Below, in pieces: positions 1 to 64,000 of a stretch of DNA of 64,000 nt. Both the position numbers and the translations under genes were made by a program. The stretch's first letter is position 1; each line of letters opens with the position of its first letter. The notes under the pieces were generated by a model. That model was not told where the DNA came from. It searched no databases and worked only from the letters and a program-made list of their open reading frames with translations. Source of the stretch: Gemmatimonadota bacterium (GTDB lineage Bacteria > Gemmatimonadota > Gemmatimonadetes > Palauibacterales > KS3-K002); assembly GCA_041617795.1 (NCBI GenBank), contig JBFJOD010000002.1, positions 1,189 through 65,188 of the forward strand. Reading direction: 5' to 3'.

Positions 1-1
1 C

Positions 2-184
2 GTAGAGCCGCTTCCCGGGAAGTTCCCGGTCCCTGGCGTGGGCCCCCTGAACTTGCTGGGCGAAAGCGAGATCAACCATTGGGGCAAGATGGCGTTCCGC
101 TGGATCTACTGGAACATGCTGCTCAAGGGTTCGGAGATCCCGGGGATCGAGTCGCGAATGTCCATGGCCGGCAAGTGGAGCTGA
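2..184 (+). CDS. 3' end of an FAD-dependent pyridine nucleotide-disulfide oxidoreductase (sulfide:quinone reductase-like), partial
   Basis: Frame is open from the window edge to TGA at 182-184. My translation (...NLLGESEINHWGKMAFRWIYWNMLLKGSEIPGIESRMSMAGKWS) resembles the amphipathic C-terminal helices of SQR/NDH-2-like flavoproteins. DUF1641, TusE and DsrE-like genes follow directly. Confidence 0.4.
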   Translation, partial: VEPLPGKFPVPGVGPLNLLGESEINHWGKMAFRWIYWNMLLKGSEIPGIESRMSMAGKWS

Positions 185-187
185 ACG

Positions 188-766
188 ATGGCAACGAGTT
201 ATGACGGAGACGCTGGGTCGGCGCCGGGAGCCGAAGTCATCGATACTGCCGCTGCGCTGACGGAAATCAACCAGAAGTTGGATCGCATTAGCCTGGTGGT
301 CGATGATCTGGATCGACGCATGGAGAGCTTCGACGACCTCAAGGAAGATCTCGTACCGATCGCCCATGGGGCGCTGAAGATCGCCTACAAACGATTGCAT
401 GAGTTGGAGCAAGAGGGCGCCCTCGATTTTGCGGCGGAATCGGTTCAGGTGTTGAGAACCATCTCGACTTCGTTCAGCCGGGAAGATGTCAGACTTCTCG
501 GCGACAACATTGTGAGCATCCTCAAAACAGTCAGGAATCTCACTCAGCCGGAGGTGCTGGGAGTGGCGGATCGGGCGGCGCTGGCGCTACGCGAGGCGCA
601 GCCGGCGAAGACCGGGAAGCTCGGGCTATTTCGCGCCCTGCGCGATCCCGAAGTCCGCCGCGGCATGACCCTGTTGTTGGGTGTTTTGCGTGAGTTGGGC
701 AGCGATAGTCAGAACGGCTCCGCTGAGTTGTCACGGGGCGATCAATCCGACGAAGGTGGTAACTGA
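188..766 (+). CDS. DUF1641 domain-containing protein
   Basis: 192-aa ORF starting 4 nt after the upstream stop. The C-terminal GLFRALRDPEVRRGMTLLLGVLRELG matches the DUF1641 signature as I recall it. This family typically follows SQR/NDH-2-like flavoprotein genes. Confidence 0.6.
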   Translation: MATSYDGDAGSAPGAEVIDTAAALTEINQKLDRISLVVDDLDRRMESFDDLKEDLVPIAHGALKIAYKRLHELEQEGALDFAAESVQVLRTISTSFSREDVRLLGDNIVSILKTVRNLTQPEVLGVADRAALALREAQPAKTGKLGLFRALRDPEVRRGMTLLLGVLRELGSDSQNGSAELSRGDQSDEGGN

Positions 767-788
767 AAGGGAGCAGACTCCGAAGGAG

Positions 789-1112
789 ATGGCAATGAGC
801 ACTGTACTGCTAGCTGGCCAGGAAATCGAATTGAACGAAGAAGGGTTCATGCTGAACCCGGATCAATGGACGCCGGAGATCGCTGTCGAATTGGCCCGCC
901 GGGCCGATATCGACCCGCTGACCGACAAGCATTGGGAGGTCATCGACTTCTGCCGGCGCGATGCGGCTGAGAAGGGTGAGCCGCCGGGGGTACGCCGAAT
1001 CACGAAGCAGACCGGCGTGTCTACAAAAGAGATGTATCAGTTGTTTCCCAAGGGACCCGGAATCCTGGCCGCCAGGATCTCGGGGCTGAGCAAGCCCAAA
1101 GGCTGCATTTAG
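789..1112 (+). CDS. TusE/DsrC family sulfur relay protein (TusE-type, single C-terminal Cys)
   Basis: ATG at 789 is preceded by GAAGGAG. The 107-aa product ends ...GLSKPKGCI, the conserved penultimate-Cys tail of the TusE/DsrC family. The residue 11 positions upstream of that Cys is Ala, so the second DsrC redox Cys is absent. Confidence 0.8.
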   Translation: MAMSTVLLAGQEIELNEEGFMLNPDQWTPEIAVELARRADIDPLTDKHWEVIDFCRRDAAEKGEPPGVRRITKQTGVSTKEMYQLFPKGPGILAARISGLSKPKGCI

Positions 1113-1151
1113 CAGGCGAAGGCCAACCTGAGTTGAACGGGAACACGAGCC

Positions 1152-1634
1152 ATGTCAGAAAACGGAAAGAAAAACGGAAACCGCAAGGTGGCGATTATTT
1201 GTTCGAAGGGCAGCCTGGACATGGCGTACCCAGGACTGATCCTCGCCAACGCAGCCCGGATGATGGGGATCGATGCGGTGCTCTTCTTCACCTTCTGGGG
1301 TCTCGATATCATCAGCGAGAAGCGGGTCGATAAGCTTCACGCTGGGATCGTCGGCAACCCGGCCACACACATGCCGGCAATGCTGGCGGGGCTCCCGGGC
1401 ATGGAGAGCCTGGCCACTTCGATGATGAAAAAGAAGATCGATGAGCTAGAGATACCTCCCGTCCGCGAGTTGTTGGAGATTTTGGACGATGCGGGCGCCG
1501 AGATTTACGGGTGCAAGATGGCCATGGACATGATGGACATCAAAAAAGAAGACCTGGTCCCGCAGGTCAAAGATGTGATCACGGCCATGGATTTCTTCGA
1601 GAAGGCCGACGGCGCGCAGACGATCTTCATCTAG
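1152..1634 (+). CDS. DsrE/DsrF-like family protein
   Basis: 160 aa. KVAIICSKGSLDMAYPGLILANAARMMG...LFFTFWGL is typical of the DsrE/DsrF/DrsH-like sulfurtransferase fold family. It sits in a sulfur-relay gene context. Confidence 0.75.
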   Translation: MSENGKKNGNRKVAIICSKGSLDMAYPGLILANAARMMGIDAVLFFTFWGLDIISEKRVDKLHAGIVGNPATHMPAMLAGLPGMESLATSMMKKKIDELEIPPVRELLEILDDAGAEIYGCKMAMDMMDIKKEDLVPQVKDVITAMDFFEKADGAQTIFI

Positions 1635-1971
1635 CGAACCCGCGCCCGGCATTGGAGAATTGGGCCCGTTCCTATTATCATCCAGCGGTGTGCGAGGCTC
1701 GGCAGAGCCCGCGCGCCGCTGGTTGCAGATGATAGCGGTGCCTCGATCGGCGAAAAAGGGACGCTGCACTGGTGCAAGCGGCGCGAATTGTATACATTCC
1801 GCTCTCACCCGCCCGCACCAGACCCGGACAAATCAGTGAGGTTTTAAGCGTCGCGGACGTCGCGGCGGCTATCGGCAGATTCCCCCACGAAAAGGGCTAA
1901 AGCCGGGCGGTTCGGCAAGGGAACCCGGCCTGTCCCGCTCCCTGACATTCCGCTCAACGGATGATACGTCT

Positions 1972-3810
1972 TTGATTCGCAACATCGCGATCATCGCCCA
2001 TGTCGATCACGGCAAAACGACCCTGGTCGACAAGATGCTTCGCCAAGCTGGAGTCTTCCGCTCCAACCAACAAGTGGCCGATCGGGTTATGGATTCCGAT
2101 CCGCTCGAGCGCGAGCGTGGTATCACCATCCTTTCCAAGAACACGGCCGTCACTTGGAATCGCGTCAAGATCAACATCGTCGATACCCCGGGTCACGCCG
2201 ATTTCGGAGGTGAAGTCGAACGCATCTTGCGAATGGTGGACGGTGTCCTGCTGCTGGTGGATGCGGCGGAAGGGCCGATGCCTCAGACGCGATTCGTAAC
2301 GCGTAAGGCGCTGGCCCTCGGCCTGCAGCCGATCGTCGTGATCAACAAGGTGGATCGTGCGGACGCTCGCCCACTCGAGGTCCACGATGCCGTGCTCGAC
2401 CTCTTCATCGAGCTGGAAGCCACCGACCGGCAACTCGATGCGCCGTTCCTTTACGCCTCGGCCCGCGACGGTTGGGCCTCGAGTTCTGAGCGAGATCACG
2501 GTGGCGACCTGGCGCCACTGTTCCAGGCTATCCTCGATCACGTTCCCGAACCACGCTGTGAGGCCGACGCACCGTTTCAGCTGCTGATCTCCACGATCGA
2601 TTATTCGACGTACCTGGGGCGTATCGCCATCGGCCGGATCGAGCGAGGTGTCGTCAGGGTTGGACAGACCGTGGCAATGCTCGCGACCGGCGAGCCGGGC
2701 AGTGTGCCGGCGGACATGGGGCGTCCTGCACGTGTGTTGAAGGTTTACGCCTTCGATGGACTCAAGCGCGTTGAGGTGGAAAGCGCCTCTGCTGGAGACA
2801 TCGTCGCTCTGGCGGGCCTGGAGGGCGTTGAGATCGGGATGACGGTCAGCGATATCAATGTACTAGAGCGTCTTCGGGGGATCGCGGTCGAGGAACCGAC
2901 TATCTCCGTCGATTTCATGGTTAATGATTCGCCGTTTGCGGGAGAGGCCGGTCAGTTCGTAACCAGCCGCCAGGTCTCCGAACGGCTTTACCGCGAGCTC
3001 GAGCGTAATGTGGCGCTCAAAGTCGAGGAGACGGAACGAACCGACGCGTTGACCGTGTCTGGACGGGGTGAGCTTCATTTGGCCATCCTGATGGAGACGA
3101 TGCGCCGGGAAGGCTACGAGTTCCAAGTCAGCCGGCCCCGCGTGATCATCCGCTCCGGCGCCGGTGGCCAGAAGCTTGAACCGTACGAGGAGCTGGTCAT
3201 CGACGTTCCGGAAGATATGACCGGTGTCGTGATGAAGAAGCTCGGGCCGCGCCGAGCCGAACTCATGGAGATGAAGAACCCTGGCAAGGGGCGCGCCCGT
3301 ATGCACTTCAAGGTTCCGGCCCGTGGACTGTTCGGCTATCGGTCGGAGTTCCTCACAGATACCAGGGGCGAGGGGATCATGCACCACAGGTTCCTGGATT
3401 ACGGACCCTGGGCCGGGCCATTAGCCGGCCGGACGCGGGGAGTATTGGTGGCGGATCGCCGCGGCGAGGCGTCGCCCTACGCGCTGTTCAACCTCCAGGA
3501 ACGCGGAACGCTGTTCATCGGGCCGCGCGAGGCCGCTTACGAAGGGATGATCGTAGGTGAGCACTCGCGAGCCGGCGACCTGGACGTAAACGTGGCGAAG
3601 GAAAAGAAGCTGACGAACATCCGGGCCGCAGCATCGGACCAGAACGTCTTGCTCGAGCCGCCACGGCGAATCTCGCTCGAGTTTGCCCTGGAATACATAG
3701 AGGATGATGAACTGATCGAAGTCACGCCAAGCGCCATTAGGTTGTGCAAACGCGTGCGGAACGCAAACGAGCGCAAGAAAGCCTCCCGCCTACAAAACGC
3801 CGCAACATAG
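1972..3810 (+). CDS. typA: translational GTPase TypA/BipA
   Basis: 612 aa starting at a TTG codon. [19 protein letters not shown] (G1), [14 protein letters not shown] (G3) and NKVD (G4) are present, with full-length EF-G-like architecture typical of TypA. Confidence 0.95.
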
Positions 3811-3828
3811 TACTAGAACGAGGAGATC

Positions 3829-4983
3829 GTGGAAAAAGGGGACGCACTAGGCATTCTGGAGCTTCGTAACAAAGGCTCCGGCTTCATCCGCCGCCGCGAG
3901 GCTGGCTACCTGCCCTCGAAATCCGACATACATGTCGGTCGCAATTTGGTGCAACGCCACGGACTGCGAACGGGCGACGAGCTTGCCGGCGAGGTCGGCA
4001 AGGCGCCGGGCCGCGGGAAGAGCCCGCCGCTTACGCGCATCACGGCAATCAACGGTCGGCCCCCGGAGCGAGTGCAGCGAAGGCCGGACTTCAATCGATT
4101 AGGTGCGATCCATCCCGACGAGCAGCTAGTCCTCGATTGTGGCCGGATGATGCTCGGCAACCCGGATTACACCAACCGCGTGATCGATCTGCTTTGCCCG
4201 TTCGGTAAGGGACAACGTGCGCTGATCGTTTCGCCCGCTAAGGCAGGGAAGACCACTGTCTTGCAGGCGGTGGCGGAGGGCGTGGTCAAGAACTACCCCG
4301 AGGCCACGTTGTTCATCTTGCTGGTGGACGAGCGACCCGAGGAAGTGACCGAGATGGAGGTGTGTGGATTTGGGGAGGTCGTCTCCTCGAGCTTCGACTA
4401 CCCGGCGGAGCGTCATGTGGCCCTCGCGGAGTTGACGCTGGAGCGCGCGCGTCGGCTCGTCGAGCACGGCGATGATGTCGTCATCATCCTCGATTCCATC
4501 ACGCGGCTGGCGCGCGCCTACAATAATGTCGAGCGCGGAAGCGGTCGAACGCTTTCGGGTGGCCTCGACGCCACTTCTCTTGAAAAGCCGAAGCGATTCT
4601 TGGGGAGTGCACGCAAGATCGATCAGGCAAAAGGTGGCGGCTCGCTTACGATAATCGCCACAGCGTTGGTGGATACCGGGTCGCGCATGGACGACGTGAT
4701 TTTCGAGGAGTTCAAGGGCACCGGCAACAGTGAGCTTGTGCTGAGCAGGGAGTTGGCCGATCGCCGGATCTTCCCGGCAATCGATCTTAACTCGAGCTCC
4801 ACCCGACGCGAGGAGCTGTTGCTGTCTCCCGAGGCTCTTTCGGTGTCGCAGGCCATCCGCCGACGGATGAGCGGCTTTTCACCGGTCGATGCGATGAATG
4901 AGATCTTGGCCGTGATGAAGAAGACTGAATCCAACGACGAACTGCTGCGGCAGGTCGCCTCGGCGCTGGAAGGCTCCGCCTAG
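3829..4983 (+). CDS. rho: transcription termination factor Rho (short form lacking the N-terminal helix bundle)
   Basis: GTG start 6 nt after GAGGAG and only 18 nt after the typA stop. 384 aa with the OB-fold RNA-binding segment GILELRNKGSGFIRR...LRTGDELAGEV, Walker A SPAKAGKTT and a RecA-type ATPase core. Confidence 0.92.
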   Translation: MEKGDALGILELRNKGSGFIRRREAGYLPSKSDIHVGRNLVQRHGLRTGDELAGEVGKAPGRGKSPPLTRITAINGRPPERVQRRPDFNRLGAIHPDEQLVLDCGRMMLGNPDYTNRVIDLLCPFGKGQRALIVSPAKAGKTTVLQAVAEGVVKNYPEATLFILLVDERPEEVTEMEVCGFGEVVSSSFDYPAERHVALAELTLERARRLVEHGDDVVIILDSITRLARAYNNVERGSGRTLSGGLDATSLEKPKRFLGSARKIDQAKGGGSLTIIATALVDTGSRMDDVIFEEFKGTGNSELVLSRELADRRIFPAIDLNSSSTRREELLLSPEALSVSQAIRRRMSGFSPVDAMNEILAVMKKTESNDELLRQVASALEGSA

Positions 4984-5135
4984 CTGGCGCAGATTCTCAG
5001 CTCGCAGATGGATCTCGGGCGAAGCACCCATTTCAGCCGTTCATAGAGCCGGTCGGCGCCGGCTGGTTCCGCTCTGATACCCCCGCGAGTTATCGTGCAG
5101 TTGGCGGTCTCAGCGCGCGTCAACCCCGGGGCTCC

Positions 5136-6671
5136 ATGAAACTCCACGACCTAGTTGTAACGTCGCGAAGTGTTGCGTCGACCAGCGCCCGCAAAGAGAA
5201 GATCGTTTTGTTGGTCGACCTGCTGCGTGGCCTCGCGCCCGACGAAATCGCCGTGGCGGTCGCCTTTCTTGCAGGTGAGCTAATCGAGGGGCGGATCGGC
5301 GTGGGACCCGCGCTGTTGCGCGCTGTCGCGCCGGGGTCGCCGGCGGCGGAGCCTACTCTCAGCGTCGGCGACGTCGCTAACTGCTTTCAGCGAGTCGCCT
5401 CGGTCTTTGGTAGCGGGTCAACAGCGACGCGTGGCCGCCTGTTGAATGAGCTGCTCTCGCGAGCGACGGCCGAGGAACAGGGTTTTCTGACGCGATTGAT
5501 CCTGGGAGAACTGCGCCAGGGGGCCTTGGAAGGCGTCATGGTCGAGGCCATCGCGCGGGCGGCGAAGCTGCCGTCACGGTCGGTACGCCGGGCGCTCATG
5601 CTCTCGGGCCGCCTGCCGGAGGTCGCCCGCGCGGCCTTGATCGAGGGGACCAGCGGTCTGGCTCGCTTTTCCATCCAGCTGTTCCGCCCGATTCAGCCCA
5701 TGCTGGCCGAGACCGCTGACGAGGTAGCGGAGGTGCTGGGGCGCTTCGATCGAGCTGCGCTCGAATACAAGTTGGATGGTGCCCGGGTGCAGGTTCACCG
5801 GTCCGGCACCGACATTCACGTGTACACACGCCGCCTGAACGATGTAACCGAGGCGGTCCCCGAGCTGGTCGAGCAAGTCGGCGTTCTGCCCGTACGAGAG
5901 ATCGTATTGGACGGCGAGGCGCTGGCACTCAAGGAAGGCGGACGGCCACAGCCCTTCCAGCAGACCATGCGCCGCTTCGGCCGGAGGCTCGAGGTGGAAA
6001 AGATGCGCGAAGAATTGCCGCTCTCGGCCTTCTTCTTCGATGTCCTGTATTTGGACGGTGAGGCGTTGATCGATCGGCCAACCCGGGAACGCCTTCTTGC
6101 GCTTGAGGACGTCTTGCCGCAAACGCTGAGGGTCCCGTCCGTTCAGACGGCCGATACGGCTGAGGCATCAGCGTTTCTTCAAGCCGCCCTGGCCGCGGGT
6201 CACGAGGGGATCATGGCGAAATCGCTGGATGCGCCCTACGAGGCAGGTCGGCGGGGGCGAAACTGGTTGAAGCTGAAGCCGGCGCATACACTCGATCTGG
6301 TCGTGCTGGCGGTCGAGTGGGGTTCCGGCCGGCGCCGTGGCTGGCTCAGTAACCTGCACCTGGGCGCGCGCGATCCCACGACCGGCGGGTTTGTGATGCT
6401 CGGTAAGACCTTCAAGGGGATGACCGATGAGTTGCTGGAGTGGCAAACCCGGCGTCTGCTCGAGATCGAGATCTCCCGTGACGAGTGGACGGTTTATGTG
6501 CGACCGGAGCTGGTCGTCGAGGTCGCCTTCAATGATGTGCAGGAGAGCCCCCGATATCCTGGCGGACTGGCCTTGCGGTTCGCTCGTGTCAAACGTTACC
6601 GGCCCGACAAGAGCGCCAGTGAAGCGGACACGATCGACGCAGTCCGGAGGATCTACCTAGGGGCAGGCTGA
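5136..6671 (+). CDS. ATP-dependent DNA ligase
   Basis: 511 aa. The adenylation motif I EYKLDGARVQVH (KxDG) is present. Later motifs (EGIMAK, WLKLK) and an OB-fold C-terminal region are consistent with the ATP-dependent ligase family. Confidence 0.9.
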   Translation: MKLHDLVVTSRSVASTSARKEKIVLLVDLLRGLAPDEIAVAVAFLAGELIEGRIGVGPALLRAVAPGSPAAEPTLSVGDVANCFQRVASVFGSGSTATRGRLLNELLSRATAEEQGFLTRLILGELRQGALEGVMVEAIARAAKLPSRSVRRALMLSGRLPEVARAALIEGTSGLARFSIQLFRPIQPMLAETADEVAEVLGRFDRAALEYKLDGARVQVHRSGTDIHVYTRRLNDVTEAVPELVEQVGVLPVREIVLDGEALALKEGGRPQPFQQTMRRFGRRLEVEKMREELPLSAFFFDVLYLDGEALIDRPTRERLLALEDVLPQTLRVPSVQTADTAEASAFLQAALAAGHEGIMAKSLDAPYEAGRRGRNWLKLKPAHTLDLVVLAVEWGSGRRRGWLSNLHLGARDPTTGGFVMLGKTFKGMTDELLEWQTRRLLEIEISRDEWTVYVRPELVVEVAFNDVQESPRYPGGLALRFARVKRYRPDKSASEADTIDAVRRIYLGAG

Positions 6672-6709
6672 TTGACTTGCCGCCTGCCGTAGCCTGTATA
6701 TTGTCGCTT

Positions 6710-7912
6710 ATGCCGAACCACACATCGTCGGTTCCACGGCCTTCAACAAGGCGCTGGATCGCTTTGGCAACGGTCACACTGCTCGTGGCTTGTGCCGAGG
6801 GTCGCGGCTACCTGGCCGCGGGGACGACGGCTGCACAGCGCCCCGCAACGGCGGACAGCGCTTTTGCGCGCCTCATCACTCAGCTGTCAGAACCGGGTGG
6901 CTACTTCGATACCGACAACTTGATCTCGAATGAGACTTCTTACTTGCACGTCGTGGGTAAGCTGCAGGAGCTGAACTTCCGTGGAGGTGCTTACATCGGC
7001 GTGGGGCCTGATCAGAACTTCTCTTACATTGCGCATGTTCGGCCCTACGTTGCATTCATCATCGACATCCGCCGCGATAACTTGCTTCAGCATCTTCTGT
7101 TCAAGTCGTTGTTCTCTTTGTCGCGCAACCGGATTGACTACCTGTGCCTTCTCTTTGCGCGCGCCTGCCCTGCGGACGTCGCTGGTTGGGACAAGCGTGA
7201 TGTCGGCGAGCTGATCGACTACATCGACTCGACACCGACAAATCCTGATCACTCAGCTGCGGTGCTCGCAACCGTCGCAGAACGGTCAGCCGCTTTCGGC
7301 CTCGAGTTGACGGCTGCGGATTTGCAGACGATCCGTGCTTTCCATTCGAAATTCATTCGCGAGGGTTTGGGACTGCGATTCAGCAGCCACGGCCGGCGAC
7401 CGCGATCGTATTATCCAACCTACCGACAGTTGCTGCTCGAGAGAGACCTCAGCGGACGGCAGGCAAGCTACCTGGCCAACGAGGCGGACTTCCAGTTCAT
7501 CAAACGGCTTCAGGATAACGACTTGATTGTGCCCGTGGTCGGCGATCTGGCCGGCGAGCATGCGCTGGTCGCGATCGGACGGGAGATCGCCAAGCGAGGG
7601 CTGGTGTTGTCGGCGTTTTACACTTCGAATGTCGAGTATTACATCATGCGCGACCGTGGCTTCGATCGGTTCGTTGCGAACGTCGGAGCGCTTCCCCACA
7701 ACGGCCGCAGCGTGATCATCCGGAGCTTCTTTGGGCGGAATTTCGGTTATGTTCACCCGCAGGCCGTACGTGGATACTACAGCGTTCAGTTGCTGCAGAA
7801 TATCGAAGATCTGCTCAGCGAGTATGCGGCGGGTGGCTATCGATCCTACTTTGATCTGATCACTAATAACGTCATAGAGTTAGGTGTGCCTTCCCGCGCG
7901 ACGGGAAACTAG
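6710..7912 (+). CDS. conserved hypothetical lipoprotein
   Basis: In-frame ATG at 6710 gives MPNHTSSVPRPSTRRWIALATVTLLVAC with a lipobox (LVAC). The long ORF has ordinary amino-acid composition. I do not recognise a family. Confidence 0.5.
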   Translation: MPNHTSSVPRPSTRRWIALATVTLLVACAEGRGYLAAGTTAAQRPATADSAFARLITQLSEPGGYFDTDNLISNETSYLHVVGKLQELNFRGGAYIGVGPDQNFSYIAHVRPYVAFIIDIRRDNLLQHLLFKSLFSLSRNRIDYLCLLFARACPADVAGWDKRDVGELIDYIDSTPTNPDHSAAVLATVAERSAAFGLELTAADLQTIRAFHSKFIREGLGLRFSSHGRRPRSYYPTYRQLLLERDLSGRQASYLANEADFQFIKRLQDNDLIVPVVGDLAGEHALVAIGREIAKRGLVLSAFYTSNVEYYIMRDRGFDRFVANVGALPHNGRSVIIRSFFGRNFGYVHPQAVRGYYSVQLLQNIEDLLSEYAAGGYRSYFDLITNNVIELGVPSRATGN

Positions 7913-7966
7913 AGTGGCCCGCATTTAGGAAGCAGAATCGCTCCGTGGCACCAGGAGGAAGGATCA

Positions 7967-10720
7967 ATGAGACGCTACCTGCTGATTCTCATGGCCGGCT
8001 CCATGTTGGCTGTGATTGGCCGTGCCGATGCCCAGGAGCGGCGTAATAGGGAGTACCTGAGCAAACTTCCCCCGCTGATCGATCGTGAGCTTTTCTTCGG
8101 CGACCCGGAGATCGATGGTGCCCAGGTTTCGCCGGACGGGCGGTTCATCTCCTTCCGTAAGCCCTATCAGGGCATCATGAACCTGTGGGTCAAAGGAGTG
8201 GACCAGCCATTTGACGCTGCGCAGCCGATAACCGCGGACAAACAGCGTCCGGTACGCGGCTATTTCTGGAGTCAGGACAGCCGGTTTGTGCTATACGTTC
8301 AAGACAAAGCCGGCGACGAGAACTGGCATGTCCACGCGGTAGAGCCCGAGGGAGCGTCGCAAGGTGCTTTACCCAGGGCGCGTGATCTGACCCCCTACAA
8401 GAACGTGCAAGCGCGCATCTACGCCGTGCCCGAGGCGACCCCGGACAAGATCATCGTCGGGCTGAACGATCGTGATCCTCAGGTCCACGATGTATATCGC
8501 GTCGATCTTCGCAGCGGCCGGCGCGAGTTGCTGCTGCGAAACGAGCAGAACGTGGCGGGCTGGCTGATGGATCTGCAAGGCAACGTTAGGTTGGGTGCGC
8601 GAGTAGGGCCGGATGGCAGCACGCACATCTTAAGGGTCGATGCGGACTCGCTAGCGGAGATTTATTCGTGCAGTAATGAGGAGACGTGCGGACCCATTCG
8701 GTTCCACAAAGACGGCCGGCGCATCTACTTGACGACAAACAAGGGGGAAGATGTCGACCTGATGCGACTCGTGCTATTCGATGTCGCTACGGGCGCCGAG
8801 GAGTTTGTTGAATCCGATCCAGAAGGCGAAGTCGACTTCGGCGGCGCGGAATTCTCCGATGTCACCGACGAACTGGTGGCGACTTACTACGTAGGTGATC
8901 GCCTGAGGATCTACCCCAAGACCGAGCAAGCCGCGGCCGACCTCGAGCTGCTGAAGAAGAAGCTGCCTGAGGGTGAACTGTCGATCGGCGCATCAACCGA
9001 AGACGAGACGCTGTTCATCGTGAGCGTTACCAGCGACGTCGATCCCGGTTCGACGTACCTCTACAACCGCACCAGCGGCGATGTGGAGCTGCTTTATCGT
9101 TCGCGGCCCGGACTGCCTGGCGAGCATCTGGCGAATGTAAAACCGATTCGTTATGAGGCACGCGACGGTCTGGAGATACCTGCCTACCTGACCGTTCCGC
9201 GCGGAGCCAGGGCCAGGAGACTACCGGTTGTGATCTTGCCGCATGGTGGCCCGTGGTCGCGCGACACTTGGGGTTACGACCCTTACGCGCAATTCCTCGC
9301 GAATCGCGGCTATGCGGTCCTGCAGCCGAATTTTCGTGGTTCGACCGGCTTCGGCAAAGTCTTCCTCAACGCGGGCAATAGAGAATGGGGTACTGGGGCG
9401 ATGCAGCATGACATCACGGATGGGGTCCGTTATCTGATCGATGAGGGGATTGCCGATCCTACCCGTGTGGCGATTTTTGGAGGATCCTACGGCGGCTACG
9501 CGACGCTGGCGGGTCTCACGTTCACACCGGACCTGTACGCTGCAGGCGTTTCCTACGTTGGACCGTCCAACCTGATCACGTTGCTCGAGTCAATCCCGCC
9601 TTACTGGGCGCCTATCAAGAAGATCTTCGATGTGCGGGTCGGAGATCCGAATGACCCGGCCGATCGCGAGCGCTTGATGGCACAGTCTCCATTGTTCTTT
9701 GCCGACAAGATCAAGGCGCCGCTGCTGGTCGTCCAGGGAGCGAACGATCCGCGTGTGAAGAAAGCGGAATCCGAGCAGATCGTGGTGGCCCTGCGCGAAT
9801 TGGGGAGGGAAGTGGAGTATATGTTGGCGAGCGATGAGGGCCACGGGTTTGCGGGCCGCGAAAACCGACTTGCGGTTGCGACCGCGATGGAACAGTTCTT
9901 CGCGCTTTACCTTTCAGGCCGCCGTCAGGACGACATCCCAAGTGACATCGCCGCACGATTGGCTGCGCTGACGGTTGATGTGAACGCGGTTAAGTTGCCG
10001 ACGAATAGTGTGGCGGCGATTGTGGCGGAAACCGCACCGTTACCCGCGGCGAGCGGTTCCGTGATCACGGCAGGCACATCGCGTTATAACACGAAGCTCG
10101 AAGTGCAGGGGCAACAACTATCGATAGAGACGGTTCGCACGATCGAGGCAAGTTCAGCAAACGGCCGCAGGGTTTGGCGCGTGATCGAGCATTCGACCCT
10201 GCCGATGGGCACCGTTGCTGACACACTGGAGCTTGATAAGCGGTCGCTCATACCGCTGAGTCGGCGAATGGGTGGCATGGGCTTGTTGAGGCTCAGCTAC
10301 TCGAGCACGGCGGTCACTGGCGACATCGGCATGCCCGGCCAGACTACAGCGATCGACGTCAAGCTCAAAGCTCCCGTCTTCGCGGACGGATCGGGCCTCG
10401 AGATCTCGCTGGCTGGATTGCCGCTTCTGCTGGGTTATGAGACGACACTGCGAACCTTCGATCCGGAAATGCAGCGAGTCAGGAAGTTCAAGCTGACGGT
10501 CAGTGGGCGCGAGAAAGTGAAGTGCGCGGCGGGCACATTCGACAGCTTCGTCGTTCAGCTGTTACCGCTCGACGATGAGGAGAGCGGCACCTCGACGTTG
10601 CACGTAATGCAGGACGCGCCACATCATGTGGTGCGCCGCGAGTTCCGCTTACCCGCGAGTATGGGTGGGGGAACTGGTCTGAAAGAGCTTGCTGCTTTGG
10701 GAGCCGATGCCACGGGTTGA
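7967..10720 (+). CDS. S9 family serine peptidase (prolyl oligopeptidase/dipeptidyl aminopeptidase type) with a C-terminal extension
   Basis: 917 aa with signal peptide MRRYLLILMAGSMLAVIGRADA. A beta-propeller-like N-terminal half is followed by an alpha/beta-hydrolase domain with nucleophile motif GGSYGGY, a later QGANDPRV and a catalytic His region DEGHGF. About 250 extra residues follow the catalytic domain. Confidence 0.9.
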   Translation: MRRYLLILMAGSMLAVIGRADAQERRNREYLSKLPPLIDRELFFGDPEIDGAQVSPDGRFISFRKPYQGIMNLWVKGVDQPFDAAQPITADKQRPVRGYFWSQDSRFVLYVQDKAGDENWHVHAVEPEGASQGALPRARDLTPYKNVQARIYAVPEATPDKIIVGLNDRDPQVHDVYRVDLRSGRRELLLRNEQNVAGWLMDLQGNVRLGARVGPDGSTHILRVDADSLAEIYSCSNEETCGPIRFHKDGRRIYLTTNKGEDVDLMRLVLFDVATGAEEFVESDPEGEVDFGGAEFSDVTDELVATYYVGDRLRIYPKTEQAAADLELLKKKLPEGELSIGASTEDETLFIVSVTSDVDPGSTYLYNRTSGDVELLYRSRPGLPGEHLANVKPIRYEARDGLEIPAYLTVPRGARARRLPVVILPHGGPWSRDTWGYDPYAQFLANRGYAVLQPNFRGSTGFGKVFLNAGNREWGTGAMQHDITDGVRYLIDEGIADPTRVAIFGGSYGGYATLAGLTFTPDLYAAGVSYVGPSNLITLLESIPPYWAPIKKIFDVRVGDPNDPADRERLMAQSPLFFADKIKAPLLVVQGANDPRVKKAESEQIVVALRELGREVEYMLASDEGHGFAGRENRLAVATAMEQFFALYLSGRRQDDIPSDIAARLAALTVDVNAVKLPTNSVAAIVAETAPLPAASGSVITAGTSRYNTKLEVQGQQLSIETVRTIEASSANGRRVWRVIEHSTLPMGTVADTLELDKRSLIPLSRRMGGMGLLRLSYSSTAVTGDIGMPGQTTAIDVKLKAPVFADGSGLEISLAGLPLLLGYETTLRTFDPEMQRVRKFKLTVSGREKVKCAAGTFDSFVVQLLPLDDEESGTSTLHVMQDAPHHVVRREFRLPASMGGGTGLKELAALGADATG

Positions 10721-10886
10721 GGTGATCGCACTCCCTGCTTTCTGCGGCGGCGCCCGCGCCAGCGGCGGGCGCCGCTCGCTTCGGAGAGCCGTAGCTGGAA
10801 GGACCGTGTCGCAGCTGCGAGCTGCGGCGCTAAGTTGGACTTCAGTGCGCTATGGCTCCCAGCCGGCCCTGTGACTCGGGGGGATC

Positions 10887-11354
10887 ATGCCTGTTCGACT
10901 GACGAGCCCTGCGTTCAATGACGGCGAGTCCATCCCGGCCCGCTTCACCTGTGATGCCGAGAACGCCTCTCCGCCTCTCAAGTGGATGGGTGTTCCGACA
11001 GCTGCGAAGAGCCTCGCCTTGATCTGCGACGATCCCGATGCTCCGGTGGGCACATGGGTACATTGGGTTCTCTACGATCTATCGCCCAAGTTTCTAGAAC
11101 TCCCCGAGGCCATTTCGCCGGGTGAAGTGACCCCGCAAGGCGCGAAACAGGGCATCAACGACTTTCGGCGCAGCGGTTACGGTGGTCCGTGCCCGCCGCC
11201 GGGAGCGCCGCACCGCTACTTCTTCACGCTGTATGCCCTCGATATCGAACCCGGCTTGCCGGCCGGGGCGACGAAAGCCGATTTGCTGCGCGCACTCGAA
11301 GGTCATGTGCTGGAGGAGGCAAAGCTCGTCGGCCTCTACCAGCGACGGCGCTAG
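10887..11354 (+). CDS. YbhB/YbcL family Raf kinase inhibitor-like (PEBP) protein
   Basis: 155 aa with CDDPDAP, WVHWVLYDL, GYGGPCPPPGAPHRYFFTLYALD, which are characteristic bacterial PEBP motifs. Confidence 0.9.
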   Translation: MPVRLTSPAFNDGESIPARFTCDAENASPPLKWMGVPTAAKSLALICDDPDAPVGTWVHWVLYDLSPKFLELPEAISPGEVTPQGAKQGINDFRRSGYGGPCPPPGAPHRYFFTLYALDIEPGLPAGATKADLLRALEGHVLEEAKLVGLYQRRR

Positions 11355-11887
11355 CTGCGGCGTGTTTCCCCGAGGACCGGGAGGTAAGCGCGCCAGGGGC
11401 CGACCTCTTCCGAGAGGCCTTTTGCGAGGACGCGGGCGGTTTGCGAGATATGTCCAAGGTCATGGACCGCCCAGGTTGCCAGCAGTTGCCTCACAGTGAC
11501 CGTGCCGAGTTCCGGATGCGTTCCCGCAAGCTCCAATTGCGCAGGCTGAAGGTCGAGTCGCAGAAGTTGCTCCAAGTTGCGGGTTCTTAATGACTCGAAG
11601 GTGTTGAGTAACTCCTCCAAAGACTTTCCGCGGTTCCGCTCAAGCTGAGCGAAGCGATCGAAGGGCGTGAAGGGCCGCGTCTCGCCGTGTTCGAGAATGA
11701 TCAGGAGTCGTGGTATCCAGTCTGTTTCATCACCGTGGATCAGGTGTCCAATGATGTCAAAAGGACTCCATGTGTCTGGACCTTCGTCAAGGGTCACCCA
11801 GGTTGCGGAAAGTCCGCTGAGCATAGCACGTAGAGCGGCGGGTGTCTGCTCGAGGATCTCGATGGTTCGGTCGAGACGGAATTCCAT
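11351..11887 (-). CDS. DinB family protein
   Basis: I trimmed the 252-aa ORF to the ATG at 11887 (MEFRLDRTIEILEQTP...). The helical-bundle pattern with conserved His residues (IIGHLIHGDE ... WAVHDLGHISQ) is typical of the DinB/YfiT-like family. Its stop overlaps the convergent PEBP stop. Confidence 0.8.
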   Translation of the reverse strand: MEFRLDRTIEILEQTPAALRAMLSGLSATWVTLDEGPDTWSPFDIIGHLIHGDETDWIPRLLIILEHGETRPFTPFDRFAQLERNRGKSLEELLNTFESLRTRNLEQLLRLDLQPAQLELAGTHPELGTVTVRQLLATWAVHDLGHISQTARVLAKGLSEEVGPWRAYLPVLGETRRS

Positions 11888-11898
11888 CTCTCTACCCT

Positions 11899-12465
11899 TT
11901 ACGTGTTCGGCCGATCGTGCCGGCGCGCGATTAGAATCAGGAGTGCGACCGCCAAGCTCGCCAAAACCAGAGTGAGCAGAGGCTGCTGGGCGTAGAGTCT
12001 TGCGATGCCCTCGCCCGTGTACACGAAGAGAATCGTCGCCGGCAGGATGCCGATCGCTGTGGTCCAGACGAAGGTCCGGCGCCGACAGCCCGTCAGCCCC
12101 AGACCCCAATTGAGGGCCGTGAAAGCGACAGCAGGAATCAGGCGGGCCATTAACAAGCCGGGCCAGCTTACCACTCGGACCATGGAATCGACCCGTGAAA
12201 TCGCCCGGCCCGGGACGAAGCGCCTGACCGCAGGGCGCCCGAATCGCCGAGAGATCTCGAAGCTCAGTTGTGCACCCACCATCGCACCGGTCCAGGTGAT
12301 GATCGTGCCGGGCAGGGGACCGAAGAGCATTCCATTCATCGCCGCGGGTATCTCAGCCGGAATAGGGAGCAAGGCGACGGCGGCCATCAAGAGCACGGCC
12401 AGCGGGTAGCCCCATACCCCGAGCTCACGCAGCCAGTATTCCACCGCCTGGGCGAAGTCGCCCAT
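11899..12465 (-). CDS. TVP38/TMEM64 (DedA-related, VTT domain) membrane protein
   Basis: 188 aa, multi-pass hydrophobic. LLPIPAEI...GTIITWTGAMVGAQLSFEISRRFGR matches the VTT-domain signature as I recall it. Confidence 0.75.
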   Translation of the reverse strand: MGDFAQAVEYWLRELGVWGYPLAVLLMAAVALLPIPAEIPAAMNGMLFGPLPGTIITWTGAMVGAQLSFEISRRFGRPAVRRFVPGRAISRVDSMVRVVSWPGLLMARLIPAVAFTALNWGLGLTGCRRRTFVWTTAIGILPATILFVYTGEGIARLYAQQPLLTLVLASLAVALLILIARRHDRPNT

Positions 12466-12771
12466 CAGCGATCTGCACGGAAGTTGACGGTCATAACTGC
12501 CCTACGCTCAGAGTCAGTAACTGGTGTCAAACAGCCAGCGCACGTGGCGACGCCGACGCAGCCGGCAACCCTGCGGCCTCTCAGTGCGTCTAATCCGGTG
12601 AGAGAGGGATGAAACCTGAACGGCTTGCTCCGCGTAGAGTGTGAAGAGGACTCTAATGCGACCGATCAGGCCGTCAGGCCGAAAGGTAAGAAAAGGAGTT
12701 CTCCCTCCTGCCCAGGTGGCACTGGGCAACATAATCCTCTGAAAGTCCTACCACCAAGCTCCGCAAGGAGT

Positions 12772-12809
12772 GGGGGCCGCTCGCTGGGTCGCGTCGGCCC
12801 CCTTCTTTT
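12772..12809 (+). terminator. intrinsic terminator-like hairpin with a U-tract on the + strand
   Basis: GGGGGCCG (12772-12779) pairs with CGGCCCCC (12795-12802), with an inner CGC/GCG pair. TTCTTTTA follows on the + strand and an A-rich tract precedes it. It lies 26 nt beyond the stop of the convergent S4-domain gene. Confidence 0.5.
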
Positions 12810-12827
12810 ATCGAGGCACTTGAGCCG

Positions 12828-13229
12828 TCAATCCGCGTCCCCACGCTTGAGACGCTCGAGTTGTCGGCGCTCCTTCTTGCTCGGTCGGCCCTTAGCTCGA
12901 AATTCGTAACTCGGTGCCGCCTTTCTTTGGCTAGCATGCAACCGGCGAGCCTCGATGCTCTCCGTCGTTTCCTCGAAGAGGTGGGCGGCTTCAGCGGCAG
13001 GTCCCCGGTGTTCCGATAACCCGCGCACGATCACGTGATACTCGACCTGGCCTTTGCGCAGACGAAGGCGATCACCAATATGGACGCCGGATGCGCGCTT
13101 GGCACGCCGGCCGTTGACCTGCACCTTTCCGCCGCTAATCGCTCGCCCCGCCAGTGAGCGCGTCTTGAAGAACCGGGCCGCCCATAGCCACTTGTCCAGG
13201 CGTACCGTTTCGGATCCCATTCTCGTCAT
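12828..13229 (-). CDS. hslR: RNA-binding S4 domain protein (heat shock protein 15 / HslR-like)
   Basis: 133 aa. VRLDKWLWAARFFKTRSLAGRAISGGKVQVNG is the classic Hsp15 S4-domain N-terminus, followed by a basic C-terminal tail. Confidence 0.85.
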   Translation of the reverse strand: MTRMGSETVRLDKWLWAARFFKTRSLAGRAISGGKVQVNGRRAKRASGVHIGDRLRLRKGQVEYHVIVRGLSEHRGPAAEAAHLFEETTESIEARRLHASQRKAAPSYEFRAKGRPSKKERRQLERLKRGDAD

Positions 13230-13532
13230 TCGATAGTATCAGGTCGCAGTACGAGGGCGACTATTACTAGCTTGCTGCCCTCACTCATCGTCGCATCCAC
13301 CGGGCGGACATGCAACGGGAAGCGTCTCCAGGGCTTCCCTTGAACCCACAAAGTGAGCATCTTTCGAGCCGTTTTGCCATCGACAGTATGATGTCCCGGA
13401 GCCGCAGGGCTTTGTGCGCGGGCCGTTTTCCAAGGTTCCGGGCTTCTCAGCTGTTCTGGGCCATGGCGCTCGGGCCGCGGGCGCTTGGCGATACTCCGCA
13501 ATTGCCGGAACTACTTAGCGTGGTGACGAAAA

Positions 13533-15023
13533 GTGAAGCTATCTGACACGGCAATCCGCCGGCCGGTGCTGGCTGCTATGATGAGCACGGCCCTCGTGCT
13601 GTTCGGAGCGATCGGTTACTTCCGGTTGCCGGTGCGTGAGTTTCCGGACGTCGATGCGCCGATCGTCTCTGTCACGACGGTGCTGCGCGGGGCAAATCCG
13701 CGCGTCATCGAGTCGACAGTGACGGATATTCTCGAAGAGGAACTCAGCACGATACCTGGCCTGCGGACGCTGACCAGTTCCAGCGCCGAGCAGGTCAGCA
13801 ACATCTCACTCGAGTTCACGCTCGATCGAGATGTCGAAGCCTCGGCGCAAGACGTGCGCGATAAGGTCTCGCGGGTCCGCGGGCTGCTTCCTCAAGAGAT
13901 CGAAGAGCCGGTCGTGACCAAGCAAGATGCGGATGCGCAGCCGTTCTTCTGGTTGTCGCTGTCCGGAGAGAACTACGATCTGCTACAGCTGTCGGACATT
14001 GCGGATCGAACCGTCAAATCGCGTCTGCAGACTTTGTCAGGCGTGGGCCGGGCCCAGGTCTTTGGCGAACGACGGTACTCGATGCGCGTCTGGCTTTCGC
14101 CGGCCGAATTGTCGGCACGTGGTCTAACGGTGCAAGACGTCGAAAACGCGATCCGCAGCCGCAACGTCGAGATTCCCGCGGGGAGGATCGAGTCGGAACG
14201 GCGTGAGTTCACGGTTCGTTCGCTTGGTGAGCTGAAGACACCTCAGGAATTCTCGAACCTGAACGTGAGTAGCGAGAACGGCCAGCTGATCAAGCTGCGC
14301 GACCTTTCCAGAGTTGAGCTGGGTCCGGAAGATGAACGGAGCACGCTGCGCTTCAAAGGCTCGTCCGCGGTCGCCATAGGAGTTATCAGGCAGTCGAAAG
14401 CGAATCTCATCGAGGTGTCAGACGCGATTCGCGGCGAACTGCCGGCAATCAATCAAGCGTTGCCGCCGGGCGTGCAACTCGACATCGCCTTCGACTCTTC
14501 GATCTTCGTTCGCCGCTCGATCCAGGAGGCACAGGAAACCCTACTGCTGGCAGCTGTGCTAGTCGTTCTAATTATCTTTGTTTCGCTGCGAAACATAAAA
14601 GCCACGATCATTCCGGCCCTGGCGATCCCAACCTCGATCGTGTCGGCGTTCGGGCTGATGTACTTCTTGGGGTTCACGATCAACAACCTGACGCTGCTCG
14701 CCTTGATCCTTTCCATCGGCATCGTCGTGGACGATGCGATCATCGTCATGGAGAACGCCTACCGTCATCAGGAAGAGCTGGGCGAAGATCCGGAGACGGC
14801 AGCGATCAAAGGGACGCGTGAGATCGCCTTCGCGGTGATAGCAACGACTGTTGCGCTCGTCGCCGTCTTTTCGCCACTCGCATTTCTCCAGGGCACGACC
14901 GGTCGGCTATTCAACGAATTCGGAATCGCGATGGCGGGCGCGGTTGCGATCTCGAGCTTCGTCGCGCTGACGTTGACCGCGATGACATCGGCGAAGATCC
15001 TCCGCGTGCCAAAGAGCCACTGA
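13533..15023 (+). CDS. efflux RND transporter permease, N-terminal half (ends at an in-frame TGA)
   Basis: GTG start. IRRPVLAAMMSTALVLFGAIGYFRLPVREFPDVDAPIVSV is the canonical AcrB-family N-terminus. It covers TM1, the first periplasmic loop and TM2-6, then stops in the linker between TM6 and TM7. Confidence 0.85.
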   Translation: MKLSDTAIRRPVLAAMMSTALVLFGAIGYFRLPVREFPDVDAPIVSVTTVLRGANPRVIESTVTDILEEELSTIPGLRTLTSSSAEQVSNISLEFTLDRDVEASAQDVRDKVSRVRGLLPQEIEEPVVTKQDADAQPFFWLSLSGENYDLLQLSDIADRTVKSRLQTLSGVGRAQVFGERRYSMRVWLSPAELSARGLTVQDVENAIRSRNVEIPAGRIESERREFTVRSLGELKTPQEFSNLNVSSENGQLIKLRDLSRVELGPEDERSTLRFKGSSAVAIGVIRQSKANLIEVSDAIRGELPAINQALPPGVQLDIAFDSSIFVRRSIQEAQETLLLAAVLVVLIIFVSLRNIKATIIPALAIPTSIVSAFGLMYFLGFTINNLTLLALILSIGIVVDDAIIVMENAYRHQEELGEDPETAAIKGTREIAFAVIATTVALVAVFSPLAFLQGTTGRLFNEFGIAMAGAVAISSFVALTLTAMTSAKILRVPKSH

Positions 15024-15032
15024 CGCGTTTTC

Positions 15033-16604
15033 ATGGCCTTCGAGAAGGGCTTTCTAGGCCTCTCGTCCGGTTACTCGCGCAGTCTGGTTTGGACGATGCG
15101 ACACCGTTGGTACGTCATCGCTGCAGCTCTGGCAGTGGTCTTGCTTGCCGTGGTCGTGTTCCGGGCACTGGATCGGGAGTTCGTGCCGCCGGAAGATCGC
15201 GGCTGGTTCGTCGTGATTACGGTGGCACCCGAGGGGGCTACCCTGGCTTACACGGACGGCTATCAGAAGCAGATCGAGGAAGTGCTGGGGCGGACGGAAG
15301 ACATCGAGGCGTACTTCAGCGTCGTCGGTTTTGGCGGACGCGTCAACAGCGGAATCATCTTCACCCGTCTTGTCGACTGGTCGGAGCGGGATCGGTCGGT
15401 TCAGGAAATACTGGGCGAGGTCCAGCCGCAGCTCTTCGGCATCCCTGGCGTTTTCGCGTTCGCCAATAACCCGCCGGCTTTCGGTTTTGGCAGTCCGGTG
15501 CAATTCGTCATCCGCCACCCAGACTTCGATTCGCTGGCTGTCGGGATGAATCGTCTGCTGGAACGTGCCCGCGCCGTCCAGGGCTTGATCAACGTCGATA
15601 CCGACTTGCGGGTCAACAAACCCGAGCTGACGGTGAGTTACGACCGTGACCGAGCCGAAGATCTCGGCGTGGAGATCCGCGATGTCTCGGCAACGCTGCA
15701 GACGCTTTTGGGCAGCCGATGCGTAAGCACGTTCACCCGCGCGAACAAGCTCTATGATGTCATCGTGCAGCTCGAGCCTGAGGCGCGATCGACACCCAGC
15801 GACATGGCTGGTCTGTATGTCCGCGGCCGTGACGGTGCGCTGGTCAAGCTAGATGCCGTGACACGTATCGACGAGGGTGTCGGACCGCGCCAGCTGAATC
15901 ACTTCAACCGAGTCCGGTCGGCGACATTGACAGGGAACCTGGCGCCGGGCTTCACACTCGGTGCGGCAATCGATTCGCTCAGCGCCGCCGCCAGCGAGGT
16001 TCTGCCTGGCGGCAGCAGCGTGGCCTTAGCCGGCGAATCGCGGGAACTCGAGGAGAGCGGTAGCGCATTGTACTTTGCCTTTATCCTCGCCCTGGTCGTC
16101 GTGTTCATGGTCCTGGCCGCACAGTTTGAATCGCTCGTCCACCCGTTCACCGTGCTTCTATCAGTGCCGTTGGCCGTGACGGGGGCGCTCGTGACACTCT
16201 ACCTCGCCGGTTCAACGCTCAATCTGTACAGCCAGATCGGGATGATCCTGCTGATCGGGCTGGTCAGCAAGAACTCGATTCTGTTGGTCGAGTACGCCAA
16301 TCAGCTCAAGGCGAAGGGGCTCGGGTCCATCGAGGCGATGCTCGAATCCGGCAGAATCCGCTTGCGCCCGATCTTGATGACCGCGGTGGCGACGATCATC
16401 GGGGCGACGCCGATCGCCTTCGGCCTCGGCGCGGGTTCGGCCAGCCGCCGGCCACTCGGCTATGCGATCGTGGGTGGCCTGTTGTTCTCGACCGTTCTGA
16501 CCTTGTACCTCGTGCCGGTCGTGTATGTCATGCTTGACGCTCTGCAGGCGCGTGCCAAAGGGCCAGCGACGGCGCTCGAACCTATGGAGGCGGAGGTACG
16601 ATGA
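15033..16604 (+). CDS. efflux RND transporter permease, C-terminal half (same frame as 13533..15023)
   Basis: ATG sits 9 nt after the TGA and in the same reading frame (15033-13533 = 1500). It continues the AcrB alignment (FEKGF...Y, TM7, second periplasmic loop, TM8-12, LLVEYAN motif). Confidence 0.85.
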   Translation: MAFEKGFLGLSSGYSRSLVWTMRHRWYVIAAALAVVLLAVVVFRALDREFVPPEDRGWFVVITVAPEGATLAYTDGYQKQIEEVLGRTEDIEAYFSVVGFGGRVNSGIIFTRLVDWSERDRSVQEILGEVQPQLFGIPGVFAFANNPPAFGFGSPVQFVIRHPDFDSLAVGMNRLLERARAVQGLINVDTDLRVNKPELTVSYDRDRAEDLGVEIRDVSATLQTLLGSRCVSTFTRANKLYDVIVQLEPEARSTPSDMAGLYVRGRDGALVKLDAVTRIDEGVGPRQLNHFNRVRSATLTGNLAPGFTLGAAIDSLSAAASEVLPGGSSVALAGESRELEESGSALYFAFILALVVVFMVLAAQFESLVHPFTVLLSVPLAVTGALVTLYLAGSTLNLYSQIGMILLIGLVSKNSILLVEYANQLKAKGLGSIEAMLESGRIRLRPILMTAVATIIGATPIAFGLGAGSASRRPLGYAIVGGLLFSTVLTLYLVPVVYVMLDALQARAKGPATALEPMEAEVR

Positions 16605-17929
16605 TTCTAGCGATCGTCGCTCTCTTACAGGTTGCGGTTCCGACTCCCGTGCCTGGTCACAGCCAGGTGACGACCGCCACGTTACCCGTGCTCGAAGATA
16701 CTCTACCGCAAGTGACCCTGAGACAGGCGCTGCGCGCGGCTGCGCAACTCGACCCGAGCTATGTGGCGGCACTCGCTCAAGTCGAGGACGCCGAGTGGGT
16801 TCGGAGATCAGCATACGCGGTCTTCGTGCTTCCCTCGGTCACCGCACAGACGTCGTTGACGAAGTCTAATCAGGAGTTCTTCAACCTCGGTACGGGAGGT
16901 TTGACATCACAGATCGTCGACGCGCGGATAGAGGCGCGCTATGACCTGTTTCGCGGTGGCTCGAAAATCTTCGAGCTTGTCAGAGCTCGTGCCGAACTGG
17001 AGGGCTCGCGCGCCAATGAAGTGCAAGCACGGTTCAGCTCGGCGCTGCTGACGGAGTCGGATTTCTATGATGTGCTGGCTCAGAAGGAGTTGTTGCGTGT
17101 GTCAGCCGAGCGCGTCCGCCGTGCCGAAGAGCAATTGGCGGTCGCGCGAGCCAGAGTGGTCTCCGGTGCTGCCGTGAGAACCGATTCGCTGCAACTCCTG
17201 CTTGAGCTGACTCGCGCCAGTGTGGAATTGCTGAGGCAGCGCGCCAGCCTGCGAGTGGCACAGGTGCAATTGGGCAGACGCGTCGGCAGGCCGGGCCCGG
17301 TGGACGCCGTGCCGGTCGATACCTCACCGATGCTCGAGCTGCCGATCAGCGAAGACAGCGCGGTGGCGGAGGCGCTGGCTGCTGGCCCGGCTTACAAGAC
17401 GGCAAAAGCGGATGAGCGGGCGGCGGATGCCGCGGTTAAGGCGGCGCGCGGCGTCTACCTGCCACAGGTCAGTCTCTTCGCCTCACGGCAGGGCTTTGAC
17501 GAACGCTTTTTCCCTGACGCCACCTCCCGCACCGTCTGGGGTTTCCAGGTCAATCTGCCGATCTGGAACGGCGGGCAGCGTGAAGTCGAGCTTACCCGAG
17601 CCCGCACCACGCGCGATGTTGCGCGAGCCGTCCGGCGTGACACCGAATTGGCGGTGCGACGCGACGCGATCGCAGCCTATGAGGCGTATAACACGGCGCG
17701 GGCGAGCGTTGAGCTGGCCACACAAGCGGTCATAGTCGCACGCGAGAACTTGGATGTGCAGGCGACGCGCTACCGAGCCGGTGCAACGACGATCCTGGAC
17801 CTGTTGGCGGCCCAAGTGTCTTTATCCGAGGCTGAAGCTGATCTCGTGCAGGCGCGCTACGCGAACCGACTTGCTATGGCGGGACTCGAGGCCATCATCG
17901 GTCGACGTTTGTACGACAATAAGGATTGA
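16601..17929 (+). CDS. TolC family outer membrane efflux protein
   Basis: 442 aa with an ATGA overlap onto the RND gene. Two repeats of long coiled-coil-rich OMF sequence (e.g. ARYRAGATTILDLLAAQVSLSEAEADLVQARY) are typical of outer membrane factor proteins. Confidence 0.85.
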   Translation: MILAIVALLQVAVPTPVPGHSQVTTATLPVLEDTLPQVTLRQALRAAAQLDPSYVAALAQVEDAEWVRRSAYAVFVLPSVTAQTSLTKSNQEFFNLGTGGLTSQIVDARIEARYDLFRGGSKIFELVRARAELEGSRANEVQARFSSALLTESDFYDVLAQKELLRVSAERVRRAEEQLAVARARVVSGAAVRTDSLQLLLELTRASVELLRQRASLRVAQVQLGRRVGRPGPVDAVPVDTSPMLELPISEDSAVAEALAAGPAYKTAKADERAADAAVKAARGVYLPQVSLFASRQGFDERFFPDATSRTVWGFQVNLPIWNGGQREVELTRARTTRDVARAVRRDTELAVRRDAIAAYEAYNTARASVELATQAVIVARENLDVQATRYRAGATTILDLLAAQVSLSEAEADLVQARYANRLAMAGLEAIIGRRLYDNKD

Positions 17930-18987
17930 TGCGAATGAGAAACATATATGCGTTGGTTCTGACCGCGATTGCGGCGGCGGCCTGCTCAAGCGCCGAATCG
18001 AACAACTCAGAAGGTGCGTCTGGCCAAGGCGGCGCGCCGCCGGGCTTACCGGTCGAAGTCGCCGTCGCACGCCAGGACACGGTCGTAGATGCGATCGTAG
18101 CCACTGGCCAGATCGAGGCCCTTCAGTCCATCGATCTCCGTCCGGAGGTCGACGGGCGGCTGGTCCGGATACTCGTGAGAGAAGGCGCCGAGGTCAGTCA
18201 GGGAACGCCACTCTTCAAAGTCGATGACGCAGAGCTGCAGGCTCAAGTCGCCCGCCTCGAAGCCGAGCGGGACCTGAGCGAACAGGCCCTGAAACGTACC
18301 CGTGAGCTTCTTCAGCAGAAGGCTTCGTCGGAGGCAGACCTCGAACGGGCCGAGGCAGCAGCGCGTAGCACACGTGCGCAGTTGCAGCTGCAGCAGCTGC
18401 GTCTCGACCGTACGTTGGTTCGGGCTCCCTTTTCCGGCCTGGTGGGCGAGCGGTTCGTGAGCCTCGGTGATTACGTCAGCACTTCAACGCGACTGGTTAC
18501 GCTTCAGACTATCGATCCTCAGCGCGCCGTGTTCAGTGTGCCGGAGCGCTACGCCCAGCGACTCCGTCTGGGGCAGGAAGTCAGTTTCAGGGTGGCTGCG
18601 CTCCCAGAGACCCTATTCACCGGCAAGGTAGATTTCGTCGACCCTGTGGTTCAGCTTCCCGCTCGCACCATAACGGTCAAGGCGGAAGTACCTAACCGTG
18701 GACGGGATCTCAAGTCCGGGATGTTCATCGAGGCGCGACTCGCCACCGGTGTGCGTCCCGATGCGACCTTGATTCCCGAGGATGCGATACTCCCGCTACA
18801 GGGTGCGGCGTTTGTCTGGGTGATCGTCGATGGCAAGGCGAGCCGCCGCCAGGTCGACCTCGGGGTGCGTATTCCAGGTTTCGTAGAAGTGCAACAGGGT
18901 ATCGAACCGGGTGATCAGGTCGTCGTCGGTGGCCTCGAGCGTCTCACCGAAGGGATGCCGGTGATGGCAACGTTGGTCGAACGTTAA
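17926..18987 (+). CDS. efflux RND transporter periplasmic adaptor subunit (MFP/HlyD family)
   Basis: 353 aa, overlapping the TolC stop; in-frame ATGs at 17929 and 17935 are alternative starts. Lipoprotein signal ...AIAAAAC. It has an alpha-hairpin region rich in Q/L/A/R and beta-barrel motifs (RAPFSGLVGER). Confidence 0.9.
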   Translation: MMRMRNIYALVLTAIAAAACSSAESNNSEGASGQGGAPPGLPVEVAVARQDTVVDAIVATGQIEALQSIDLRPEVDGRLVRILVREGAEVSQGTPLFKVDDAELQAQVARLEAERDLSEQALKRTRELLQQKASSEADLERAEAAARSTRAQLQLQQLRLDRTLVRAPFSGLVGERFVSLGDYVSTSTRLVTLQTIDPQRAVFSVPERYAQRLRLGQEVSFRVAALPETLFTGKVDFVDPVVQLPARTITVKAEVPNRGRDLKSGMFIEARLATGVRPDATLIPEDAILPLQGAAFVWVIVDGKASRRQVDLGVRIPGFVEVQQGIEPGDQVVVGGLERLTEGMPVMATLVER

Positions 18988-19107
18988 GCCCGCGCCTAAC
19001 CCGGGCTCTCCAGGTGCGCTTTGTGCCGGTGGCTTGACGCCCGGGCACGGCCACCTGACGTTAAAGTACAGATCCAACCTCTTGTGCCCATTCACAGGGG
19101 AAAACCC

Positions 19108-20001
19108 ATGTACGCGATAACCGGGGCTTCCGGGAACACCGGGCGCGCAGTCGCCGAAGCGCTAATTGCAGCGGGCAAAGACGTTCAGGTCATTGGCCGG
19201 AGCGAGAAGCGGCTGCAACCGCTTGTGGATCTAGGGGCTCAGGCGCATGTCTGCACGCTCGACGACGCGCAGGCGATGACCATCGCGTTCTCCGGTGCGG
19301 TCGGTGTCTACTGCATGACTCCCAATCACCTGACTGCAGCAGATTTCCATGCCCACCAACGGCACGTCGGCGAAGCGCTTGCCGCGGCGATCCACAAAGC
19401 TGGTGTAGAGTTCGTCGTCAACTTGAGCAGCATCGGTGCGCAGCATAGATCGGGGACCGGCCCGATCAAGGGCTTGAGCGAGCAGGAAGCACGGCTCGAT
19501 GCGCTGAAGGGGGTCAATGTGATGCACCTTCGGCCAGGCTTCTTCATGGAAAACCTGTTCATGACCATCGACGCGATTCGCAAGATGGGCGTGGTCGGAA
19601 CCCCGGTGCGGGCTGATCTAGCGATGCCGATGATCGCGACGCGTGACATCGGCAACTTTGCGGCCGATCGATTACTGGCTCTCGACTTCTCCGGCAAGAT
19701 CACACGCGAACTGCTTGGACCTAAGGACATCACGTTGGCCCACGCGACCCAAGCCATCGCTACGGCGATCAGCAAGCCAGATCTGAAGTACGTGGAGTTG
19801 ACCTATGACGATTTTCGCAAGGCGATGATTGACAAAAGAGTTAGTCCGGCGGCCGCGGCCGTGTTTAGCGAACTCTATCGCGGCATCAACGAGGGGCTTG
19901 TCGTGCCGACCGAGGAGCGTTCGCCGGACAACACGACGCCCACGACGATCGAGGAGTTCTCCAAGGCGTTCGCCTCGATCTATGGGGCGCAGGGATCGTA
20001 G
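19108..20001 (+). CDS. NmrA-like / NAD(P)H-binding atypical SDR family protein
   Basis: I trimmed the ORF to the ATG at 19108. MYAITGASGNTGRAVAEALIAAGKDVQVIGRS is a Rossmann GxxGxxG N-terminus typical of NmrA/SDR-a5 proteins. Confidence 0.8.
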   Translation: MYAITGASGNTGRAVAEALIAAGKDVQVIGRSEKRLQPLVDLGAQAHVCTLDDAQAMTIAFSGAVGVYCMTPNHLTAADFHAHQRHVGEALAAAIHKAGVEFVVNLSSIGAQHRSGTGPIKGLSEQEARLDALKGVNVMHLRPGFFMENLFMTIDAIRKMGVVGTPVRADLAMPMIATRDIGNFAADRLLALDFSGKITRELLGPKDITLAHATQAIATAISKPDLKYVELTYDDFRKAMIDKRVSPAAAAVFSELYRGINEGLVVPTEERSPDNTTPTTIEEFSKAFASIYGAQGS

Positions 20002-20023
20002 CGAGACCGCTGGCAAAAACGAC

Positions 20024-20056
20024 GCCCTCCGGCGCGGAGCGCCGCCGGAGGGCTTT
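20024..20056. terminator. bidirectional intrinsic terminator between the NmrA-like and sod genes
   Basis: An 11-bp perfect stem GCCCTCCGGCG / CGCCGGAGGGC (20024-20053) is flanked by AAAAA upstream and TTT downstream. It lies between convergent genes. Confidence 0.7.
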
Positions 20057-20089
20057 CTGTAACAAGGCTAGTCTTTCGGCTGCAATCGT

Positions 20090-20704
20090 TTAGCCGCGAG
20101 CCTCAGCGTAGCGCTTGCTCACTGCATTCCAATCGATTGTGCTCCACCACGCCTCGATGTAGTCAGGGCGCCGGTTCTGGTACTTTAGGTAGTAAGCGTG
20201 TTCCCAAACGTCCAATCCGAGAATGGGCGTTCGCCCATCCATCAGTGGGCTGTCCTGATTCGCTGTGCTCTCAACCACCAACTTGCCGTTTGAGCCAACC
20301 GACAACCAGCCCCAGCCGCTTCCGAAACGTGTCGCAGCGGCGTTGCTGAACTGCTCTTTGAATTTGGCGAAGCCGCCGAGTTCGCCGTTTATCGCCTTAG
20401 CCAGATCAGCAGTGGGCTCGCCGCCCCCCTTGGGGCTCATGATGGACCAGAAAAGCGTGTGGTTTGCGTGGCCGCCGCCGTTGTTGCGAACCGCCGTGCG
20501 AATCGCTTCCGGCACCTTGTTGATTTGGCGGAGGAGATCCTGAACGCTCTTGCTCGCCAGGTCGGAATGCTTCTCGAGGGCCGCATTCAGTTTGCTTACG
20601 TACCCTGCGTGATGCTTGCCATGATGGATACGCATGGTCTGCTCATCGATATGCGGTTCAAGAGCATCGTAATCATAGGGCAGTTTCGGGAGTTCGTGAG
20701 CCAT
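20090..20704 (-). CDS. Fe/Mn superoxide dismutase
   Basis: ATG at 20704 has GGAGG 6 nt upstream. [32 protein letters not shown], and [18 protein letters not shown] near the C-terminus, are hallmark Fe/Mn-SOD motifs. Confidence 0.95.
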
Positions 20705-20916
20705 AGTACCTCCTTGAGGTCGGGGCATGGTTCCCAGTGTCAGGTGAACTCCTATTCTAAAGTGGAACTGCCGCCGGCCGCAATCAGCGGCGGCGATGAA
20801 AGTCTCGCTGGCGACTTGGGGCGGTGCCGGAAAACTTGCAGAGGGTCGAGCAGTTCGGTATACGTTCGGGAAGTCTGCGGACTCCCCCTAAAACCACTCA
20901 AATGTGAGCGAAATGC

Positions 20917-21285
20917 ATGTTCTTGGGACTCAGAACGGTTGCCTATCAAGTGGCGGACCTGGCGGCGGCGAAGGGGTGGTACAGCGAAGCGCTAGGGTTC
21001 GACCCGTATTTTGATGAGCCATACTATGTCGGCTTCAACGTCGGCGGATTCGAGCTTGGCCTCGTCCCGTACGAAGACGGTCAACCGAGCGGCGCTGGCT
21101 CGACGACCGTCTACTGGGGGGTCGAGGATGTACGATCCGCAATGTCGAGGTTACTCGAGCTCGGCGCGAGCGTGCATGGCGACATTCAGGATGTGGGGGA
21201 AGGCATTCTGGTGGCTTCGCTGATCGACCCGTTTGGCAACCTGCTGGGAATCATTCAGAACCCACATTTCAAGCTCGAGCCCTAA
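20917..21285 (+). CDS. VOC (glyoxalase/bleomycin resistance/dioxygenase) family protein
   Basis: 122 aa. The size and the pattern (FLGLRTVAYQVADLAAAKGWYSEALGF ... DPFGNLLGI) fit a single VOC domain. Confidence 0.75.
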   Translation: MFLGLRTVAYQVADLAAAKGWYSEALGFDPYFDEPYYVGFNVGGFELGLVPYEDGQPSGAGSTTVYWGVEDVRSAMSRLLELGASVHGDIQDVGEGILVASLIDPFGNLLGIIQNPHFKLEP

Positions 21286-21317
21286 GCCACCAGGGTGATT
21301 GCGGCTAGGTCGCGGCC

Positions 21318-21983
21318 TCAGGGTGTCCAGGTCCAGAAGCTAGGTCCGATTCGGAGATTATGAAGCCAGGTATCCGGCCAGGAATAGCGGAGCAGCACTG
21401 CCAGCCAGCCGTGCGAGAGCGCCAGAGTGAAAAGGTTCGGCTGGCGGTGGAACAGCCGACACCAGGCGTAGCCGCCCACGAGCGTCACAAGCGCCAGGGT
21501 GAGGTTGGGCCAATGCAGGGAAGCGAAAAGCAGCGCAGCCACCATCGCTGACATTGAGGTGCTGAGCGTCGTGTCGCGCAGGCGTTTGAAGGTAAATGCC
21601 TGCATCGCGTATTGCTGCACCAAACCCCACGCCGGATAGAGTAGTAAAGCACTGGCCACATCAGGGTGCCAGTTGGGGCCGGCGCCTGCCAGTAATCCGA
21701 TTGCGACCACGACGGCCGCAGCGATCACTGTAGCCAGGCCGACCTCACGGGCCGAGGCCCAGATATTGTCAAACCGCAAGCCCAGATCGATCAGACGATC
21801 GCTGTGCAATAAATTCGAGAGGAATGGAATTAGGACGATGACGATCAGGAACGGAGTCCTGAGCAAGTCATTTCGGGTTGGCTGAACGATCCAGACGTAA
21901 ACCAGCGCGAGGCCGACGAAGAAGAGCGGTTCGAGCCAAGGCAATGCTATGAGTGAGTTCTTGAGCTTGGCGACTGTCTTCAT
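21318..21983 (-). CDS. CPBP-family intramembrane protease homologue (degenerate motif 1)
   Basis: I trimmed the ORF to the ATG at 21983. It is multi-pass hydrophobic. LLFASLHWPN (FxxxH motif) and LALSHGWLAV (His motif) fit the CPBP/Abi fold, but the EExxxR position reads QQYAMQ. Confidence 0.65.
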   Translation of the reverse strand: MKTVAKLKNSLIALPWLEPLFFVGLALVYVWIVQPTRNDLLRTPFLIVIVLIPFLSNLLHSDRLIDLGLRFDNIWASAREVGLATVIAAAVVVAIGLLAGAGPNWHPDVASALLLYPAWGLVQQYAMQAFTFKRLRDTTLSTSMSAMVAALLFASLHWPNLTLALVTLVGGYAWCRLFHRQPNLFTLALSHGWLAVLLRYSWPDTWLHNLRIGPSFWTWTP

Positions 21984-22174
21984 TTCCCGACCGAGTGACA
22001 CGGATGACCGGCCTGAGCCGTGCGGCCCAACACGGCCGGAGGAGTACGTCTTCGGGGAGCGGTTCGCAACCACCGGTAACGGGCCCCGGCCGAACAATTG
22101 CCCTAATGTTATGATTACGCTATAGATACGCCTGGAATGTAGCCCGCCTTTCCAATCTTGGAGGATTTCAGGGT

Positions 22175-22705
22175 ATGCAGCGACGGGGCTCCGGAGACAA
22201 CATGGCCACGCCTCCCGGGGAGGACACGCCGAGCCGGCCGCTTCGCTTCCGCACGGAGTCCCAAGTCGGTCGCGACTCGATGGAGCGACGCTGGGCGGGG
22301 ATCTATTCGTATGGCGAGGGCTGGGCGCGTTTCGGTATCGTCGTTGACCTGGCGCTCAACACCCTCACGCTTCAGCGCTCACCCGACGCTGACTACGGAG
22401 CCCTGCTGTCGGAGCTTGCTGGGAAGTCGTCTGGTCGCTCGCCGGCGGCTCAATCACCCGAGTCACGTGTGAGCAAGCTTAGCCTTGATGCGGAACTCGT
22501 CGGCCTGAAGCTGAGCCGTGCGAGCGCCGGGGCGTTCCAGGCCGACCCGGCCGGGGACTGGGTCGTCATTCAGGCGTTCATTCCCGGAGGGACCGACTCA
22601 TTCCTTTTGGGATTGAACGATCGGTTGGCGTCTGGTGAGATCTACATTCCAACCGCCAAGTCGGTCCCGGCGGTGATGCAAGCCCTGATTCGGGTTTTCG
22701 GGTGA
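22175..22705 (+). CDS. hypothetical protein
   Basis: 176-aa ORF with ordinary composition in its C-terminal two thirds. I recognise no motif and the start is uncertain (in-frame ATGs further in). Confidence 0.35.
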   Translation: MQRRGSGDNMATPPGEDTPSRPLRFRTESQVGRDSMERRWAGIYSYGEGWARFGIVVDLALNTLTLQRSPDADYGALLSELAGKSSGRSPAAQSPESRVSKLSLDAELVGLKLSRASAGAFQADPAGDWVVIQAFIPGGTDSFLLGLNDRLASGEIYIPTAKSVPAVMQALIRVFG

Positions 22706-22933
22706 TCAGGGCCGCCAGCGCCCGGAAGGGCTGCCGACTTCCCGTGCGCGTGTGACCACGTCCCGAAAGCTCTGCCCCAATACTGCCGTGGCTTCAGCCA
22801 GCGACGCGAAGCTCGTCGTGTCCTGCATGTAACCGCCCTCTTCCGCGTACGTCGCCATCACGGTCAGGCTGCCGTCTTCGTGAACCTGCCACTTGGCCCA
22901 AAGAAGCTGCCGTCGCTCTTCAGTATCGCCCAT
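22706..22933 (-). CDS. hypothetical small protein
   Basis: I trimmed the ORF to the ATG at 22933 (MGDTEERRQLLWAKWQVHEDGSLTV...). Composition is balanced, and its stop directly abuts the stop of the convergent gene. I recognise no family. Confidence 0.3.
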   Translation of the reverse strand: MGDTEERRQLLWAKWQVHEDGSLTVMATYAEEGGYMQDTTSFASLAEATAVLGQSFRDVVTRAREVGSPSGRWRP

Positions 22934-23167
22934 CGATCCTAATCGGAGTTGTGAAGCGGAGCCGCGATCCTCGCTGATCGGTACCGCCAATGGTGCCGAA
23001 CCTGCCACCGGCCGTCAATCTGGCCGGCCGGTTCGTTTCCGGATAGACGCGGGTCATGATACTTTCGGATGCTAAGGCGGCCTCCGCCCGCATCGAAATG
23101 CTGGTCGCGGTTGCCAATGAATCGCTCAACCCGCCTCGGGAAGTGAGAGGGGACTGGAGGAGTTGTA

Positions 23168-23434
23168 ATGTCGAATCTCAGCGGCGATAAAAAACAGCTG
23201 ATCCACCGCGTCTCTGGAATCGAAGGCCACGTGGGATCGCTCAAGAAGATGATCGAGAGTGACCGGGAGGCGCTGGAGATTCTGATGCAATTGTCGGCGA
23301 TTCGCTCGGCGTTGGAACGCCTTTCTTTCATCGTGTTCGAGGAGTTTGTCGAGCTGTGCCTGGACACGATCGGCGAAGGAGAACAGCAGGAAGCGGTGGC
23401 CGCGATCCGCGGGGCGATGCAGACGCTGCTGTAA
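23168..23434 (+). CDS. CsoR/RcnR/FrmR-family (DUF156) transcriptional repressor, ligand-poor variant
   Basis: 88 aa. KKQLIHRVSGIEGHVGSLKKMIESDREALEILMQLSAIRSALERL follows the family consensus (RL.RIEGQ..G...M.E....C.D.L.Q..A...AL), but the first Cys position is Ala and the His position is Phe. Confidence 0.75.
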   Translation: MSNLSGDKKQLIHRVSGIEGHVGSLKKMIESDREALEILMQLSAIRSALERLSFIVFEEFVELCLDTIGEGEQQEAVAAIRGAMQTLL

Positions 23435-23570
23435 CCGACCCGCCCCCCAGGGGGCCGGGGGTCGGACCTGTCCCCAGACCTGCCACCTGCCTTAATATCC
23501 GCTGGTTCGTTTGCGGCCGACGCGAAGCGCGGCGCGTCGCTACTGCCCACGACATCGCGGAGAATCGCTC

Positions 23571-25085
23571 ATGTTGGAGATCGACGGTCGGAAGCTCACA
23601 TTGGAGGACGTGGAGCGAGTTGCTCGGGGCGAGGAAACAGACATACGGCTGAGCGAGGACGCTGGCGAATCGATCGATGCCTCGCGCCGAGTTGTTGAAC
23701 GCGCCCTCCTGGACAGCGAGCGGATCTACGGCGTTACTACCGGGTTCGGCCGGCTATCGGAAGTGTTGATCCCGGCGCCGCGCCGGCTCGAGGTACAGGT
23801 GAATCTGATTCGCAGTCACTCCAGTGGGTTCGGCACGCCGCTGGGCCGCGAGGTGAGCCGGGCCGTGATCTTGCTAAGGGCAAACTCGCTGGCGCGAGGC
23901 AACTCGGGAGTCCGGCGCGAGATCGTGGAGTTGCTGCTCGCCTTCCTGCAAGCGGGAATCGATCCGCTGATCCCCGAGTTCGGCTCGGTGGGGGCAAGCG
24001 GCGACCTGGCGCCCTTGGCCCAGGTGGCGCGGTGCCTGATGGGTGAGGGTCTGGTTCACGGAGAAGTGGGACCCGAATCGACGGATGCGGCCCTTAAGCG
24101 CGCCGGCCTGCAGCCCGTGCAGGTGCGCGAGAAGGAGGGCTTGGCGCTCATCAACGGCACGCAGGCGACCAGCGGACTTGGCGTGTTGTCGCTGCTCCGT
24201 GCCGAGTCGGCGTTGGAAACTGCGGAGCTGGCCGGTGCGATGTCGCTGGAAGCGTTACGCGGTACGCCGACCCCTTTCGATGAGCGGGTACACGCGGCCC
24301 GGCCTCATCCGGGCCAGCTGACCAGCGCCGCCTGCCTGCGATCGTTGCTGGCAGACAGCGAGATTCGGGAGTCGCACCGCTACGGCGATCCACGCGTCCA
24401 TGATGCTTATTCGTTGCGTTGCATGCCGCAGGTTCACGGAGCGGCGCGCGACGTGTTGGCCTTTGTCCGGCGGGTTCTCGAGATCGAGATCAACAGCTCG
24501 ACGGACAATCCGCTGGTCTTCGCCGACGGTGATATCTTGAGCGCTGGCAACTTCCACGCCCAACTAGTCGCCGAGGCTCTCGATTTCTTGACGATCGCGG
24601 TGACCGATCTGGCATCGATCAGCCAACAGCGAATCGAGCGTCTGCTGAACCCGGACCTCTCAGGACTGCCGCCGTTCCTGGCCAGGGACCCAGGTGTAGA
24701 GTCAGGCTTTATGATCGCGCAGGTCGCCGCCGTCGACGTATTGGCCGAGATGCGAGTCCTGGCGCACCCCGCCAGCGTTGATTCGGTCACGACAAGCGCG
24801 AACAAAGAGGACCATGTCTCCATGGGGATGGCTGCGGCGCGCAAAGCCTGGCGAGCGGTCGCCTGCCTGCAGTACGTGCTGGCGGTGGAACTGATGTGTG
24901 CGGCTCAGGCGCTCGAGTTTCTCAAGCCATTGACGCCGGGTGCCGGCGTCTTCAAGGGCTACGAGCTGGTGCGTCAGCATGTCGCTCCGCTCGAGGGAGA
25001 CCGGGTGCTGACCGACGACATCGAGCAGCTGCGTCACCTGGTCGATGGCGGTACGCCACGCGACCTGGTGCTCCAGTTCCACTAG
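23571..25085 (+). CDS. hutH: histidine ammonia-lyase
   Basis: I trimmed the ORF to the ATG at 23571. GSVGASGDLAPLA contains the Ala-Ser-Gly triad that forms the MIO cofactor. The full-length aromatic ammonia-lyase architecture is about 504 aa. Confidence 0.92.
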   Translation: MLEIDGRKLTLEDVERVARGEETDIRLSEDAGESIDASRRVVERALLDSERIYGVTTGFGRLSEVLIPAPRRLEVQVNLIRSHSSGFGTPLGREVSRAVILLRANSLARGNSGVRREIVELLLAFLQAGIDPLIPEFGSVGASGDLAPLAQVARCLMGEGLVHGEVGPESTDAALKRAGLQPVQVREKEGLALINGTQATSGLGVLSLLRAESALETAELAGAMSLEALRGTPTPFDERVHAARPHPGQLTSAACLRSLLADSEIRESHRYGDPRVHDAYSLRCMPQVHGAARDVLAFVRRVLEIEINSSTDNPLVFADGDILSAGNFHAQLVAEALDFLTIAVTDLASISQQRIERLLNPDLSGLPPFLARDPGVESGFMIAQVAAVDVLAEMRVLAHPASVDSVTTSANKEDHVSMGMAAARKAWRAVACLQYVLAVELMCAAQALEFLKPLTPGAGVFKGYELVRQHVAPLEGDRVLTDDIEQLRHLVDGGTPRDLVLQFH

Positions 25086-25171
25086 CAGACAACACCTCGC
25101 TGGAACGCCGCTGAAACCGAGAGAATCACGACATCGTAGTTGACACTGTATTCAGACCCGAGGTACAGCGA

Positions 25172-25429
25172 ATGAATCTGGTGTCGTGGATCCTTCTCGG
25201 CTTAATCGCGGGCACGCTCGCCCGCGTGCTCCACCCCGGTCGCGACCCGGGTGGCTGTATCACCACAATCCTCTTGGGTATCGGCGGAGCGCTGGTTGGC
25301 GGTTACATCGGAACCATGCTCGGATGGGGGCGGGTCAGCGGTTTCGATCTTCGCTCTCTAGCACTGGCGGTGATCGGCGCGCTGATACTGCTGATCGCCC
25401 GCCGCATGCTCTTCGGCAAATCACGCTAA
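25172..25429 (+). CDS. GlsB/YeaQ/YmgE family stress-response membrane protein
   Basis: 85 aa. WILLGLIAGTLARVLHPGRDPGGCITTILLGIGGALVGGYIG is the typical transglycosylase-associated/YeaQ pattern. Confidence 0.85.
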   Translation: MNLVSWILLGLIAGTLARVLHPGRDPGGCITTILLGIGGALVGGYIGTMLGWGRVSGFDLRSLALAVIGALILLIARRMLFGKSR

Positions 25430-25591
25430 AACTTCAGTTAGTTCCCTTACCAACCTGACATGCCGCGCAGCCGGGAGAAGGGGCATTCTCCTATCGCTCC
25501 ACAGCGAAAACATTTGCGACAATTTGCAAAGGTTGACCGGTCAGATTGTCTGCTGTGGTCGAAAACGCTTGCTGCAACAGGCGCTCTGTTT

Positions 25592-25607
25592 TGGCATGAA
25601 GATGGCA
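25592..25607 (+). promoter_or_regulatory. sigma-54-like -24/-12 element upstream of the minor pilin cluster
   Basis: TGGCAT-GAAGA-TGGCA compared with the consensus TGGCAC-N5-TTGCW. The GG and GC dinucleotides are correctly spaced. It lies about 58 nt upstream of the 25665 start in a locally AT-richer intergenic region. Confidence 0.3.
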
Positions 25608-25664
25608 ACTTGTCCACCACGCAATTCGTCACGAGGGTAACGAGACAGATCGACGAGGGCGGCA

Positions 25665-26090
25665 ATGGGCCTACTAAAATGTAGGAGAGGGTACACGCTG
25701 GTGGATGCGGCCGTGTTGCTAATGCTGATCGGGATCGTGCTGGGCACGACCGCGCCGCTCAGCCAGCGGATGATTGCCAAGTATCAGTTGAATAGCGCCG
25801 CACAGGTTCTCTCTTCAGATCTCGCCGCAGCAAAAATCCGGGCGATCCAGTCGAACGCCGTCGCCAGAGTTCTTCGTGAGTCGATTCGGAATTATCGGGT
25901 GGCTGGCGCTCCTCGTCAGCTTCCGGGCATGGTCGAGTTCGACGTGAGCAGTGCCGATTCGATGTCGTTCAACGGTCTCGGTGCCATTACCGCCGGTACC
26001 AGCCAACGGTTCGTCCTGGTGAATCGCTACGGCGACAGCCGCGAGATCCGCGTCTATGCCGCTGGCGGGCTCGAGGTCAAGCGACTGTGA
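25665..26090 (+). CDS. GspH/FimT-like type IV minor pilin (pseudopilin)
   Basis: 141 aa. The N-terminus RRGYTLVDAAVLLMLIGIVLG resembles a prepilin cleavage/methylation motif (G|YTLVD, Asp at +5), followed by the FimT-like NSAAQVLSSDLAAAKIRAI segment. Confidence 0.65.
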   Translation: MGLLKCRRGYTLVDAAVLLMLIGIVLGTTAPLSQRMIAKYQLNSAAQVLSSDLAAAKIRAIQSNAVARVLRESIRNYRVAGAPRQLPGMVEFDVSSADSMSFNGLGAITAGTSQRFVLVNRYGDSREIRVYAAGGLEVKRL

Positions 26091-26494
26091 TGTCGAAGAG
26101 TGGCTTTAGCCTGGTGGAGCTGATGGTCGCCCTGGTGATCTTCAGTTTCGGGGTACTGGCGGGTTTTGCCTTGCTCGAGGGTGGTTTCCGCTTGGAGGGC
26201 AAAGCCGAGCTAGAAACGCAGATGACCATTGCCGCCGAGATGAAGATCGAGGAGCTGATGGCAATAGCGGGTACGAAACGGCCGGACACACTGGCGTTGG
26301 TGTTCGGTGGCGACCTCAACTCCAATGTTGGCGGGTATTGGGATACGGCAACGCTGGATGGTCGAACCTTCACGCGTCGTTGGCAGATGGAGGCCGGTCC
26401 GGCGGGCACCCGGCTGGCGCGTGTTCGGGTGCTGCCACAGTATCCGCCCGCCATAGGCGACGTTGAATTGCTGAGCTTTCTGATTCATGACTGA
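26087..26494 (+). CDS. prepilin-type N-terminal cleavage/methylation domain protein (PilV-like minor pilin)
   Basis: 135 aa. MMSKSG|FSLVELMVALVIFSFGVLAG is a canonical class III signal with Glu at +5. It overlaps the upstream gene by 4 nt. Confidence 0.8.
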   Translation: MMSKSGFSLVELMVALVIFSFGVLAGFALLEGGFRLEGKAELETQMTIAAEMKIEELMAIAGTKRPDTLALVFGGDLNSNVGGYWDTATLDGRTFTRRWQMEAGPAGTRLARVRVLPQYPPAIGDVELLSFLIHD

Positions 26495-27092
26495 CCTCGA
26501 ATCGAGCGGCAGGCGATCGCACGAGGCTGCTGGGTTCAGCACACTGGCTATGATTGTCTCGCTGGCGCTGCTGGGATTCTTGCTGTCGCCGATTTTGGGC
26601 AGTGTCATGAGCGCGCAGCGGGGCTTTGTGGCGAATCGTCAGAAAGCGCGGGCGGCGAGCAGCGTTCGTTATGCGCATCTGGCGCTGACCCGGCTGATGC
26701 GCATCGCCGGTAGCAGTCCGGTTGGCAGTCCCATTCAAGCGATCGATCCGGATCCGCTGGCTGTAGGAGCCTTCAACAACATCAGGCTGCGGGCAGACTA
26801 CAACCCGCCAGATGGCGACGTCGACGACCCGGGAGAGGACCTCGAATTCTACCTGCGGGGCGATACGATGTTCGTGCGGCCCGGTGGCGCTGAAGAGGAG
26901 CCTTATATCATCGGGGTCGATTCTTTGTCGTTCGAGTACTTCGACCGTGATGGAGCGGTGATCACGGATCCGGACCGTGTGCTGACACGGGCGATATCGG
27001 CGCAGGTGATGATCCGCGCGCGGGGCGAATCCACCGGAGATGCGACTGAACGTATGTTGGTCGGTCATGTCCGCCTACGAAACGGAAGGTGA
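26487..27092 (+). CDS. PilW-like type IV minor pilin (degenerate prepilin signal)
   Basis: 201 aa. AAG|FSTLAMIVSLALLGFLL has a hydrophobic pilin-like helix but Ala at +5. Its position and overlaps within the minor pilin operon support the call. Confidence 0.5.
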   Translation: MTDLESSGRRSHEAAGFSTLAMIVSLALLGFLLSPILGSVMSAQRGFVANRQKARAASSVRYAHLALTRLMRIAGSSPVGSPIQAIDPDPLAVGAFNNIRLRADYNPPDGDVDDPGEDLEFYLRGDTMFVRPGGAEEEPYIIGVDSLSFEYFDRDGAVITDPDRVLTRAISAQVMIRARGESTGDATERMLVGHVRLRNGR

Positions 27093-28423
27093 TTCGCATG
27101 ACAGGGAGGGTGCGTTTCGATGAATCGGGTCTCGCCCTGGTCACCGTCCTTTTAGCGATGGCTCTCGTCACAGTCATTGGCGCTGCACTAACGGCCGTCG
27201 GCATCGTCGAATTCCGCTCCTCGATCAACCACCGGTCTGCGACGCGCGCTCTGCTGCTGGCCGATGCGGGCGCGACGCATGCCCAGGCGCTCCTACGCGG
27301 GCCCCTCGAAGGGTTGCCCTACACCGATGTCCTGCTCGGCGCCGACGGCGTCGCCGACACGGAGGACGACGGACTTCTCGTCGGCTTCGGCCTCGACAGC
27401 AGCGACGAGTTGCCGGACTCGGGAATCCCGTTGGGGGACGGCCGCTACTTCGTGACAATTATCAACGATCCTGGCGACCCCAGCGGCCATGTCTTGACCG
27501 ATGACAACCATCGCTTCATTGCGGTCGGTCGCGGTGAGACTCTGGACGGTGGAATGGCCGAGATCAACGTGCTGCTGGCCGCGCCGGCATTCCCCGCGGT
27601 GGCGAGCAACGGTCCCCTGAGAGTGGTCGGCAGCCCAAGCGTGCTTGGCCCCTGTGCCGGTATACATGCTAACGACACGCTGACGGTCGATGGGCATCCG
27701 ATTGTGGATGGACCGGTGACCTCCGCGGATACCGTGGTCATGCTTGACGGCGCCGTGGTATACGACGAAGACGGAGACACGGTGCCGCCGGGTTACGAAC
27801 CACCCGTCGAGATTCCTGACCTGGACCCGTTGGATTTCTGCTATGCGGCCGATTTCGAACTCAAAGACGGCTGGGTAATTTCGATCGACCCGGACGATGC
27901 TTCGCGAGACAGTTCCTTTGCCGGTGGAAGCAAGGTGTTGGGTTGGCAGTGGGATGTGATCACTAATACTTATCAGCTGAAGGCTAGTGACGCTGTCGAA
28001 GGTACGGTCTGCGCTCACGGCAGCATCAAAGTAACGGGCAACCTCGGGAGCGTAGCGGATACTTTCGACATCACGATGCTTTCGACTGGATCGGTGCAGG
28101 TCGGCGGCACGCCGGTGGTTCAAGCCGACCACCCGGAGGATTTCCTAATCGTTGCCAAAGGCGATGTGAAGCTGAGCGGTACCTCGGGAGCCTCAACGCC
28201 TTACTATGGCGGGACGACCTACGCTGGCAGTCAGTGCCAGGTAAATGGCACACCGGACTATAACGGTAACATTCTATGTTACGATGCTGAGGATCCGTTC
28301 GGTGCGGTGGATCTGATAGATGAGAACTTGGTCAACGGACAGCCGGCTATAAACTACGATTGCACCGGCAAGCGCCGCCGCACGTTGGTCGCCGCTTGGT
28401 GGGAATCGCGGACAAACCAGTAG
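27089..28423 (+). CDS. PilX-like pilus assembly protein, large variant
   Basis: 444 aa. The N-terminus ESGLALVTVLLAMALVTVIGAALTAVGIVEFRSS...ALLLADAGA resembles the PilX_N domain. It overlaps the upstream gene by 4 nt. Confidence 0.55.
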   Translation: MIRMTGRVRFDESGLALVTVLLAMALVTVIGAALTAVGIVEFRSSINHRSATRALLLADAGATHAQALLRGPLEGLPYTDVLLGADGVADTEDDGLLVGFGLDSSDELPDSGIPLGDGRYFVTIINDPGDPSGHVLTDDNHRFIAVGRGETLDGGMAEINVLLAAPAFPAVASNGPLRVVGSPSVLGPCAGIHANDTLTVDGHPIVDGPVTSADTVVMLDGAVVYDEDGDTVPPGYEPPVEIPDLDPLDFCYAADFELKDGWVISIDPDDASRDSSFAGGSKVLGWQWDVITNTYQLKASDAVEGTVCAHGSIKVTGNLGSVADTFDITMLSTGSVQVGGTPVVQADHPEDFLIVAKGDVKLSGTSGASTPYYGGTTYAGSQCQVNGTPDYNGNILCYDAEDPFGAVDLIDENLVNGQPAINYDCTGKRRRTLVAAWWESRTNQ

Positions 28424-28456
28424 TCCGGCAGGAAGATTCGCGAGGTTGGAGAGGTG

Positions 28457-28483
28457 CGGGCGAGCACTGTGGCAGTGCTCGCC
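28457..28483. terminator. strong hairpin between the convergent pilX-like and GGDEF genes
   Basis: A perfect 12-bp stem GGGCGAGCACTG / CAGTGCTCGCCC with a 3-nt loop. A weak T-rich tail (TTGCTCGTT) follows on the + strand. Confidence 0.5.
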
Positions 28484-28499
28484 CTTGCTCGTTCAGGGG

Positions 28500-29957
28500 C
28501 TATCGCTTCACAAAGTCGGGCCAGAACAGCGTCCGGCCGCTGGACAGCCGTTGTCGCTCGCGGCGCGCCCGGTACATCGCGGCGTCGGCCTCTGCCACCA
28601 CCGACTCCACGACGGCGGGGAAGTCCGGGAAGCCCAGCTCGAAAGGTGGGACATCGCCGGGATCGAGAGTCGCCGTGCCCATGCTCACACGCAGAGCGGG
28701 GAGGCTACTGGGCCACGAGCCCTTGCGATCGCTGGCCAGAGCGTCGCGCAGGCGGTCGGCAACGATCTTGACGCCTTCGTAGTCGGCGTCGATCAAGATG
28801 ACCAAGAACTCGTCACCGCCGAAACGCCCGACGACATCGGAGTCGCGGACCTTCTGCTTGAGCAGGTTGCCAAGATGCCGGAGCGCACGGTCACCGACAA
28901 CGTGACCGTGCTCGTCATTCAGCTTCTTGAACTGGTCGATGTCGAGCATTAGGGCGGAGACGGGCAGCGCTTTGCGCCAGGCTAGTTTGATCGTCTGGCG
29001 CAGCCGCTCGAGGGTGAAAGACTTCCGGAAGACGCGGGTGGTCGAGTCGACGGTTGCCAGCTCGTAGAGCACTGCATTGCGAATCGCGGCGGCAGCCTGG
29101 TTCCCGTATAGCTGCAGGACCTCCACGTCGCTTTCCCGGCTGCACGGCTTTTCCACATAGGCCAACCCCAGGACATGCTCGGCAAGGGCCAAGGGCAGAA
29201 TGCCGTGCCGCGCGTCGAGCACATGACTGCGCTCTTCGAGCGCCCGTCGGACCATCTGCGCCGGGACCGCCTTGATGCGATCAACGGTCGTGCCTCGCGC
29301 ATAAACGTCGGAATTGGCCGCGCCGATGACGTAATCGTCGCTGGACTGGACGACTTCTTCGTAATCGACGATTGGCGGTTTGCCGACTGGATCGCTCAGA
29401 CGCGCAGCGACGAAACCGTTTTGGCCACCGACCAGGGCATCGACTTGCTCAAGCACCGCGCTCAAGACTTCGTCCAGCGATTGGATTCGGTGTAGATCGG
29501 GCACCGCATCGATGACCTGGCGCAGTCTCTGGCGCGTCCGTTGGATGAGCTCCTGTTGCTGAGTCGTGGTGAGCGCAGCACTCACCCACAGCGCCAGGGC
29601 GTCGTTTCCCTGTAGTTTGTCGTGATATCCGTAGATGTCGTGGAGGCGCTGCAGCTCGCGGAGCCGTTCATCCGGAGGTCCGGAGCCCAGCAAGATCGTC
29701 GGAGCTGTCGGCGCCCGAGCCTTGAGGTCAGCGAGCGGCTCGGCTCCGTCCATCTCGAGCAGTTCCAGCTCGACGACCAGAACGTCGGGTCGCTGATCGG
29801 CCAGGAAGTTCGCCGCAGCGATAAGGTCCTCTGCGCCCCAAGCTTTGCAGCCGGCCTCGGCAAGTTGCTTACAGCTGTCAGTAAGAAACCGGGGATCGCT
29901 ATCCACCAACAGAACGGTAAGGCCCTGTTTTGTCCGCGGAATTCCAGCAACGGTCAT
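28500..29957 (-). CDS. REC(atypical)-GAF-GGDEF diguanylate cyclase
   Basis: 485 aa. The N-terminal receiver-like domain (VLLVDSD ... DVLVVELELLEMDG) has Glu at the phospho-acceptor position. A central GAF-like region follows, then a C-terminal GGDEF domain with an intact GGDEF and an RxxD I-site (RDSDVVGRFGGDEF). Confidence 0.9.
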   Translation of the reverse strand: MTVAGIPRTKQGLTVLLVDSDPRFLTDSCKQLAEAGCKAWGAEDLIAAANFLADQRPDVLVVELELLEMDGAEPLADLKARAPTAPTILLGSGPPDERLRELQRLHDIYGYHDKLQGNDALALWVSAALTTTQQQELIQRTRQRLRQVIDAVPDLHRIQSLDEVLSAVLEQVDALVGGQNGFVAARLSDPVGKPPIVDYEEVVQSSDDYVIGAANSDVYARGTTVDRIKAVPAQMVRRALEERSHVLDARHGILPLALAEHVLGLAYVEKPCSRESDVEVLQLYGNQAAAAIRNAVLYELATVDSTTRVFRKSFTLERLRQTIKLAWRKALPVSALMLDIDQFKKLNDEHGHVVGDRALRHLGNLLKQKVRDSDVVGRFGGDEFLVILIDADYEGVKIVADRLRDALASDRKGSWPSSLPALRVSMGTATLDPGDVPPFELGFPDFPAVVESVVAEADAAMYRARRERQRLSSGRTLFWPDFVKR

Positions 29958-30142
29958 TAGGCAACACTCGTGTTATCGGGTTCTGACGGGCTCGCCTACA
30001 TGTGTGACTGACGGTACAGGATGACGGGGGGTTGGTGGGACAGGGCGGCTATTGCTACCCGAACGGGGCCCATAAGTTCGCTGAGCAGGCCCGCGAAGTC
30101 AATCGTCCCGGAATTCGCCGGAGGTCTTTGAGTATCGTGCTG

Positions 30143-31126
30143 ATGCGAGCTATTCAGATGACGGGGGCGGGCGGCCCCGAAGTGCTTGTGTTGCATAAGG
30201 TTGAGATCCGTGACCCCGGCCGGGGTGAGGTCCGGGTGCGGGTTCGTGCGGCAGGAGTGAACCGGGCCGATCTGCTGCAGCGGCGTGGGTTTTACCCGCC
30301 GCCGCCCGGCTGGCCGACAGACATCCTCGGCCTGGAGTACTCCGGTGTGGTGGACGGGGTGGGAGAAGGGGTCGAGCTCTGGCGCGAAGGCGATCGGGTG
30401 ATGGGCCTGGTCGGGGGAGGGGGTTACGCTGACTACGTGGTCGTTCCCGAACGAGAGATACTCCCGATCGCGGAAGGCCTGACCTTCGAACAGGCGGCCG
30501 CCATACCCGAGGCATTCATAACGGCGCACGACGCGCTGTTCACGCAGCTCGGCCTCCGTGTGGGTGAAGAGCTGCTGATCCATGCCGTGGGCAGCGGCGT
30601 TGGGACTGCCGCGCTACAACTCGCCGCGGTGACCGGGGCGAACGTGATCGGAACGTCACGATCGGCTTGGAAACTGGAGCGCGCCCGCGAGCTCGGGCTT
30701 GCGGCTGCGATCGACACTTCAAAGCAAGACCTTGTTCAGGCCGTCGAGCGGCTGACCGGCGGTGCTGGCGTTGACGTAGTCCTCGACCTGATCGGCGGGA
30801 CCGCTTTCCAAGCGAATCTAGATTGCCTGGCAGAGCGGGGCCGTCTGATCGTCGTGGGTCTGACCGCTGGTCGCAGTGCCGAGGTCGATCTCGGCGTGAT
30901 GTTGCGCAAGCGGCTGAGGTTGATCGGGACCTCGCTTAGGGCACGGCCGCCGGAGGAAAAGATCGCCGCGGCCCGAAGCCTTAACCACTACGTGGGTCCG
31001 CTTCTGGCCTCAGGGCGGGTGCGTCCAATCGTTGACCGGGTCTTCCCGCTCGAGCAGGCCCGGGAAGCACATCGCGTTATGGAAGCCAACGCCAACTTCG
31101 GCAAGCTTGTTCTAACGACCGTTTGA
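30143..31126 (+). CDS. NADPH:quinone oxidoreductase (zeta-crystallin-like MDR family)
   Basis: I trimmed the ORF to the ATG at 30143. MRAIQMTGAGGPEVLVLHKVEIRDPGRGEVRVRVRAAGVNRADLLQRRGFYPPPPG, and AVGSGVGTAALQLA (the nucleotide-binding glycine motif), are typical of Qor-type proteins. Confidence 0.9.
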   Translation: MRAIQMTGAGGPEVLVLHKVEIRDPGRGEVRVRVRAAGVNRADLLQRRGFYPPPPGWPTDILGLEYSGVVDGVGEGVELWREGDRVMGLVGGGGYADYVVVPEREILPIAEGLTFEQAAAIPEAFITAHDALFTQLGLRVGEELLIHAVGSGVGTAALQLAAVTGANVIGTSRSAWKLERARELGLAAAIDTSKQDLVQAVERLTGGAGVDVVLDLIGGTAFQANLDCLAERGRLIVVGLTAGRSAEVDLGVMLRKRLRLIGTSLRARPPEEKIAAARSLNHYVGPLLASGRVRPIVDRVFPLEQAREAHRVMEANANFGKLVLTTV

Positions 31127-31185
31127 CCGGTCTCGGGGTGTCCTGAGTCTCGACCGCGACGTCTCGTGCCAATCTGAAGTCGTGG

Positions 31186-32409
31186 CTACCGTCGGCGGCG
31201 GGCAGCACCGCGCCGCGGCCGCAGCGAGGGTCCTTGCGGTCTTGGAGCTGGCATCAGCTCGGCGGGTTGGATCGGCGCGATGGCCGGCTCGAATCCGGGA
31301 ACGGTCTCTCGGAAGAAGGTTCGGCCCATCAGTTTTTCAACGTCACTCATCATGGCCCACTCGTCGGGCGACATCAGGGTCATCGCTATGCCTTGCGCGC
31401 CGGCCCGCGCCGTCCGACCGACGCGATGGACGTAGGCTTCCGGATCGCGGGGTACGTCAAAGTTCACCACCATGGCGATATCGTCGACGTCGATGCCGCG
31501 GGCGGCCACGTCGGTCGCGACGAGGACTCGGGTCTTGCCTCGCTTGAAGCGGCCGAGGGCCTCGTTGCGTGCGCTCTGTGTCTTGCCACCGTGAAGAGCC
31601 GCCACGTTCTTGCCCTGGCGACGCAGGTGGCTGGCGAGGGTCTCGGCTCCGTGCTTTGTACGCGTGAACACAAGCGTGCGGTTGTCTGGCAGAGTCTCCA
31701 GCAGCCTTGCCAGCAGACTGCGCTTCTTTGGCTTGTCCACCGCGACCACAACGTGTTCGACCCCCTCGGCCGCTTCGGCGCGTCGACCGATCTCGACGGC
31801 GGCGTGGTCATTTAAGGCGCGGCGAGCTAACCGGTCGACGTCACCCGAGATGGTTGCGGAGAAGAACATCGTCTGACGCTGGGACGGCAGCGTGTCGAGG
31901 ATCCGATTCACGTCGCGCGAGAACCCCATGTCCAGCATCCGGTCCGCTTCGTCGAGTACGAGCACCTCGAGCTTTGAAGTGTCAACGTGTCCGCGCCCCA
32001 TGTGATCGAGCAGACGGCCGGGAGTGGCGATCACGATATCGACGCCGTGTTTTAGCGCGCGGGTTTGGGGCTCCATCCGGACGCCACCATAGATGGCGAC
32101 CGATTTCAGGCTGACATACTTGCCGTAGGTGCGCGCGCTGTTCAAGACCTGTTCGGCCAGCTCGCGCGTTGGAGCCAGAACGAGCGCCCGGAGCGTGCCG
32201 CCTCGACCGGTCTTGAGACGCTGCAGGATCGGCAGGAGGAACGCCGCTGTCTTGCCGGTACCGGTCTGCGCCGAACCGACGACGTCACGGCCTTCCAGGC
32301 CGATCGGAATCGCCTCAGTCTGGATTGGAGTGGGCTCGGTATATCCGTGTTCGACCAGAGCCCGTAAGAGTTCGGGCGCGAGGCCCAGTGATTGAAATGA
32401 TGGTTTCAT
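31186..32409 (-). CDS. DEAD-box ATP-dependent RNA helicase (RhlE-like)
   Basis: Q-motif (FQSLGL...PTPIQ), AQTGTGKT, DEAD, SAT and HRVGRTARAG motifs, with a basic Arg-rich C-terminal tail. The start at 32409 aligns with the E. coli RhlE N-terminus as I recall it; an upstream in-frame ATG at 32430 is the alternative. Confidence 0.92.
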   Translation of the reverse strand: MKPSFQSLGLAPELLRALVEHGYTEPTPIQTEAIPIGLEGRDVVGSAQTGTGKTAAFLLPILQRLKTGRGGTLRALVLAPTRELAEQVLNSARTYGKYVSLKSVAIYGGVRMEPQTRALKHGVDIVIATPGRLLDHMGRGHVDTSKLEVLVLDEADRMLDMGFSRDVNRILDTLPSQRQTMFFSATISGDVDRLARRALNDHAAVEIGRRAEAAEGVEHVVVAVDKPKKRSLLARLLETLPDNRTLVFTRTKHGAETLASHLRRQGKNVAALHGGKTQSARNEALGRFKRGKTRVLVATDVAARGIDVDDIAMVVNFDVPRDPEAYVHRVGRTARAGAQGIAMTLMSPDEWAMMSDVEKLMGRTFFRETVPGFEPAIAPIQPAELMPAPRPQGPSLRPRRGAARRRR

Positions 32410-32654
32410 TAATGCAACTTTTCTTGACATGCGTCCGCGTGCCGAGCGACGGCTGCGTCGCCCGTGACGCGATACTAGTGATTGACTTGAACCTGAGGAG
32501 TTGAAGCGGCGGGTTAGTTACGCGCCGGTACCCAATCCTAAGCCGGGTAACATTCTGCGTAGAGAAGAATCCAGCTTGCGGTTCGTCTAACGGACTGGAA
32601 TATAGTGGATTACAGCGTTCGACGCCAACCCCCCAGCTTTTCGACGCCCGAATT

Positions 32655-33386
32655 CTATTGTATCTGCCTGGCCAGCGTATCGTGGTGCGAGTGAATCAGG
32701 CTGCGCAGGTAAGTGCCGATTCGGTCGGCGCTTTCGAACCCTGCGGCGCGCGCCGCCGCGTCCTCCCGATCCGCCGGAACGTCCGCGCTCGCTGCGAAGT
32801 GTCTGATATCCCGATAAAAGCCGATCGTGTAGAGATCCCAGGCGGCGCCAGCCACCCGGGTGAAGATCAGGTTCTGGGGACGATCGATCGCTTTCAAGTA
32901 GGCGTTCTCCATCTGCCGCTGCTCGAGAAGGCGTTTCCGCATGCCGGGAAGAGCGATGAACATCTCCACATGGAAGTACGACGCGTTTGCAAAGGCGGCT
33001 GTCACGGTGTCCAGCGGCGGACCCGCCACATACAACTCCTCCTGCCAAGCCACGAGCCTGTCTAGCTCCGCGCCCAACTCCGCCGCGGACGGTCCAACAC
33101 TCCGTGCCGCTCGCCCGCGCCGGACACTTCTTTCCGACGAGTAGTAATCGTGGAAGCTGTGCATCGGGTATAGGAGCAGCAGGTCCCATTGATCACCCTG
33201 GCTGTGGCGCATCATGAACGGGCGCGTCTCCCTGGCCTCGTCGAATGCTGGCATCTGTTTTTGGAACAACTCGATCAGCGACAGCAGTTCGCCCGGCGCC
33301 GCCCTCACGAGCAGAGTGCGATACAAGTATCCGTCACTCGTTTGCGGCGTCTGGATCAGCAGTGAGGCGATCAGCAAAGTGAGCAT
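32655..33386 (-). CDS. hypothetical protein with an internal duplication (two alpha/beta-barrel-like repeats)
   Basis: 243 aa. Two related segments are visible by eye (...MRHSQGDQWDLLLLYPMHSFHDYY... and ...TRVAGAAWDLYTIGFYRDIRHFAA...). It starts 19 nt downstream of the yqeC stop on the same strand. Confidence 0.5.
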   Translation of the reverse strand: MLTLLIASLLIQTPQTSDGYLYRTLLVRAAPGELLSLIELFQKQMPAFDEARETRPFMMRHSQGDQWDLLLLYPMHSFHDYYSSERSVRRGRAARSVGPSAAELGAELDRLVAWQEELYVAGPPLDTVTAAFANASYFHVEMFIALPGMRKRLLEQRQMENAYLKAIDRPQNLIFTRVAGAAWDLYTIGFYRDIRHFAASADVPADREDAAARAAGFESADRIGTYLRSLIHSHHDTLARQIQ

Positions 33387-33404
33387 TCCAGCCTCCCGGT
33401 CAGC

Positions 33405-34157
33405 TTACCGTTGGATAACGTCGACTAGACGGTCCCTGCGTGTGCTCGATGTTAAGACCACGCGATCGAACCGGTCGCTGAGATCGAGAGCGATCCGGGC
33501 CGCTTCGCGGGCCGCGGTCAGCCGATCGTCGTCATCTACCATGTTGATCAGCGGTACGACGGTGGCTTCGCCGGCATTCTTCAATGCGCCGCGGTTGTCG
33601 GCCAGCAGCTGGCCCAAATGCGCACGGGTTAACCGCTGGCCGCGCCGGGCCCCGGTCACCGCCTCGACGCGCTCGACGCGGTGTGCGATTCGCTCGGATA
33701 ATGGCTCGTCGATGGCGCGAGCGGAAACCACCGGAACCAGCGCTGTCGTGCCGAGCGGTATCATTGGCTCATGTTGGTTGGGTGCTTTGACCCAGCGCCG
33801 GCGGGCGCCGTCCGCTTTTACCAGCATGACATCGAAAACCCCAAGTGATCGCAGTTCATCAATCAGCTCGGGTTCAAGCCCTGCGTATCTGCCCGGTTTT
33901 TGGGAAGGTCGCGCGAATGCAACGACTCGGTGGTTCGCTGCGGCTTTGACTACAGCAGCGACGATATGCTCCGAATCCGCGATCACGACCTCGGCATCCA
34001 GCGAAGGTGGGAAATGATCAATGGGTACTGTGCAGGTCAATCCCACCCGGCCGGGGTGGGCGGCGGCCAGGTGGTACAGAGTCGTCTTCTTGCCGCCGGC
34101 ACCGACAGCGCAAAGCAGACCGGAACTTGCTTCGAGAAGTTCGAGGAACTGGCTCAC
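33405..34157 (-). CDS. yqeC: selenium cofactor biosynthesis / selenium-dependent hydroxylase accessory protein YqeC family
   Basis: 250 aa. LLCAVGAGGKKTTL (P-loop), VMLVKADGARR and overall length match my recollection of the YqeC family (TIGR03172). Confidence 0.7.
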   Translation of the reverse strand: MSQFLELLEASSGLLCAVGAGGKKTTLYHLAAAHPGRVGLTCTVPIDHFPPSLDAEVVIADSEHIVAAVVKAAANHRVVAFARPSQKPGRYAGLEPELIDELRSLGVFDVMLVKADGARRRWVKAPNQHEPMIPLGTTALVPVVSARAIDEPLSERIAHRVERVEAVTGARRGQRLTRAHLGQLLADNRGALKNAGEATVVPLINMVDDDDRLTAAREAARIALDLSDRFDRVVLTSSTRRDRLVDVIQR

Positions 34158-34160
34158 GGG

Positions 34161-35240
34161 TCAGACATCGGCGATGCTGGCGTGGACCGACAGAATTCGC
34201 GGCAAGAATCCGGCGATGATTTCCCAGTTATCCCCAGCGTCGCGACTCGCGAACAGATGGCCGCTGGAGGTCCCGAAGTAGAGGCCGCAGGGGGCGAGTC
34301 CGTCACAAGCGATCGCTTCGCGAAGCACGGTGACGTAGGCGTTTTTCTGCGGGAGACCTCGCGTCAGCGGTTGCCAATCGAGTCCAGCGTTCTGACTGCG
34401 GTACACGGTGATTGCGCCGCCGACGGTCGTCCGCACATGGCTGCTCTCTTCTGGAATGATGTAAACCACGTCGGCGTTTCTGGGGTCGGTCGCGATCGCA
34501 TAGCCGAAGTCACTGGGTAGCCCTTCGGTGATCTCCGTCCAGTGTGCCCCGCGGTCGTCGGTTCGGTACGTTCCCGTGTGACTCTGCTGGTACAGCCGGT
34601 CGGGGTGTTTGGGGTGAAGAACGATGCGGTGCACGCAGTGCCCGGTCGTCGGTTTCGGGTTGGGGAGATAATCGGCGCGCACGCCGCGGTTGATCGCGAT
34701 CCAGCTTTCACCTGCGTCGTCGGACCGAAAGGCGCCACCCGCCGATACGGCAGCGTAGATGCGTCGGCGGTCGCGCGGGTCGACGTAGATGGAGTGAAGC
34801 GCCAGGCCGCCCTTTGCAGGTTGCCAGGTGGCCCGAGTGTGGTGGTTGTTCAGTGCCGATACCGGGCCCCAGCTGTCACCGCGATCGCGGCTGACGAACA
34901 GACCGGCCGGCTCGATACCGGCGTATAGCGTGTCCGGCTCGGCGGGGTGACCGGGGGCCAAGAACCAGATCGCTTCGACACCGGGCGGGCTCGCTGCTGG
35001 ATCGAAATGGGGGACCTCGGGCAATAGTTGCCAGGATTGGCCGCCGTCGCTGCTCCGATGAATGTGAACGCCCCAGACCATGTGGCTGGCGGCTGCGTAG
35101 GCGGTGCTACGGTCCCGCGGATCGAGGATCGCGTGATAGACCTCGTAACCGGCAAGGTGTGGACCCTCGATCCGCCACTCGCGCCGCGTTGTGTCCGCCG
35201 TTGCCACGAACAAACCTTTACGCGTCCCAACGAGCAGCAC
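34161..35240 (-). CDS. BNR/Asp-box repeat beta-propeller protein
   Basis: 359 aa with six SxDxGxxW-type Asp-boxes: SSDGGQSW, SRDRGDSW, SDDAGESW, TDDRGAHW, SQNAGLDW, SRDAGDNW. Confidence 0.85.
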   Translation of the reverse strand: MLLVGTRKGLFVATADTTRREWRIEGPHLAGYEVYHAILDPRDRSTAYAAASHMVWGVHIHRSSDGGQSWQLLPEVPHFDPAASPPGVEAIWFLAPGHPAEPDTLYAGIEPAGLFVSRDRGDSWGPVSALNNHHTRATWQPAKGGLALHSIYVDPRDRRRIYAAVSAGGAFRSDDAGESWIAINRGVRADYLPNPKPTTGHCVHRIVLHPKHPDRLYQQSHTGTYRTDDRGAHWTEITEGLPSDFGYAIATDPRNADVVYIIPEESSHVRTTVGGAITVYRSQNAGLDWQPLTRGLPQKNAYVTVLREAIACDGLAPCGLYFGTSSGHLFASRDAGDNWEIIAGFLPRILSVHASIADV

Positions 35241-35501
35241 GACGCGCGCGTCTGGCGATCCGTGAATCTTCCTCTCCCTCGCTGTTTTCGTTTGACGTGG
35301 GTTCCTGCAAGCGCCAGCCGGTCAGGCAGCTAAGATCTCGTACTCTGCCAAACCTTACAAGGCCTCAGCCGGGTTGCTGGCCGACGGTTCTGAGTTGGCT
35401 GTTTCTTGGTCGGGAAGATACTGTAGACCGAAGTGATCAGATTGAGAGGATGCGTTGACCCACAGGGTCAGAATCTTTGGAGGTACGGCAGGGTTGCCCG
35501 G

Positions 35502-35933
35502 CTAGGTGCAGCCGACGATCCCTTCGCCAGCCAAAGGTATGCCCGCCGGCGCCGTGGCGGTGCCGAAGTAGACCGCGCATTCGTAAGTGGTATTCGCGTG
35601 AGTCGCCTTGGCGCTCCAGCCGTTGCCGGCGACTTCGAGGATCTCTAGCAGGACGGAGGGCGAGATATTCATCCCCAGGTCGGTCAAAGTGCCTGTGTAG
35701 GCGAAGTTCCTTTCGAAATAAGCCTCCTGCGCCGAGACTAGGTTGCGCAAGTCAGCCTGCATCGCCGCGCGCGCGGCCTTCTCGCGCGAGCGCGTGAAGC
35801 GTGGCAGGGCTATGGTAACCAGCAGCCCGATGATCGTAATAACGACGAGAAGCTCAACGAGCGTGAAGCCCAACGAGCGGGCCTTAGGCGACCTGCGCAG
35901 TGACGCCCGTATTGCGTGGGTCCAACGAGTCAT
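35502..35933 (-). CDS. type IV pilin (PilA-like) with a long leader peptide
   Basis: ATG at 35933 (an in-frame TTG at 35948 is the alternative). ...KARSLG|FTLVELLVVITIIGLLVTIALPRF is a canonical class III signal with Phe at +1 and Glu at +5. The predicted leader is about 22 aa and the mature protein about 120 aa. Confidence 0.85.
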   Translation of the reverse strand: MTRWTHAIRASLRRSPKARSLGFTLVELLVVITIIGLLVTIALPRFTRSREKAARAAMQADLRNLVSAQEAYFERNFAYTGTLTDLGMNISPSVLLEILEVAGNGWSAKATHANTTYECAVYFGTATAPAGIPLAGEGIVGCT

Positions 35934-36000
35934 TGTCCATTCTCCCAAGCCCGGCCGCCACGAGGAGGCAAGTCGGCCGCTGATATCGCCTAGGCGTAGG

Positions 36001-36016
36001 GCAAGGTCTATGCCCT
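36001..36016 (-). promoter_or_regulatory. sigma-54-like -24/-12 element upstream of the pilin gene (embedded in a palindrome)
   Basis: The minus strand reads GGGCAT-AGACC-TTGCC against the consensus TGGCAC-N5-TTGCW, about 70 nt upstream of the pilin ATG. The same bases form a perfect inverted repeat TAGGGCA-N7-TGCCCTA (35997-36017). Confidence 0.3.
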
Positions 36017-36275
36017 AGGGATGGCAAGCGTAAGTGTATGTCAAACAAATAGATATGGCTTCAGCCAGCGCGGAGCGTCGTTCGAAAGACCGCATTATGC
36101 AATGGCTACGGCGCTCTGCACGAGTCATTGTGACCGATAGGAAGTGACTCCGTGGCTAAGCCTTGGTCGCATTGTGGCGCTGCCAGCGGCTGTGCAAAGT
36201 CGGGCGAGTCGTGCGTCTGGAGAATATGGAATTAGCCCGCCGAGGTTAACGCAGGTGTCGACATTGGAGGATGCA

Positions 36276-37499
36276 ATGCAAACGGTGAGTTCTTGGGGAA
36301 CAGCGGCGCTGATGATCCTGCTACCGGTGAGTGCCGCGGTGGTGAAACCTGTCGGTGTGCCGGCCTTGGCTCCGCCGCCGAGCCTGACGATCTACTCGGG
36401 CAACCTGGCGCTGGTGCGCCAGGAAGTCGACCGGGCCCTCGAACCGGGAGAGCATACGATTCGGATTGATGGTTTGCCTACGAATCTCGATCACGCGAGC
36501 CTGATGGTGCTGAACGAGGACGTGACGCTGTTAGGGGTGCACAGCTTTCGAAGTTATCAAGATGCGACATCGGGCCCCGGTGCTTCGGTCGATATCGATG
36601 TCCGTGTTGCAAAGCGTCTGACCAGCGTGAAGCTGGCGTTCCTCACCAGCGGCCTCAACTGGTCGGCAGACTACGCGCTACTTGTCGCCGGCGATGACCG
36701 CGCAGCCCGGGTCGACGGCTACGCGACCGTGGTCAACGGGTCTGGCACCTCCTATGAGAGTGCGGAAGTCCAACTGCTGGCCGGGACCATTCAGGGCGGT
36801 GGTGGTCGCTATAGAGGAGACGATTTTCGCGATGCTCGAGCGATGGCCCTCGAATCGGCTGCCGCGCCCTCGCTAGAGCAAGTCGCGTTTGCCGACTACC
36901 ACATCTATACGGTTTCGAGCCCGCTGTCGCTTCGTGCCGGAGAATCGCGGCGGATCCGGCTGCTGGGAGCTGGCTCGGTCCGCACCATCAAGGAATACAT
37001 CTTCAGTCACAGCGTGAACATTCACCAGCAGCTGGCAGAGCCAGTCCGACAGCCCGTGACAGTGGGCTACCGGGTCGAGCGCCCCAAGGGCAGCGAATTT
37101 GGCGATTCGCCGCTTCCGGCTGGCCGTGTGCGAATTCTCAAGCGTGATGAAGCCGGACGTGCGCAATTGCTGGGTATCGCATCGATCGCGAACACGCCGG
37201 AGGCGGAAGAGTTGTGGCTCGGTACCGGCTATGCTTTTGACATAGTCGGCACGCGCCTACAAACGGACTACAAGCGCGAGGCGGGCAACGTTTACGAATC
37301 AGCCTGGAGAATCGAACTCAAGAACCGCGGCGACGCCGATGTGACCGTGCAGGTGATCGAACAGCTGAGCGGAGATTGGCGGGTCGTCGAGGCGAGTCAC
37401 CCTCATGAGAAGCTGTCGGCCGGAGCGGCTCGGTTCTTGGTCAAGGTCGCTGCTGGTGGTGACGCGGTCATGGAGTATCGAGTCTCGGTGCGGACCTGA
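36276..37499 (+). CDS. DUF4139 domain-containing protein
   Basis: I trimmed the ORF to the ATG at 36276, which has GGAGG 6 nt upstream, giving a signal peptide MQTVSSWGTAALMILLPVSAAVV. LTIYSGNLALVRQE..., LNWSADYALLV and VDGYATVVNGSGTSYE fit my recollection of DUF4139 proteins. Confidence 0.7.
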   Translation: MQTVSSWGTAALMILLPVSAAVVKPVGVPALAPPPSLTIYSGNLALVRQEVDRALEPGEHTIRIDGLPTNLDHASLMVLNEDVTLLGVHSFRSYQDATSGPGASVDIDVRVAKRLTSVKLAFLTSGLNWSADYALLVAGDDRAARVDGYATVVNGSGTSYESAEVQLLAGTIQGGGGRYRGDDFRDARAMALESAAAPSLEQVAFADYHIYTVSSPLSLRAGESRRIRLLGAGSVRTIKEYIFSHSVNIHQQLAEPVRQPVTVGYRVERPKGSEFGDSPLPAGRVRILKRDEAGRAQLLGIASIANTPEAEELWLGTGYAFDIVGTRLQTDYKREAGNVYESAWRIELKNRGDADVTVQVIEQLSGDWRVVEASHPHEKLSAGAARFLVKVAAGGDAVMEYRVSVRT

Positions 37500-37711
37500 C
37501 TTTGCCGCGACTGGCGACCCACGGATGGCCGAAGCCGCGATTAGTTGCCCCGGCACGAGCGGCCGAAATCGAGGGGTGGCGGGGGGCCGCAACCCGACGT
37601 TGACAGCGGACCAGAGCCCGGATAACCTCAGTTTTCGCGATCCGGGCAGTAGGTGAGCCGGAGTTTGGGGGCTGCTGTCGACCAGCGGCGGTAAGTCGAA
37701 GAAGGCGAGTC

Positions 37712-37903
37712 ATGGTTCAGGTTACGGTCAACGAGGGAGACGATCTCGAGCGCGTGCTAAGACGCTTCAAGCGTCAGGTACAAAAAGCCGGGATTTTCAC
37801 TGATCTCAAGCGCAAAAAGCACTACGAGAAGCCCAGCGAGACACGCAAGCGGAAGCGCAACGCCGCACGACGTCGCAGCCGCCGCAACCGGCGTAGCAAG
37901 TAA
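37712..37903 (+). CDS. rpsU: 30S ribosomal protein S21
   Basis: 63 aa. [32 protein letters not shown]...RK is the conserved S21 sequence pattern. Confidence 0.95.
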
Positions 37904-38085
37904 AGCCGTCGATTTCCCGCCAGTCTCACCCTCTAGGTTTCTGACGTGCCCGGGGTCGCCGCTTCCCAGCGACGCGAGCGATTGACACCATTGAGACCCC
38001 GTTCCGCGTATTCACAAGACTCCCACGCGCCCAGCCCCAGGCTCTCGAAGTTACGTGACCGCAGCCAGCCGTGTATCTTTTTCAC

Positions 38086-39483
38086 ATGAGCCAAGTTCGA
38101 CCGAATGGGCCAGACGCCAGCGAGGAGCTGACCCAACGTTTTGAGCGGCACCTGAGCCGAAGTGCGCTGCTTCGGCCGGGCTCGGCGGTCACCGTCGCGA
38201 TTTCCGGCGGCATCGACTCGGTCGTATTGCTCGATTTGCTGGTTAGGCTGCGGCCGGCTTGGAATTGGCGTCTCAGCGCCGCGCACTTCGACCATGCCAT
38301 GCGGCCCGGCAGCGGGGAGGATGCGGCGTGGGTGCGCTCGCTGTGCCAGCAGCTGGGTATCCCTTGTTTAGTTGGTAGACCGGCGGGCAGGCCCGCGAAT
38401 GAGACTGAGGCCAGGCGGCTGCGCTACGATTTTCTGCTGCGAGCCAGAAGCGAGCTGCAAGGAGAACTGCTGGCAACCGCCCACCAGGCGGATGACCAGG
38501 CGGAGACCGTTCTGTTCCGCTTGCTCCGCGGCAGCGGGCTGGCCGGGCTGGCTGGCATTCCCGAGCGGCGGAACCCGAACGTCATCCGCCCCCTGTTGCC
38601 CTTCTGGCGCGAGGAGATCGAGGCTCATGCGGGGGCGGCGGGCCTGCGGTTCCGAACGGACCCGACGAATGCCGATGTGACGATCAGCCGAAATCGCCTC
38701 AGAAACCAGGTCATCCCACAAATCGAGTCAAACGGTCGACCCCAGTTCCGACGGCAGCTGCGGCGAATCGCGGGCCTGGCGTCCCGCGCGTCGCGGGCGG
38801 TGGATAGACGGTTAGAGCCCGTGCTCGGGGAACTGATCCTCGAAGCGTCGGAAAGCCGTGTAATAGTTGCACGTACGGGATTGCTGGCCTATGATACGCG
38901 CGTGCGGTCACACCTTCTTCGTGCGCTCGCCGCACGCGTCGGCCCTCGCCCTGGCAGGGTCGGAACGTGCGTCGCACTTGAGTTTACTAACACAGGTTCA
39001 AGCGGGCGCGCGATCGACCTCCCCGGGGGTGTCGTACTTCGCCGCGAGTTCGAGCGACTGATTATCGAGCGGCGGCGTCAGACGGAAGATGCCGGCGACA
39101 TCGAACTGGTTCTCCGCAGGGCGGCGAGCGGCGCGTCGAATGCTAGAATCGCTGGTATCGACTGGCGAGTCCGCTGGACGCTGGGTCGGCTAGAAGACGG
39201 TGGGGAAGGCGATCTTGAATCTGCCAGCTTCAATCTCTCCGAACTGCAATTCCCGCTCACGGTGCGAGGTTGGCGCCCTGGTGATCGGATTCGGTCAGGC
39301 GCGGGCACAAGGAAGCTCAAGCGAGTGTTCGGCGATAGGAAGGTAGGACTATCTGAGCGGAAGAGTTATCCGCTGGTCGCAGATGCTGGCGGCGTGCTCT
39401 GGGTTGTAGGCTTGATGCGAGGCACGCGTGCTGCGGCCGTCGAGGATGAGGCCTTGTCCATCTGGTTCGAGCGCGATCGATGA
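38086..39483 (+). CDS. tilS: tRNA(Ile)-lysidine synthetase
   Basis: PP-loop motif AISGGIDSVVLLDLL. The sequence HFDHAMRPGSGEDAAWV and a C-terminal TilS substrate-binding region (RPGDRIRSGAGTRKLKRVF) are present. The start is either ATG 38086 or the in-frame GTG at 38071. Confidence 0.9.
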   Translation: MSQVRPNGPDASEELTQRFERHLSRSALLRPGSAVTVAISGGIDSVVLLDLLVRLRPAWNWRLSAAHFDHAMRPGSGEDAAWVRSLCQQLGIPCLVGRPAGRPANETEARRLRYDFLLRARSELQGELLATAHQADDQAETVLFRLLRGSGLAGLAGIPERRNPNVIRPLLPFWREEIEAHAGAAGLRFRTDPTNADVTISRNRLRNQVIPQIESNGRPQFRRQLRRIAGLASRASRAVDRRLEPVLGELILEASESRVIVARTGLLAYDTRVRSHLLRALAARVGPRPGRVGTCVALEFTNTGSSGRAIDLPGGVVLRREFERLIIERRRQTEDAGDIELVLRRAASGASNARIAGIDWRVRWTLGRLEDGGEGDLESASFNLSELQFPLTVRGWRPGDRIRSGAGTRKLKRVFGDRKVGLSERKSYPLVADAGGVLWVVGLMRGTRAAAVEDEALSIWFERDR

Positions 39484-40046
39484 GTGGGGTCACGACGCAG
39501 TACCCGGGGATTCAACGCGTCGTCTTCTCGGAAGAGGAGATCGCATCACGGGTCCGCGAAATGGGACGCGAGATCGATGCCTACTATGATCCCGGGGACG
39601 AGCTGCTGGTGATCGGACTGCTGAAGGGTGCCTTCATGTTCACCAGCGACCTCGTCAGGGCGATTGAGCGTCCAGCCTTGAGAATCGACTTCGTGGTCGC
39701 GTCGCTTTACGGTGAGGGGTGGGACGCGAGCGGCGAAGTTCAGCTGGTGCATGACGTGCGGACGGAGATCGAAGCTCGCCATGTGCTGGTGGTCGAGGAT
39801 GTCGTCGACAGCGGAAAGACGCTGAGCCGCGTCTGTGATCGCTTGCTGCTGCGGTCGCCTCGCTCGCTGGAAGTTTGCGCCTTGCTGCACAAGCACCTCG
39901 CCCGCGATCTGCGCTACGAGCCACGCTGGGTCGGCTTCTCGGCGCCGCCTGACTGGTTGGTGGGTTACGGATTGGACTTGGGAGAGCGGTACCGGCACCT
40001 GCCTTTTGTCGGTGCCCTCGTTTCTGAATACGAAAGAGGTCTATAG
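39480..40046 (+). CDS. hpt: hypoxanthine phosphoribosyltransferase
   Basis: 188 aa. LLVIGLLKGAFMFTSDL and the PRPP-binding loop VLVVEDVVDSGKTL are present. It overlaps the tilS stop by 4 nt. Confidence 0.93.
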   Translation: MSGVTTQYPGIQRVVFSEEEIASRVREMGREIDAYYDPGDELLVIGLLKGAFMFTSDLVRAIERPALRIDFVVASLYGEGWDASGEVQLVHDVRTEIEARHVLVVEDVVDSGKTLSRVCDRLLLRSPRSLEVCALLHKHLARDLRYEPRWVGFSAPPDWLVGYGLDLGERYRHLPFVGALVSEYERGL

Positions 40047-40047
40047 G

Positions 40048-42087
40048 ATGCCGGATATTGATCCGAAGCGCGGTGAGCAGCAGCCACGTTGGGCGCGGAT
40101 GTCGCGCAGCCTGGCCTTCTGGGCACTGGTCATCATGGTGCCGCTCATCATCATACAGGTCGTCGGTTCGAACCGTCGGGACGTTCAGGAGCTTAGCTAC
40201 ACCGAATTCATCCGGGAGCTGGAGCAGGGCAACGTCTCAAAAGTCATCGTCATCGATGGTAAGGAGCTGGAAGGTGAGCTCCGGGCCCCCGTCGGAGCCG
40301 GCACGAAGCCCGGCAAGGAGTTCTGGACCAAGCTACCGGTCTGGCACAGCGAGGACCTGCTGAAGAAGCTCGAGGCCAGCGACATCGTAATCGAAGCGGA
40401 GGAAGCCCGACTCAACTGGTGGAATGTACTGGTCGGGGTTCTGCCCTGGATTCTCATCTTCGCGGTGATGCTGTTCTGGCTCCGGCAGATGCAAGCGGGT
40501 GGTGCGCGCGCCTTCTCGTTCGGAAAATCGAAAGCGAAGCTGTTATCGGGTGACACTCCGAAAGTCACATTCGCCGATGTTGCCGGGTGCGACGAGGCGA
40601 AGGAGGAACTGCAGGAAACCATCGAGTTCTTGAAGGATCCCTCCAGGTTCACCCGCTTGGGCGGACGGTTGCCGAAGGGTGCGCTGCTGGTCGGACCTCC
40701 CGGTACCGGCAAGACGCTGCTGGCGCGCGCAGTCGCCGGCGAAGCGTCGCGACCCTTCTTCAGCATGTCCGGCTCCGATTTCGTAGAGATGTTCGTCGGG
40801 GTCGGCGCCTCGCGGGTGCGCGATCTGTTCGAGCAGGGGAAAGCGCATGCGCCCTGCATCATCTTCATCGATGAGCTCGACGCCGTCGGCCGGCACCGTG
40901 GGGCGGGTCTGGGTGGAGGGCACGATGAGCGAGAGCAGACGCTGAACCAGCTACTGGTCGAGATGGATGGGTTCGAGTCGAACGAAGGAGTGATATTGGT
41001 TGCGGCGACGAACCGGCCCGATGTTCTAGACCCGGCGTTGCTGCGCCCGGGTCGCTTCGACCGGCAGATCGTTGTGGACGCACCCGACGTCAAAGGCCGC
41101 GAGGGGATTCTGGCGGTGCATACCCGCAAGATTCCGCTCGCCGAAGATGTTGAGCTCTCCAAACTGGCCCGGGCGACCCCGGGCATGAGCGGAGCTGACC
41201 TTGCCAATCTGGTCAATGAGGGCGCACTGCTGGCCGCTCGGCGAGACAAGGACCGCGTCGAGATGACCGATCTTGAGGAGGCCAAGGACCGGGTTCTGCT
41301 CGGTGCTGAGCGTCGCAGCATGGTGATCAGCGACGAGGAACGCCGCCTCAGCGCTTACCACGAGGCGGGTCATGCGGTGGCTGCCGCTATGACTCCCGAG
41401 TGCGACCCGCTGCACAAAGTCACCATCGTGCCGCGCGGCCGGGCGCTAGGACTGACCTTCGCGATGCCGGAGGATGACCGCCATAGCTACTCGAAGGCTT
41501 ATCTCAGCGCTCAGCTTGTTTACGCCTTCGGCGGCCGAGTCGCGGAAGAGCTGATCTTTGGTCCCGAAATGATCACCACGGGAGCGGGGAACGACATTGA
41601 GCGTGCGACGGCGCTGGCTCGTCGAATGGTGACCGAATGGGGAATGTCTGACGCCATCGGTCCCATGAACGTCGGCGATCGCGGTGAGGAAATCTTCTTG
41701 GGCCGCGAGATCGTCGAGCGCCGCGGTGTGAGCGAGCAGTTAGCGCAGCGGGTCGACGATGAGGTCAGGGTGTTGTTGGACATTGGCTTTAACGAGGCGA
41801 AGAAGGTGATCTCTGCCAACCTCGACAAGTTGCACGTGTTGGCAAACGCGCTGCTCGAGCGTGAGACACTGGATGCGGATGATATCACTGCCGTGTTCGA
41901 GGGCAGGGAATTGCCGCCGCTACCGGTGGCTGAGCCGGCCAAGGAGGCGGGACCGGTTGGCAAGCCTGTCGCGGAGGGCGCCTCCGGAAAGCGGGAAAAC
42001 GTGGGACGAGAGATCGGGGGTCTCAAGCCTGCGACATCGTTCGAGGGCACCAAGGGCGTGACAAAGGAACCCGAGACGCCGCGATGA
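40048..42087 (+). CDS. ftsH: ATP-dependent zinc metalloprotease FtsH
   Basis: I trimmed the ORF to the ATG at 40048. Two TM segments, AAA+ Walker [14 protein letters not shown], Walker [31 protein letters not shown] and the zinc site HEAGHA are present. Confidence 0.97.
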
Positions 42088-42992
42088 CAGAGGAGCGGAT
42101 GGCGGGCCAGGCGGTCGCCGTCTCTCATGATGGCAGGGCGGAGGCTTGGCGGACCTCGCGTCGAATCATCGATCTGACGAGACCGGTCGTGATGGGTGTC
42201 CTGAACATCACGCCGGATTCCTTTTCCGACGGTGGCCGCTATTTCCGTCGCGAGGCGGCACGGCGGCGACTACAGGAACTGCAAGCAGCTGGAGCAGACA
42301 TCATCGACATCGGTGGTGAGTCGACGCGTCCCGGTTCCTCGGCGGTCGAAGAGCAAGCGGAAATGCAGCGAGTGCTTCCGATCGTCGAGGCGGCTTCTGC
42401 CCTTGTCGATGTCGCCGTATCGATCGACACCACCAAAGCGAATGTTGCCCGAGCAGCTCTGGACGCGGGTGCCGAGATCATCAACGACATTTCGGGTCTG
42501 AGGTTCGATCCCGCGATTGCCGGGCTGGCGGCGAAGAGCCGGGCGGGTCTGGTGCTCATGCACATCCGCGGTCGGCCGCGAACCATGCAGACCGACATTC
42601 ACTACGACGATCTGCTGGGTGAGGTAGCGAGCGAACTGCGAGCTTCGCTAGAGAACGCTCTGTCCGCCGGTTGCCACAGGGAGCAACTGGTCGTGGACCC
42701 CGGGATCGGTTTCGGAAAGACAGCCGCGCAGAATCTGGTTCTGATCAATCAGCTTGGTGCACTGACGGAGCTCGGCTGCCCGGTCCTGGTGGGGCCGTCG
42801 AACAAGTCGTTCATCGGCAAGACGCTGGGGCTCGATGTCGGGGATCGTCTGGAGGCGACGCTGTCAGCGTGCGTCATCGCGCTACTACGGGGAGCGCGGA
42901 TATTCAGAGTACACGACGTGAGGGCGGCCCGGCGGGCACTCGATATGGCGGAGGCCATAATCAGGCAGGAGAGCGGTGCAGACGCTAATTGA
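42084..42992 (+). CDS. folP: dihydropteroate synthase
   Basis: VMGVLNITPDSFSDGG, DIGGESTRPG, GLVLMH and DPGIGFGK are pterin-binding domain motifs. An ATGA overlaps the ftsH stop. Confidence 0.93.
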   Translation: MTEERMAGQAVAVSHDGRAEAWRTSRRIIDLTRPVVMGVLNITPDSFSDGGRYFRREAARRRLQELQAAGADIIDIGGESTRPGSSAVEEQAEMQRVLPIVEAASALVDVAVSIDTTKANVARAALDAGAEIINDISGLRFDPAIAGLAAKSRAGLVLMHIRGRPRTMQTDIHYDDLLGEVASELRASLENALSAGCHREQLVVDPGIGFGKTAAQNLVLINQLGALTELGCPVLVGPSNKSFIGKTLGLDVGDRLEATLSACVIALLRGARIFRVHDVRAARRALDMAEAIIRQESGADAN

Positions 42993-43839
42993 GCGGATCA
43001 GCTTCCTGAAGCCGGGATTCTGGGACCTGCTCCAGATCGTGGTGGTGGCCTACCTATTCTACCGGCTACTCCTGCTCTGGGCCGGGACGCGCGCCTTGCA
43101 GATGCTGGTCGGTCTGATCGTGCTGTTCGCCATCTGGGGGCTTGCCGCCCTGCTCCAGCTCGAGCTGATCTATCGCTTGCTGGAGTTCGTCTTCACCTAC
43201 GGAGCGCTGGCCGCGATCATCGTTTTCCAGCCGGAGCTGCGGAGCGCCCTGACCCGCTTGGGTCACAACCGATTCTGGCGACGTTTCTCTCGACCCGAGC
43301 AGACATCGGAGACCGTGCAGGTCTTGGTACATGCGGCGGAAATCTTGGCGCGCAAACGGATCGGAGCGATCATCGCAACGGAGCGAGAGGTGGGCTTAGA
43401 GGAGTATGCCCGTCGGGGCTCTCCGGTCGAGGCGCCGCTGTCGCCGGAGTTGCTCGAGGCCATCTTCACGCGCTACGGACCGCTGCACGACGGCGCCGTC
43501 GTCATCCGGGGCGACACGATTCTGGCGGCGCGCTGTATCCTGCCGCTGACCCAATTCCCGGTTACCGACCGGACCCTAGGGACACGCCACCGTGCTGCGA
43601 TCGGGCTTTCGGAAGAGACCGATGCCGTGGTGATCGTCGTCTCGGAGGAGACCGGGGCGATCTCGCTGGCCCAGCGCGGGCGTTTGGACCGGAATATCGG
43701 GCCCGACCGCCTGCGCGAGGCGCTGGGAGCCAAGCCGGCGCCGCGAGTGCCGACGGCTGCGGCGGCGGCGGCGACGGCGGGCAAACCGGCGGCCAGCGGA
43801 GAGCTGAGTCTCGTTGACAGAAGCTCCCCAGCCCCCTAG
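42976..43839 (+). CDS. cdaA: diadenylate cyclase CdaA (membrane-anchored DAC domain)
   Basis: GTG start. Three N-terminal TM helices are followed by the DAC domain (GAIIATERE..., PLHDGAVVIRGD, LGTRHRAAIGLSEETDAVVIVVSEETG). Confidence 0.9.
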   Translation: MQTLIERISFLKPGFWDLLQIVVVAYLFYRLLLLWAGTRALQMLVGLIVLFAIWGLAALLQLELIYRLLEFVFTYGALAAIIVFQPELRSALTRLGHNRFWRRFSRPEQTSETVQVLVHAAEILARKRIGAIIATEREVGLEEYARRGSPVEAPLSPELLEAIFTRYGPLHDGAVVIRGDTILAARCILPLTQFPVTDRTLGTRHRAAIGLSEETDAVVIVVSEETGAISLAQRGRLDRNIGPDRLREALGAKPAPRVPTAAAAAATAGKPAASGELSLVDRSSPAP

Positions 43840-43904
43840 TCTTTTGCCGGGTAGATCATCATCAAATAACGGGTCGCTGGGTCCCAGCAACGGCGAGGTT
43901 CGCA

Positions 43905-44558
43905 TTGCAAACGGAAGCCCAATACGCTCTGCTTGAGCTATTCCGGGATGGCGGCATAATGATGTACTTCCTCGTGCTGGCCTCGCTGCTGGCGCTCGGG
44001 GTCATCATCGCCAAGGGTTACATTCTCTATGTGGCTCATCGCGAGAGCAAGCGGCTGCTCGAACAGTTGAAGGAGCGCCCCAAAGGGCCAGGTCAGCTCG
44101 AATCGGCGATCCTGCTGGCCGACGAGACCGAAGGCCCGGTGGCCGCGATCATGTCCTCTGGCCTGCGACGGGTGCGTGAGCGCGGGCACAGCGACAAGGA
44201 CATCGAGAAAGCGATTACGACCACTGGCTCGATCGAGCTCGGGTTCCTTGAGCGGGGACTGGTCCTGCTGGCCACGGTGGCCAACGTCGCCCCGATGATG
44301 GGGTTCCTTGGCACGGTAGCCGGGATGATCGTTGCATTTGGAGCAGTGGCCGAGGCGGGTCAAATCGAAGCATCGCTAGTTGCCGGCGGCATCAAAGTGG
44401 CGTTGATCACGACAGCCGCCGGTCTGACGATCGCGATACCCGTCAACATCGCCTACAACTTCTTCGTCTCGCGGATCGACACGTTGATACTGGACATGGA
44501 GCGAGGCGCGGAGGCCGTGATGGATATGACGCCGCCGCCGTCCGCTGCGGCGAGGTAG
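43905..44558 (+). CDS. exbB: MotA/TolQ/ExbB proton channel family protein
   Basis: 217 aa with three TM segments. LATVANVAPMMGFLGTVAGMI is the conserved channel motif. The TTG start is uncertain (in-frame ATG at 43959). Confidence 0.85.
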   Translation: MQTEAQYALLELFRDGGIMMYFLVLASLLALGVIIAKGYILYVAHRESKRLLEQLKERPKGPGQLESAILLADETEGPVAAIMSSGLRRVRERGHSDKDIEKAITTTGSIELGFLERGLVLLATVANVAPMMGFLGTVAGMIVAFGAVAEAGQIEASLVAGGIKVALITTAAGLTIAIPVNIAYNFFVSRIDTLILDMERGAEAVMDMTPPPSAAAR

Positions 44559-44567
44559 AGGTGGCCC

Positions 44568-44993
44568 ATGGCTATTCTGGAACGAAAAAGCAAAGTCAGC
44601 GACGAGATCCCCACGGCATCAATGGCGGATATCGCGTTCCTCCTGCTCATCTTCTTCTTGACGACGACGGTTTTCGAGGAGGAGAAAGGGTTGCCGATCG
44701 TCTTGCCGGAAGCGTCGGCTGAAGAGGTACAGGTTTCGCAAAAGAACATCATCCACTTTCTGGTCCGCGAGGACGGGTCAGTGGTGATCCGCAGAGGTGA
44801 GAGCACGGCGGAGCAAGTCGTGCCATACAGCGAGATCGAAGGCATCATGCGTCAGGAGATCGCCAACAACCCGGAGATCATCGCAGCGGTCAAGACCGCG
44901 CCCGATGCTCCTTACCGCCACATGATCAACGTTCTGGATGAGTTGCAGACGGCGGCGGCTCAACGGATCTCGTTGCAGCTCTGGGAGAGGTAA
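44568..44993 (+). CDS. exbD: ExbD/TolR family biopolymer transport protein
   Basis: 141 aa. IPTASMADIAFLLLIFFLTTTVF is the characteristic ExbD N-terminal TM segment. Confidence 0.88.
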   Translation: MAILERKSKVSDEIPTASMADIAFLLLIFFLTTTVFEEEKGLPIVLPEASAEEVQVSQKNIIHFLVREDGSVVIRRGESTAEQVVPYSEIEGIMRQEIANNPEIIAAVKTAPDAPYRHMINVLDELQTAAAQRISLQLWER

Positions 44994-44998
44994 GCGAG

Positions 44999-45448
44999 AT
45001 GGCAAAGAAGAGCGGAGGTTTCGAACGGAAATCGAAAGCGGCCAGCGAGATCCCCACGGCTTCGATGGCAGACATTGCTTTCCTGCTGCTGATCTTCTTC
45101 ATGGTGTCGACGACCTTCCGGAGAGAACAGGATCGCAAGCTGACGTTCCCGAAGGCGGAAGCCACTCAGAAAGTCGACGAACGGCGAAAGAACATCCTTC
45201 ACGTCTGGATCGAACCGGACGGCGAGGTGTATATTAATGATAGGCTGGTCCCGATGGACAACGTGGCGGAGTTCGTGCTGCCCCTGTATCGGGAAAGCGA
45301 TCGCCGTTTGATGGTTGCCCTTCGCGGTGATCGTGAAGTGCCGTACCGGTATATAAACTCCGTCACCGAGCAGCTGCGAAGGGCAAACGCGGTACGGGTG
45401 TTTTTCCACACCGACCTCGAGAGTCGGCTTACGCGCGAGAGGAGGTAG
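44999..45448 (+). CDS. exbD: ExbD/TolR family biopolymer transport protein (second copy)
   Basis: 149 aa. IPTASMADIAFLLLIFFMVSTTF is a paralogue of the preceding gene. Confidence 0.88.
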   Translation: MAKKSGGFERKSKAASEIPTASMADIAFLLLIFFMVSTTFRREQDRKLTFPKAEATQKVDERRKNILHVWIEPDGEVYINDRLVPMDNVAEFVLPLYRESDRRLMVALRGDREVPYRYINSVTEQLRRANAVRVFFHTDLESRLTRERR

Positions 45449-45452
45449 GGCC

Positions 45453-46145
45453 ATGGCACAAGGAGAGAAGGACGCCGGAACTGTGCAGCCGGGTGCCTTG
45501 CGCCTGACCGCAAACGACCAGTTCAAGAGAACGTTCGGCCCATGGCTCTGGGGCAGCATCATGCTGGCGACCGTTCTGCACTTCGGGATGTTTGCCTTCT
45601 TCCCCGAGCTCACGGCATCGGACGTAAGCTTCGGCGTGAACGAGTTTGAAGCGATCGAGCTTCCGCCGGAAGTTGAGATTCCGCCGCCACCGGAGCAGAT
45701 CTCCCGTCCTGCCGTTCCAGTTGTAGCGGCTACGGAACTGGAAGAAGACATCACGATAGCGCCGACGACCTTTGAAGAGAACCCGGTGGAGAACCTGCCG
45801 CCGCCACCCAGCGACGCCAGCCGGCTTGGTGACCAGCCGGTCTTCACTCCGTTCACCGTGAAACCAGAGATCAAAGATCGGCGCGCGGCGCTGCGGATCG
45901 TTGAGCGTAACTATCCGAAGTTGTTGAAAGACGCCGGTATCGGCGGCACGGTGAACGTGTGGGTGTTCATCGACACGAACGGGATCGTCAAGAACTCGCA
46001 GGTGCAGAAGAGCTCGGGCAACAGGGGTTTGGACGATGCGGCCATGAAATCGGCTGCTGAGTTCGTGTTCACGCCTGCCCTGAATAGGGATCAGAAGGTA
46101 CCAGTCTGGGTATCGATTCCGATCACGTTCTCGGTCAAGAACTAA
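45453..46145 (+). CDS. tonB: energy transducer TonB
   Basis: 230 aa with an N-terminal TM helix, a Pro-rich spacer (LPPEVEIPPPPEQISRPAVP) and a C-terminal TonB domain (YPKLLKDAGIGGTVNVWVFIDTNG...FTPA). Confidence 0.88.
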   Translation: MAQGEKDAGTVQPGALRLTANDQFKRTFGPWLWGSIMLATVLHFGMFAFFPELTASDVSFGVNEFEAIELPPEVEIPPPPEQISRPAVPVVAATELEEDITIAPTTFEENPVENLPPPPSDASRLGDQPVFTPFTVKPEIKDRRAALRIVERNYPKLLKDAGIGGTVNVWVFIDTNGIVKNSQVQKSSGNRGLDDAAMKSAAEFVFTPALNRDQKVPVWVSIPITFSVKN

Positions 46146-46169
46146 CGGCTGTATCCAGCCTACCGTAGG

Positions 46170-46210
46170 GAGCCCGGCACCGCGGCGGCGGTGCCGGGCT
46201 CTTTGTTTTG
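46170..46210 (+). terminator. rho-independent terminator after tonB
   Basis: A 14-bp perfect stem GAGCCCGGCACCGC / GCGGTGCCGGGCTC with a GGCG loop, followed by TTTGTTTTG. Confidence 0.85.
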
Positions 46211-46250
46211 TCTTGCTTAGGTATGTGAGGGCGGGTAAGTTTGTGTGCTT

Positions 46251-46952
46251 ATGTATCTTGAGCGGGTCGAGCGTGCGCTCGCAGAGGTGCGTGGGCGCAT
46301 TAACCAGGCCGGCGCACGCGCCGGTCGTTCCGATGGCCAGTCGATCACGATCGTTGGAATCACGAAGGGGCAGCCGTTGGAGGCACTGCACGCGGCTGCG
46401 CAAGCGGGGTTGCAGGTCATCGGAGAGAACCGCGTGCAGGATGCCCGTGAAAAGCGGGAGGCGGTGGGAGACCTGGGGCTAGCCTGGCATCTGGTTGGGC
46501 ATCTGCAAAGGAACAAAGTCCGCCAGGCCCTGGAGCTGTTCACGCTTATTCATTCGGTGGACTCGTTGCGCCTGGCTGAGGCTATCGACCGCGAGGCCGC
46601 GAAGCTGGGGCGGCTGGTGTCGGTGCTGGTTCAGGTCAACGCCTCGGGCGAGGGTAGCAAGTACGGATTCGATGTCGAGGGTGGTATTTCGGCTGTGCGG
46701 AGCGTGAGCGAACTAGAGCACGTGAGGGTTGATGGGCTGATGACGATGGCGCCTTTCACTGATGACGTTGCCACGCTCCGTCGGACGTTTAGGCGGACAC
46801 GAGAGTTGTACGAAAGCTGCAGAGAAGATGTGGTGAAGTTCGAGGGTAAGCACCTATCGATGGGAATGAGCAACGATTTCGAGATCGCGGTCGAAGAGGG
46901 CAGCACGATGGTGCGGCTCGGCACGGTGCTGTTTGGGGAGCGACTATCATGA
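46251..46952 (+). CDS. yggS: YggS family pyridoxal phosphate homeostasis protein
   Basis: ITIVGITKGQP, IGENRVQDA, WHLVGHLQRNKV and LSMGMSNDFEIAVEEGSTMVRLGT are typical of YggS/YlmE. The in-frame GTG at 46245 is an alternative start. Confidence 0.9.
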   Translation: MYLERVERALAEVRGRINQAGARAGRSDGQSITIVGITKGQPLEALHAAAQAGLQVIGENRVQDAREKREAVGDLGLAWHLVGHLQRNKVRQALELFTLIHSVDSLRLAEAIDREAAKLGRLVSVLVQVNASGEGSKYGFDVEGGISAVRSVSELEHVRVDGLMTMAPFTDDVATLRRTFRRTRELYESCREDVVKFEGKHLSMGMSNDFEIAVEEGSTMVRLGTVLFGERLS

Positions 46953-47563
46953 TCGATCTGACACCACTCGATGTGCGAAAGAAGAAGGGTGACTTCCGAC
47001 GCACCGTTCGAGGATATGATCCAGAACTTGTCGACGACTTTCTCGACATGGTTGCCGAGCGGTTGGAAGAACTCGTCAAGCAAAACGTGGCGTTGAGCGA
47101 ACGGGCGGAGCACTTGCAAGAGCAAGTCGCTTCATACCGGCAGCGTGAGAAGGCGCTCAACGAAGCGTTGGTCACGGCCCAGCAACTGCGATCGGAAGCC
47201 CAGGCACAGGCCGATCGTGAAGCGGAATTGGTGCGCCGTGAAGCACAGAGCCAGGCGGATCGAATCATCGACGATGGCCAGCGCTCGTTTCGCCAGCTGG
47301 CGCGGGAGATCGAAGCGCTCCACACCCGTAGACGGCAGTTCCTCCACACCTTCAGAACCACACTGGAGAGGTACATGTCTGAGCTCGAGGTCGAAGAGAC
47401 CCGGTTAGACGATACGCTGGTACCGCATCCAGAGCCGCTGCGCTCGAGCCCCCCGGCCCCGGACGAAGCGAGTGAGCCGGAACCGGGTCCAGCCGGCGAA
47501 CCCAAACAGGGCGATTGGCTTTCCTCCCTCGTCACGGAGGGCGAGCAAGAGGAAAGCAGCTGA
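46949..47563 (+). CDS. divIVA: DivIVA domain-containing protein
   Basis: MIDLTPLDVRKKKGDFRRTVRGYDPELVDDFLDMV is the conserved DivIVA N-terminal lipid-binding domain, followed by coiled-coil sequence. It overlaps the yggS stop by 4 nt. Confidence 0.85.
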   Translation: MIDLTPLDVRKKKGDFRRTVRGYDPELVDDFLDMVAERLEELVKQNVALSERAEHLQEQVASYRQREKALNEALVTAQQLRSEAQAQADREAELVRREAQSQADRIIDDGQRSFRQLAREIEALHTRRRQFLHTFRTTLERYMSELEVEETRLDDTLVPHPEPLRSSPPAPDEASEPEPGPAGEPKQGDWLSSLVTEGEQEESS

Positions 47564-48402
47564 TGAACCATCCCAGCGCGGACGATCTTGTTGGTCGCGT
47601 TCGTGCCGCAACGAAAACGATTCGCACGTACACGGCGACGGAGCCGCGCCTTGGCATCATCCTCGGAACGGGGTTGGGGGCTCTGGCCGAAGAGATCGAG
47701 ACGGAGGCAGAGATTCCTTACGATAGGATACCGGATTTCCCTGTGCCGACGGTAGAAACCCACAGCGGTCGTCTTCTCTTGGGCCGGCTCTCCGGCCTAC
47801 CGGTCGTGGCCATGCAGGGCAGGTTCCATCGCTACGAGGGCTACTCACTGCAGCAAGTGACGTTCCCGGTCAGGGTAATGCGGGATCTGGGCGCTGAGAT
47901 CCTGGCGGTTTCCAACGCCTGCGGCGGAATGAACCCGATGTGGGACGTTGGCGATCTGATGTTGATTGCCGACCATATCAACCTGCTCGGCGACAATCCG
48001 TTGATCGGTCCCAACCCGGATCAATTGGGTCCACGTTTCCCGGACATGTCGGAGCCCTACGATCTGCGGTTGCAGCGCCTGGCCCTCGAGGTTGCGCAGG
48101 AGCGGCGGATCACTCTGCGCCGGGGTGTCTACGTGGCGGTACCCGGGCCGAACTTGGAAACGCGCGCAGAATACCGATTCCTGAGAATGATCGGTGCAGA
48201 TGTGGTGGGGATGTCCACCGTGCCCGAGGTCATCGTCGCGGTTCACAGCGGCATGAGAGTGTTGGGTGTTTCGATTATCACCGACAGCTGTCTGCCGGAT
48301 GCACTTAAGCCTGCAAGCGTTGAAGAGATCATACGAGTGGCGAGCGAATCCGAGCCGAAGCTGACTTCGCTGATTAAGCATGTAGTGGCGCGTTTGAGTT
48401 GA
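47563..48402 (+). CDS. purine-nucleoside phosphorylase (trimeric, inosine/guanosine type)
   Basis: I trimmed the ORF to the ATG at 47563, which overlaps the divIVA stop (TGATG). GIILGTGLG, HSGRLLLGRL, VAMQGRFHRYEGY, VSNACGGMNP and VGMSTVPE are present. Confidence 0.9.
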   Translation: MNHPSADDLVGRVRAATKTIRTYTATEPRLGIILGTGLGALAEEIETEAEIPYDRIPDFPVPTVETHSGRLLLGRLSGLPVVAMQGRFHRYEGYSLQQVTFPVRVMRDLGAEILAVSNACGGMNPMWDVGDLMLIADHINLLGDNPLIGPNPDQLGPRFPDMSEPYDLRLQRLALEVAQERRITLRRGVYVAVPGPNLETRAEYRFLRMIGADVVGMSTVPEVIVAVHSGMRVLGVSIITDSCLPDALKPASVEEIIRVASESEPKLTSLIKHVVARLS

Positions 48403-48412
48403 AGTCTGGGCT

Positions 48413-51400
48413 ATGAGCAAAGACCTTTACAGACCGATTCCGGATAGTCCGACCGAGCTCGAGGAGTCCGTCCTCGAGCGGTGGGAATCAGAAGACACCT
48501 TTGTGCGCTCGCTCGAGCTGACAAAGGACGGCAAACCTTTTGTTTTCTTCGAGGGCCCTCCTACAGCCAACGGACGCCCCGGAATCCATCATGTTCTCTC
48601 GCGAACTATAAAAGACACGTTTTGCCGCTACCAGGCGATGCAAGGCCGCTGCGTGACGCGAATCGCGGGTTGGGATACCCACGGGCTGCCGGTGGAGGTC
48701 GAGGCCGAAAAAGCGCTGGGTATCTCAGGCAAGCCAGAGATCGAGAAGATCGGTGTCGAGCGCTTCACCCAGGTCAGCCGCGATCACATCTTCACTTACA
48801 AAGAGGAGTGGGAGAAGCTTTCACTCCGCATTGGCTTCTGGTTGGACTACTCCCGGGCCTACATCACCTGTTCGCCGGAGTACATCGAGAGCGTTTGGTG
48901 GGCGTTGGCGGAGTTCCATGAAAAGGGTTTGCTATACAGGGGGCACAAGGTCGTGCCGTACTGTCCCCGCTGCGGCACGGGGCTCTCGAGCCATGAGGTC
49001 GCTCAGGGTTACGAAGAGGTTAGCGAGCCGGCGGTAACGGTGAAGTTCCCCGTGGAAGATCAGCCGGGCGTGTTCCTGTTGGCCTGGACGACGACACCGT
49101 GGACGCTTCCGGGTAATGTGGCGTTAGCTGTCAGTCCGATGGTGGCCTACATCAAAGCACGTGTCGGTGACGAGGTCTATTACCTGGCGGAGCGGTTGGC
49201 CGACGAAGTACTGGGTGATGGCTACGAAGTTCTCGAGACCATGCCGGGTGGTAAACTGGACGGTTTGCGTTATGAGCCGCCGTTCCCGTTTCTTCAGCAA
49301 GCGGTCGGCAGTGAGAACGGCTGGTATGTGGCGACGGCCGATTTCGTCACAGCGGACGAAGGTACGGGCATCGTTCATACGGCGGTGATGTACGGGCAGG
49401 ATGACTATGAGCTTGGGATGAAGTTAGGGCTTCCGGCACACCATTTGGTGGACGAAGAAGGTCGCTTCACTGACGAGGTGACGCCATGGTCTGGCAGATT
49501 TGTGAAGGACGTGGATCCGCTGATCATCGAAGCGCTGGCCGAGTCCGGCCGCCTGATCAAGGCCGAGAATCATCTCCACACCTACCCGTTCTGCTGGCGC
49601 TGCAGCACTCCGTTGCTCTACTACGCACGTGATTCCTGGTATCTGCGGACGACGGCTGTCAAAGATGAGCTGCTTGCAAACAACGCGTCGGTCGGCTGGC
49701 AGCCGCCGGAGATCGGCCGCGGGCGCATGGCGGAATGGCTGGCGAACAACGTCGATTGGGCGCTTTCGCGCGACCGATATTGGGGTACCCCGCTGCCGGT
49801 TTGGGTCTGTGACAAGGTGGAGTCGCATATCGAAGTCATCGGCAGTTTCGGCCAGCTGGCTGAGCGGGCGAATATCGCGATCGATGAGGGTTTCGATCCT
49901 CACAAACCTTTCATCGATACGGTGAGTTGGGGCTGCGCACAGTGCGACGGGGAAATGCGGCGCGCTCCAGAGGTAATCGACGCGTGGTTCGATTCGGGTT
50001 CGATGCCGTTTGCGCAGTGGCACTACCCAATGGAGAACAGAACGGACTTCGATGAGCACTTTCCGGCTGACTTCATTGCCGAGGGTGTAGATCAGACCCG
50101 TGGTTGGTTCTATTCGCTGCTCGCTATTTCGACCGTACTTTTCGGCCGACCGCCGTACCGCAACGTCGTCGTGAACGACTTGGTGCTCGATGCGGACGGC
50201 GTGAAGATGTCGAAGTCACGCGGCAACGTCGTTGATCCTTGGGCGGCAATCGGCGAATTCGGTGCCGACGCGATCCGCTACTACCTGCTCTCAGCGAGCA
50301 GTCCATGGATCCCCAAGCGTCATGACCCAAAAGCGATCGGCGAGGTCAGGCGGAAGTTCTTCGGTACGCTTCTGGCCACTTACCGTTTCTTCGAGTTGTA
50401 CGCCAATCTGGAGAAGTGGAAGCCTGCGAAACGCCCGTCTTCAGCCAGGCGATCGGTGACCGACAGGTGGTTATTGTCACAGCTCGATGGCTTGATCGAG
50501 GCCTGCCGCGAGGATCTGGATTCTTACGATGTAACTCACGCCGTCCGGCGTATCGGTGAGTTCGTGATTGATGACCTGTCGAACTGGTACGTACGGCGCT
50601 CGCGAGCGCGGTTTTGGGGAACCCGGTCGGCGAACCTCGAGACGATGGACGCGGCGTTCAGCACACTGTGGGAGGCGCTGGTCACCGTAAGCCGCTTGCT
50701 GGCGCCGGTGGCCCCGTTCGTCAGCGATTGGATTCACCGCGAGCTGACCGGGGGAACCTCGGTCCACCTAACTCGGTACCCTAAACCCGAAGGGCGACGC
50801 GAGCCGGCTCTGGACGAGGCGATGCAGCTGGGTCGGCAGCTGGCCGGGTTAGGCCGTGCGGCACGCGATGCGGCGGGAATCCGGGTACGACAGCCCCTTG
50901 GCCGCCTGTTGGCGGTGGTGCCGCGGGGCGGGCTGGCCCGTCTGCCAGAAGACGTGCTAGAGGTCGTGCGGGACGAGCTGAACGTTCGAGACATCCAGTT
51001 CGTCGACGATCCAAGTGATCTGGTCCGCTATCGGGCGGAGCCGAATTTCGCCATTCTCGGGCCGCAGTTCGGCGCCCGAGCTCAGGCTGTGGCCGTCGCG
51101 ATCCGCGGTCTGGCGAGCGAGGAACTGGCCGTCTGGCGGAAGCGGGGCGGGGAGTTGGGTCTTGAGGTCGCCGGCGGCCGGGTCGACGTGCCCGAGGAAG
51201 GGCTGGCGGTGCTAGAGGAGGCGGCGGAAGGGCTCGTCGTGCAGTCCGATGCTGGGGTCCTGGTCGGCCTGGACACAGTCGTGACGCAGGATCTGCGGGA
51301 GGAGGGTACGGCCCGGGAACTGGTGAATCGGATTCAGCGGCTGCGGCGCGAGGCGGGCCTGCAACTGGACGACAGGATCCGTTTGGGTATCTTTGGGGCG

Positions 51401-51568
51401 CCTGAAGTCGCTTCGGCGGCTGAGGCTCACCGCGAGTATATCGCCAGCGAAGTGTTGGCGGTCGAGGTTGAGGTTGGCCCGGAGCCACCGACGGCTGACG
51501 GGTATGAGCACACGCGCGAGATTCAGCTGGATGGTCGCGAGGCGGTGATTGGCGTACAGATCAGCTGA
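48413..51568 (+). CDS. ileS: isoleucine--tRNA ligase
   Basis: 1051 aa. The HIGH motif PTANGRPGIHH and the KMSKS motif VKMSKSRGN are present, with a CP1 editing domain and the long C-terminal extension of type 2 IleRS. Confidence 0.97.
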   Translation: MSKDLYRPIPDSPTELEESVLERWESEDTFVRSLELTKDGKPFVFFEGPPTANGRPGIHHVLSRTIKDTFCRYQAMQGRCVTRIAGWDTHGLPVEVEAEKALGISGKPEIEKIGVERFTQVSRDHIFTYKEEWEKLSLRIGFWLDYSRAYITCSPEYIESVWWALAEFHEKGLLYRGHKVVPYCPRCGTGLSSHEVAQGYEEVSEPAVTVKFPVEDQPGVFLLAWTTTPWTLPGNVALAVSPMVAYIKARVGDEVYYLAERLADEVLGDGYEVLETMPGGKLDGLRYEPPFPFLQQAVGSENGWYVATADFVTADEGTGIVHTAVMYGQDDYELGMKLGLPAHHLVDEEGRFTDEVTPWSGRFVKDVDPLIIEALAESGRLIKAENHLHTYPFCWRCSTPLLYYARDSWYLRTTAVKDELLANNASVGWQPPEIGRGRMAEWLANNVDWALSRDRYWGTPLPVWVCDKVESHIEVIGSFGQLAERANIAIDEGFDPHKPFIDTVSWGCAQCDGEMRRAPEVIDAWFDSGSMPFAQWHYPMENRTDFDEHFPADFIAEGVDQTRGWFYSLLAISTVLFGRPPYRNVVVNDLVLDADGVKMSKSRGNVVDPWAAIGEFGADAIRYYLLSASSPWIPKRHDPKAIGEVRRKFFGTLLATYRFFELYANLEKWKPAKRPSSARRSVTDRWLLSQLDGLIEACREDLDSYDVTHAVRRIGEFVIDDLSNWYVRRSRARFWGTRSANLETMDAAFSTLWEALVTVSRLLAPVAPFVSDWIHRELTGGTSVHLTRYPKPEGRREPALDEAMQLGRQLAGLGRAARDAAGIRVRQPLGRLLAVVPRGGLARLPEDVLEVVRDELNVRDIQFVDDPSDLVRYRAEPNFAILGPQFGARAQAVAVAIRGLASEELAVWRKRGGELGLEVAGGRVDVPEEGLAVLEEAAEGLVVQSDAGVLVGLDTVVTQDLREEGTARELVNRIQRLRREAGLQLDDRIRLGIFGAPEVASAAEAHREYIASEVLAVEVEVGPEPPTADGYEHTREIQLDGREAVIGVQIS

Positions 51569-51616
51569 CTGCCGGTCGTAGATCTAACGCGGCCGCCTGA
51601 CAATTCGAGGACGAGG

Positions 51617-52003
51617 ATGCCACTCAAAAAGAAAGATCTGGCGCATTTCGAGCAGCGTCTGCTAGATGAGCGACAGAAGATCGTCAAGCAGCTGGCCCAG
51701 TTTGACGAGTCGTTTTCGGACACTCTGCAAGGGTCGGATGGCGACCTTTCCGCCTACAGCTTCCACATGGCGGACCAGGGGACCGATGCGATGGAGCGCG
51801 AGAAAGCCTTCCTGTTCGCCAGCAAAGAGGGTCGCTTCCTGTTCCACATCGATCAGGCGCTCCGCAGGCTCTACAAGACTCCCGACAAGTACGGGATCTG
51901 TGAAGAGTGTGGAGTGGAAATAGGGTACGAGCGGCTCGACGCGTTGCCACACGCGAGATTGTGCATCAAGTGCAAGGAGCGCGAGGAGAACAACGGTGCC
52001 TAG
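51617..52003 (+). CDS. TraR/DksA family zinc-finger transcriptional regulator
   Basis: 128 aa with a coiled-coil N-terminus and a C4 zinc finger CEECGVEIGYERLDALPHARLCIKCK. Confidence 0.85.
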   Translation: MPLKKKDLAHFEQRLLDERQKIVKQLAQFDESFSDTLQGSDGDLSAYSFHMADQGTDAMEREKAFLFASKEGRFLFHIDQALRRLYKTPDKYGICEECGVEIGYERLDALPHARLCIKCKEREENNGA

Positions 52004-52574
52004 CGGCTACCCGCAAGCCGGTGAGGTCGGTCGGGCGGAGGAGTTAGCGGGCAGCGACGCGTCGGTACGGGGCAAGCTCGGCAGTTTTGCTGGTACGGCC
52101 GCAGTAGTTCTTGCCTTGGATATGTTCACCAAGCTCTTGGTCCAGCAAACACTTCACGTTTACGAATCGATTTCGGTCTTCGGTAATTTCTTCCGACTGA
52201 CCTACATCCATAATCCCGGTGCGGCTTTCGGGCTCCACCTTGGACCTCATTCGCGCTTTCTCTTCCTGACTTTGGCGCTGGTCGCGCTCGCCGTGCTCAT
52301 CGTGATGTATCGGCACACACCAGCTGAGGATCGGCTCAGGCTGTTCGCGATTGGAGCGATCGCCGGAGGTGCCTTGGGCAATGTGATCGATCGGATCCGC
52401 TCTGCAGCAGGCGTCGTCGATTTCCTCGATTTTGGCGTCGGCGGCCTCCGCTGGCCCGTTTTCAACATCGCGGACACCGCGGTAACGATTGGCGCGTTGC
52501 TTCTGCTCACCTCTCTGTGGGCCGAGGATCAACGTCGTGACCGCGAGGAAAGTGGAGAAACTTCAAGCAGCTGA
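51996..52574 (+). CDS. lspA: lipoprotein signal peptidase II
   Basis: GTG start overlapping the upstream stop. LDMFTKLLV, NPGAAFG, GGALGNVIDR and FNIADTAVTIG are conserved LspA motifs, including the catalytic Asp residues. Confidence 0.9.
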   Translation: MPSGYPQAGEVGRAEELAGSDASVRGKLGSFAGTAAVVLALDMFTKLLVQQTLHVYESISVFGNFFRLTYIHNPGAAFGLHLGPHSRFLFLTLALVALAVLIVMYRHTPAEDRLRLFAIGAIAGGALGNVIDRIRSAAGVVDFLDFGVGGLRWPVFNIADTAVTIGALLLLTSLWAEDQRRDREESGETSSS

Positions 52575-53520
52575 CGGGAGCATCAGCTACCGGATCAGGG
52601 TCACCGAGCAGTCGGACCAACGGCTCGACCGCTACCTCGCAAAACAACTCTCAGTCTCACGCTCGCAAATCGCGGCCTGGATCGACGCAGGCCGCGTTCT
52701 GATCGAGGACACGGTACCCAAGAAAAGCTACATCCCCGAGGTCGACGACCTGATCATCGTCGATGTTCCACCGCCTACGCCGTCTACCCTCGTTGCGGAA
52801 GAGATAGAGGTTGATGTTGTCTATGAGGACGAGGGGTTCCTGGTCGTCAATAAGCCCGCGGGCATGGTGGTGCACCCTGCACCCGGCCACTCGGGGGGCA
52901 CTCTGGTGAACGCCCTCCTGTACCGGGTCGGTCGTCTATCGACGATCGGGGGACCTAGCCGGCCCGGTATCGTGCATCGACTCGACAAAGACACTTCTGG
53001 CCTTGTTATCGCGGCGAAGGATGAGAAGGTTCACCGGCGGCTGGCCGACGCGCTGGCGCGTCGCGCGATCACGCGTCGATATCTGGCTGCTTGCTGGGGA
53101 CATCTGCCCGAAGACCATTTCGTGGTCGAGGCCGACATGGGCCGGCATCGCCGTGATCGGAAGCGAATGGCCGTCGTCCCCGGAAGTCGGCCGGCTACCA
53201 CGGAGATCGAGCGATTGGAGCGCTGGGTGGCAGCGGACCTGCTCAAAATCCACCTCCATACCGGCCGGACCCACCAAATCCGCGTCCACTTGAGCCATAT
53301 CGGCCATCCAGTCGTCGGCGACCGTCAGTATGGCTCCGGCTGGGAACGCGGCCTCGAGGGCCGCTGGCCGCGGGAGCTGGCTCGACGTGTTCCTCGGCAG
53401 TTCCTGCATGCCGCCGAACTCCGCTTCGCCCATCCCGTTACGGGAGAGGAACTGGCGCTTTCGGCCGCCCTGCCAGAGGATCTGGCCGCCGCGGCCGAAT
53501 GGGCGCGCCGGACAAGTTGA
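52537..53520 (+). CDS. rluD: RluA-family 23S rRNA pseudouridine synthase (RluD-like)
   Basis: An N-terminal S4-like segment (RLDRYLAKQLSVSRSQIAAWIDAGRVLIED) and the catalytic motif HRLDKDTSGLVIAAK are present. The start is ambiguous (GTG at 52537 or 52552) because the long ORF overlaps lspA. Confidence 0.88.
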   Translation: MTARKVEKLQAADGSISYRIRVTEQSDQRLDRYLAKQLSVSRSQIAAWIDAGRVLIEDTVPKKSYIPEVDDLIIVDVPPPTPSTLVAEEIEVDVVYEDEGFLVVNKPAGMVVHPAPGHSGGTLVNALLYRVGRLSTIGGPSRPGIVHRLDKDTSGLVIAAKDEKVHRRLADALARRAITRRYLAACWGHLPEDHFVVEADMGRHRRDRKRMAVVPGSRPATTEIERLERWVAADLLKIHLHTGRTHQIRVHLSHIGHPVVGDRQYGSGWERGLEGRWPRELARRVPRQFLHAAELRFAHPVTGEELALSAALPEDLAAAAEWARRTS

Positions 53521-53545
53521 CCGGTACCTTAGTCGTTATTATACT
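53517..53545 (+). promoter_or_regulatory. sigma-70-like promoter in front of the che-mgl gene run
   Basis: TTGACC (53517-53522), a 17-nt spacer, then TATACT (53540-53545). It sits in a locally AT-rich stretch about 70 nt upstream of the cheW start. Confidence 0.45.
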
Positions 53546-53614
53546 TGTACTTCCGCGTGTGACTGCACCGCGCTTCCTCCCCCATATCCCAAACTGATTC
53601 GAGGCTTGTGCCCC

Positions 53615-54106
53615 GTGTCGCTTTCCAACGAGCGTCAGCTGATTGTCGAGGTCGGCGACTCGCTGTTCGCCGCCACCGCCGCCGCCGTTCGCGAGGTGGT
53701 TGAGCCGCTGGAGGCGACGCCCGTGCCCGGGGCTGTGCCAGAGGTTCTCGGACTGATCAATCTGCGTGGCTCCGTGATGCTAGCCGCACAGTTGGGTCGA
53801 CTTCTGGGCCTCGAGTCGCAAATGCACCGGGAATCCGCATTCGTCGTCGTCGAGCAGGGTGAAGGGCGCTTGGCCCTTGAAGTAGACCGCCTGGTAGGTG
53901 TGGCTGACTGCTCGCCGTCCGAGCTAGATGTTGACAGTGACCAGCTCGCGGCGCTCGGTGCTAGTGGTGTTGTGGTGGGTGTAAGCCGTTATGGTGAACG
54001 TCCGTGTTTCCGTTTGGACATTCCGCGCATCTTCGAACGCTTGCTCGATCCTGTTGCCGACCATGACGCGGGCGCGGATTCAAGTTCAACAAGAAGGCGG
54101 GTGTAA
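53615..54106 (+). CDS. cheW: chemotaxis coupling protein CheW
   Basis: I trimmed the ORF to the GTG at 53615 (the in-frame TTG at 53606 is an alternative). LIVEVGDSLFAATAAAVREVV...VPEVLGLINLRGSVMLAAQLGRLLG is the CheW-like domain pattern. Confidence 0.85.
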   Translation: MSLSNERQLIVEVGDSLFAATAAAVREVVEPLEATPVPGAVPEVLGLINLRGSVMLAAQLGRLLGLESQMHRESAFVVVEQGEGRLALEVDRLVGVADCSPSELDVDSDQLAALGASGVVVGVSRYGERPCFRLDIPRIFERLLDPVADHDAGADSSSTRRRV

Positions 54107-54108
54107 GA

Positions 54109-54471
54109 ATGAGCCGCACTGTTCTGATCGTTGACGACGCGATCTTCATGCGAACCATGATCGCTGACATCTTGAAGGGAGCGGGGTTTGAGATTGTGGG
54201 GGAAGCGTCATCAGGCGTTGAGGCCGTACAGAGATACCGTGAGCTGAAGCCAGATCTTGTCACGATGGATATCGTCATGCCGGATATGGGTGGCATCGAT
54301 GCGGTTCGCGAGATAGTCAAGGAGGATCCCAAGGCACGCATCCTGATGTGCAGCGCAATGGGCCAGCAGGGTCTCGTGGTAGAAGCAATTCAAGCCGGCG
54401 CTCGCGATTTTGTGGTCAAGCCCTTCCAACCTTCGCGCGTGCTTGAAGCCGTGCAACGTTTGCTGGGATGA
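54109..54471 (+). CDS. cheY: chemotaxis response regulator CheY
   Basis: 120 aa, single REC domain. LIVDDA, the phospho-acceptor in LVTMDIVMPDMGG, CSAMG and VVKPF are all canonical. Confidence 0.93.
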   Translation: MSRTVLIVDDAIFMRTMIADILKGAGFEIVGEASSGVEAVQRYRELKPDLVTMDIVMPDMGGIDAVREIVKEDPKARILMCSAMGQQGLVVEAIQAGARDFVVKPFQPSRVLEAVQRLLG

Positions 54472-56129
54472 CTCATCAGCAGCAGCGGTATGCCGAACTG
54501 TTCGCCGCGGAAGCGCGCGAGCACCTTGCCGAACTGAGCAGCAGTTTGGTCGAGCTCGACAAACAGCCCGGCAACCGTAGCCTGCTGGATTCAGTCTTTC
54601 GTTCGGTTCATACGATCAAGGGGATGGCGGCAGCGATGGGTTATGAGGTCGTGACCCGCTTGTCCCACAACGCCGAATCGGTACTCGCTGAGTTGCGGGA
54701 AAACCGGAGGCAGGTTGACTCAGCGACCATCGATCTATTGCTGGAAGCCTTTGATCAGCTGGGCGGGGCCGTGGAAGCGACTGTGGCTGGTGTGGAACCA
54801 CCCGATCCGGCTGTCACTATCGAGAGGCTGGTGCTGTGGCGCCGGGCGGGAGAGCGCGCGGCGGCGGCTGCCGCGCCAGATACATCGATCACCGCGCCTC
54901 TAGAGAAGAGCGCGCCTAAGCATCGACCTAAAGATCCCGGGCGTCTGCGCGTCGACGTGCGCAAGCTTGACGCTCTGATGAACCTGACGGGTGAACTGAC
55001 CATCCTGCGAGGTCGCCTCTTGGCTCTAACCGCCGATCACAGTTCGGAGCCGCTCCAGGAAGCGATGGAACAGGCGAGCCGGCTCATCGCTGAATTGCAG
55101 CTCCAGGTCATTGAGAGCAGAATGGAGCCGGTCTCCGAGCTTTTCGATCGCTTCCCGCGGCTGGTCCGCGACGCTGCACGCACGGCGGGTAAAGAGGTGG
55201 AGTTGTCGATCAGCGGTCGCGACCTTGAGCTTGATCGCACGCTGTTGAATGCGATTGCCGACCCCCTGGTTCACTTGCTGCGAAATGCTGTCGATCACGG
55301 GATCGAGCCGCCGGCCGAACGGGAAGGGAGCGGCAAACCTCCTGCGGGCCGGATCGGGCTTGCGGCGCGTCGTGAACGCTCTCGTGTCGTAATCGAGGTG
55401 ACAGACGATGGGCGCGGCATAAACTTGGAGACGGTTGCGGAAAAGGCACATGGCGCTGGGATGATAGAAGCAGATGCCAAACCCCAGGATCTGGAGCTCT
55501 TCCGGATTCTGTCCCGCCCGGGCTTTTCGACGGCTGACAGTGTAACGACGCTATCGGGACGTGGCGTGGGGCTCAATGTGGTTGAGGAGTGCGTCAAAGC
55601 TTTGGGCGGTTCGGTCGAGTTGACGACTGACCGCAATGTCGGCACCCGGCTTCGATTAGAGTTGCCAGCAACCCTGGCCATCGTGCGGGCACTGATCGTT
55701 GAGGTAGCAGGTCAAGTCTATGCGTTGCCGACGACCTTCACACGCGAGAGCTTCGAACTGCCGGGGCCCGCGGTGGAGCGTGCCCACGGGCGCGAGTGGG
55801 TGAATTGGCGCGGATCAAGGCTCCCGCTGACGCGGCTGCGGCCTCTGTTCGCGGCGGGCAAGAATAGTGACAATCGTGACGATGGTGCGATGAGTCGGGA
55901 CTGCGACGATCACGTATTGCGCGTCGTGGCGCTCGAATTTGGAGCGACGCGCACGGCAATCTCGGTCGATAAGTTCGTTGGGGAAGAGGAAGTCGTCATT
56001 AAGCCGTTTGATTTACCTCGTGGGGCTATTCCCGCATTTTCAGGTGCAACGGTCCGACCCGACGGACGACCTGCCCTTGTAATCGACGTTGGAAGTCTGG
56101 CGCAGCGAATCTCAACCCTCAACCTCTGA
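54468..56129 (+). CDS. cheA: chemotaxis histidine kinase CheA (P1-P3-P4-P5, no P2)
   Basis: 553 aa. Hpt site FRSVHTIKGMAAAMG, dimerisation region RVDVRKLDALMNLTGEL, N-box LLRNAVDHGIE, G1 DDGRGIN, G2 SGRGVGLNVV and a C-terminal CheW-like domain are present. Confidence 0.93.
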   Translation: MTHQQQRYAELFAAEAREHLAELSSSLVELDKQPGNRSLLDSVFRSVHTIKGMAAAMGYEVVTRLSHNAESVLAELRENRRQVDSATIDLLLEAFDQLGGAVEATVAGVEPPDPAVTIERLVLWRRAGERAAAAAAPDTSITAPLEKSAPKHRPKDPGRLRVDVRKLDALMNLTGELTILRGRLLALTADHSSEPLQEAMEQASRLIAELQLQVIESRMEPVSELFDRFPRLVRDAARTAGKEVELSISGRDLELDRTLLNAIADPLVHLLRNAVDHGIEPPAEREGSGKPPAGRIGLAARRERSRVVIEVTDDGRGINLETVAEKAHGAGMIEADAKPQDLELFRILSRPGFSTADSVTTLSGRGVGLNVVEECVKALGGSVELTTDRNVGTRLRLELPATLAIVRALIVEVAGQVYALPTTFTRESFELPGPAVERAHGREWVNWRGSRLPLTRLRPLFAAGKNSDNRDDGAMSRDCDDHVLRVVALEFGATRTAISVDKFVGEEEVVIKPFDLPRGAIPAFSGATVRPDGRPALVIDVGSLAQRISTLNL

Positions 56130-56138
56130 TATCCTGAA

Positions 56139-56765
56139 TTGAATCGGCCTCGAGAGCTTAGGGATCTAGAGCTTGACGCGCTTCGCGAGGTAGCCAACAT
56201 CGGCGCCGGCCACGCGGCCACAGCCCTCAGCCAACTGACCCATTGCCGAGTCATGATCGATGTGCCGAATGTCAAGATCTGTTCGGTCGCGGAAGCTGCT
56301 ACCTCTGTCGGCAGTCGCACCAGTGTCGTCGCCGCTGTGCTCATGCATGTACTGGGTGATCTGACCGGGCGCAGTCTGCTGATATTTGAGAAGGATTGCG
56401 CACTCAGGTTGGCAGACTTGTTGCTGAACAGGACTCCGGGGTTGACCAAGGTGTTTGCCGAACTGGAGCAGTCCGCGGTCAAGGAAACAGCGAACATCTT
56501 AACTGGCGCTTACCTGAACGGTCTGTCCGACTTGCTGGGTTTGATGTTGATCCCATCCGTTCCCAGCCTGGCGATTGATGTATGTGCGGCCATTCTCTCG
56601 ACCACTTATCTCGGTCAGGGAGATGAGCGCAGCCAAGTCATCATTCTCGACACCCGGTTCCGGTTCGACCCGGGTGATGAAGGGATGTCAGGCCACTTCG
56701 TGCTGCTACCTGATCCTGCGAGTCTGCAGGTTATGCTGAAGACGTTACGGCTCAAAAGCGTATGA
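56139..56765 (+). CDS. cheC: CheC-family CheY-P phosphatase
   Basis: TTG start. Two copies of the ExxN active-site motif are present (LDALREVANIGAGHAATALS and EQSAVKETANILTGAYLN). Confidence 0.85.
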   Translation: MNRPRELRDLELDALREVANIGAGHAATALSQLTHCRVMIDVPNVKICSVAEAATSVGSRTSVVAAVLMHVLGDLTGRSLLIFEKDCALRLADLLLNRTPGLTKVFAELEQSAVKETANILTGAYLNGLSDLLGLMLIPSVPSLAIDVCAAILSTTYLGQGDERSQVIILDTRFRFDPGDEGMSGHFVLLPDPASLQVMLKTLRLKSV

Positions 56766-59467
56766 AGGGTACGGCTCATTCTGAGGCTGATCTCCGCGTT
56801 CTCCGGGCGCTGGCACAGCGGATCGATCCGGGGGATGCCGGGGCCTGCAATAATCTCGGAGTAGTCTATCACCAGAAGGGGCTGTTCGAAGAGGCGATAG
56901 AACAGTTTCGCCGGGCGCTGGCCATCGATGGCAAGATGGAGGTGGCACGCCGAAACCTCGAAATCGCTTACCATCAGACCGGCCATTACGATCGACGCAT
57001 AGCGGAACTGATAGAAAAGCTCCGAGTTGATCCACGGGACTCAGAATCACAGTTCGAGTTGGCGGAAGCGTACGAAAACGCGGGGCGAATCGATGAGGCG
57101 ATCGTTGAATACGAGAAATTAGTCAGGAAGCGACCCGACGATGTGCGCCTACTCGTAAAGCTTGGCACCGCCGAGAAAAGGCGCGGCGAATTGAAGCGAG
57201 CGATCCGCTGGTACGAAATGGCCTGCCAGATCGCACCTGACCGACCGGTGATCCACTATTCACTGGGTGAAATCCTCTATAACCAGGGGATGAATGATGA
57301 GGCGGTATCGCACCTAAGACGAGCCCTGAGCTTGAATTCGTCGTTTGCCGAAGCCCATCACTTGTTGAGCTTCGTTTACGGCGACATCGGCGAGGCGGAC
57401 AAGGCGGCGGAGCACGCCAAGCGCGCCGCAACGCTTAATCCCGCGGCGGCCAAGGTTCAAACGAACTTATCGCTCGACCGCTACAGCGCCGCTCGCTATG
57501 TCGAACTCACAGGTAGTGCGCCCTCACCAACGGCGGACAGTCAGCAGGCGTTTGCGCACTACACACTTGGCATCGCCTTCCGGGCACGAGGTTTTTACGA
57601 GGAGGCTCGGCGTGAATTCGCTCGGGGGCGTGAGGTGGGCGAGGATGCTTCTCTGATCGACCAGGCCGAGGCCGAGCTAGCCTTGCTGGATGGAGATGCA
57701 GAAGGGGCGCTGGTCCGCTATGACGCTTTGTTGGCACTGACCAGTGAAAGCCCCAAGCTATGGAACGAGCGTGGCGTAACGTTACATCAGGTCGGCCGTC
57801 TCGAGGAAGCCGAACAGAGCTATCGCCGTGCACTCAAGATCGATGGCAAGTATGCGCTGGCCTGGAATAACGTCGGCGTGCTGAGCGTGCACGGCGGTGA
57901 TTTGCCAGAGGGTGAAGCTGCGTTGCAGCGGGCATTGGAGGTGCGTCCGGATCTAGATGACGCCAGCTTCAACCTCGGGCTGCTCTGGATCAAGACGAAT
58001 CGGGCCGAACGCAGCCTGCGGCTTTACCGAGAGATGCTGCTGGCCGACTCAGGACGTGCGGATGCGTGGACCGGTTTGGGTTCGGCATTGATGGCGATGG
58101 ATCGCACGGCCGATGCTCGCAACGCCTTCGCGCGAGCGGTTGAAGTGGATCCGAGTTTCGCACCGGCTCGCTACAACTTGAGTTTCTTGTTGGCGCGTTT
58201 GGGCGATCACGCCGGCGCCTTGCGGGAAACCAAGATCGCGTTAGAGCTCGATCCATATTACACAGCTCCCCGCTACAAGCTATCGATCGATTTGCAGTAC
58301 GAGGGCGGAGATGTTTGGGCTCCGGAATTGGCCGGACCGGAACGCATTCAGGCCAAGGACCCTGGCGTACGCGATTTCGAGTACAATCCGGCGGAACTGG
58401 AGGCGGTATTCAAGGAGCTGGAACCGTCGAGTCCGATGGAAGCAGAGGCGCCTGCCGTCGCCGCGGACTTGTTCCGGTTGGCTCGCGACTACCTGGCCAA
58501 CGGGTTGTACGATCGCGCGCTATCAGAGGCGGTGCACGCGGTACGGGCAGGCGGTGATGCTGCCGAGGGAGCCCTGATCATCGGCGAGCTTTACCAGCAA
58601 CGTGGGCTATACGGTGAGGCGCTGGAGCGCTTCCAGGAGGCGCGAGAGCTGCGGCCGGAGGATCCCGAAGTGCTGGCGGGTCTGGCGCGTTGCTTGCTGA
58701 GACTCGACCGGCCCGATACGGCGTGTGAAGTGGCCGAAGCGCTGGAGCCGATGGCAGCGGGTGATGTGTCGCACCTGCTGATCGTTGGAGAGACGTACAC
58801 GCTTGCAGGAAATGCGAAGCGAGCGTTGGCGGTGTTGGATCTGGCGGTCGACGAGGCGCCACGCGATCCGGTTGTGCACAGGCAAATCGCCCGGGCGGCG
58901 CTGTCGATTGGCAACCGACACCGCGCCAAGCAGGCCTACCGAGTAGCGATCGCGGAAGATCCAGACTTCACGGCGGCGCGTGTAGAGCTTGGGAGAATCT
59001 TGCTGGATGAGGGTGCCCACAGTGAGGCCGAAAATGAGATTCGGCAAGCACTGGAGCTCATGCCTACCTATGCGGAAGCGACCTTCGTAATGGCTCAGGT
59101 CCTTAGCCGGCAAGGGAAGGTTCGTGATACTATTAACCTGCTGGCTGATTTTCTCGAGGTAGAGCCGTATAATCTGGACGCTCTGAGTTTGTTAGCCGAA
59201 GCGCTCGTCAGCGCTGGACTGAAGCGAGAGGCGGAACGCGCGTACGAACGTCTTCTGAGATACGATCACGAGCGGCCGGCGGACCTGTTGAAGTTGGGAG
59301 AATTAGTGGCTGAAGCTGGCCGCTACCGAGAGGCGCTGGGCTACTGGCGACGCATAGTCTCACTGGCACCTGACAGCGAATTCGCGTCAAAAGCCAGGAG
59401 CCTGGCCAAGGCGGCTTTGGGACTGGAGCAAGCACCCGAGGGTCGGGCGACTGGGAGTGGTGGCTGA
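56762..59467 (+). CDS. large tetratricopeptide repeat (TPR) protein
   Basis: 901 aa, essentially all TPR-like repeats (recurring A..Y..AL...P....A...LG motifs). It overlaps the cheC stop by 4 nt. Confidence 0.85.
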   Translation: MKGTAHSEADLRVLRALAQRIDPGDAGACNNLGVVYHQKGLFEEAIEQFRRALAIDGKMEVARRNLEIAYHQTGHYDRRIAELIEKLRVDPRDSESQFELAEAYENAGRIDEAIVEYEKLVRKRPDDVRLLVKLGTAEKRRGELKRAIRWYEMACQIAPDRPVIHYSLGEILYNQGMNDEAVSHLRRALSLNSSFAEAHHLLSFVYGDIGEADKAAEHAKRAATLNPAAAKVQTNLSLDRYSAARYVELTGSAPSPTADSQQAFAHYTLGIAFRARGFYEEARREFARGREVGEDASLIDQAEAELALLDGDAEGALVRYDALLALTSESPKLWNERGVTLHQVGRLEEAEQSYRRALKIDGKYALAWNNVGVLSVHGGDLPEGEAALQRALEVRPDLDDASFNLGLLWIKTNRAERSLRLYREMLLADSGRADAWTGLGSALMAMDRTADARNAFARAVEVDPSFAPARYNLSFLLARLGDHAGALRETKIALELDPYYTAPRYKLSIDLQYEGGDVWAPELAGPERIQAKDPGVRDFEYNPAELEAVFKELEPSSPMEAEAPAVAADLFRLARDYLANGLYDRALSEAVHAVRAGGDAAEGALIIGELYQQRGLYGEALERFQEARELRPEDPEVLAGLARCLLRLDRPDTACEVAEALEPMAAGDVSHLLIVGETYTLAGNAKRALAVLDLAVDEAPRDPVVHRQIARAALSIGNRHRAKQAYRVAIAEDPDFTAARVELGRILLDEGAHSEAENEIRQALELMPTYAEATFVMAQVLSRQGKVRDTINLLADFLEVEPYNLDALSLLAEALVSAGLKREAERAYERLLRYDHERPADLLKLGELVAEAGRYREALGYWRRIVSLAPDSEFASKARSLAKAALGLEQAPEGRATGSGG

Positions 59468-60603
59468 TGCCGATCGAAGGCTCGTTACGTGAGTTTGCGC
59501 TGCACGACATTTTCCAGCTTCTACATATGTCGCGGAAGTCGGGAGAGCTGCGGCTGGTGCGCGAACCTGCTGGTACCAGTGGAGTGGTCGTTTTCAGTGG
59601 CGGTGCGGTAGTAGGTGCGACTCTTGGTGAAGCCTCACCGCGGCTGGGTTACATGTTGCTGAATGCGGGGAAGATCACCGAGGCCGACCTCTTCCGAGCG
59701 GGTGAGTTGCATGCCGAGGATCCCGGACGATCCTGGGGCGAGGTCTTCCGCTCGCTCGGAGTAGTCGAACCGGACGAGCTGAAGAAGTATCTGAAGTTCC
59801 AAGTCGAGGAGTTCGTGTACGAATTCCTGGATTGGCATGACGGTCACTTCTTGTTCGGAGAGCGCCCCGTCGCCGATGATGAGTGCCTAGCCTGGATTCC
59901 AGTTGAGTCTTTACTGATGGAAGGAGCGCGACGTGCCGATGAGTTGTCAGCGCTGGGCTCGCCGGTCGAGAGTGCTGAGGCTGTGCCACGATTGGCGCAA
60001 GGGGCGGCCGCGGATGGTGGATTGCTGGATCTGACGCCGGAGGAATGGGAGGTGTTGGGACGGGTCGATGGTTCAAGTGATTTGAAGGCGATTGCCTGGA
60101 CCTTGGGTCGAAGCGAATTCGACGTTAGCAAAATAGTCTCGACATTGTCGAACAAGGGGTTGGTGGAGATCGGCTCGCAGAAGGAAGTGGCGCGCACCAA
60201 ACCGCCGCATGAGTTGGCTTTGGATCTTGCCGGGGAATTGATCGAGCGAGGGGAACTGGAACTGGCCAGCAGCAAGATCAGCTCGGTCCTCAAGGCGCAT
60301 GAAGACGAACCGCGGGCGCATTATATGGCCGCCCGAGTCCTGGAAAGGAAAGGCGACCTTCGCGCCGCCGAACAAGGCTACGAGAACGCGTTGAGTTTTG
60401 ATCCCCTGGCCAAGGAGGCCAGGCAGCGCCTCGGGTTGGTGCGTCTGAAGCTTGGAAACATCGACGGCGCGGCTCGGGCATGGCGAGCCTATCTGAAGAT
60501 GGTACCCGATACGGTAGAGCGGCGGCGCGTCCAACGAGCGCTTAGCGCTGTACGTGAACTTCAAATTGTTGTGAGCGAGTTCGATGGGCGCGAGCGGCCG
60601 TAG
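59467..60603 (+). CDS. DUF4388 (PATAN) domain protein with a central wHTH-like segment and C-terminal TPR
   Basis: 378 aa. MPIEGSLREFALHDIFQLLHMSRKSGELRL is the typical DUF4388 N-terminus. The middle LDLTPEEWEVLGRVDGSSDLKAIAWTLGRSEFDVSKIVSTLSNKGLVEI looks like a winged helix similar to DUF742/CvnC. TPR-like repeats form the C-terminus. Confidence 0.75.
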   Translation: MPIEGSLREFALHDIFQLLHMSRKSGELRLVREPAGTSGVVVFSGGAVVGATLGEASPRLGYMLLNAGKITEADLFRAGELHAEDPGRSWGEVFRSLGVVEPDELKKYLKFQVEEFVYEFLDWHDGHFLFGERPVADDECLAWIPVESLLMEGARRADELSALGSPVESAEAVPRLAQGAAADGGLLDLTPEEWEVLGRVDGSSDLKAIAWTLGRSEFDVSKIVSTLSNKGLVEIGSQKEVARTKPPHELALDLAGELIERGELELASSKISSVLKAHEDEPRAHYMAARVLERKGDLRAAEQGYENALSFDPLAKEARQRLGLVRLKLGNIDGAARAWRAYLKMVPDTVERRRVQRALSAVRELQIVVSEFDGRERP

Positions 60604-61387
60604 ATCCCTGCAGGAACTGACGGCCGAAGTCGCCACGAATCCCAACTCGACGGCGTTCGTTGAGCTTGCGGCAGCGTACCGCGAACGCGGTGATCTCGAA
60701 CGCGCGCTGCGTTTGTGTTTGCGGGGCTTGGAGCGCCACCCAACTCACGTTGAGGCTCACTTCGAGCTGGGGCGTATCTACGAGGCACGAGGCGACCGGG
60801 AACTGGCGCTCGACGAGTGGGGAATCGTCCGCCAACTCGCGCCGGATCATCTGCCATCAAGAATCGCTCTGGTGGGGCTGTACCTGGACGAAGCGAGGTT
60901 GGCGGATGCGGAAGTAGAATTGCGTGAAGCGCAGTCGGTCGCAGCCAGCCACCCGACGGTCAAACAACTTCGGCAGCGCCTGGAGGCGGCCAGCCGGGAT
61001 GGACGCGATAGTGAGGAACCACCGGCTCTCGATCCGTTCGATTCGCTCGCCCGAGAATTCCCTGGGCTTATTGGAGTGCTGCTGGCTGATCAGGAAGGCC
61101 AGTTACTCAAAGGCCGAATGACAAAGCGAGGTGCCGAGTCAGACCGCATGTTGGCTGTAACACTAAGTGGCGCGCGCAAGGAAGCGGACCGAGTGGCAAA
61201 TTATCTGGGGTTGGGTGACCTGAAAGGCATCGTGATCGAGAGCTCGGCCACTCGGCTGACGGTGGCGCCCGTTCAGAACCGCCTGGTAATCGTTGCTATG
61301 GCCAGTCACGTGCCGGCCGGACGCTCAGCGCTCGCCGTGCGACGGGCCGAGGAACTTGCCGAAGTGCAAAGTGGTGACGGGCGATGA
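60584..61387 (+). CDS. TPR-Roadblock/LC7 fusion protein
   Basis: 267 aa. The N-terminus has TPR repeats (AFVELAAAYRERGDLERALRLCLRGLERHPTHVEAHFELGRIYEARGD). The C-terminal approximately 110 aa (GLIGVLLADQEGQLLKG...LKGIVIESSATRLTVAPV..RLVIVAMAS) has the Roadblock/LC7 pattern. It overlaps the upstream gene by 20 nt. Confidence 0.7.
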   Translation: MGASGRRSLQELTAEVATNPNSTAFVELAAAYRERGDLERALRLCLRGLERHPTHVEAHFELGRIYEARGDRELALDEWGIVRQLAPDHLPSRIALVGLYLDEARLADAEVELREAQSVAASHPTVKQLRQRLEAASRDGRDSEEPPALDPFDSLAREFPGLIGVLLADQEGQLLKGRMTKRGAESDRMLAVTLSGARKEADRVANYLGLGDLKGIVIESSATRLTVAPVQNRLVIVAMASHVPAGRSALAVRRAEELAEVQSGDGR

Positions 61388-61743
61388 GCACGGCGTACGA
61401 TGCTTTGCTGTCGGGACTGATGCGCACGGCGGGAGTTCGTGGAGCGCTCGTCGTTGCTGTGCCTGATGGTTTGGTGGTGGACGGCCGAGTCCATGTCGGG
61501 GTAAGAAGTGACGCGGTCGCCGCACTAGCCGCCTCACTCTACCGTCGTGCCTGCCGGGCCACCGGGGCGCGCGAGGGACAGTCGAGATTCGTCGAACTAG
61601 AGGCTGATCGTGGGCGAATCCTCATCGCTGGCAGGGAGGACCTGGCATTGATGGCAGTGATGGAGCGGCGGGCCAACGTAGGCCAGGTCCGCCTGGCGGT
61701 TCTCCGCGCCGCTGATAGTCTGCTGGCGACGGGGCAGGGGTGA
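61384..61743 (+). CDS. Roadblock/LC7 domain protein
   Basis: 119 aa. GVRGALVVAVPDGLVVDG...FVELEADRGRILIAGREDLALMAVMERRANVGQVRL is the Roadblock/LC7 (MglB superfamily) pattern. It overlaps the upstream gene by 4 nt. Confidence 0.75.
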   Translation: MSTAYDALLSGLMRTAGVRGALVVAVPDGLVVDGRVHVGVRSDAVAALAASLYRRACRATGAREGQSRFVELEADRGRILIAGREDLALMAVMERRANVGQVRLAVLRAADSLLATGQG

Positions 61744-61747
61744 ACCG

Positions 61748-62236
61748 ATGGATCGCCTGAGCCTCCAAGAGATTCAGCGAGCCTTCGTCGAGCCGCTCGA
61801 GGATTTCGTTCGTGAGGCCGGCGTGCGAATGGCGGTGCTGATCAATCGTGGCGGACAGGTTCTGGCTCAATCCGGGTTCGAGAGATTGTACGACCTTGTT
61901 GGAGTCGCCTCACTTGCGGCCGGCATCAACGCATCGAGCCGGGCTTTGGCCCGGCAGCTCGGTGAGGATCAATTCGAACACCTTCACCATGCAGGTGAGG
62001 CTCGCCAACTCTTTCTTGGGCACTTCGAATCAGCTGCAGGCCAGTTGATGCTGATTACCGTGTTCGATGAAAACTCATCAATCGGGTTGGTCAGATTGTT
62101 CTTCGAGGCGTTTGTTCACAGGATACAGCGACTTCCATCCATGGACACAGCGCGTCGGTCGGTGAGCCCGAAGGATTTTGAGAGCGAACTTGAGACGAGT
62201 CTCGATCGATTCTTCAAAGACTTGGTAGGCGGCTGA
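61748..62236 (+). CDS. mglB: MglB, Roadblock-type GTPase-activating protein of MglA
   Basis: 162 aa. It aligns closely by eye with my recollection of M. xanthus MglB (AVLINRGGQVLAQSG...SLAAGINASSRALARQLGEDQFEHLHHAGE...LITVFDENSSIGLVRL versus VFLVDKNGQLISSAG...SLTAGNVAAMGGLAKLIGENEFPNQFHEGA...VVIFDNRTSLGLVRL). It lies immediately upstream of mglA. Confidence 0.85.
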   Translation: MDRLSLQEIQRAFVEPLEDFVREAGVRMAVLINRGGQVLAQSGFERLYDLVGVASLAAGINASSRALARQLGEDQFEHLHHAGEARQLFLGHFESAAGQLMLITVFDENSSIGLVRLFFEAFVHRIQRLPSMDTARRSVSPKDFESELETSLDRFFKDLVGG

Positions 62237-62238
62237 TC

Positions 62239-62856
62239 ATGTCGCTCGTCAATTATGCAACTCGCGAGATCACCTGCAAGATCGTCTACTACGGGCCGGG
62301 CCGGTCAGGTAAAACGACGAACCTGCAGTACATACACAGCCGGGTGCCATGGGATCGCAAGGGCGAGATGGTGTCTCTGGCGACCGATGCGGATCGCACG
62401 CTGTTCTTTGACTTCTTGCCGTTGGAGCTTGGACGGATTTCCGGTTTTACGACTCGCTTCCAACTGTACACCGTACCCGGCCAAGTGTACTACAACGCCA
62501 CACGCAAGCTCGTGTTGCAGGGAGCAGACGGCGTCGTGTTTGTGGCGGACAGCCAGAGGTCGCAGCTCGAGTCTGACATCGAGTCTTTCCGAAATCTTCA
62601 GGAGAATCTGCTCGAGCGCAGCATTGACATCCGGGATATTCCAGTCGTGATGCAGTACAACAAGAGGGATTTACCCAACGTTCTCGATATGGAACGATTG
62701 GAGGAGGATTTAAATTTCAGGAATGTTCCGAGTTTCGCGGCATCAGCCCTGCTCGGTGAGGGGGTCTTCGACACGCTGCGAGCCGCCAGTGAAGGCGTCC
62801 TGAAGAAGCTAGCCAGAAAGCTGGAGACCTCCGCTGATGTGGCCGCAGGAGGTTGA
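62239..62856 (+). CDS. mglA: Ras-like small GTPase MglA
   Basis: 205 aa with high similarity along its whole length to M. xanthus MglA as I recall it. Shared segments are NY..REI.CKIVYYGPG..GKTTNLQYI, DRTLFFDFLPL (intrinsic Arg finger), RF.LYTVPGQV.Y (catalytic Gln), DGVVFVADSQ and QYNKRDLPN. Confidence 0.95.
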   Translation: MSLVNYATREITCKIVYYGPGRSGKTTNLQYIHSRVPWDRKGEMVSLATDADRTLFFDFLPLELGRISGFTTRFQLYTVPGQVYYNATRKLVLQGADGVVFVADSQRSQLESDIESFRNLQENLLERSIDIRDIPVVMQYNKRDLPNVLDMERLEEDLNFRNVPSFAASALLGEGVFDTLRAASEGVLKKLARKLETSADVAAGG

Positions 62857-62858
62857 GG

Positions 62859-64000
62859 TTGAAGAGCAGTATTGATCCGGGACTGACGTTCTCGAATTTC
62901 GTGGTCGGCTCGGAGAACCGTCTAGCCTGGGAAGCCGCACGTACCGCCGCAGAGTCACCCGGCTCTGCCTACAACCCACTATTCATCTACAGCGATACTG
63001 GTCTGGGAAAGACGCACCTACTTGTTGCGATCGCCAACCGTGCCCAGGAGCTTCAGCCCGATATTCGAGTCGTCTATACGCCGCTCGAACAGCTGATCCG
63101 CGATTTCGCCAGCGCTTCGGAAGCGGAGTCGTTATTTCAACAGGCCGACATCCTGTTGATAGATGACCTCCAGTTCGTTGGCGAGCATGCTCAAAGCCAG
63201 CGTGTGCTGTTCCACGTGCTCGACCGTCTCTTCATGGCGGGAAAGCAAGTCGCACTGGCATGCGACAGGCCGCCACTCGAGCTCGGAGAGCTCGATGACC
63301 GCTTGCTCTCGCGCTTCAGTGGCGGACTGGTAGTCGACATCGGGCGACCGCTATTGGATACGCGCCGCTCGATCCTGGAGCTGCGCATAGCTGCCATTCA
63401 GGCGAATCTCAGACCGGAGGTGATCGATGAGATCGCCCGACTGGCCATCGAAAATGTGCGACAGCTCAAGGGCGCGCTCAATCGCGTGCTGGTGGCCCAG
63501 AAGAGCGAGGGACGCGAGATACAGGCCGACGAGGTCGACCGCTTGCTGGCCGATGTGGTGGGCGATGGAAACCTGCCCTGGCTGACTGAGGCACGCAGCC
63601 GGGCCGCCGGCGAGTTCGAGGAATTTCTCACCGACGTATCCTCTGCGGTGGAAGAGGCCCTGGGCACACCAAAGTGGCGGGAGGATGTGGCCCGCGCGAT
63701 CCTGAAATGGGAGGCCGAGGGTTACTCGACCAGCCGGTTGGCTGAGTTCCTGGATCAGGGAAGTCGTGAGGATGCCGAGCGGGTCATTCAGGCATACGAG
63801 CGTGATATCTCAATGTTGAACACCATTACGGACGAGTTGAATCGCTTGAACGCCACGCTGCCGAGGGAACTTTCACTAAAGGATCCAGACCGGCTCAGTG
63901 ACCTGCGCCAATTCTTGGAAAAGGCGCGCCGCACGGATCTCGCGTTGGATGAGTTCTTCCTGGACGAAGAGAAAGTGGTCTGGGATTGGCCTGCCTTTGA
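62859..64000 (+). CDS. DnaA/Hda-like AAA+ ATPase with a non-DnaA C-terminal region, 3' partial
   Basis: I translated this by hand. The frame is open from TTG 62859 (AGGAGG 7 nt upstream; an in-frame TTG at 62853 is the alternative) to the window end (380 codons). LTFSNFVVGSENRLAWEAA...YNPLFIYSDTGLGKTHLLVAIAN (Walker A), ILLIDDLQF (Walker B), DRLLSRFSGGLVVDI (box VII Arg) and NVRQLKGALNRV (sensor 2) match DnaA domain III. It has no DnaA domain I/II, and the 150 aa after the AAA+ module do not resemble DnaA domain IV. Confidence 0.8.
   Translation, partial: MKSSIDPGLTFSNFVVGSENRLAWEAARTAAESPGSAYNPLFIYSDTGLGKTHLLVAIANRAQELQPDIRVVYTPLEQLIRDFASASEAESLFQQADILLIDDLQFVGEHAQSQRVLFHVLDRLFMAGKQVALACDRPPLELGELDDRLLSRFSGGLVVDIGRPLLDTRRSILELRIAAIQANLRPEVIDEIARLAIENVRQLKGALNRVLVAQKSEGREIQADEVDRLLADVVGDGNLPWLTEARSRAAGEFEEFLTDVSSAVEEALGTPKWREDVARAILKWEAEGYSTSRLAEFLDQGSREDAERVIQAYERDISMLNTITDELNRLNATLPRELSLKDPDRLSDLRQFLEKARRTDLALDEFFLDEEKVVWDWPAF

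Follow-up and report, generated by a model that had tools for sequence, protein, structure and literature searches.

The closest described systems to the locus reported here are the Frz pathway acting with MglA/MglB/RomR (and MglC, RomX/Y) in Myxococcus xanthus, where the frz and mglBA genes are unlinked (PMC4316618), and the che-like Tax, Pix and Pil clusters of cyanobacteria, whose PatA-type regulators carry a PATAN domain that is fused to a receiver and binds PilB1/PilC (10.1101/2021.06.11.447907). PATAN genes are also known neighbours of MglA/MglB genes (PMC4316618), and GAU_1115 of G. aurantiaca is listed as 'MglB>MglA>', Group 1, in Table S2 of the Makarova/Wuichet and Sogaard-Andersen surveys. 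A description of an MglA polarity module nested in a chemotaxis operon was not found in the searchable literature.

The window, which is the whole 64,000-nt stretch of Gemmatimonadota DNA that was analysed, ends in a run of eleven plus-strand open reading frames. All of them were found where the original prediction had placed them, with the eleventh running off the window end, and each domain call lay above its Pfam curated cut-off. The features are as follows.

53517..53545, + strand: predicted sigma-70-like promoter TTGACC-17-TATACT, its -35 hexamer overlapping the rluD stop codon
53546..53614, + strand: conserved 5' leader, with a small hairpin just 3' of the -10 element and an invariant CCTCCCCC able to pair with the GAGGG ribosome-binding site
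53615..54106, + strand: CheW, 163 aa, GTG start (Pfam CheW, E 1e-23)
54109..54471, + strand: CheY, single-domain receiver, 120 aa (Pfam Response_reg; T. maritima CheY 1tmy, E 2.6e-50)
54468..56129, + strand: CheA, 553 aa, with Hpt, dimerisation, HATPase and CheW-like domains (Pfam; T. maritima and E. coli CheA, E 1e-80 to 1e-83)
56139..56765, + strand: CheC-type CheY-P phosphatase, 208 aa (Pfam CheC; T. maritima CheC 1xkr, E 9e-28)
56762..59467, + strand: all-TPR protein, 901 aa (Pfam TPR families)
59467..60603, + strand: protein of PATAN (DUF4388), helical middle region and TPR, 378 aa (Pfam DUF4388, E 3.5e-27)
60584..61387, + strand: TPR and Roadblock/LC7 protein, 267 aa (Pfam TPR families; Robl_LC7 26.8 bits, cut-off 23)
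61384..61743, + strand: stand-alone Roadblock/LC7 protein, 119 aa (Pfam Robl_LC7; PDB Roadblock proteins 7f8f and 7f8m, E 5e-5)
61748..62236, + strand: MglB-type Roadblock protein, 162 aa (T. thermophilus MglB 1j3w, E 8e-13)
62239..62856, + strand: MglA, Group-1 Ras-like GTPase, 205 aa (M. xanthus MglA 6hjh/5ymx, E 4e-75; T. thermophilus MglA 3t12, E 1e-68)
62859..64000, + strand, gene cut by the window end: DnaA-derived AAA+ ATPase, domain III only (Pfam Bac_DnaA, E 5e-47; PDB DnaA 8btg, E 3e-47)

CheY keeps the phospho-acceptor Asp, the Ser/Thr and the Lys, and no other protein of the cluster is as conserved, with 74-94% identity across the phylum where complete. CheA shows the HTIKG, N, G1 and G2 boxes, while a P2 domain would not fit, and both D/S-x3-E-x2-N-x22-P active-site motifs of CheC, read in the translation, are intact; the best NCBIfam match of CheC is CheC_Thtogales, which scores under its cut-off.

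Among the remaining proteins, MglA displays a P-loop, a DRTLFFDF arginine finger, TVPGQ and NKRD, and the MglB-type protein, whose only NCBIfam match is the MglB model (59.9 bits against a cut-off of 200), is presumed to be the GAP of MglA. The 378-aa PATAN protein has an AF2 model with a pLDDT of 88.7 and reaches 26 bits against NCBIfam NF053729 (cut-off 38). Its PATAN domain bears an MshEN-like four-helix insertion; a motif scan found the MshEN-like motif to be degenerate in the copy that the window encodes. The DnaA-derived ATPase has Walker A/B, an arginine-finger box and sensor II, and domains I, II and IV were not found by comparison with PDB DnaA and profiles; its full length is ~392 aa in close relatives, and a tandem-domain form of 590-660 aa exists in other lineages.

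Promoter-like matches are not enriched in this region (2 found against 3.0 expected), yet in 15 related species the promoter element predicted upstream of cheW and the entire leader between rluD and cheW hardly vary, with TTGAC and the -10 positions invariant or nearly so. An Rfam search of the leader gave no match. From cheW to the DnaA-like gene, the junctions are +2, -4, +9, -4, -1, -20, -4, +4, +2 and +2 nt, exactly as had been claimed, and the claimed absence of internal terminators was borne out as well, since the run holds 9 weak matches, none of them convincing, against 9.3 expected.

The description of this run as an 11-gene operon without CheR, CheB or CheD is an artefact of the window edge, because base 64000 falls inside the DnaA-like (eleventh) gene. 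In ~60 related species, the tight same-strand run goes on past this gene with a double-PATAN/TPR gene (PATAN-PATAN-TPR), cheR, cheD, cheB and often a double-cheW gene, at overlapping or near-zero junctions. Judged from gene order, the real unit is a cluster of ~16-17 genes, of which the window carries the first two thirds, the part beyond base 64000 being known from the relatives' loci. Median junctions range from -17 to +14 nt across the thirteen measurable CheW-to-CheD junctions (46-84 loci), and the CheB to double-CheW junction has a median of -34 nt (30 loci); a misplaced start of the CheB query ruled out a value for the CheD-CheB junction. The sole real intergenic gap in the relatives' loci lies upstream of cheW (median 97 nt).

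In this arrangement, the outer genes form a chemotaxis set, cheC and cheD included, and between them is nested an MglA/MglB module consisting of Group-1 MglA, MglB, two further Roadblock proteins, the ~900-aa TPR protein, PATAN/TPR proteins and the DnaA-derived AAA+ ATPase. The lack of MCP, CheR, CheB and CheD genes holds inside the window only, since relatives carry cheR, cheD and cheB directly downstream; with these, a second CheW and, in one lineage, two MCP genes, the core can no longer be called self-contained. No MCP, flagellar or pilus gene was found by Pfam among 35 of the larger upstream ORFs of the window, a six-frame MCP probe across the whole window gave no match, and the Gemmatimonadota clusters are free of pilus, flagellar and MCP genes out to a distance of 10 kb. 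The output is therefore not indicated by gene context. We propose that the receptor genes lie at other sites, except in one related lineage, where they stand at the end of the cluster.

Synteny was compared in 80 species-level Gemmatimonadota loci (545 relatives were detected), which were gathered through the PATAN protein, so that the counts give no share of genomes without the cluster. The gene order is kept in essentially all of the ~70 related loci long enough to display it, and is shared by Gemmatimonadales and Longimicrobiales. Outside Gemmatimonadota, one lineage has the full nested order with the two MCP genes at the cluster end, L090 has all parts in permuted order, Ca. Edwardsbacteria has the inner module followed by CheR-CheD-CheB, its upstream part being cut by a contig end, and candidate division TA06 has a 5-gene core only. 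The che-mgl linkage, whose absence from relatives would have told against the original prediction, is thus real and conserved. Gene sets of this kind can exist apart, as do the unlinked frz and mgl genes of M. xanthus (PMC4316618), and the che and inner sets are apart in L020, L033 and TA06 too, which would suit an adjacency that is a frozen accident of operon history and carries no functional link. Such an accident appears very improbable, as the order is kept across Gemmatimonadales and Longimicrobiales, the part list recurs in Edwardsbacteria and further lineages, L090 retains the same parts after rearrangement, start and stop codons overlap throughout, and the che halves behave as all or none.

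Among the 33 loci spanning the whole region, both che halves are present in 31, neither in two (L020 and L033) and a single half in none, while the inner module is kept in all 33. In Vibrio and Rhodobacter, che operons enclose the genes of the positioning ATPases ParC/ParP and PpfA, and the nested site within the present che cluster resembles that of parC and ppfA. A GTPase/AAA+ module that places or segregates the chemoreceptor array might be conceived on this model, as a P-loop GTPase and an oligomerising AAA+ ATPase could plausibly work as machines for positioning and the relatives' clusters encode a double-CheW protein. This function is improbable, however, because the module persists in L020 and L033 without either che half, the TA06 core lacks che genes (the CheY-like receiver aside), and MglA is a genuine Group-1 orthologue of the GTPase that acts in motility polarity.

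The CheY-like receiver is informative about the connection between the two gene sets. Despite the absence of CheA, a CheY-like gene lies immediately 5' of the ~900-aa TPR gene in L020, L089 and TA06, and the orthologue of the 901-aa TPR protein is directly 3' of the CheY-like gene in L020, L085 and L089; L033 has the inner module without any receiver gene. The CheY-like proteins of L089 and TA06 have Glu or Gly in place of the phospho-acceptor Asp, which all CheA-linked copies retain. Persistence beside the TPR gene without CheA, together with loss of the Asp only there, suggests that the receiver is linked with CheA as well as with the inner module, and makes the 901-aa TPR protein a candidate scaffold and CheY partner. 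This genomic association lends indirect support to the predicted step from CheY to the TPR/PATAN/Roadblock proteins.

The che proteins are nearest to flagellar-type Thermotoga, Bacillus and haloarchaeal proteins, and CheY may therefore act on a flagellar motor in addition to the inner module or in its place, and FliM could even be its sole target. Taken further, the locus could be a flagellar chemotaxis operon with a passenger module, namely an F1-like standard pathway in which CheY-P acts on the flagellar switch and the inner genes are not downstream of CheY, sharing its transcript because of a parallel role in motility, for instance in selecting the pole at which the flagellum or pili are placed. 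Such an operon would fit the match to T. maritima CheY, the 62% identity with B. subtilis CheY, the Thermotoga/haloarchaeal type of CheC, CheD and CheA, the rank of CheY as the most conserved cluster gene, the survival of the inner module after che loss in L020 and L033, and the single polar flagellum of cultured Gemmatimonas species (PMC9862903). We nevertheless regard it as rather unlikely, as the receiver gene stays by the TPR gene in three CheA-less lineages, degenerating instead of vanishing, the nesting is kept in very distant lineages even after the order was reshuffled, and no flagellar gene lies near any locus.

The reading that we favour, with modest confidence, is that the conserved ~16-17-gene che-mgl cluster encodes a route that leads from CheA through CheY-P and a scaffold of TPR, PATAN and Roadblock proteins to the polarity set by MglB/MglA. 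What the sequences show directly is which genes are present, their catalytic motifs and operon-like packing, and that the parts are deeply conserved and vary together; from this we infer every protein-protein step and the output. CheA, under receptor control, would phosphorylate CheY, with signal termination and adaptation provided by CheC, CheD, CheR and CheB; CheY-P would bind the scaffold, which would alter the GAP (or GEF-like) activity of the MglB-type protein or its location and so set the position of MglA-GTP in the cell; and MglA-GTP would switch the polarity of a polar machine. The PATAN insertions may supply a c-di-GMP input, and the AAA+ protein may serve as an ATP-dependent oligomeric switch or landmark. 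By analogy, the most likely target of MglA-GTP would be type IV pili, because PATAN domains bind PilB/PilC in cyanobacteria, with a flagellum at the pole, or polar growth and budding, as possible alternatives. An MglA/MglB switch inside a full chemotaxis operon in dozens of species offers natural evidence for wiring between chemosensing and polarity.

Like the actinobacterial conservons (CvnA-D), this cluster brings together genes for a kinase, for a Roadblock protein and for an MglA-family GTPase, and it had been proposed as a conservon-like device, that is, a homologous unit of kinase, Roadblock, accessory protein and GTPase. The analogy of a histidine kinase clustered with these families is loose, and such homology is hardly credible: the kinase is CheA and not the CvnA-type membrane HAMP kinase, no product matches DUF742/CvnC in Pfam, and the GTPase belongs to Group 1 (MglA), not to Group 2 (CvnD) (grouping from PMC4316618). 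Conservon membership is thus refuted. ParC/ParP and PpfA likewise represent an NTPase module embedded among che genes, but their protein families differ and the present module persists without che genes. The cyanobacterial Tax/Pix/Pil clusters also join a che-like kinase pathway with PATAN, which is there a shown PilB1/PilC-binding output domain, and the PATAN insertion resembles the PilB/MshE N-terminus; here, however, PATAN is fused to TPR instead of a receiver, CheY is a separate gene, and the cyanobacterial clusters have nothing that corresponds to MglA/MglB, the Roadblock proteins or the AAA+ ATPase.

With M. xanthus, the cluster shares a Group-1 MglA orthologue with an MglB partner; in addition, the extra Roadblock proteins recall MglC, the TPR protein recalls the MglA effector SgmX, and the single-domain receiver recalls FrzX/FrzZ as a link from CheA to the GTPase module. 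Unlike the separate frz and mglBA loci, all of this lies in one gene run, whose che genes are Thermotoga/Bacillus-like, with CheC and CheD, rather than Frz-like, and whose CheA has no fused receiver; RomR and RomX were not seen in the cluster, to which the PATAN/TPR proteins and the DnaA-derived AAA+ ATPase integrally belong. In kind, the association matches the PATAN-Roadblock-MglA neighbourhoods of Makarova et al. (2006) and Wuichet and Sogaard-Andersen (2015), in which Group-1 neighbourhoods are variable and che, ~900-aa TPR and DnaA-like genes are unmentioned. The nesting in a che cluster and its conservation across the phylum do not appear in those surveys.

By its sequence, the cluster at the end of the window is a chemosensory pathway joined to a small-GTPase polarity module, known kinds of system in a new variant form; it is real, larger than the original prediction described, and conserved across the phylum and beyond. 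ORF listing and translation gave eleven consecutive genes on the + strand, and their start and stop positions reproduce exactly the junctions reported for the supposed operon (+2, -4, +9, -4, -1, -20, -4, +4, +2 and +2 nt). The proposed domain assignments also held for each of the eleven products, with all Pfam matches above the curated threshold: CheW, a single-domain receiver (CheY), CheA, CheC, a 901-aa protein consisting of TPR throughout, a DUF4388 (PATAN) plus TPR protein, a TPR plus Roadblock protein, two further Roadblock proteins, an Arf-like small GTPase, and a DnaA ATPase-domain protein.

Features of the window
13533-16604: AcrB-type RND transporter in two halves (Pfam positions 2-492 and 504-1020), separated by a single in-frame TGA (15021-15023); OEP and HlyD-type genes come after it
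27089-28423, + strand: ORF of 444 aa, no Pfam match at E <= 1e-5
28500-29957, - strand: receiver-DUF3369-GGDEF diguanylate cyclase, ~24 kb upstream of the cluster
33214-34017, + strand: ORF of 267 aa, no Pfam match at E <= 1e-5
46245-53520: YggS-like, DivIVA, purine nucleoside phosphorylase, IleS, DksA-like zinc finger, LspA and RluD genes
53517-53545, + strand: promoter-like site TTGACC-17-TATACT
53546-53614, + strand: leader before cheW
53615-64000, + strand: the eleven genes, cheW to the DnaA-like gene
54468-56129, + strand: cheA (553 aa)
59641-59802, + strand: helical insertion of the PATAN protein (residues 59-112)
61748-62236, + strand: mglB

The scan of the genome collection with a PATAN profile found 545 relatives, and the best 80 of the 545 loci all belong to Gemmatimonadota. 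In essentially all of these best 80, the order rluD, cheW, cheY, cheA, cheC, TPR, PATAN, TPR/Roadblock, Roadblock, mglB, mglA, DnaA-like is kept on one strand, as the predicted che-mgl linkage called for; the best 120 matches to MglA homologues likewise all come from this cluster. CheY is the most conserved product (74-94% identity where complete), followed by MglA (64-90%), while the PATAN protein ranges from 34 to 70%. From CheW to CheD, thirteen junctions were measurable (46-84 loci), with extrapolated medians of -17 to +14 nt, and the junction from CheB to the gene of a second, double-CheW protein of the relatives has a median of -34 nt (30 loci); the CheD-CheB junction was left out because of a misplaced query start. 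The sole real intergenic gap lies upstream of cheW (median 97 nt), and this packing fits a single transcription unit beginning at cheW. No internal terminator stands out in the gene run (9 weak matches versus 9.3 expected), in agreement with the earlier claim.

The promoter-like site before cheW is present as predicted and overlaps the rluD stop codon. However, promoter-type sites are no more numerous in the scan than in shuffled sequence (2 versus 3.0), so the match itself carries little weight, and it is only the conservation of the site, not match statistics, that speaks for a promoter: among 15 species, the rluD-cheW gap is invariant or nearly so at the -35 TTGAC, at the -10 and over most of the leader. 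Transcription arriving as read-through from rluD is a possible alternative. The leader is nearly unchanged in the 15 species and has a small hairpin after the -10; an invariant CCTCCCCC is able to pair with the GAGGG ribosome-binding site, so the leader may control translation. Nothing matched the leader in an Rfam search. The gene run ending in rluD resembles the division-cluster-distal region of Firmicutes, and the same synteny precedes the distant locus L089.

The original prediction held that no CheR, CheB or CheD gene is near the cluster. This absence proved to be an artefact, since the eleventh gene runs off the window at base 64000 and the relatives carry on. According to the complete MAG chromosome L007 (CP070815.1), the DnaA-like gene encodes 392 aa and is followed on the same strand, at overlapping or near-zero junctions, by genes for a 543-aa two-PATAN plus TPR protein, CheR, CheD, CheB (receiver plus methylesterase) and a two-CheW-domain protein, and then by an unrelated MA-family peptidase gene. 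The same continuation was detected by tblastn of the L007 proteins in nearly all sufficiently long loci of Gemmatimonadales and Longimicrobiales, and independent gene calls with precomputed Pfam matches agree with it. The window organism is thus expected from its relatives to share this continuation, the closest informative relative having 70% PATAN identity. In line with the claim that no MCP gene is nearby, none was detected in the window or at the Gemmatimonadota loci; at the distant locus L088, two MCP genes end the cluster. A tblastn probe with the E. coli Tsr signalling domain (no positive control) gave no MCP match in the window or at 84 loci, and the absence leans more on the precomputed Pfam tables of three relative loci (L082-L084). 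Elsewhere in the window, Pfam searches of 35 of the larger ORFs revealed housekeeping and unrelated genes and no pilus or flagellar genes. Four readings are possible for the split RND transporter: pseudogene, sequencing error, naturally split pump or recoded stop.

CheA has Hpt, dimerisation, HATPase and CheW-like domains. In the translations, its phospho-histidine motif is intact, as are its N, G1 and G2 boxes and both active-site motifs of CheC, and CheY keeps its acidic pocket, Asp, Ser and Lys. CheY matches T. maritima CheY (E 2.6e-50) and is approximately 62% identical to B. subtilis CheY; CheA and CheC match their T. maritima counterparts as well. Only ~60 residues separate P1 from P3, so CheA of the window clade lacks the CheY-binding P2 domain, which is present in the longer CheA proteins (610-646 aa) of loci L082, L088 and L090. 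The gene set of the F1 class in the scheme of Wuichet and Zhulin 2010 (CheA, W, Y, R, B plus CheC and CheD) was found with W/Y/A/C in the window and R/D/B in relatives. The F1-class placement itself would come solely from best matches in Thermotoga, Bacillus and haloarchaea, and the best NCBIfam models (haloarchaeal for CheY and CheA, Thermotogales for CheC) all score under their equivalog cut-offs.

These proteins are of the flagellar type, and cultured Gemmatimonas has one polar flagellum (PMC9862903). The main rival reading is built on both points: the che genes may be ordinary flagellar ones, with CheY acting on FliM, and the inner genes from the TPR gene onward may form a co-expressed, parallel polarity device. 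This reading is compatible with a CheY that acts on the TPR/PATAN/Roadblock proteins, and the two are not mutually exclusive.

Roadblock proteins act as regulators of small GTPases: the GAP for MglA is MglB, and M. xanthus MglC serves as a Roadblock adaptor. The GTPase of the window aligns over residues 1-192 with MglA of M. xanthus (E 4e-75) and T. thermophilus (E 1e-68), and its alignment with the former contains the P-loop, an arginine finger (DRTLFFDF), TVPGQ, which is specific to the family, and NKRD. Group 1 in the criteria of Wuichet and Sogaard-Andersen 2015 is marked by an intrinsic arginine finger and by a G3 motif with Thr instead of Asp (TxxGQ); the window protein has both, as DRTLFFDF and YTVPGQ in register with the M. 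xanthus residues, identifying the product by sequence as a true Group 1 MglA. The mglB gene ends 2 nt upstream of mglA; its product matches T. thermophilus MglB (E 8e-13), and the NCBIfam MglB model is its only match, under the equivalog cut-off. The third Roadblock protein of the cluster is similar to stand-alone Roadblock proteins.

Natural variants bear directly on whether the che and mgl parts belong together. Among 33 loci covering the whole region, both che halves are present in 31, neither in two (L020 and L033), and a single half in none. In L020 and L033 the inner genes, TPR to double-PATAN, remain; L020 also has a short cheW remnant and, immediately ahead of its TPR gene, a cheY that is intact and phosphorylatable. 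More distant relatives came from searching 50%-identity representatives with a profile and from subsequent cluster and context look-ups.

Gene order at distant relative loci
L085 and L086 (candidate division TA06): only five genes, for a receiver, TPR (881 aa), PATAN/TPR, TPR/Roadblock and Roadblock
L087 (Ca. Edwardsbacteria; upstream cut by the contig end): TPR, PATAN, TPR/Roadblock, Roadblock, MglB, MglA (67% identity), two inserted genes, DnaA-like, double-PATAN, CheR, CheD, CheB
L088: CheW, CheY (78% identity), CheA, CheC, TPR, PATAN, TPR/Roadblock, Roadblock, MglB, two unknown genes, MglA, CheR, CheD, CheB, two MCP genes
L089: receiver, TPR, PATAN, TPR-MglB fusion, MglA, double-PATAN, CheR, CheW-like gene
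L090 (permuted): CheA, CheC, MglB, tandem DnaA-like, double-PATAN, TPR, PATAN, TPR/Roadblock, Roadblock, MglA, CheR, CheD, CheB

No CheA, CheC, CheD or CheB gene was found at locus L089. This locus may represent a deep Gemmatimonadota-like lineage, because it shares the upstream ileS-lspA-rluD synteny with the window and its IleS is 54% identical. The phospho-acceptor Asp of the receiver is replaced by Glu in L089 and by Gly in TA06, and is kept in all CheA-linked copies and in L020. These altered receivers are pseudo-receivers retained as a part of the module; they adjoin the ~900-aa TPR gene (L085, 6985-7350; L089, 6941-7330), and their acidic pocket is altered too. Besides these genes, L087 has between mglA and the DnaA-like gene a gene (8023-8913) whose product carries a C-terminal tail for type IX secretion (Por_Secre_tail/CHU_C), and T9SS-tail genes also flank the TA06 module.

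Four observations argue for functional coupling of che and mgl genes rather than chance adjacency: the che halves occur all or none, the parts stay together through a rearrangement, the receiver and TPR genes faithfully remain adjacent, and the phospho-acceptor decays only where CheA is absent. An accident fits poorly with both cluster conservation and the variants. They also single out CheY as the probable bridge, tied to CheA where CheA is present and to the TPR/PATAN/Roadblock set where it is absent. An inner module that serves to position chemoreceptor arrays fits poorly as well, as the module is retained after loss of every che gene.

The PATAN homologues show 60-70% identity in Gemmatimonadota MAGs and about 40% in Longimicrobiales. 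Cyanobacterial PatA-type regulators have PATAN fused to a receiver, and their PATAN binds PilB1 and PilC (10.1101/2021.06.11.447907). A PatA-type response regulator was rejected for the window protein, whose PATAN domain is followed by TPR repeats, the 120-aa receiver being encoded separately. AF2 modelled the PATAN protein confidently (pLDDT 88.7); TPR matches swamped the PDB fold search made with it, which returned nothing on the PATAN domain. The helical insertion in PATAN, also seen in the double-PATAN protein of L007 (14565-16196), fits a tandem MshEN motif, i.e., an MshEN-like pair of the 24-residue motifs defined by Wang et al. 2016 (PMC5013675). The relaxed motif is kept well in the Longimicrobiales orthologues and the L007 double-PATAN protein (1-2 mismatches) and is weaker in the 378-aa window protein (3 and 2 mismatches), which scores 26 bits against NCBIfam NF053729 (cut-off 38). 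These MshEN-like motifs suggest a possible, putative c-di-GMP input via the PATAN insertion. The diguanylate cyclase gene upstream of the cluster is of interest in this connection, since the insertions resemble c-di-GMP-binding MshEN motifs.

In DnaA, domains I-II serve DnaB/DiaA interaction, domain III is the AAA+ domain and domain IV binds DnaA boxes. Only domain III aligns in the DnaA-like protein (PDB 8btg, E 3e-47; TIGR00362 positions 103-342 of 437, 244 bits, cut-off 344), and domains I, II and IV are absent from the window protein. This rules out the replication initiator and makes the protein a DnaA-derived AAA+ paralogue. Walker A/B, the arginine-finger box and sensor II are kept, and residues for ATP-dependent oligomerisation are retained. 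The window clade has a single-domain form (392 aa), and most other lineages have a tandem form of 590-660 aa with a degenerate second Walker A (L039, 13465-15276; L082, 10626-12395; L090, 3588-5564); an EK(V/L)xWxWP tail motif is common to the C-termini of both. The ATPase might act as a nucleotide-dependent scaffold or landmark. Together with the ~900-aa TPR protein, it is one of two uncharacterised integral parts of the cluster.

In Myxococcus, Frz signals reach the Mgl module via single-domain receivers. On the basis of the coupling evidence and the known roles of Roadblock proteins, Frz receivers and PATAN, a chain is proposed in which receptor-controlled CheA would produce CheY-P, CheY-P would contact the TPR/PATAN/Roadblock scaffold, and the scaffold would in turn act on MglB/MglA, with CheC, CheD, CheR and CheB shaping the signal. 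We propose, tentatively and at somewhat less than even confidence, that this signalling unit is ancient and common to Gemmatimonadota and other candidate phyla of the FCB group. In it, a CheY-type receiver would serve the TPR/PATAN/Roadblock complex as a built-in input, and this complex would determine where MglA is located or which nucleotide state it is in, jointly with the DnaA-derived AAA+ switch and perhaps with c-di-GMP. If so, the wiring from chemosensory kinase to GTPase polarity would be laid out gene by gene in one cluster, and its output may be pili, gliding, or polar growth or budding, not flagellar rotation. Gemmatimonadota is a widespread, little-studied and budding-prone phylum of soil and sediment, and many unannotated genes conserved in its sampled genomes would gain a probable role; the predictions are testable in cultivable Gemmatimonas.

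Even for Myxococcus there is no agreement yet on how chemosensory pathways act on the MglA switch; its loci are dispersed, and its connectors came to light individually. Here, MglA/MglB share one conserved cluster with a kinase pathway and a receiver, with three Roadblock proteins and PATAN/TPR scaffolds, and with an AAA+ ATPase, and nature supplies variants with the che halves lost jointly, a non-phosphorylatable receiver kept, or a permuted order. The result is a compact inventory, curated by evolution, of the parts that would connect chemosensing with polarity, with a short, explicit list of candidate connectors. A full-text literature search, with thin coverage of subscription papers, gave no description of mglBA nested in a che cluster or of a DnaA-like partner. 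A previous survey placed the Gemmatimonadetes MglA in Group 1, listed G. aurantiaca GAU_1115 simply as 'MglB>MglA>', called Group-1 mglA neighbourhoods variable with occasional PATAN genes, and noted that mglA of M. xanthus and Bdellovibrio is not near its signalling partners (PMC4316618).

The original prediction also likened the cluster to the conservons (CvnA-D), a framing we abandoned because three of their defining features were missing: none of the eleven products is a CvnA-type membrane HAMP kinase, none has a Pfam match to DUF742 (CvnC), and the GTPase is closest to Group-1 MglA, not to Group-2 MglA (CvnD). Actinobacterial conservons have a membrane HAMP kinase, DUF742 and a Group-2 MglA, whereas the window cluster, lacking DUF742, has a soluble CheA as its sole kinase and a Group-1 MglA.
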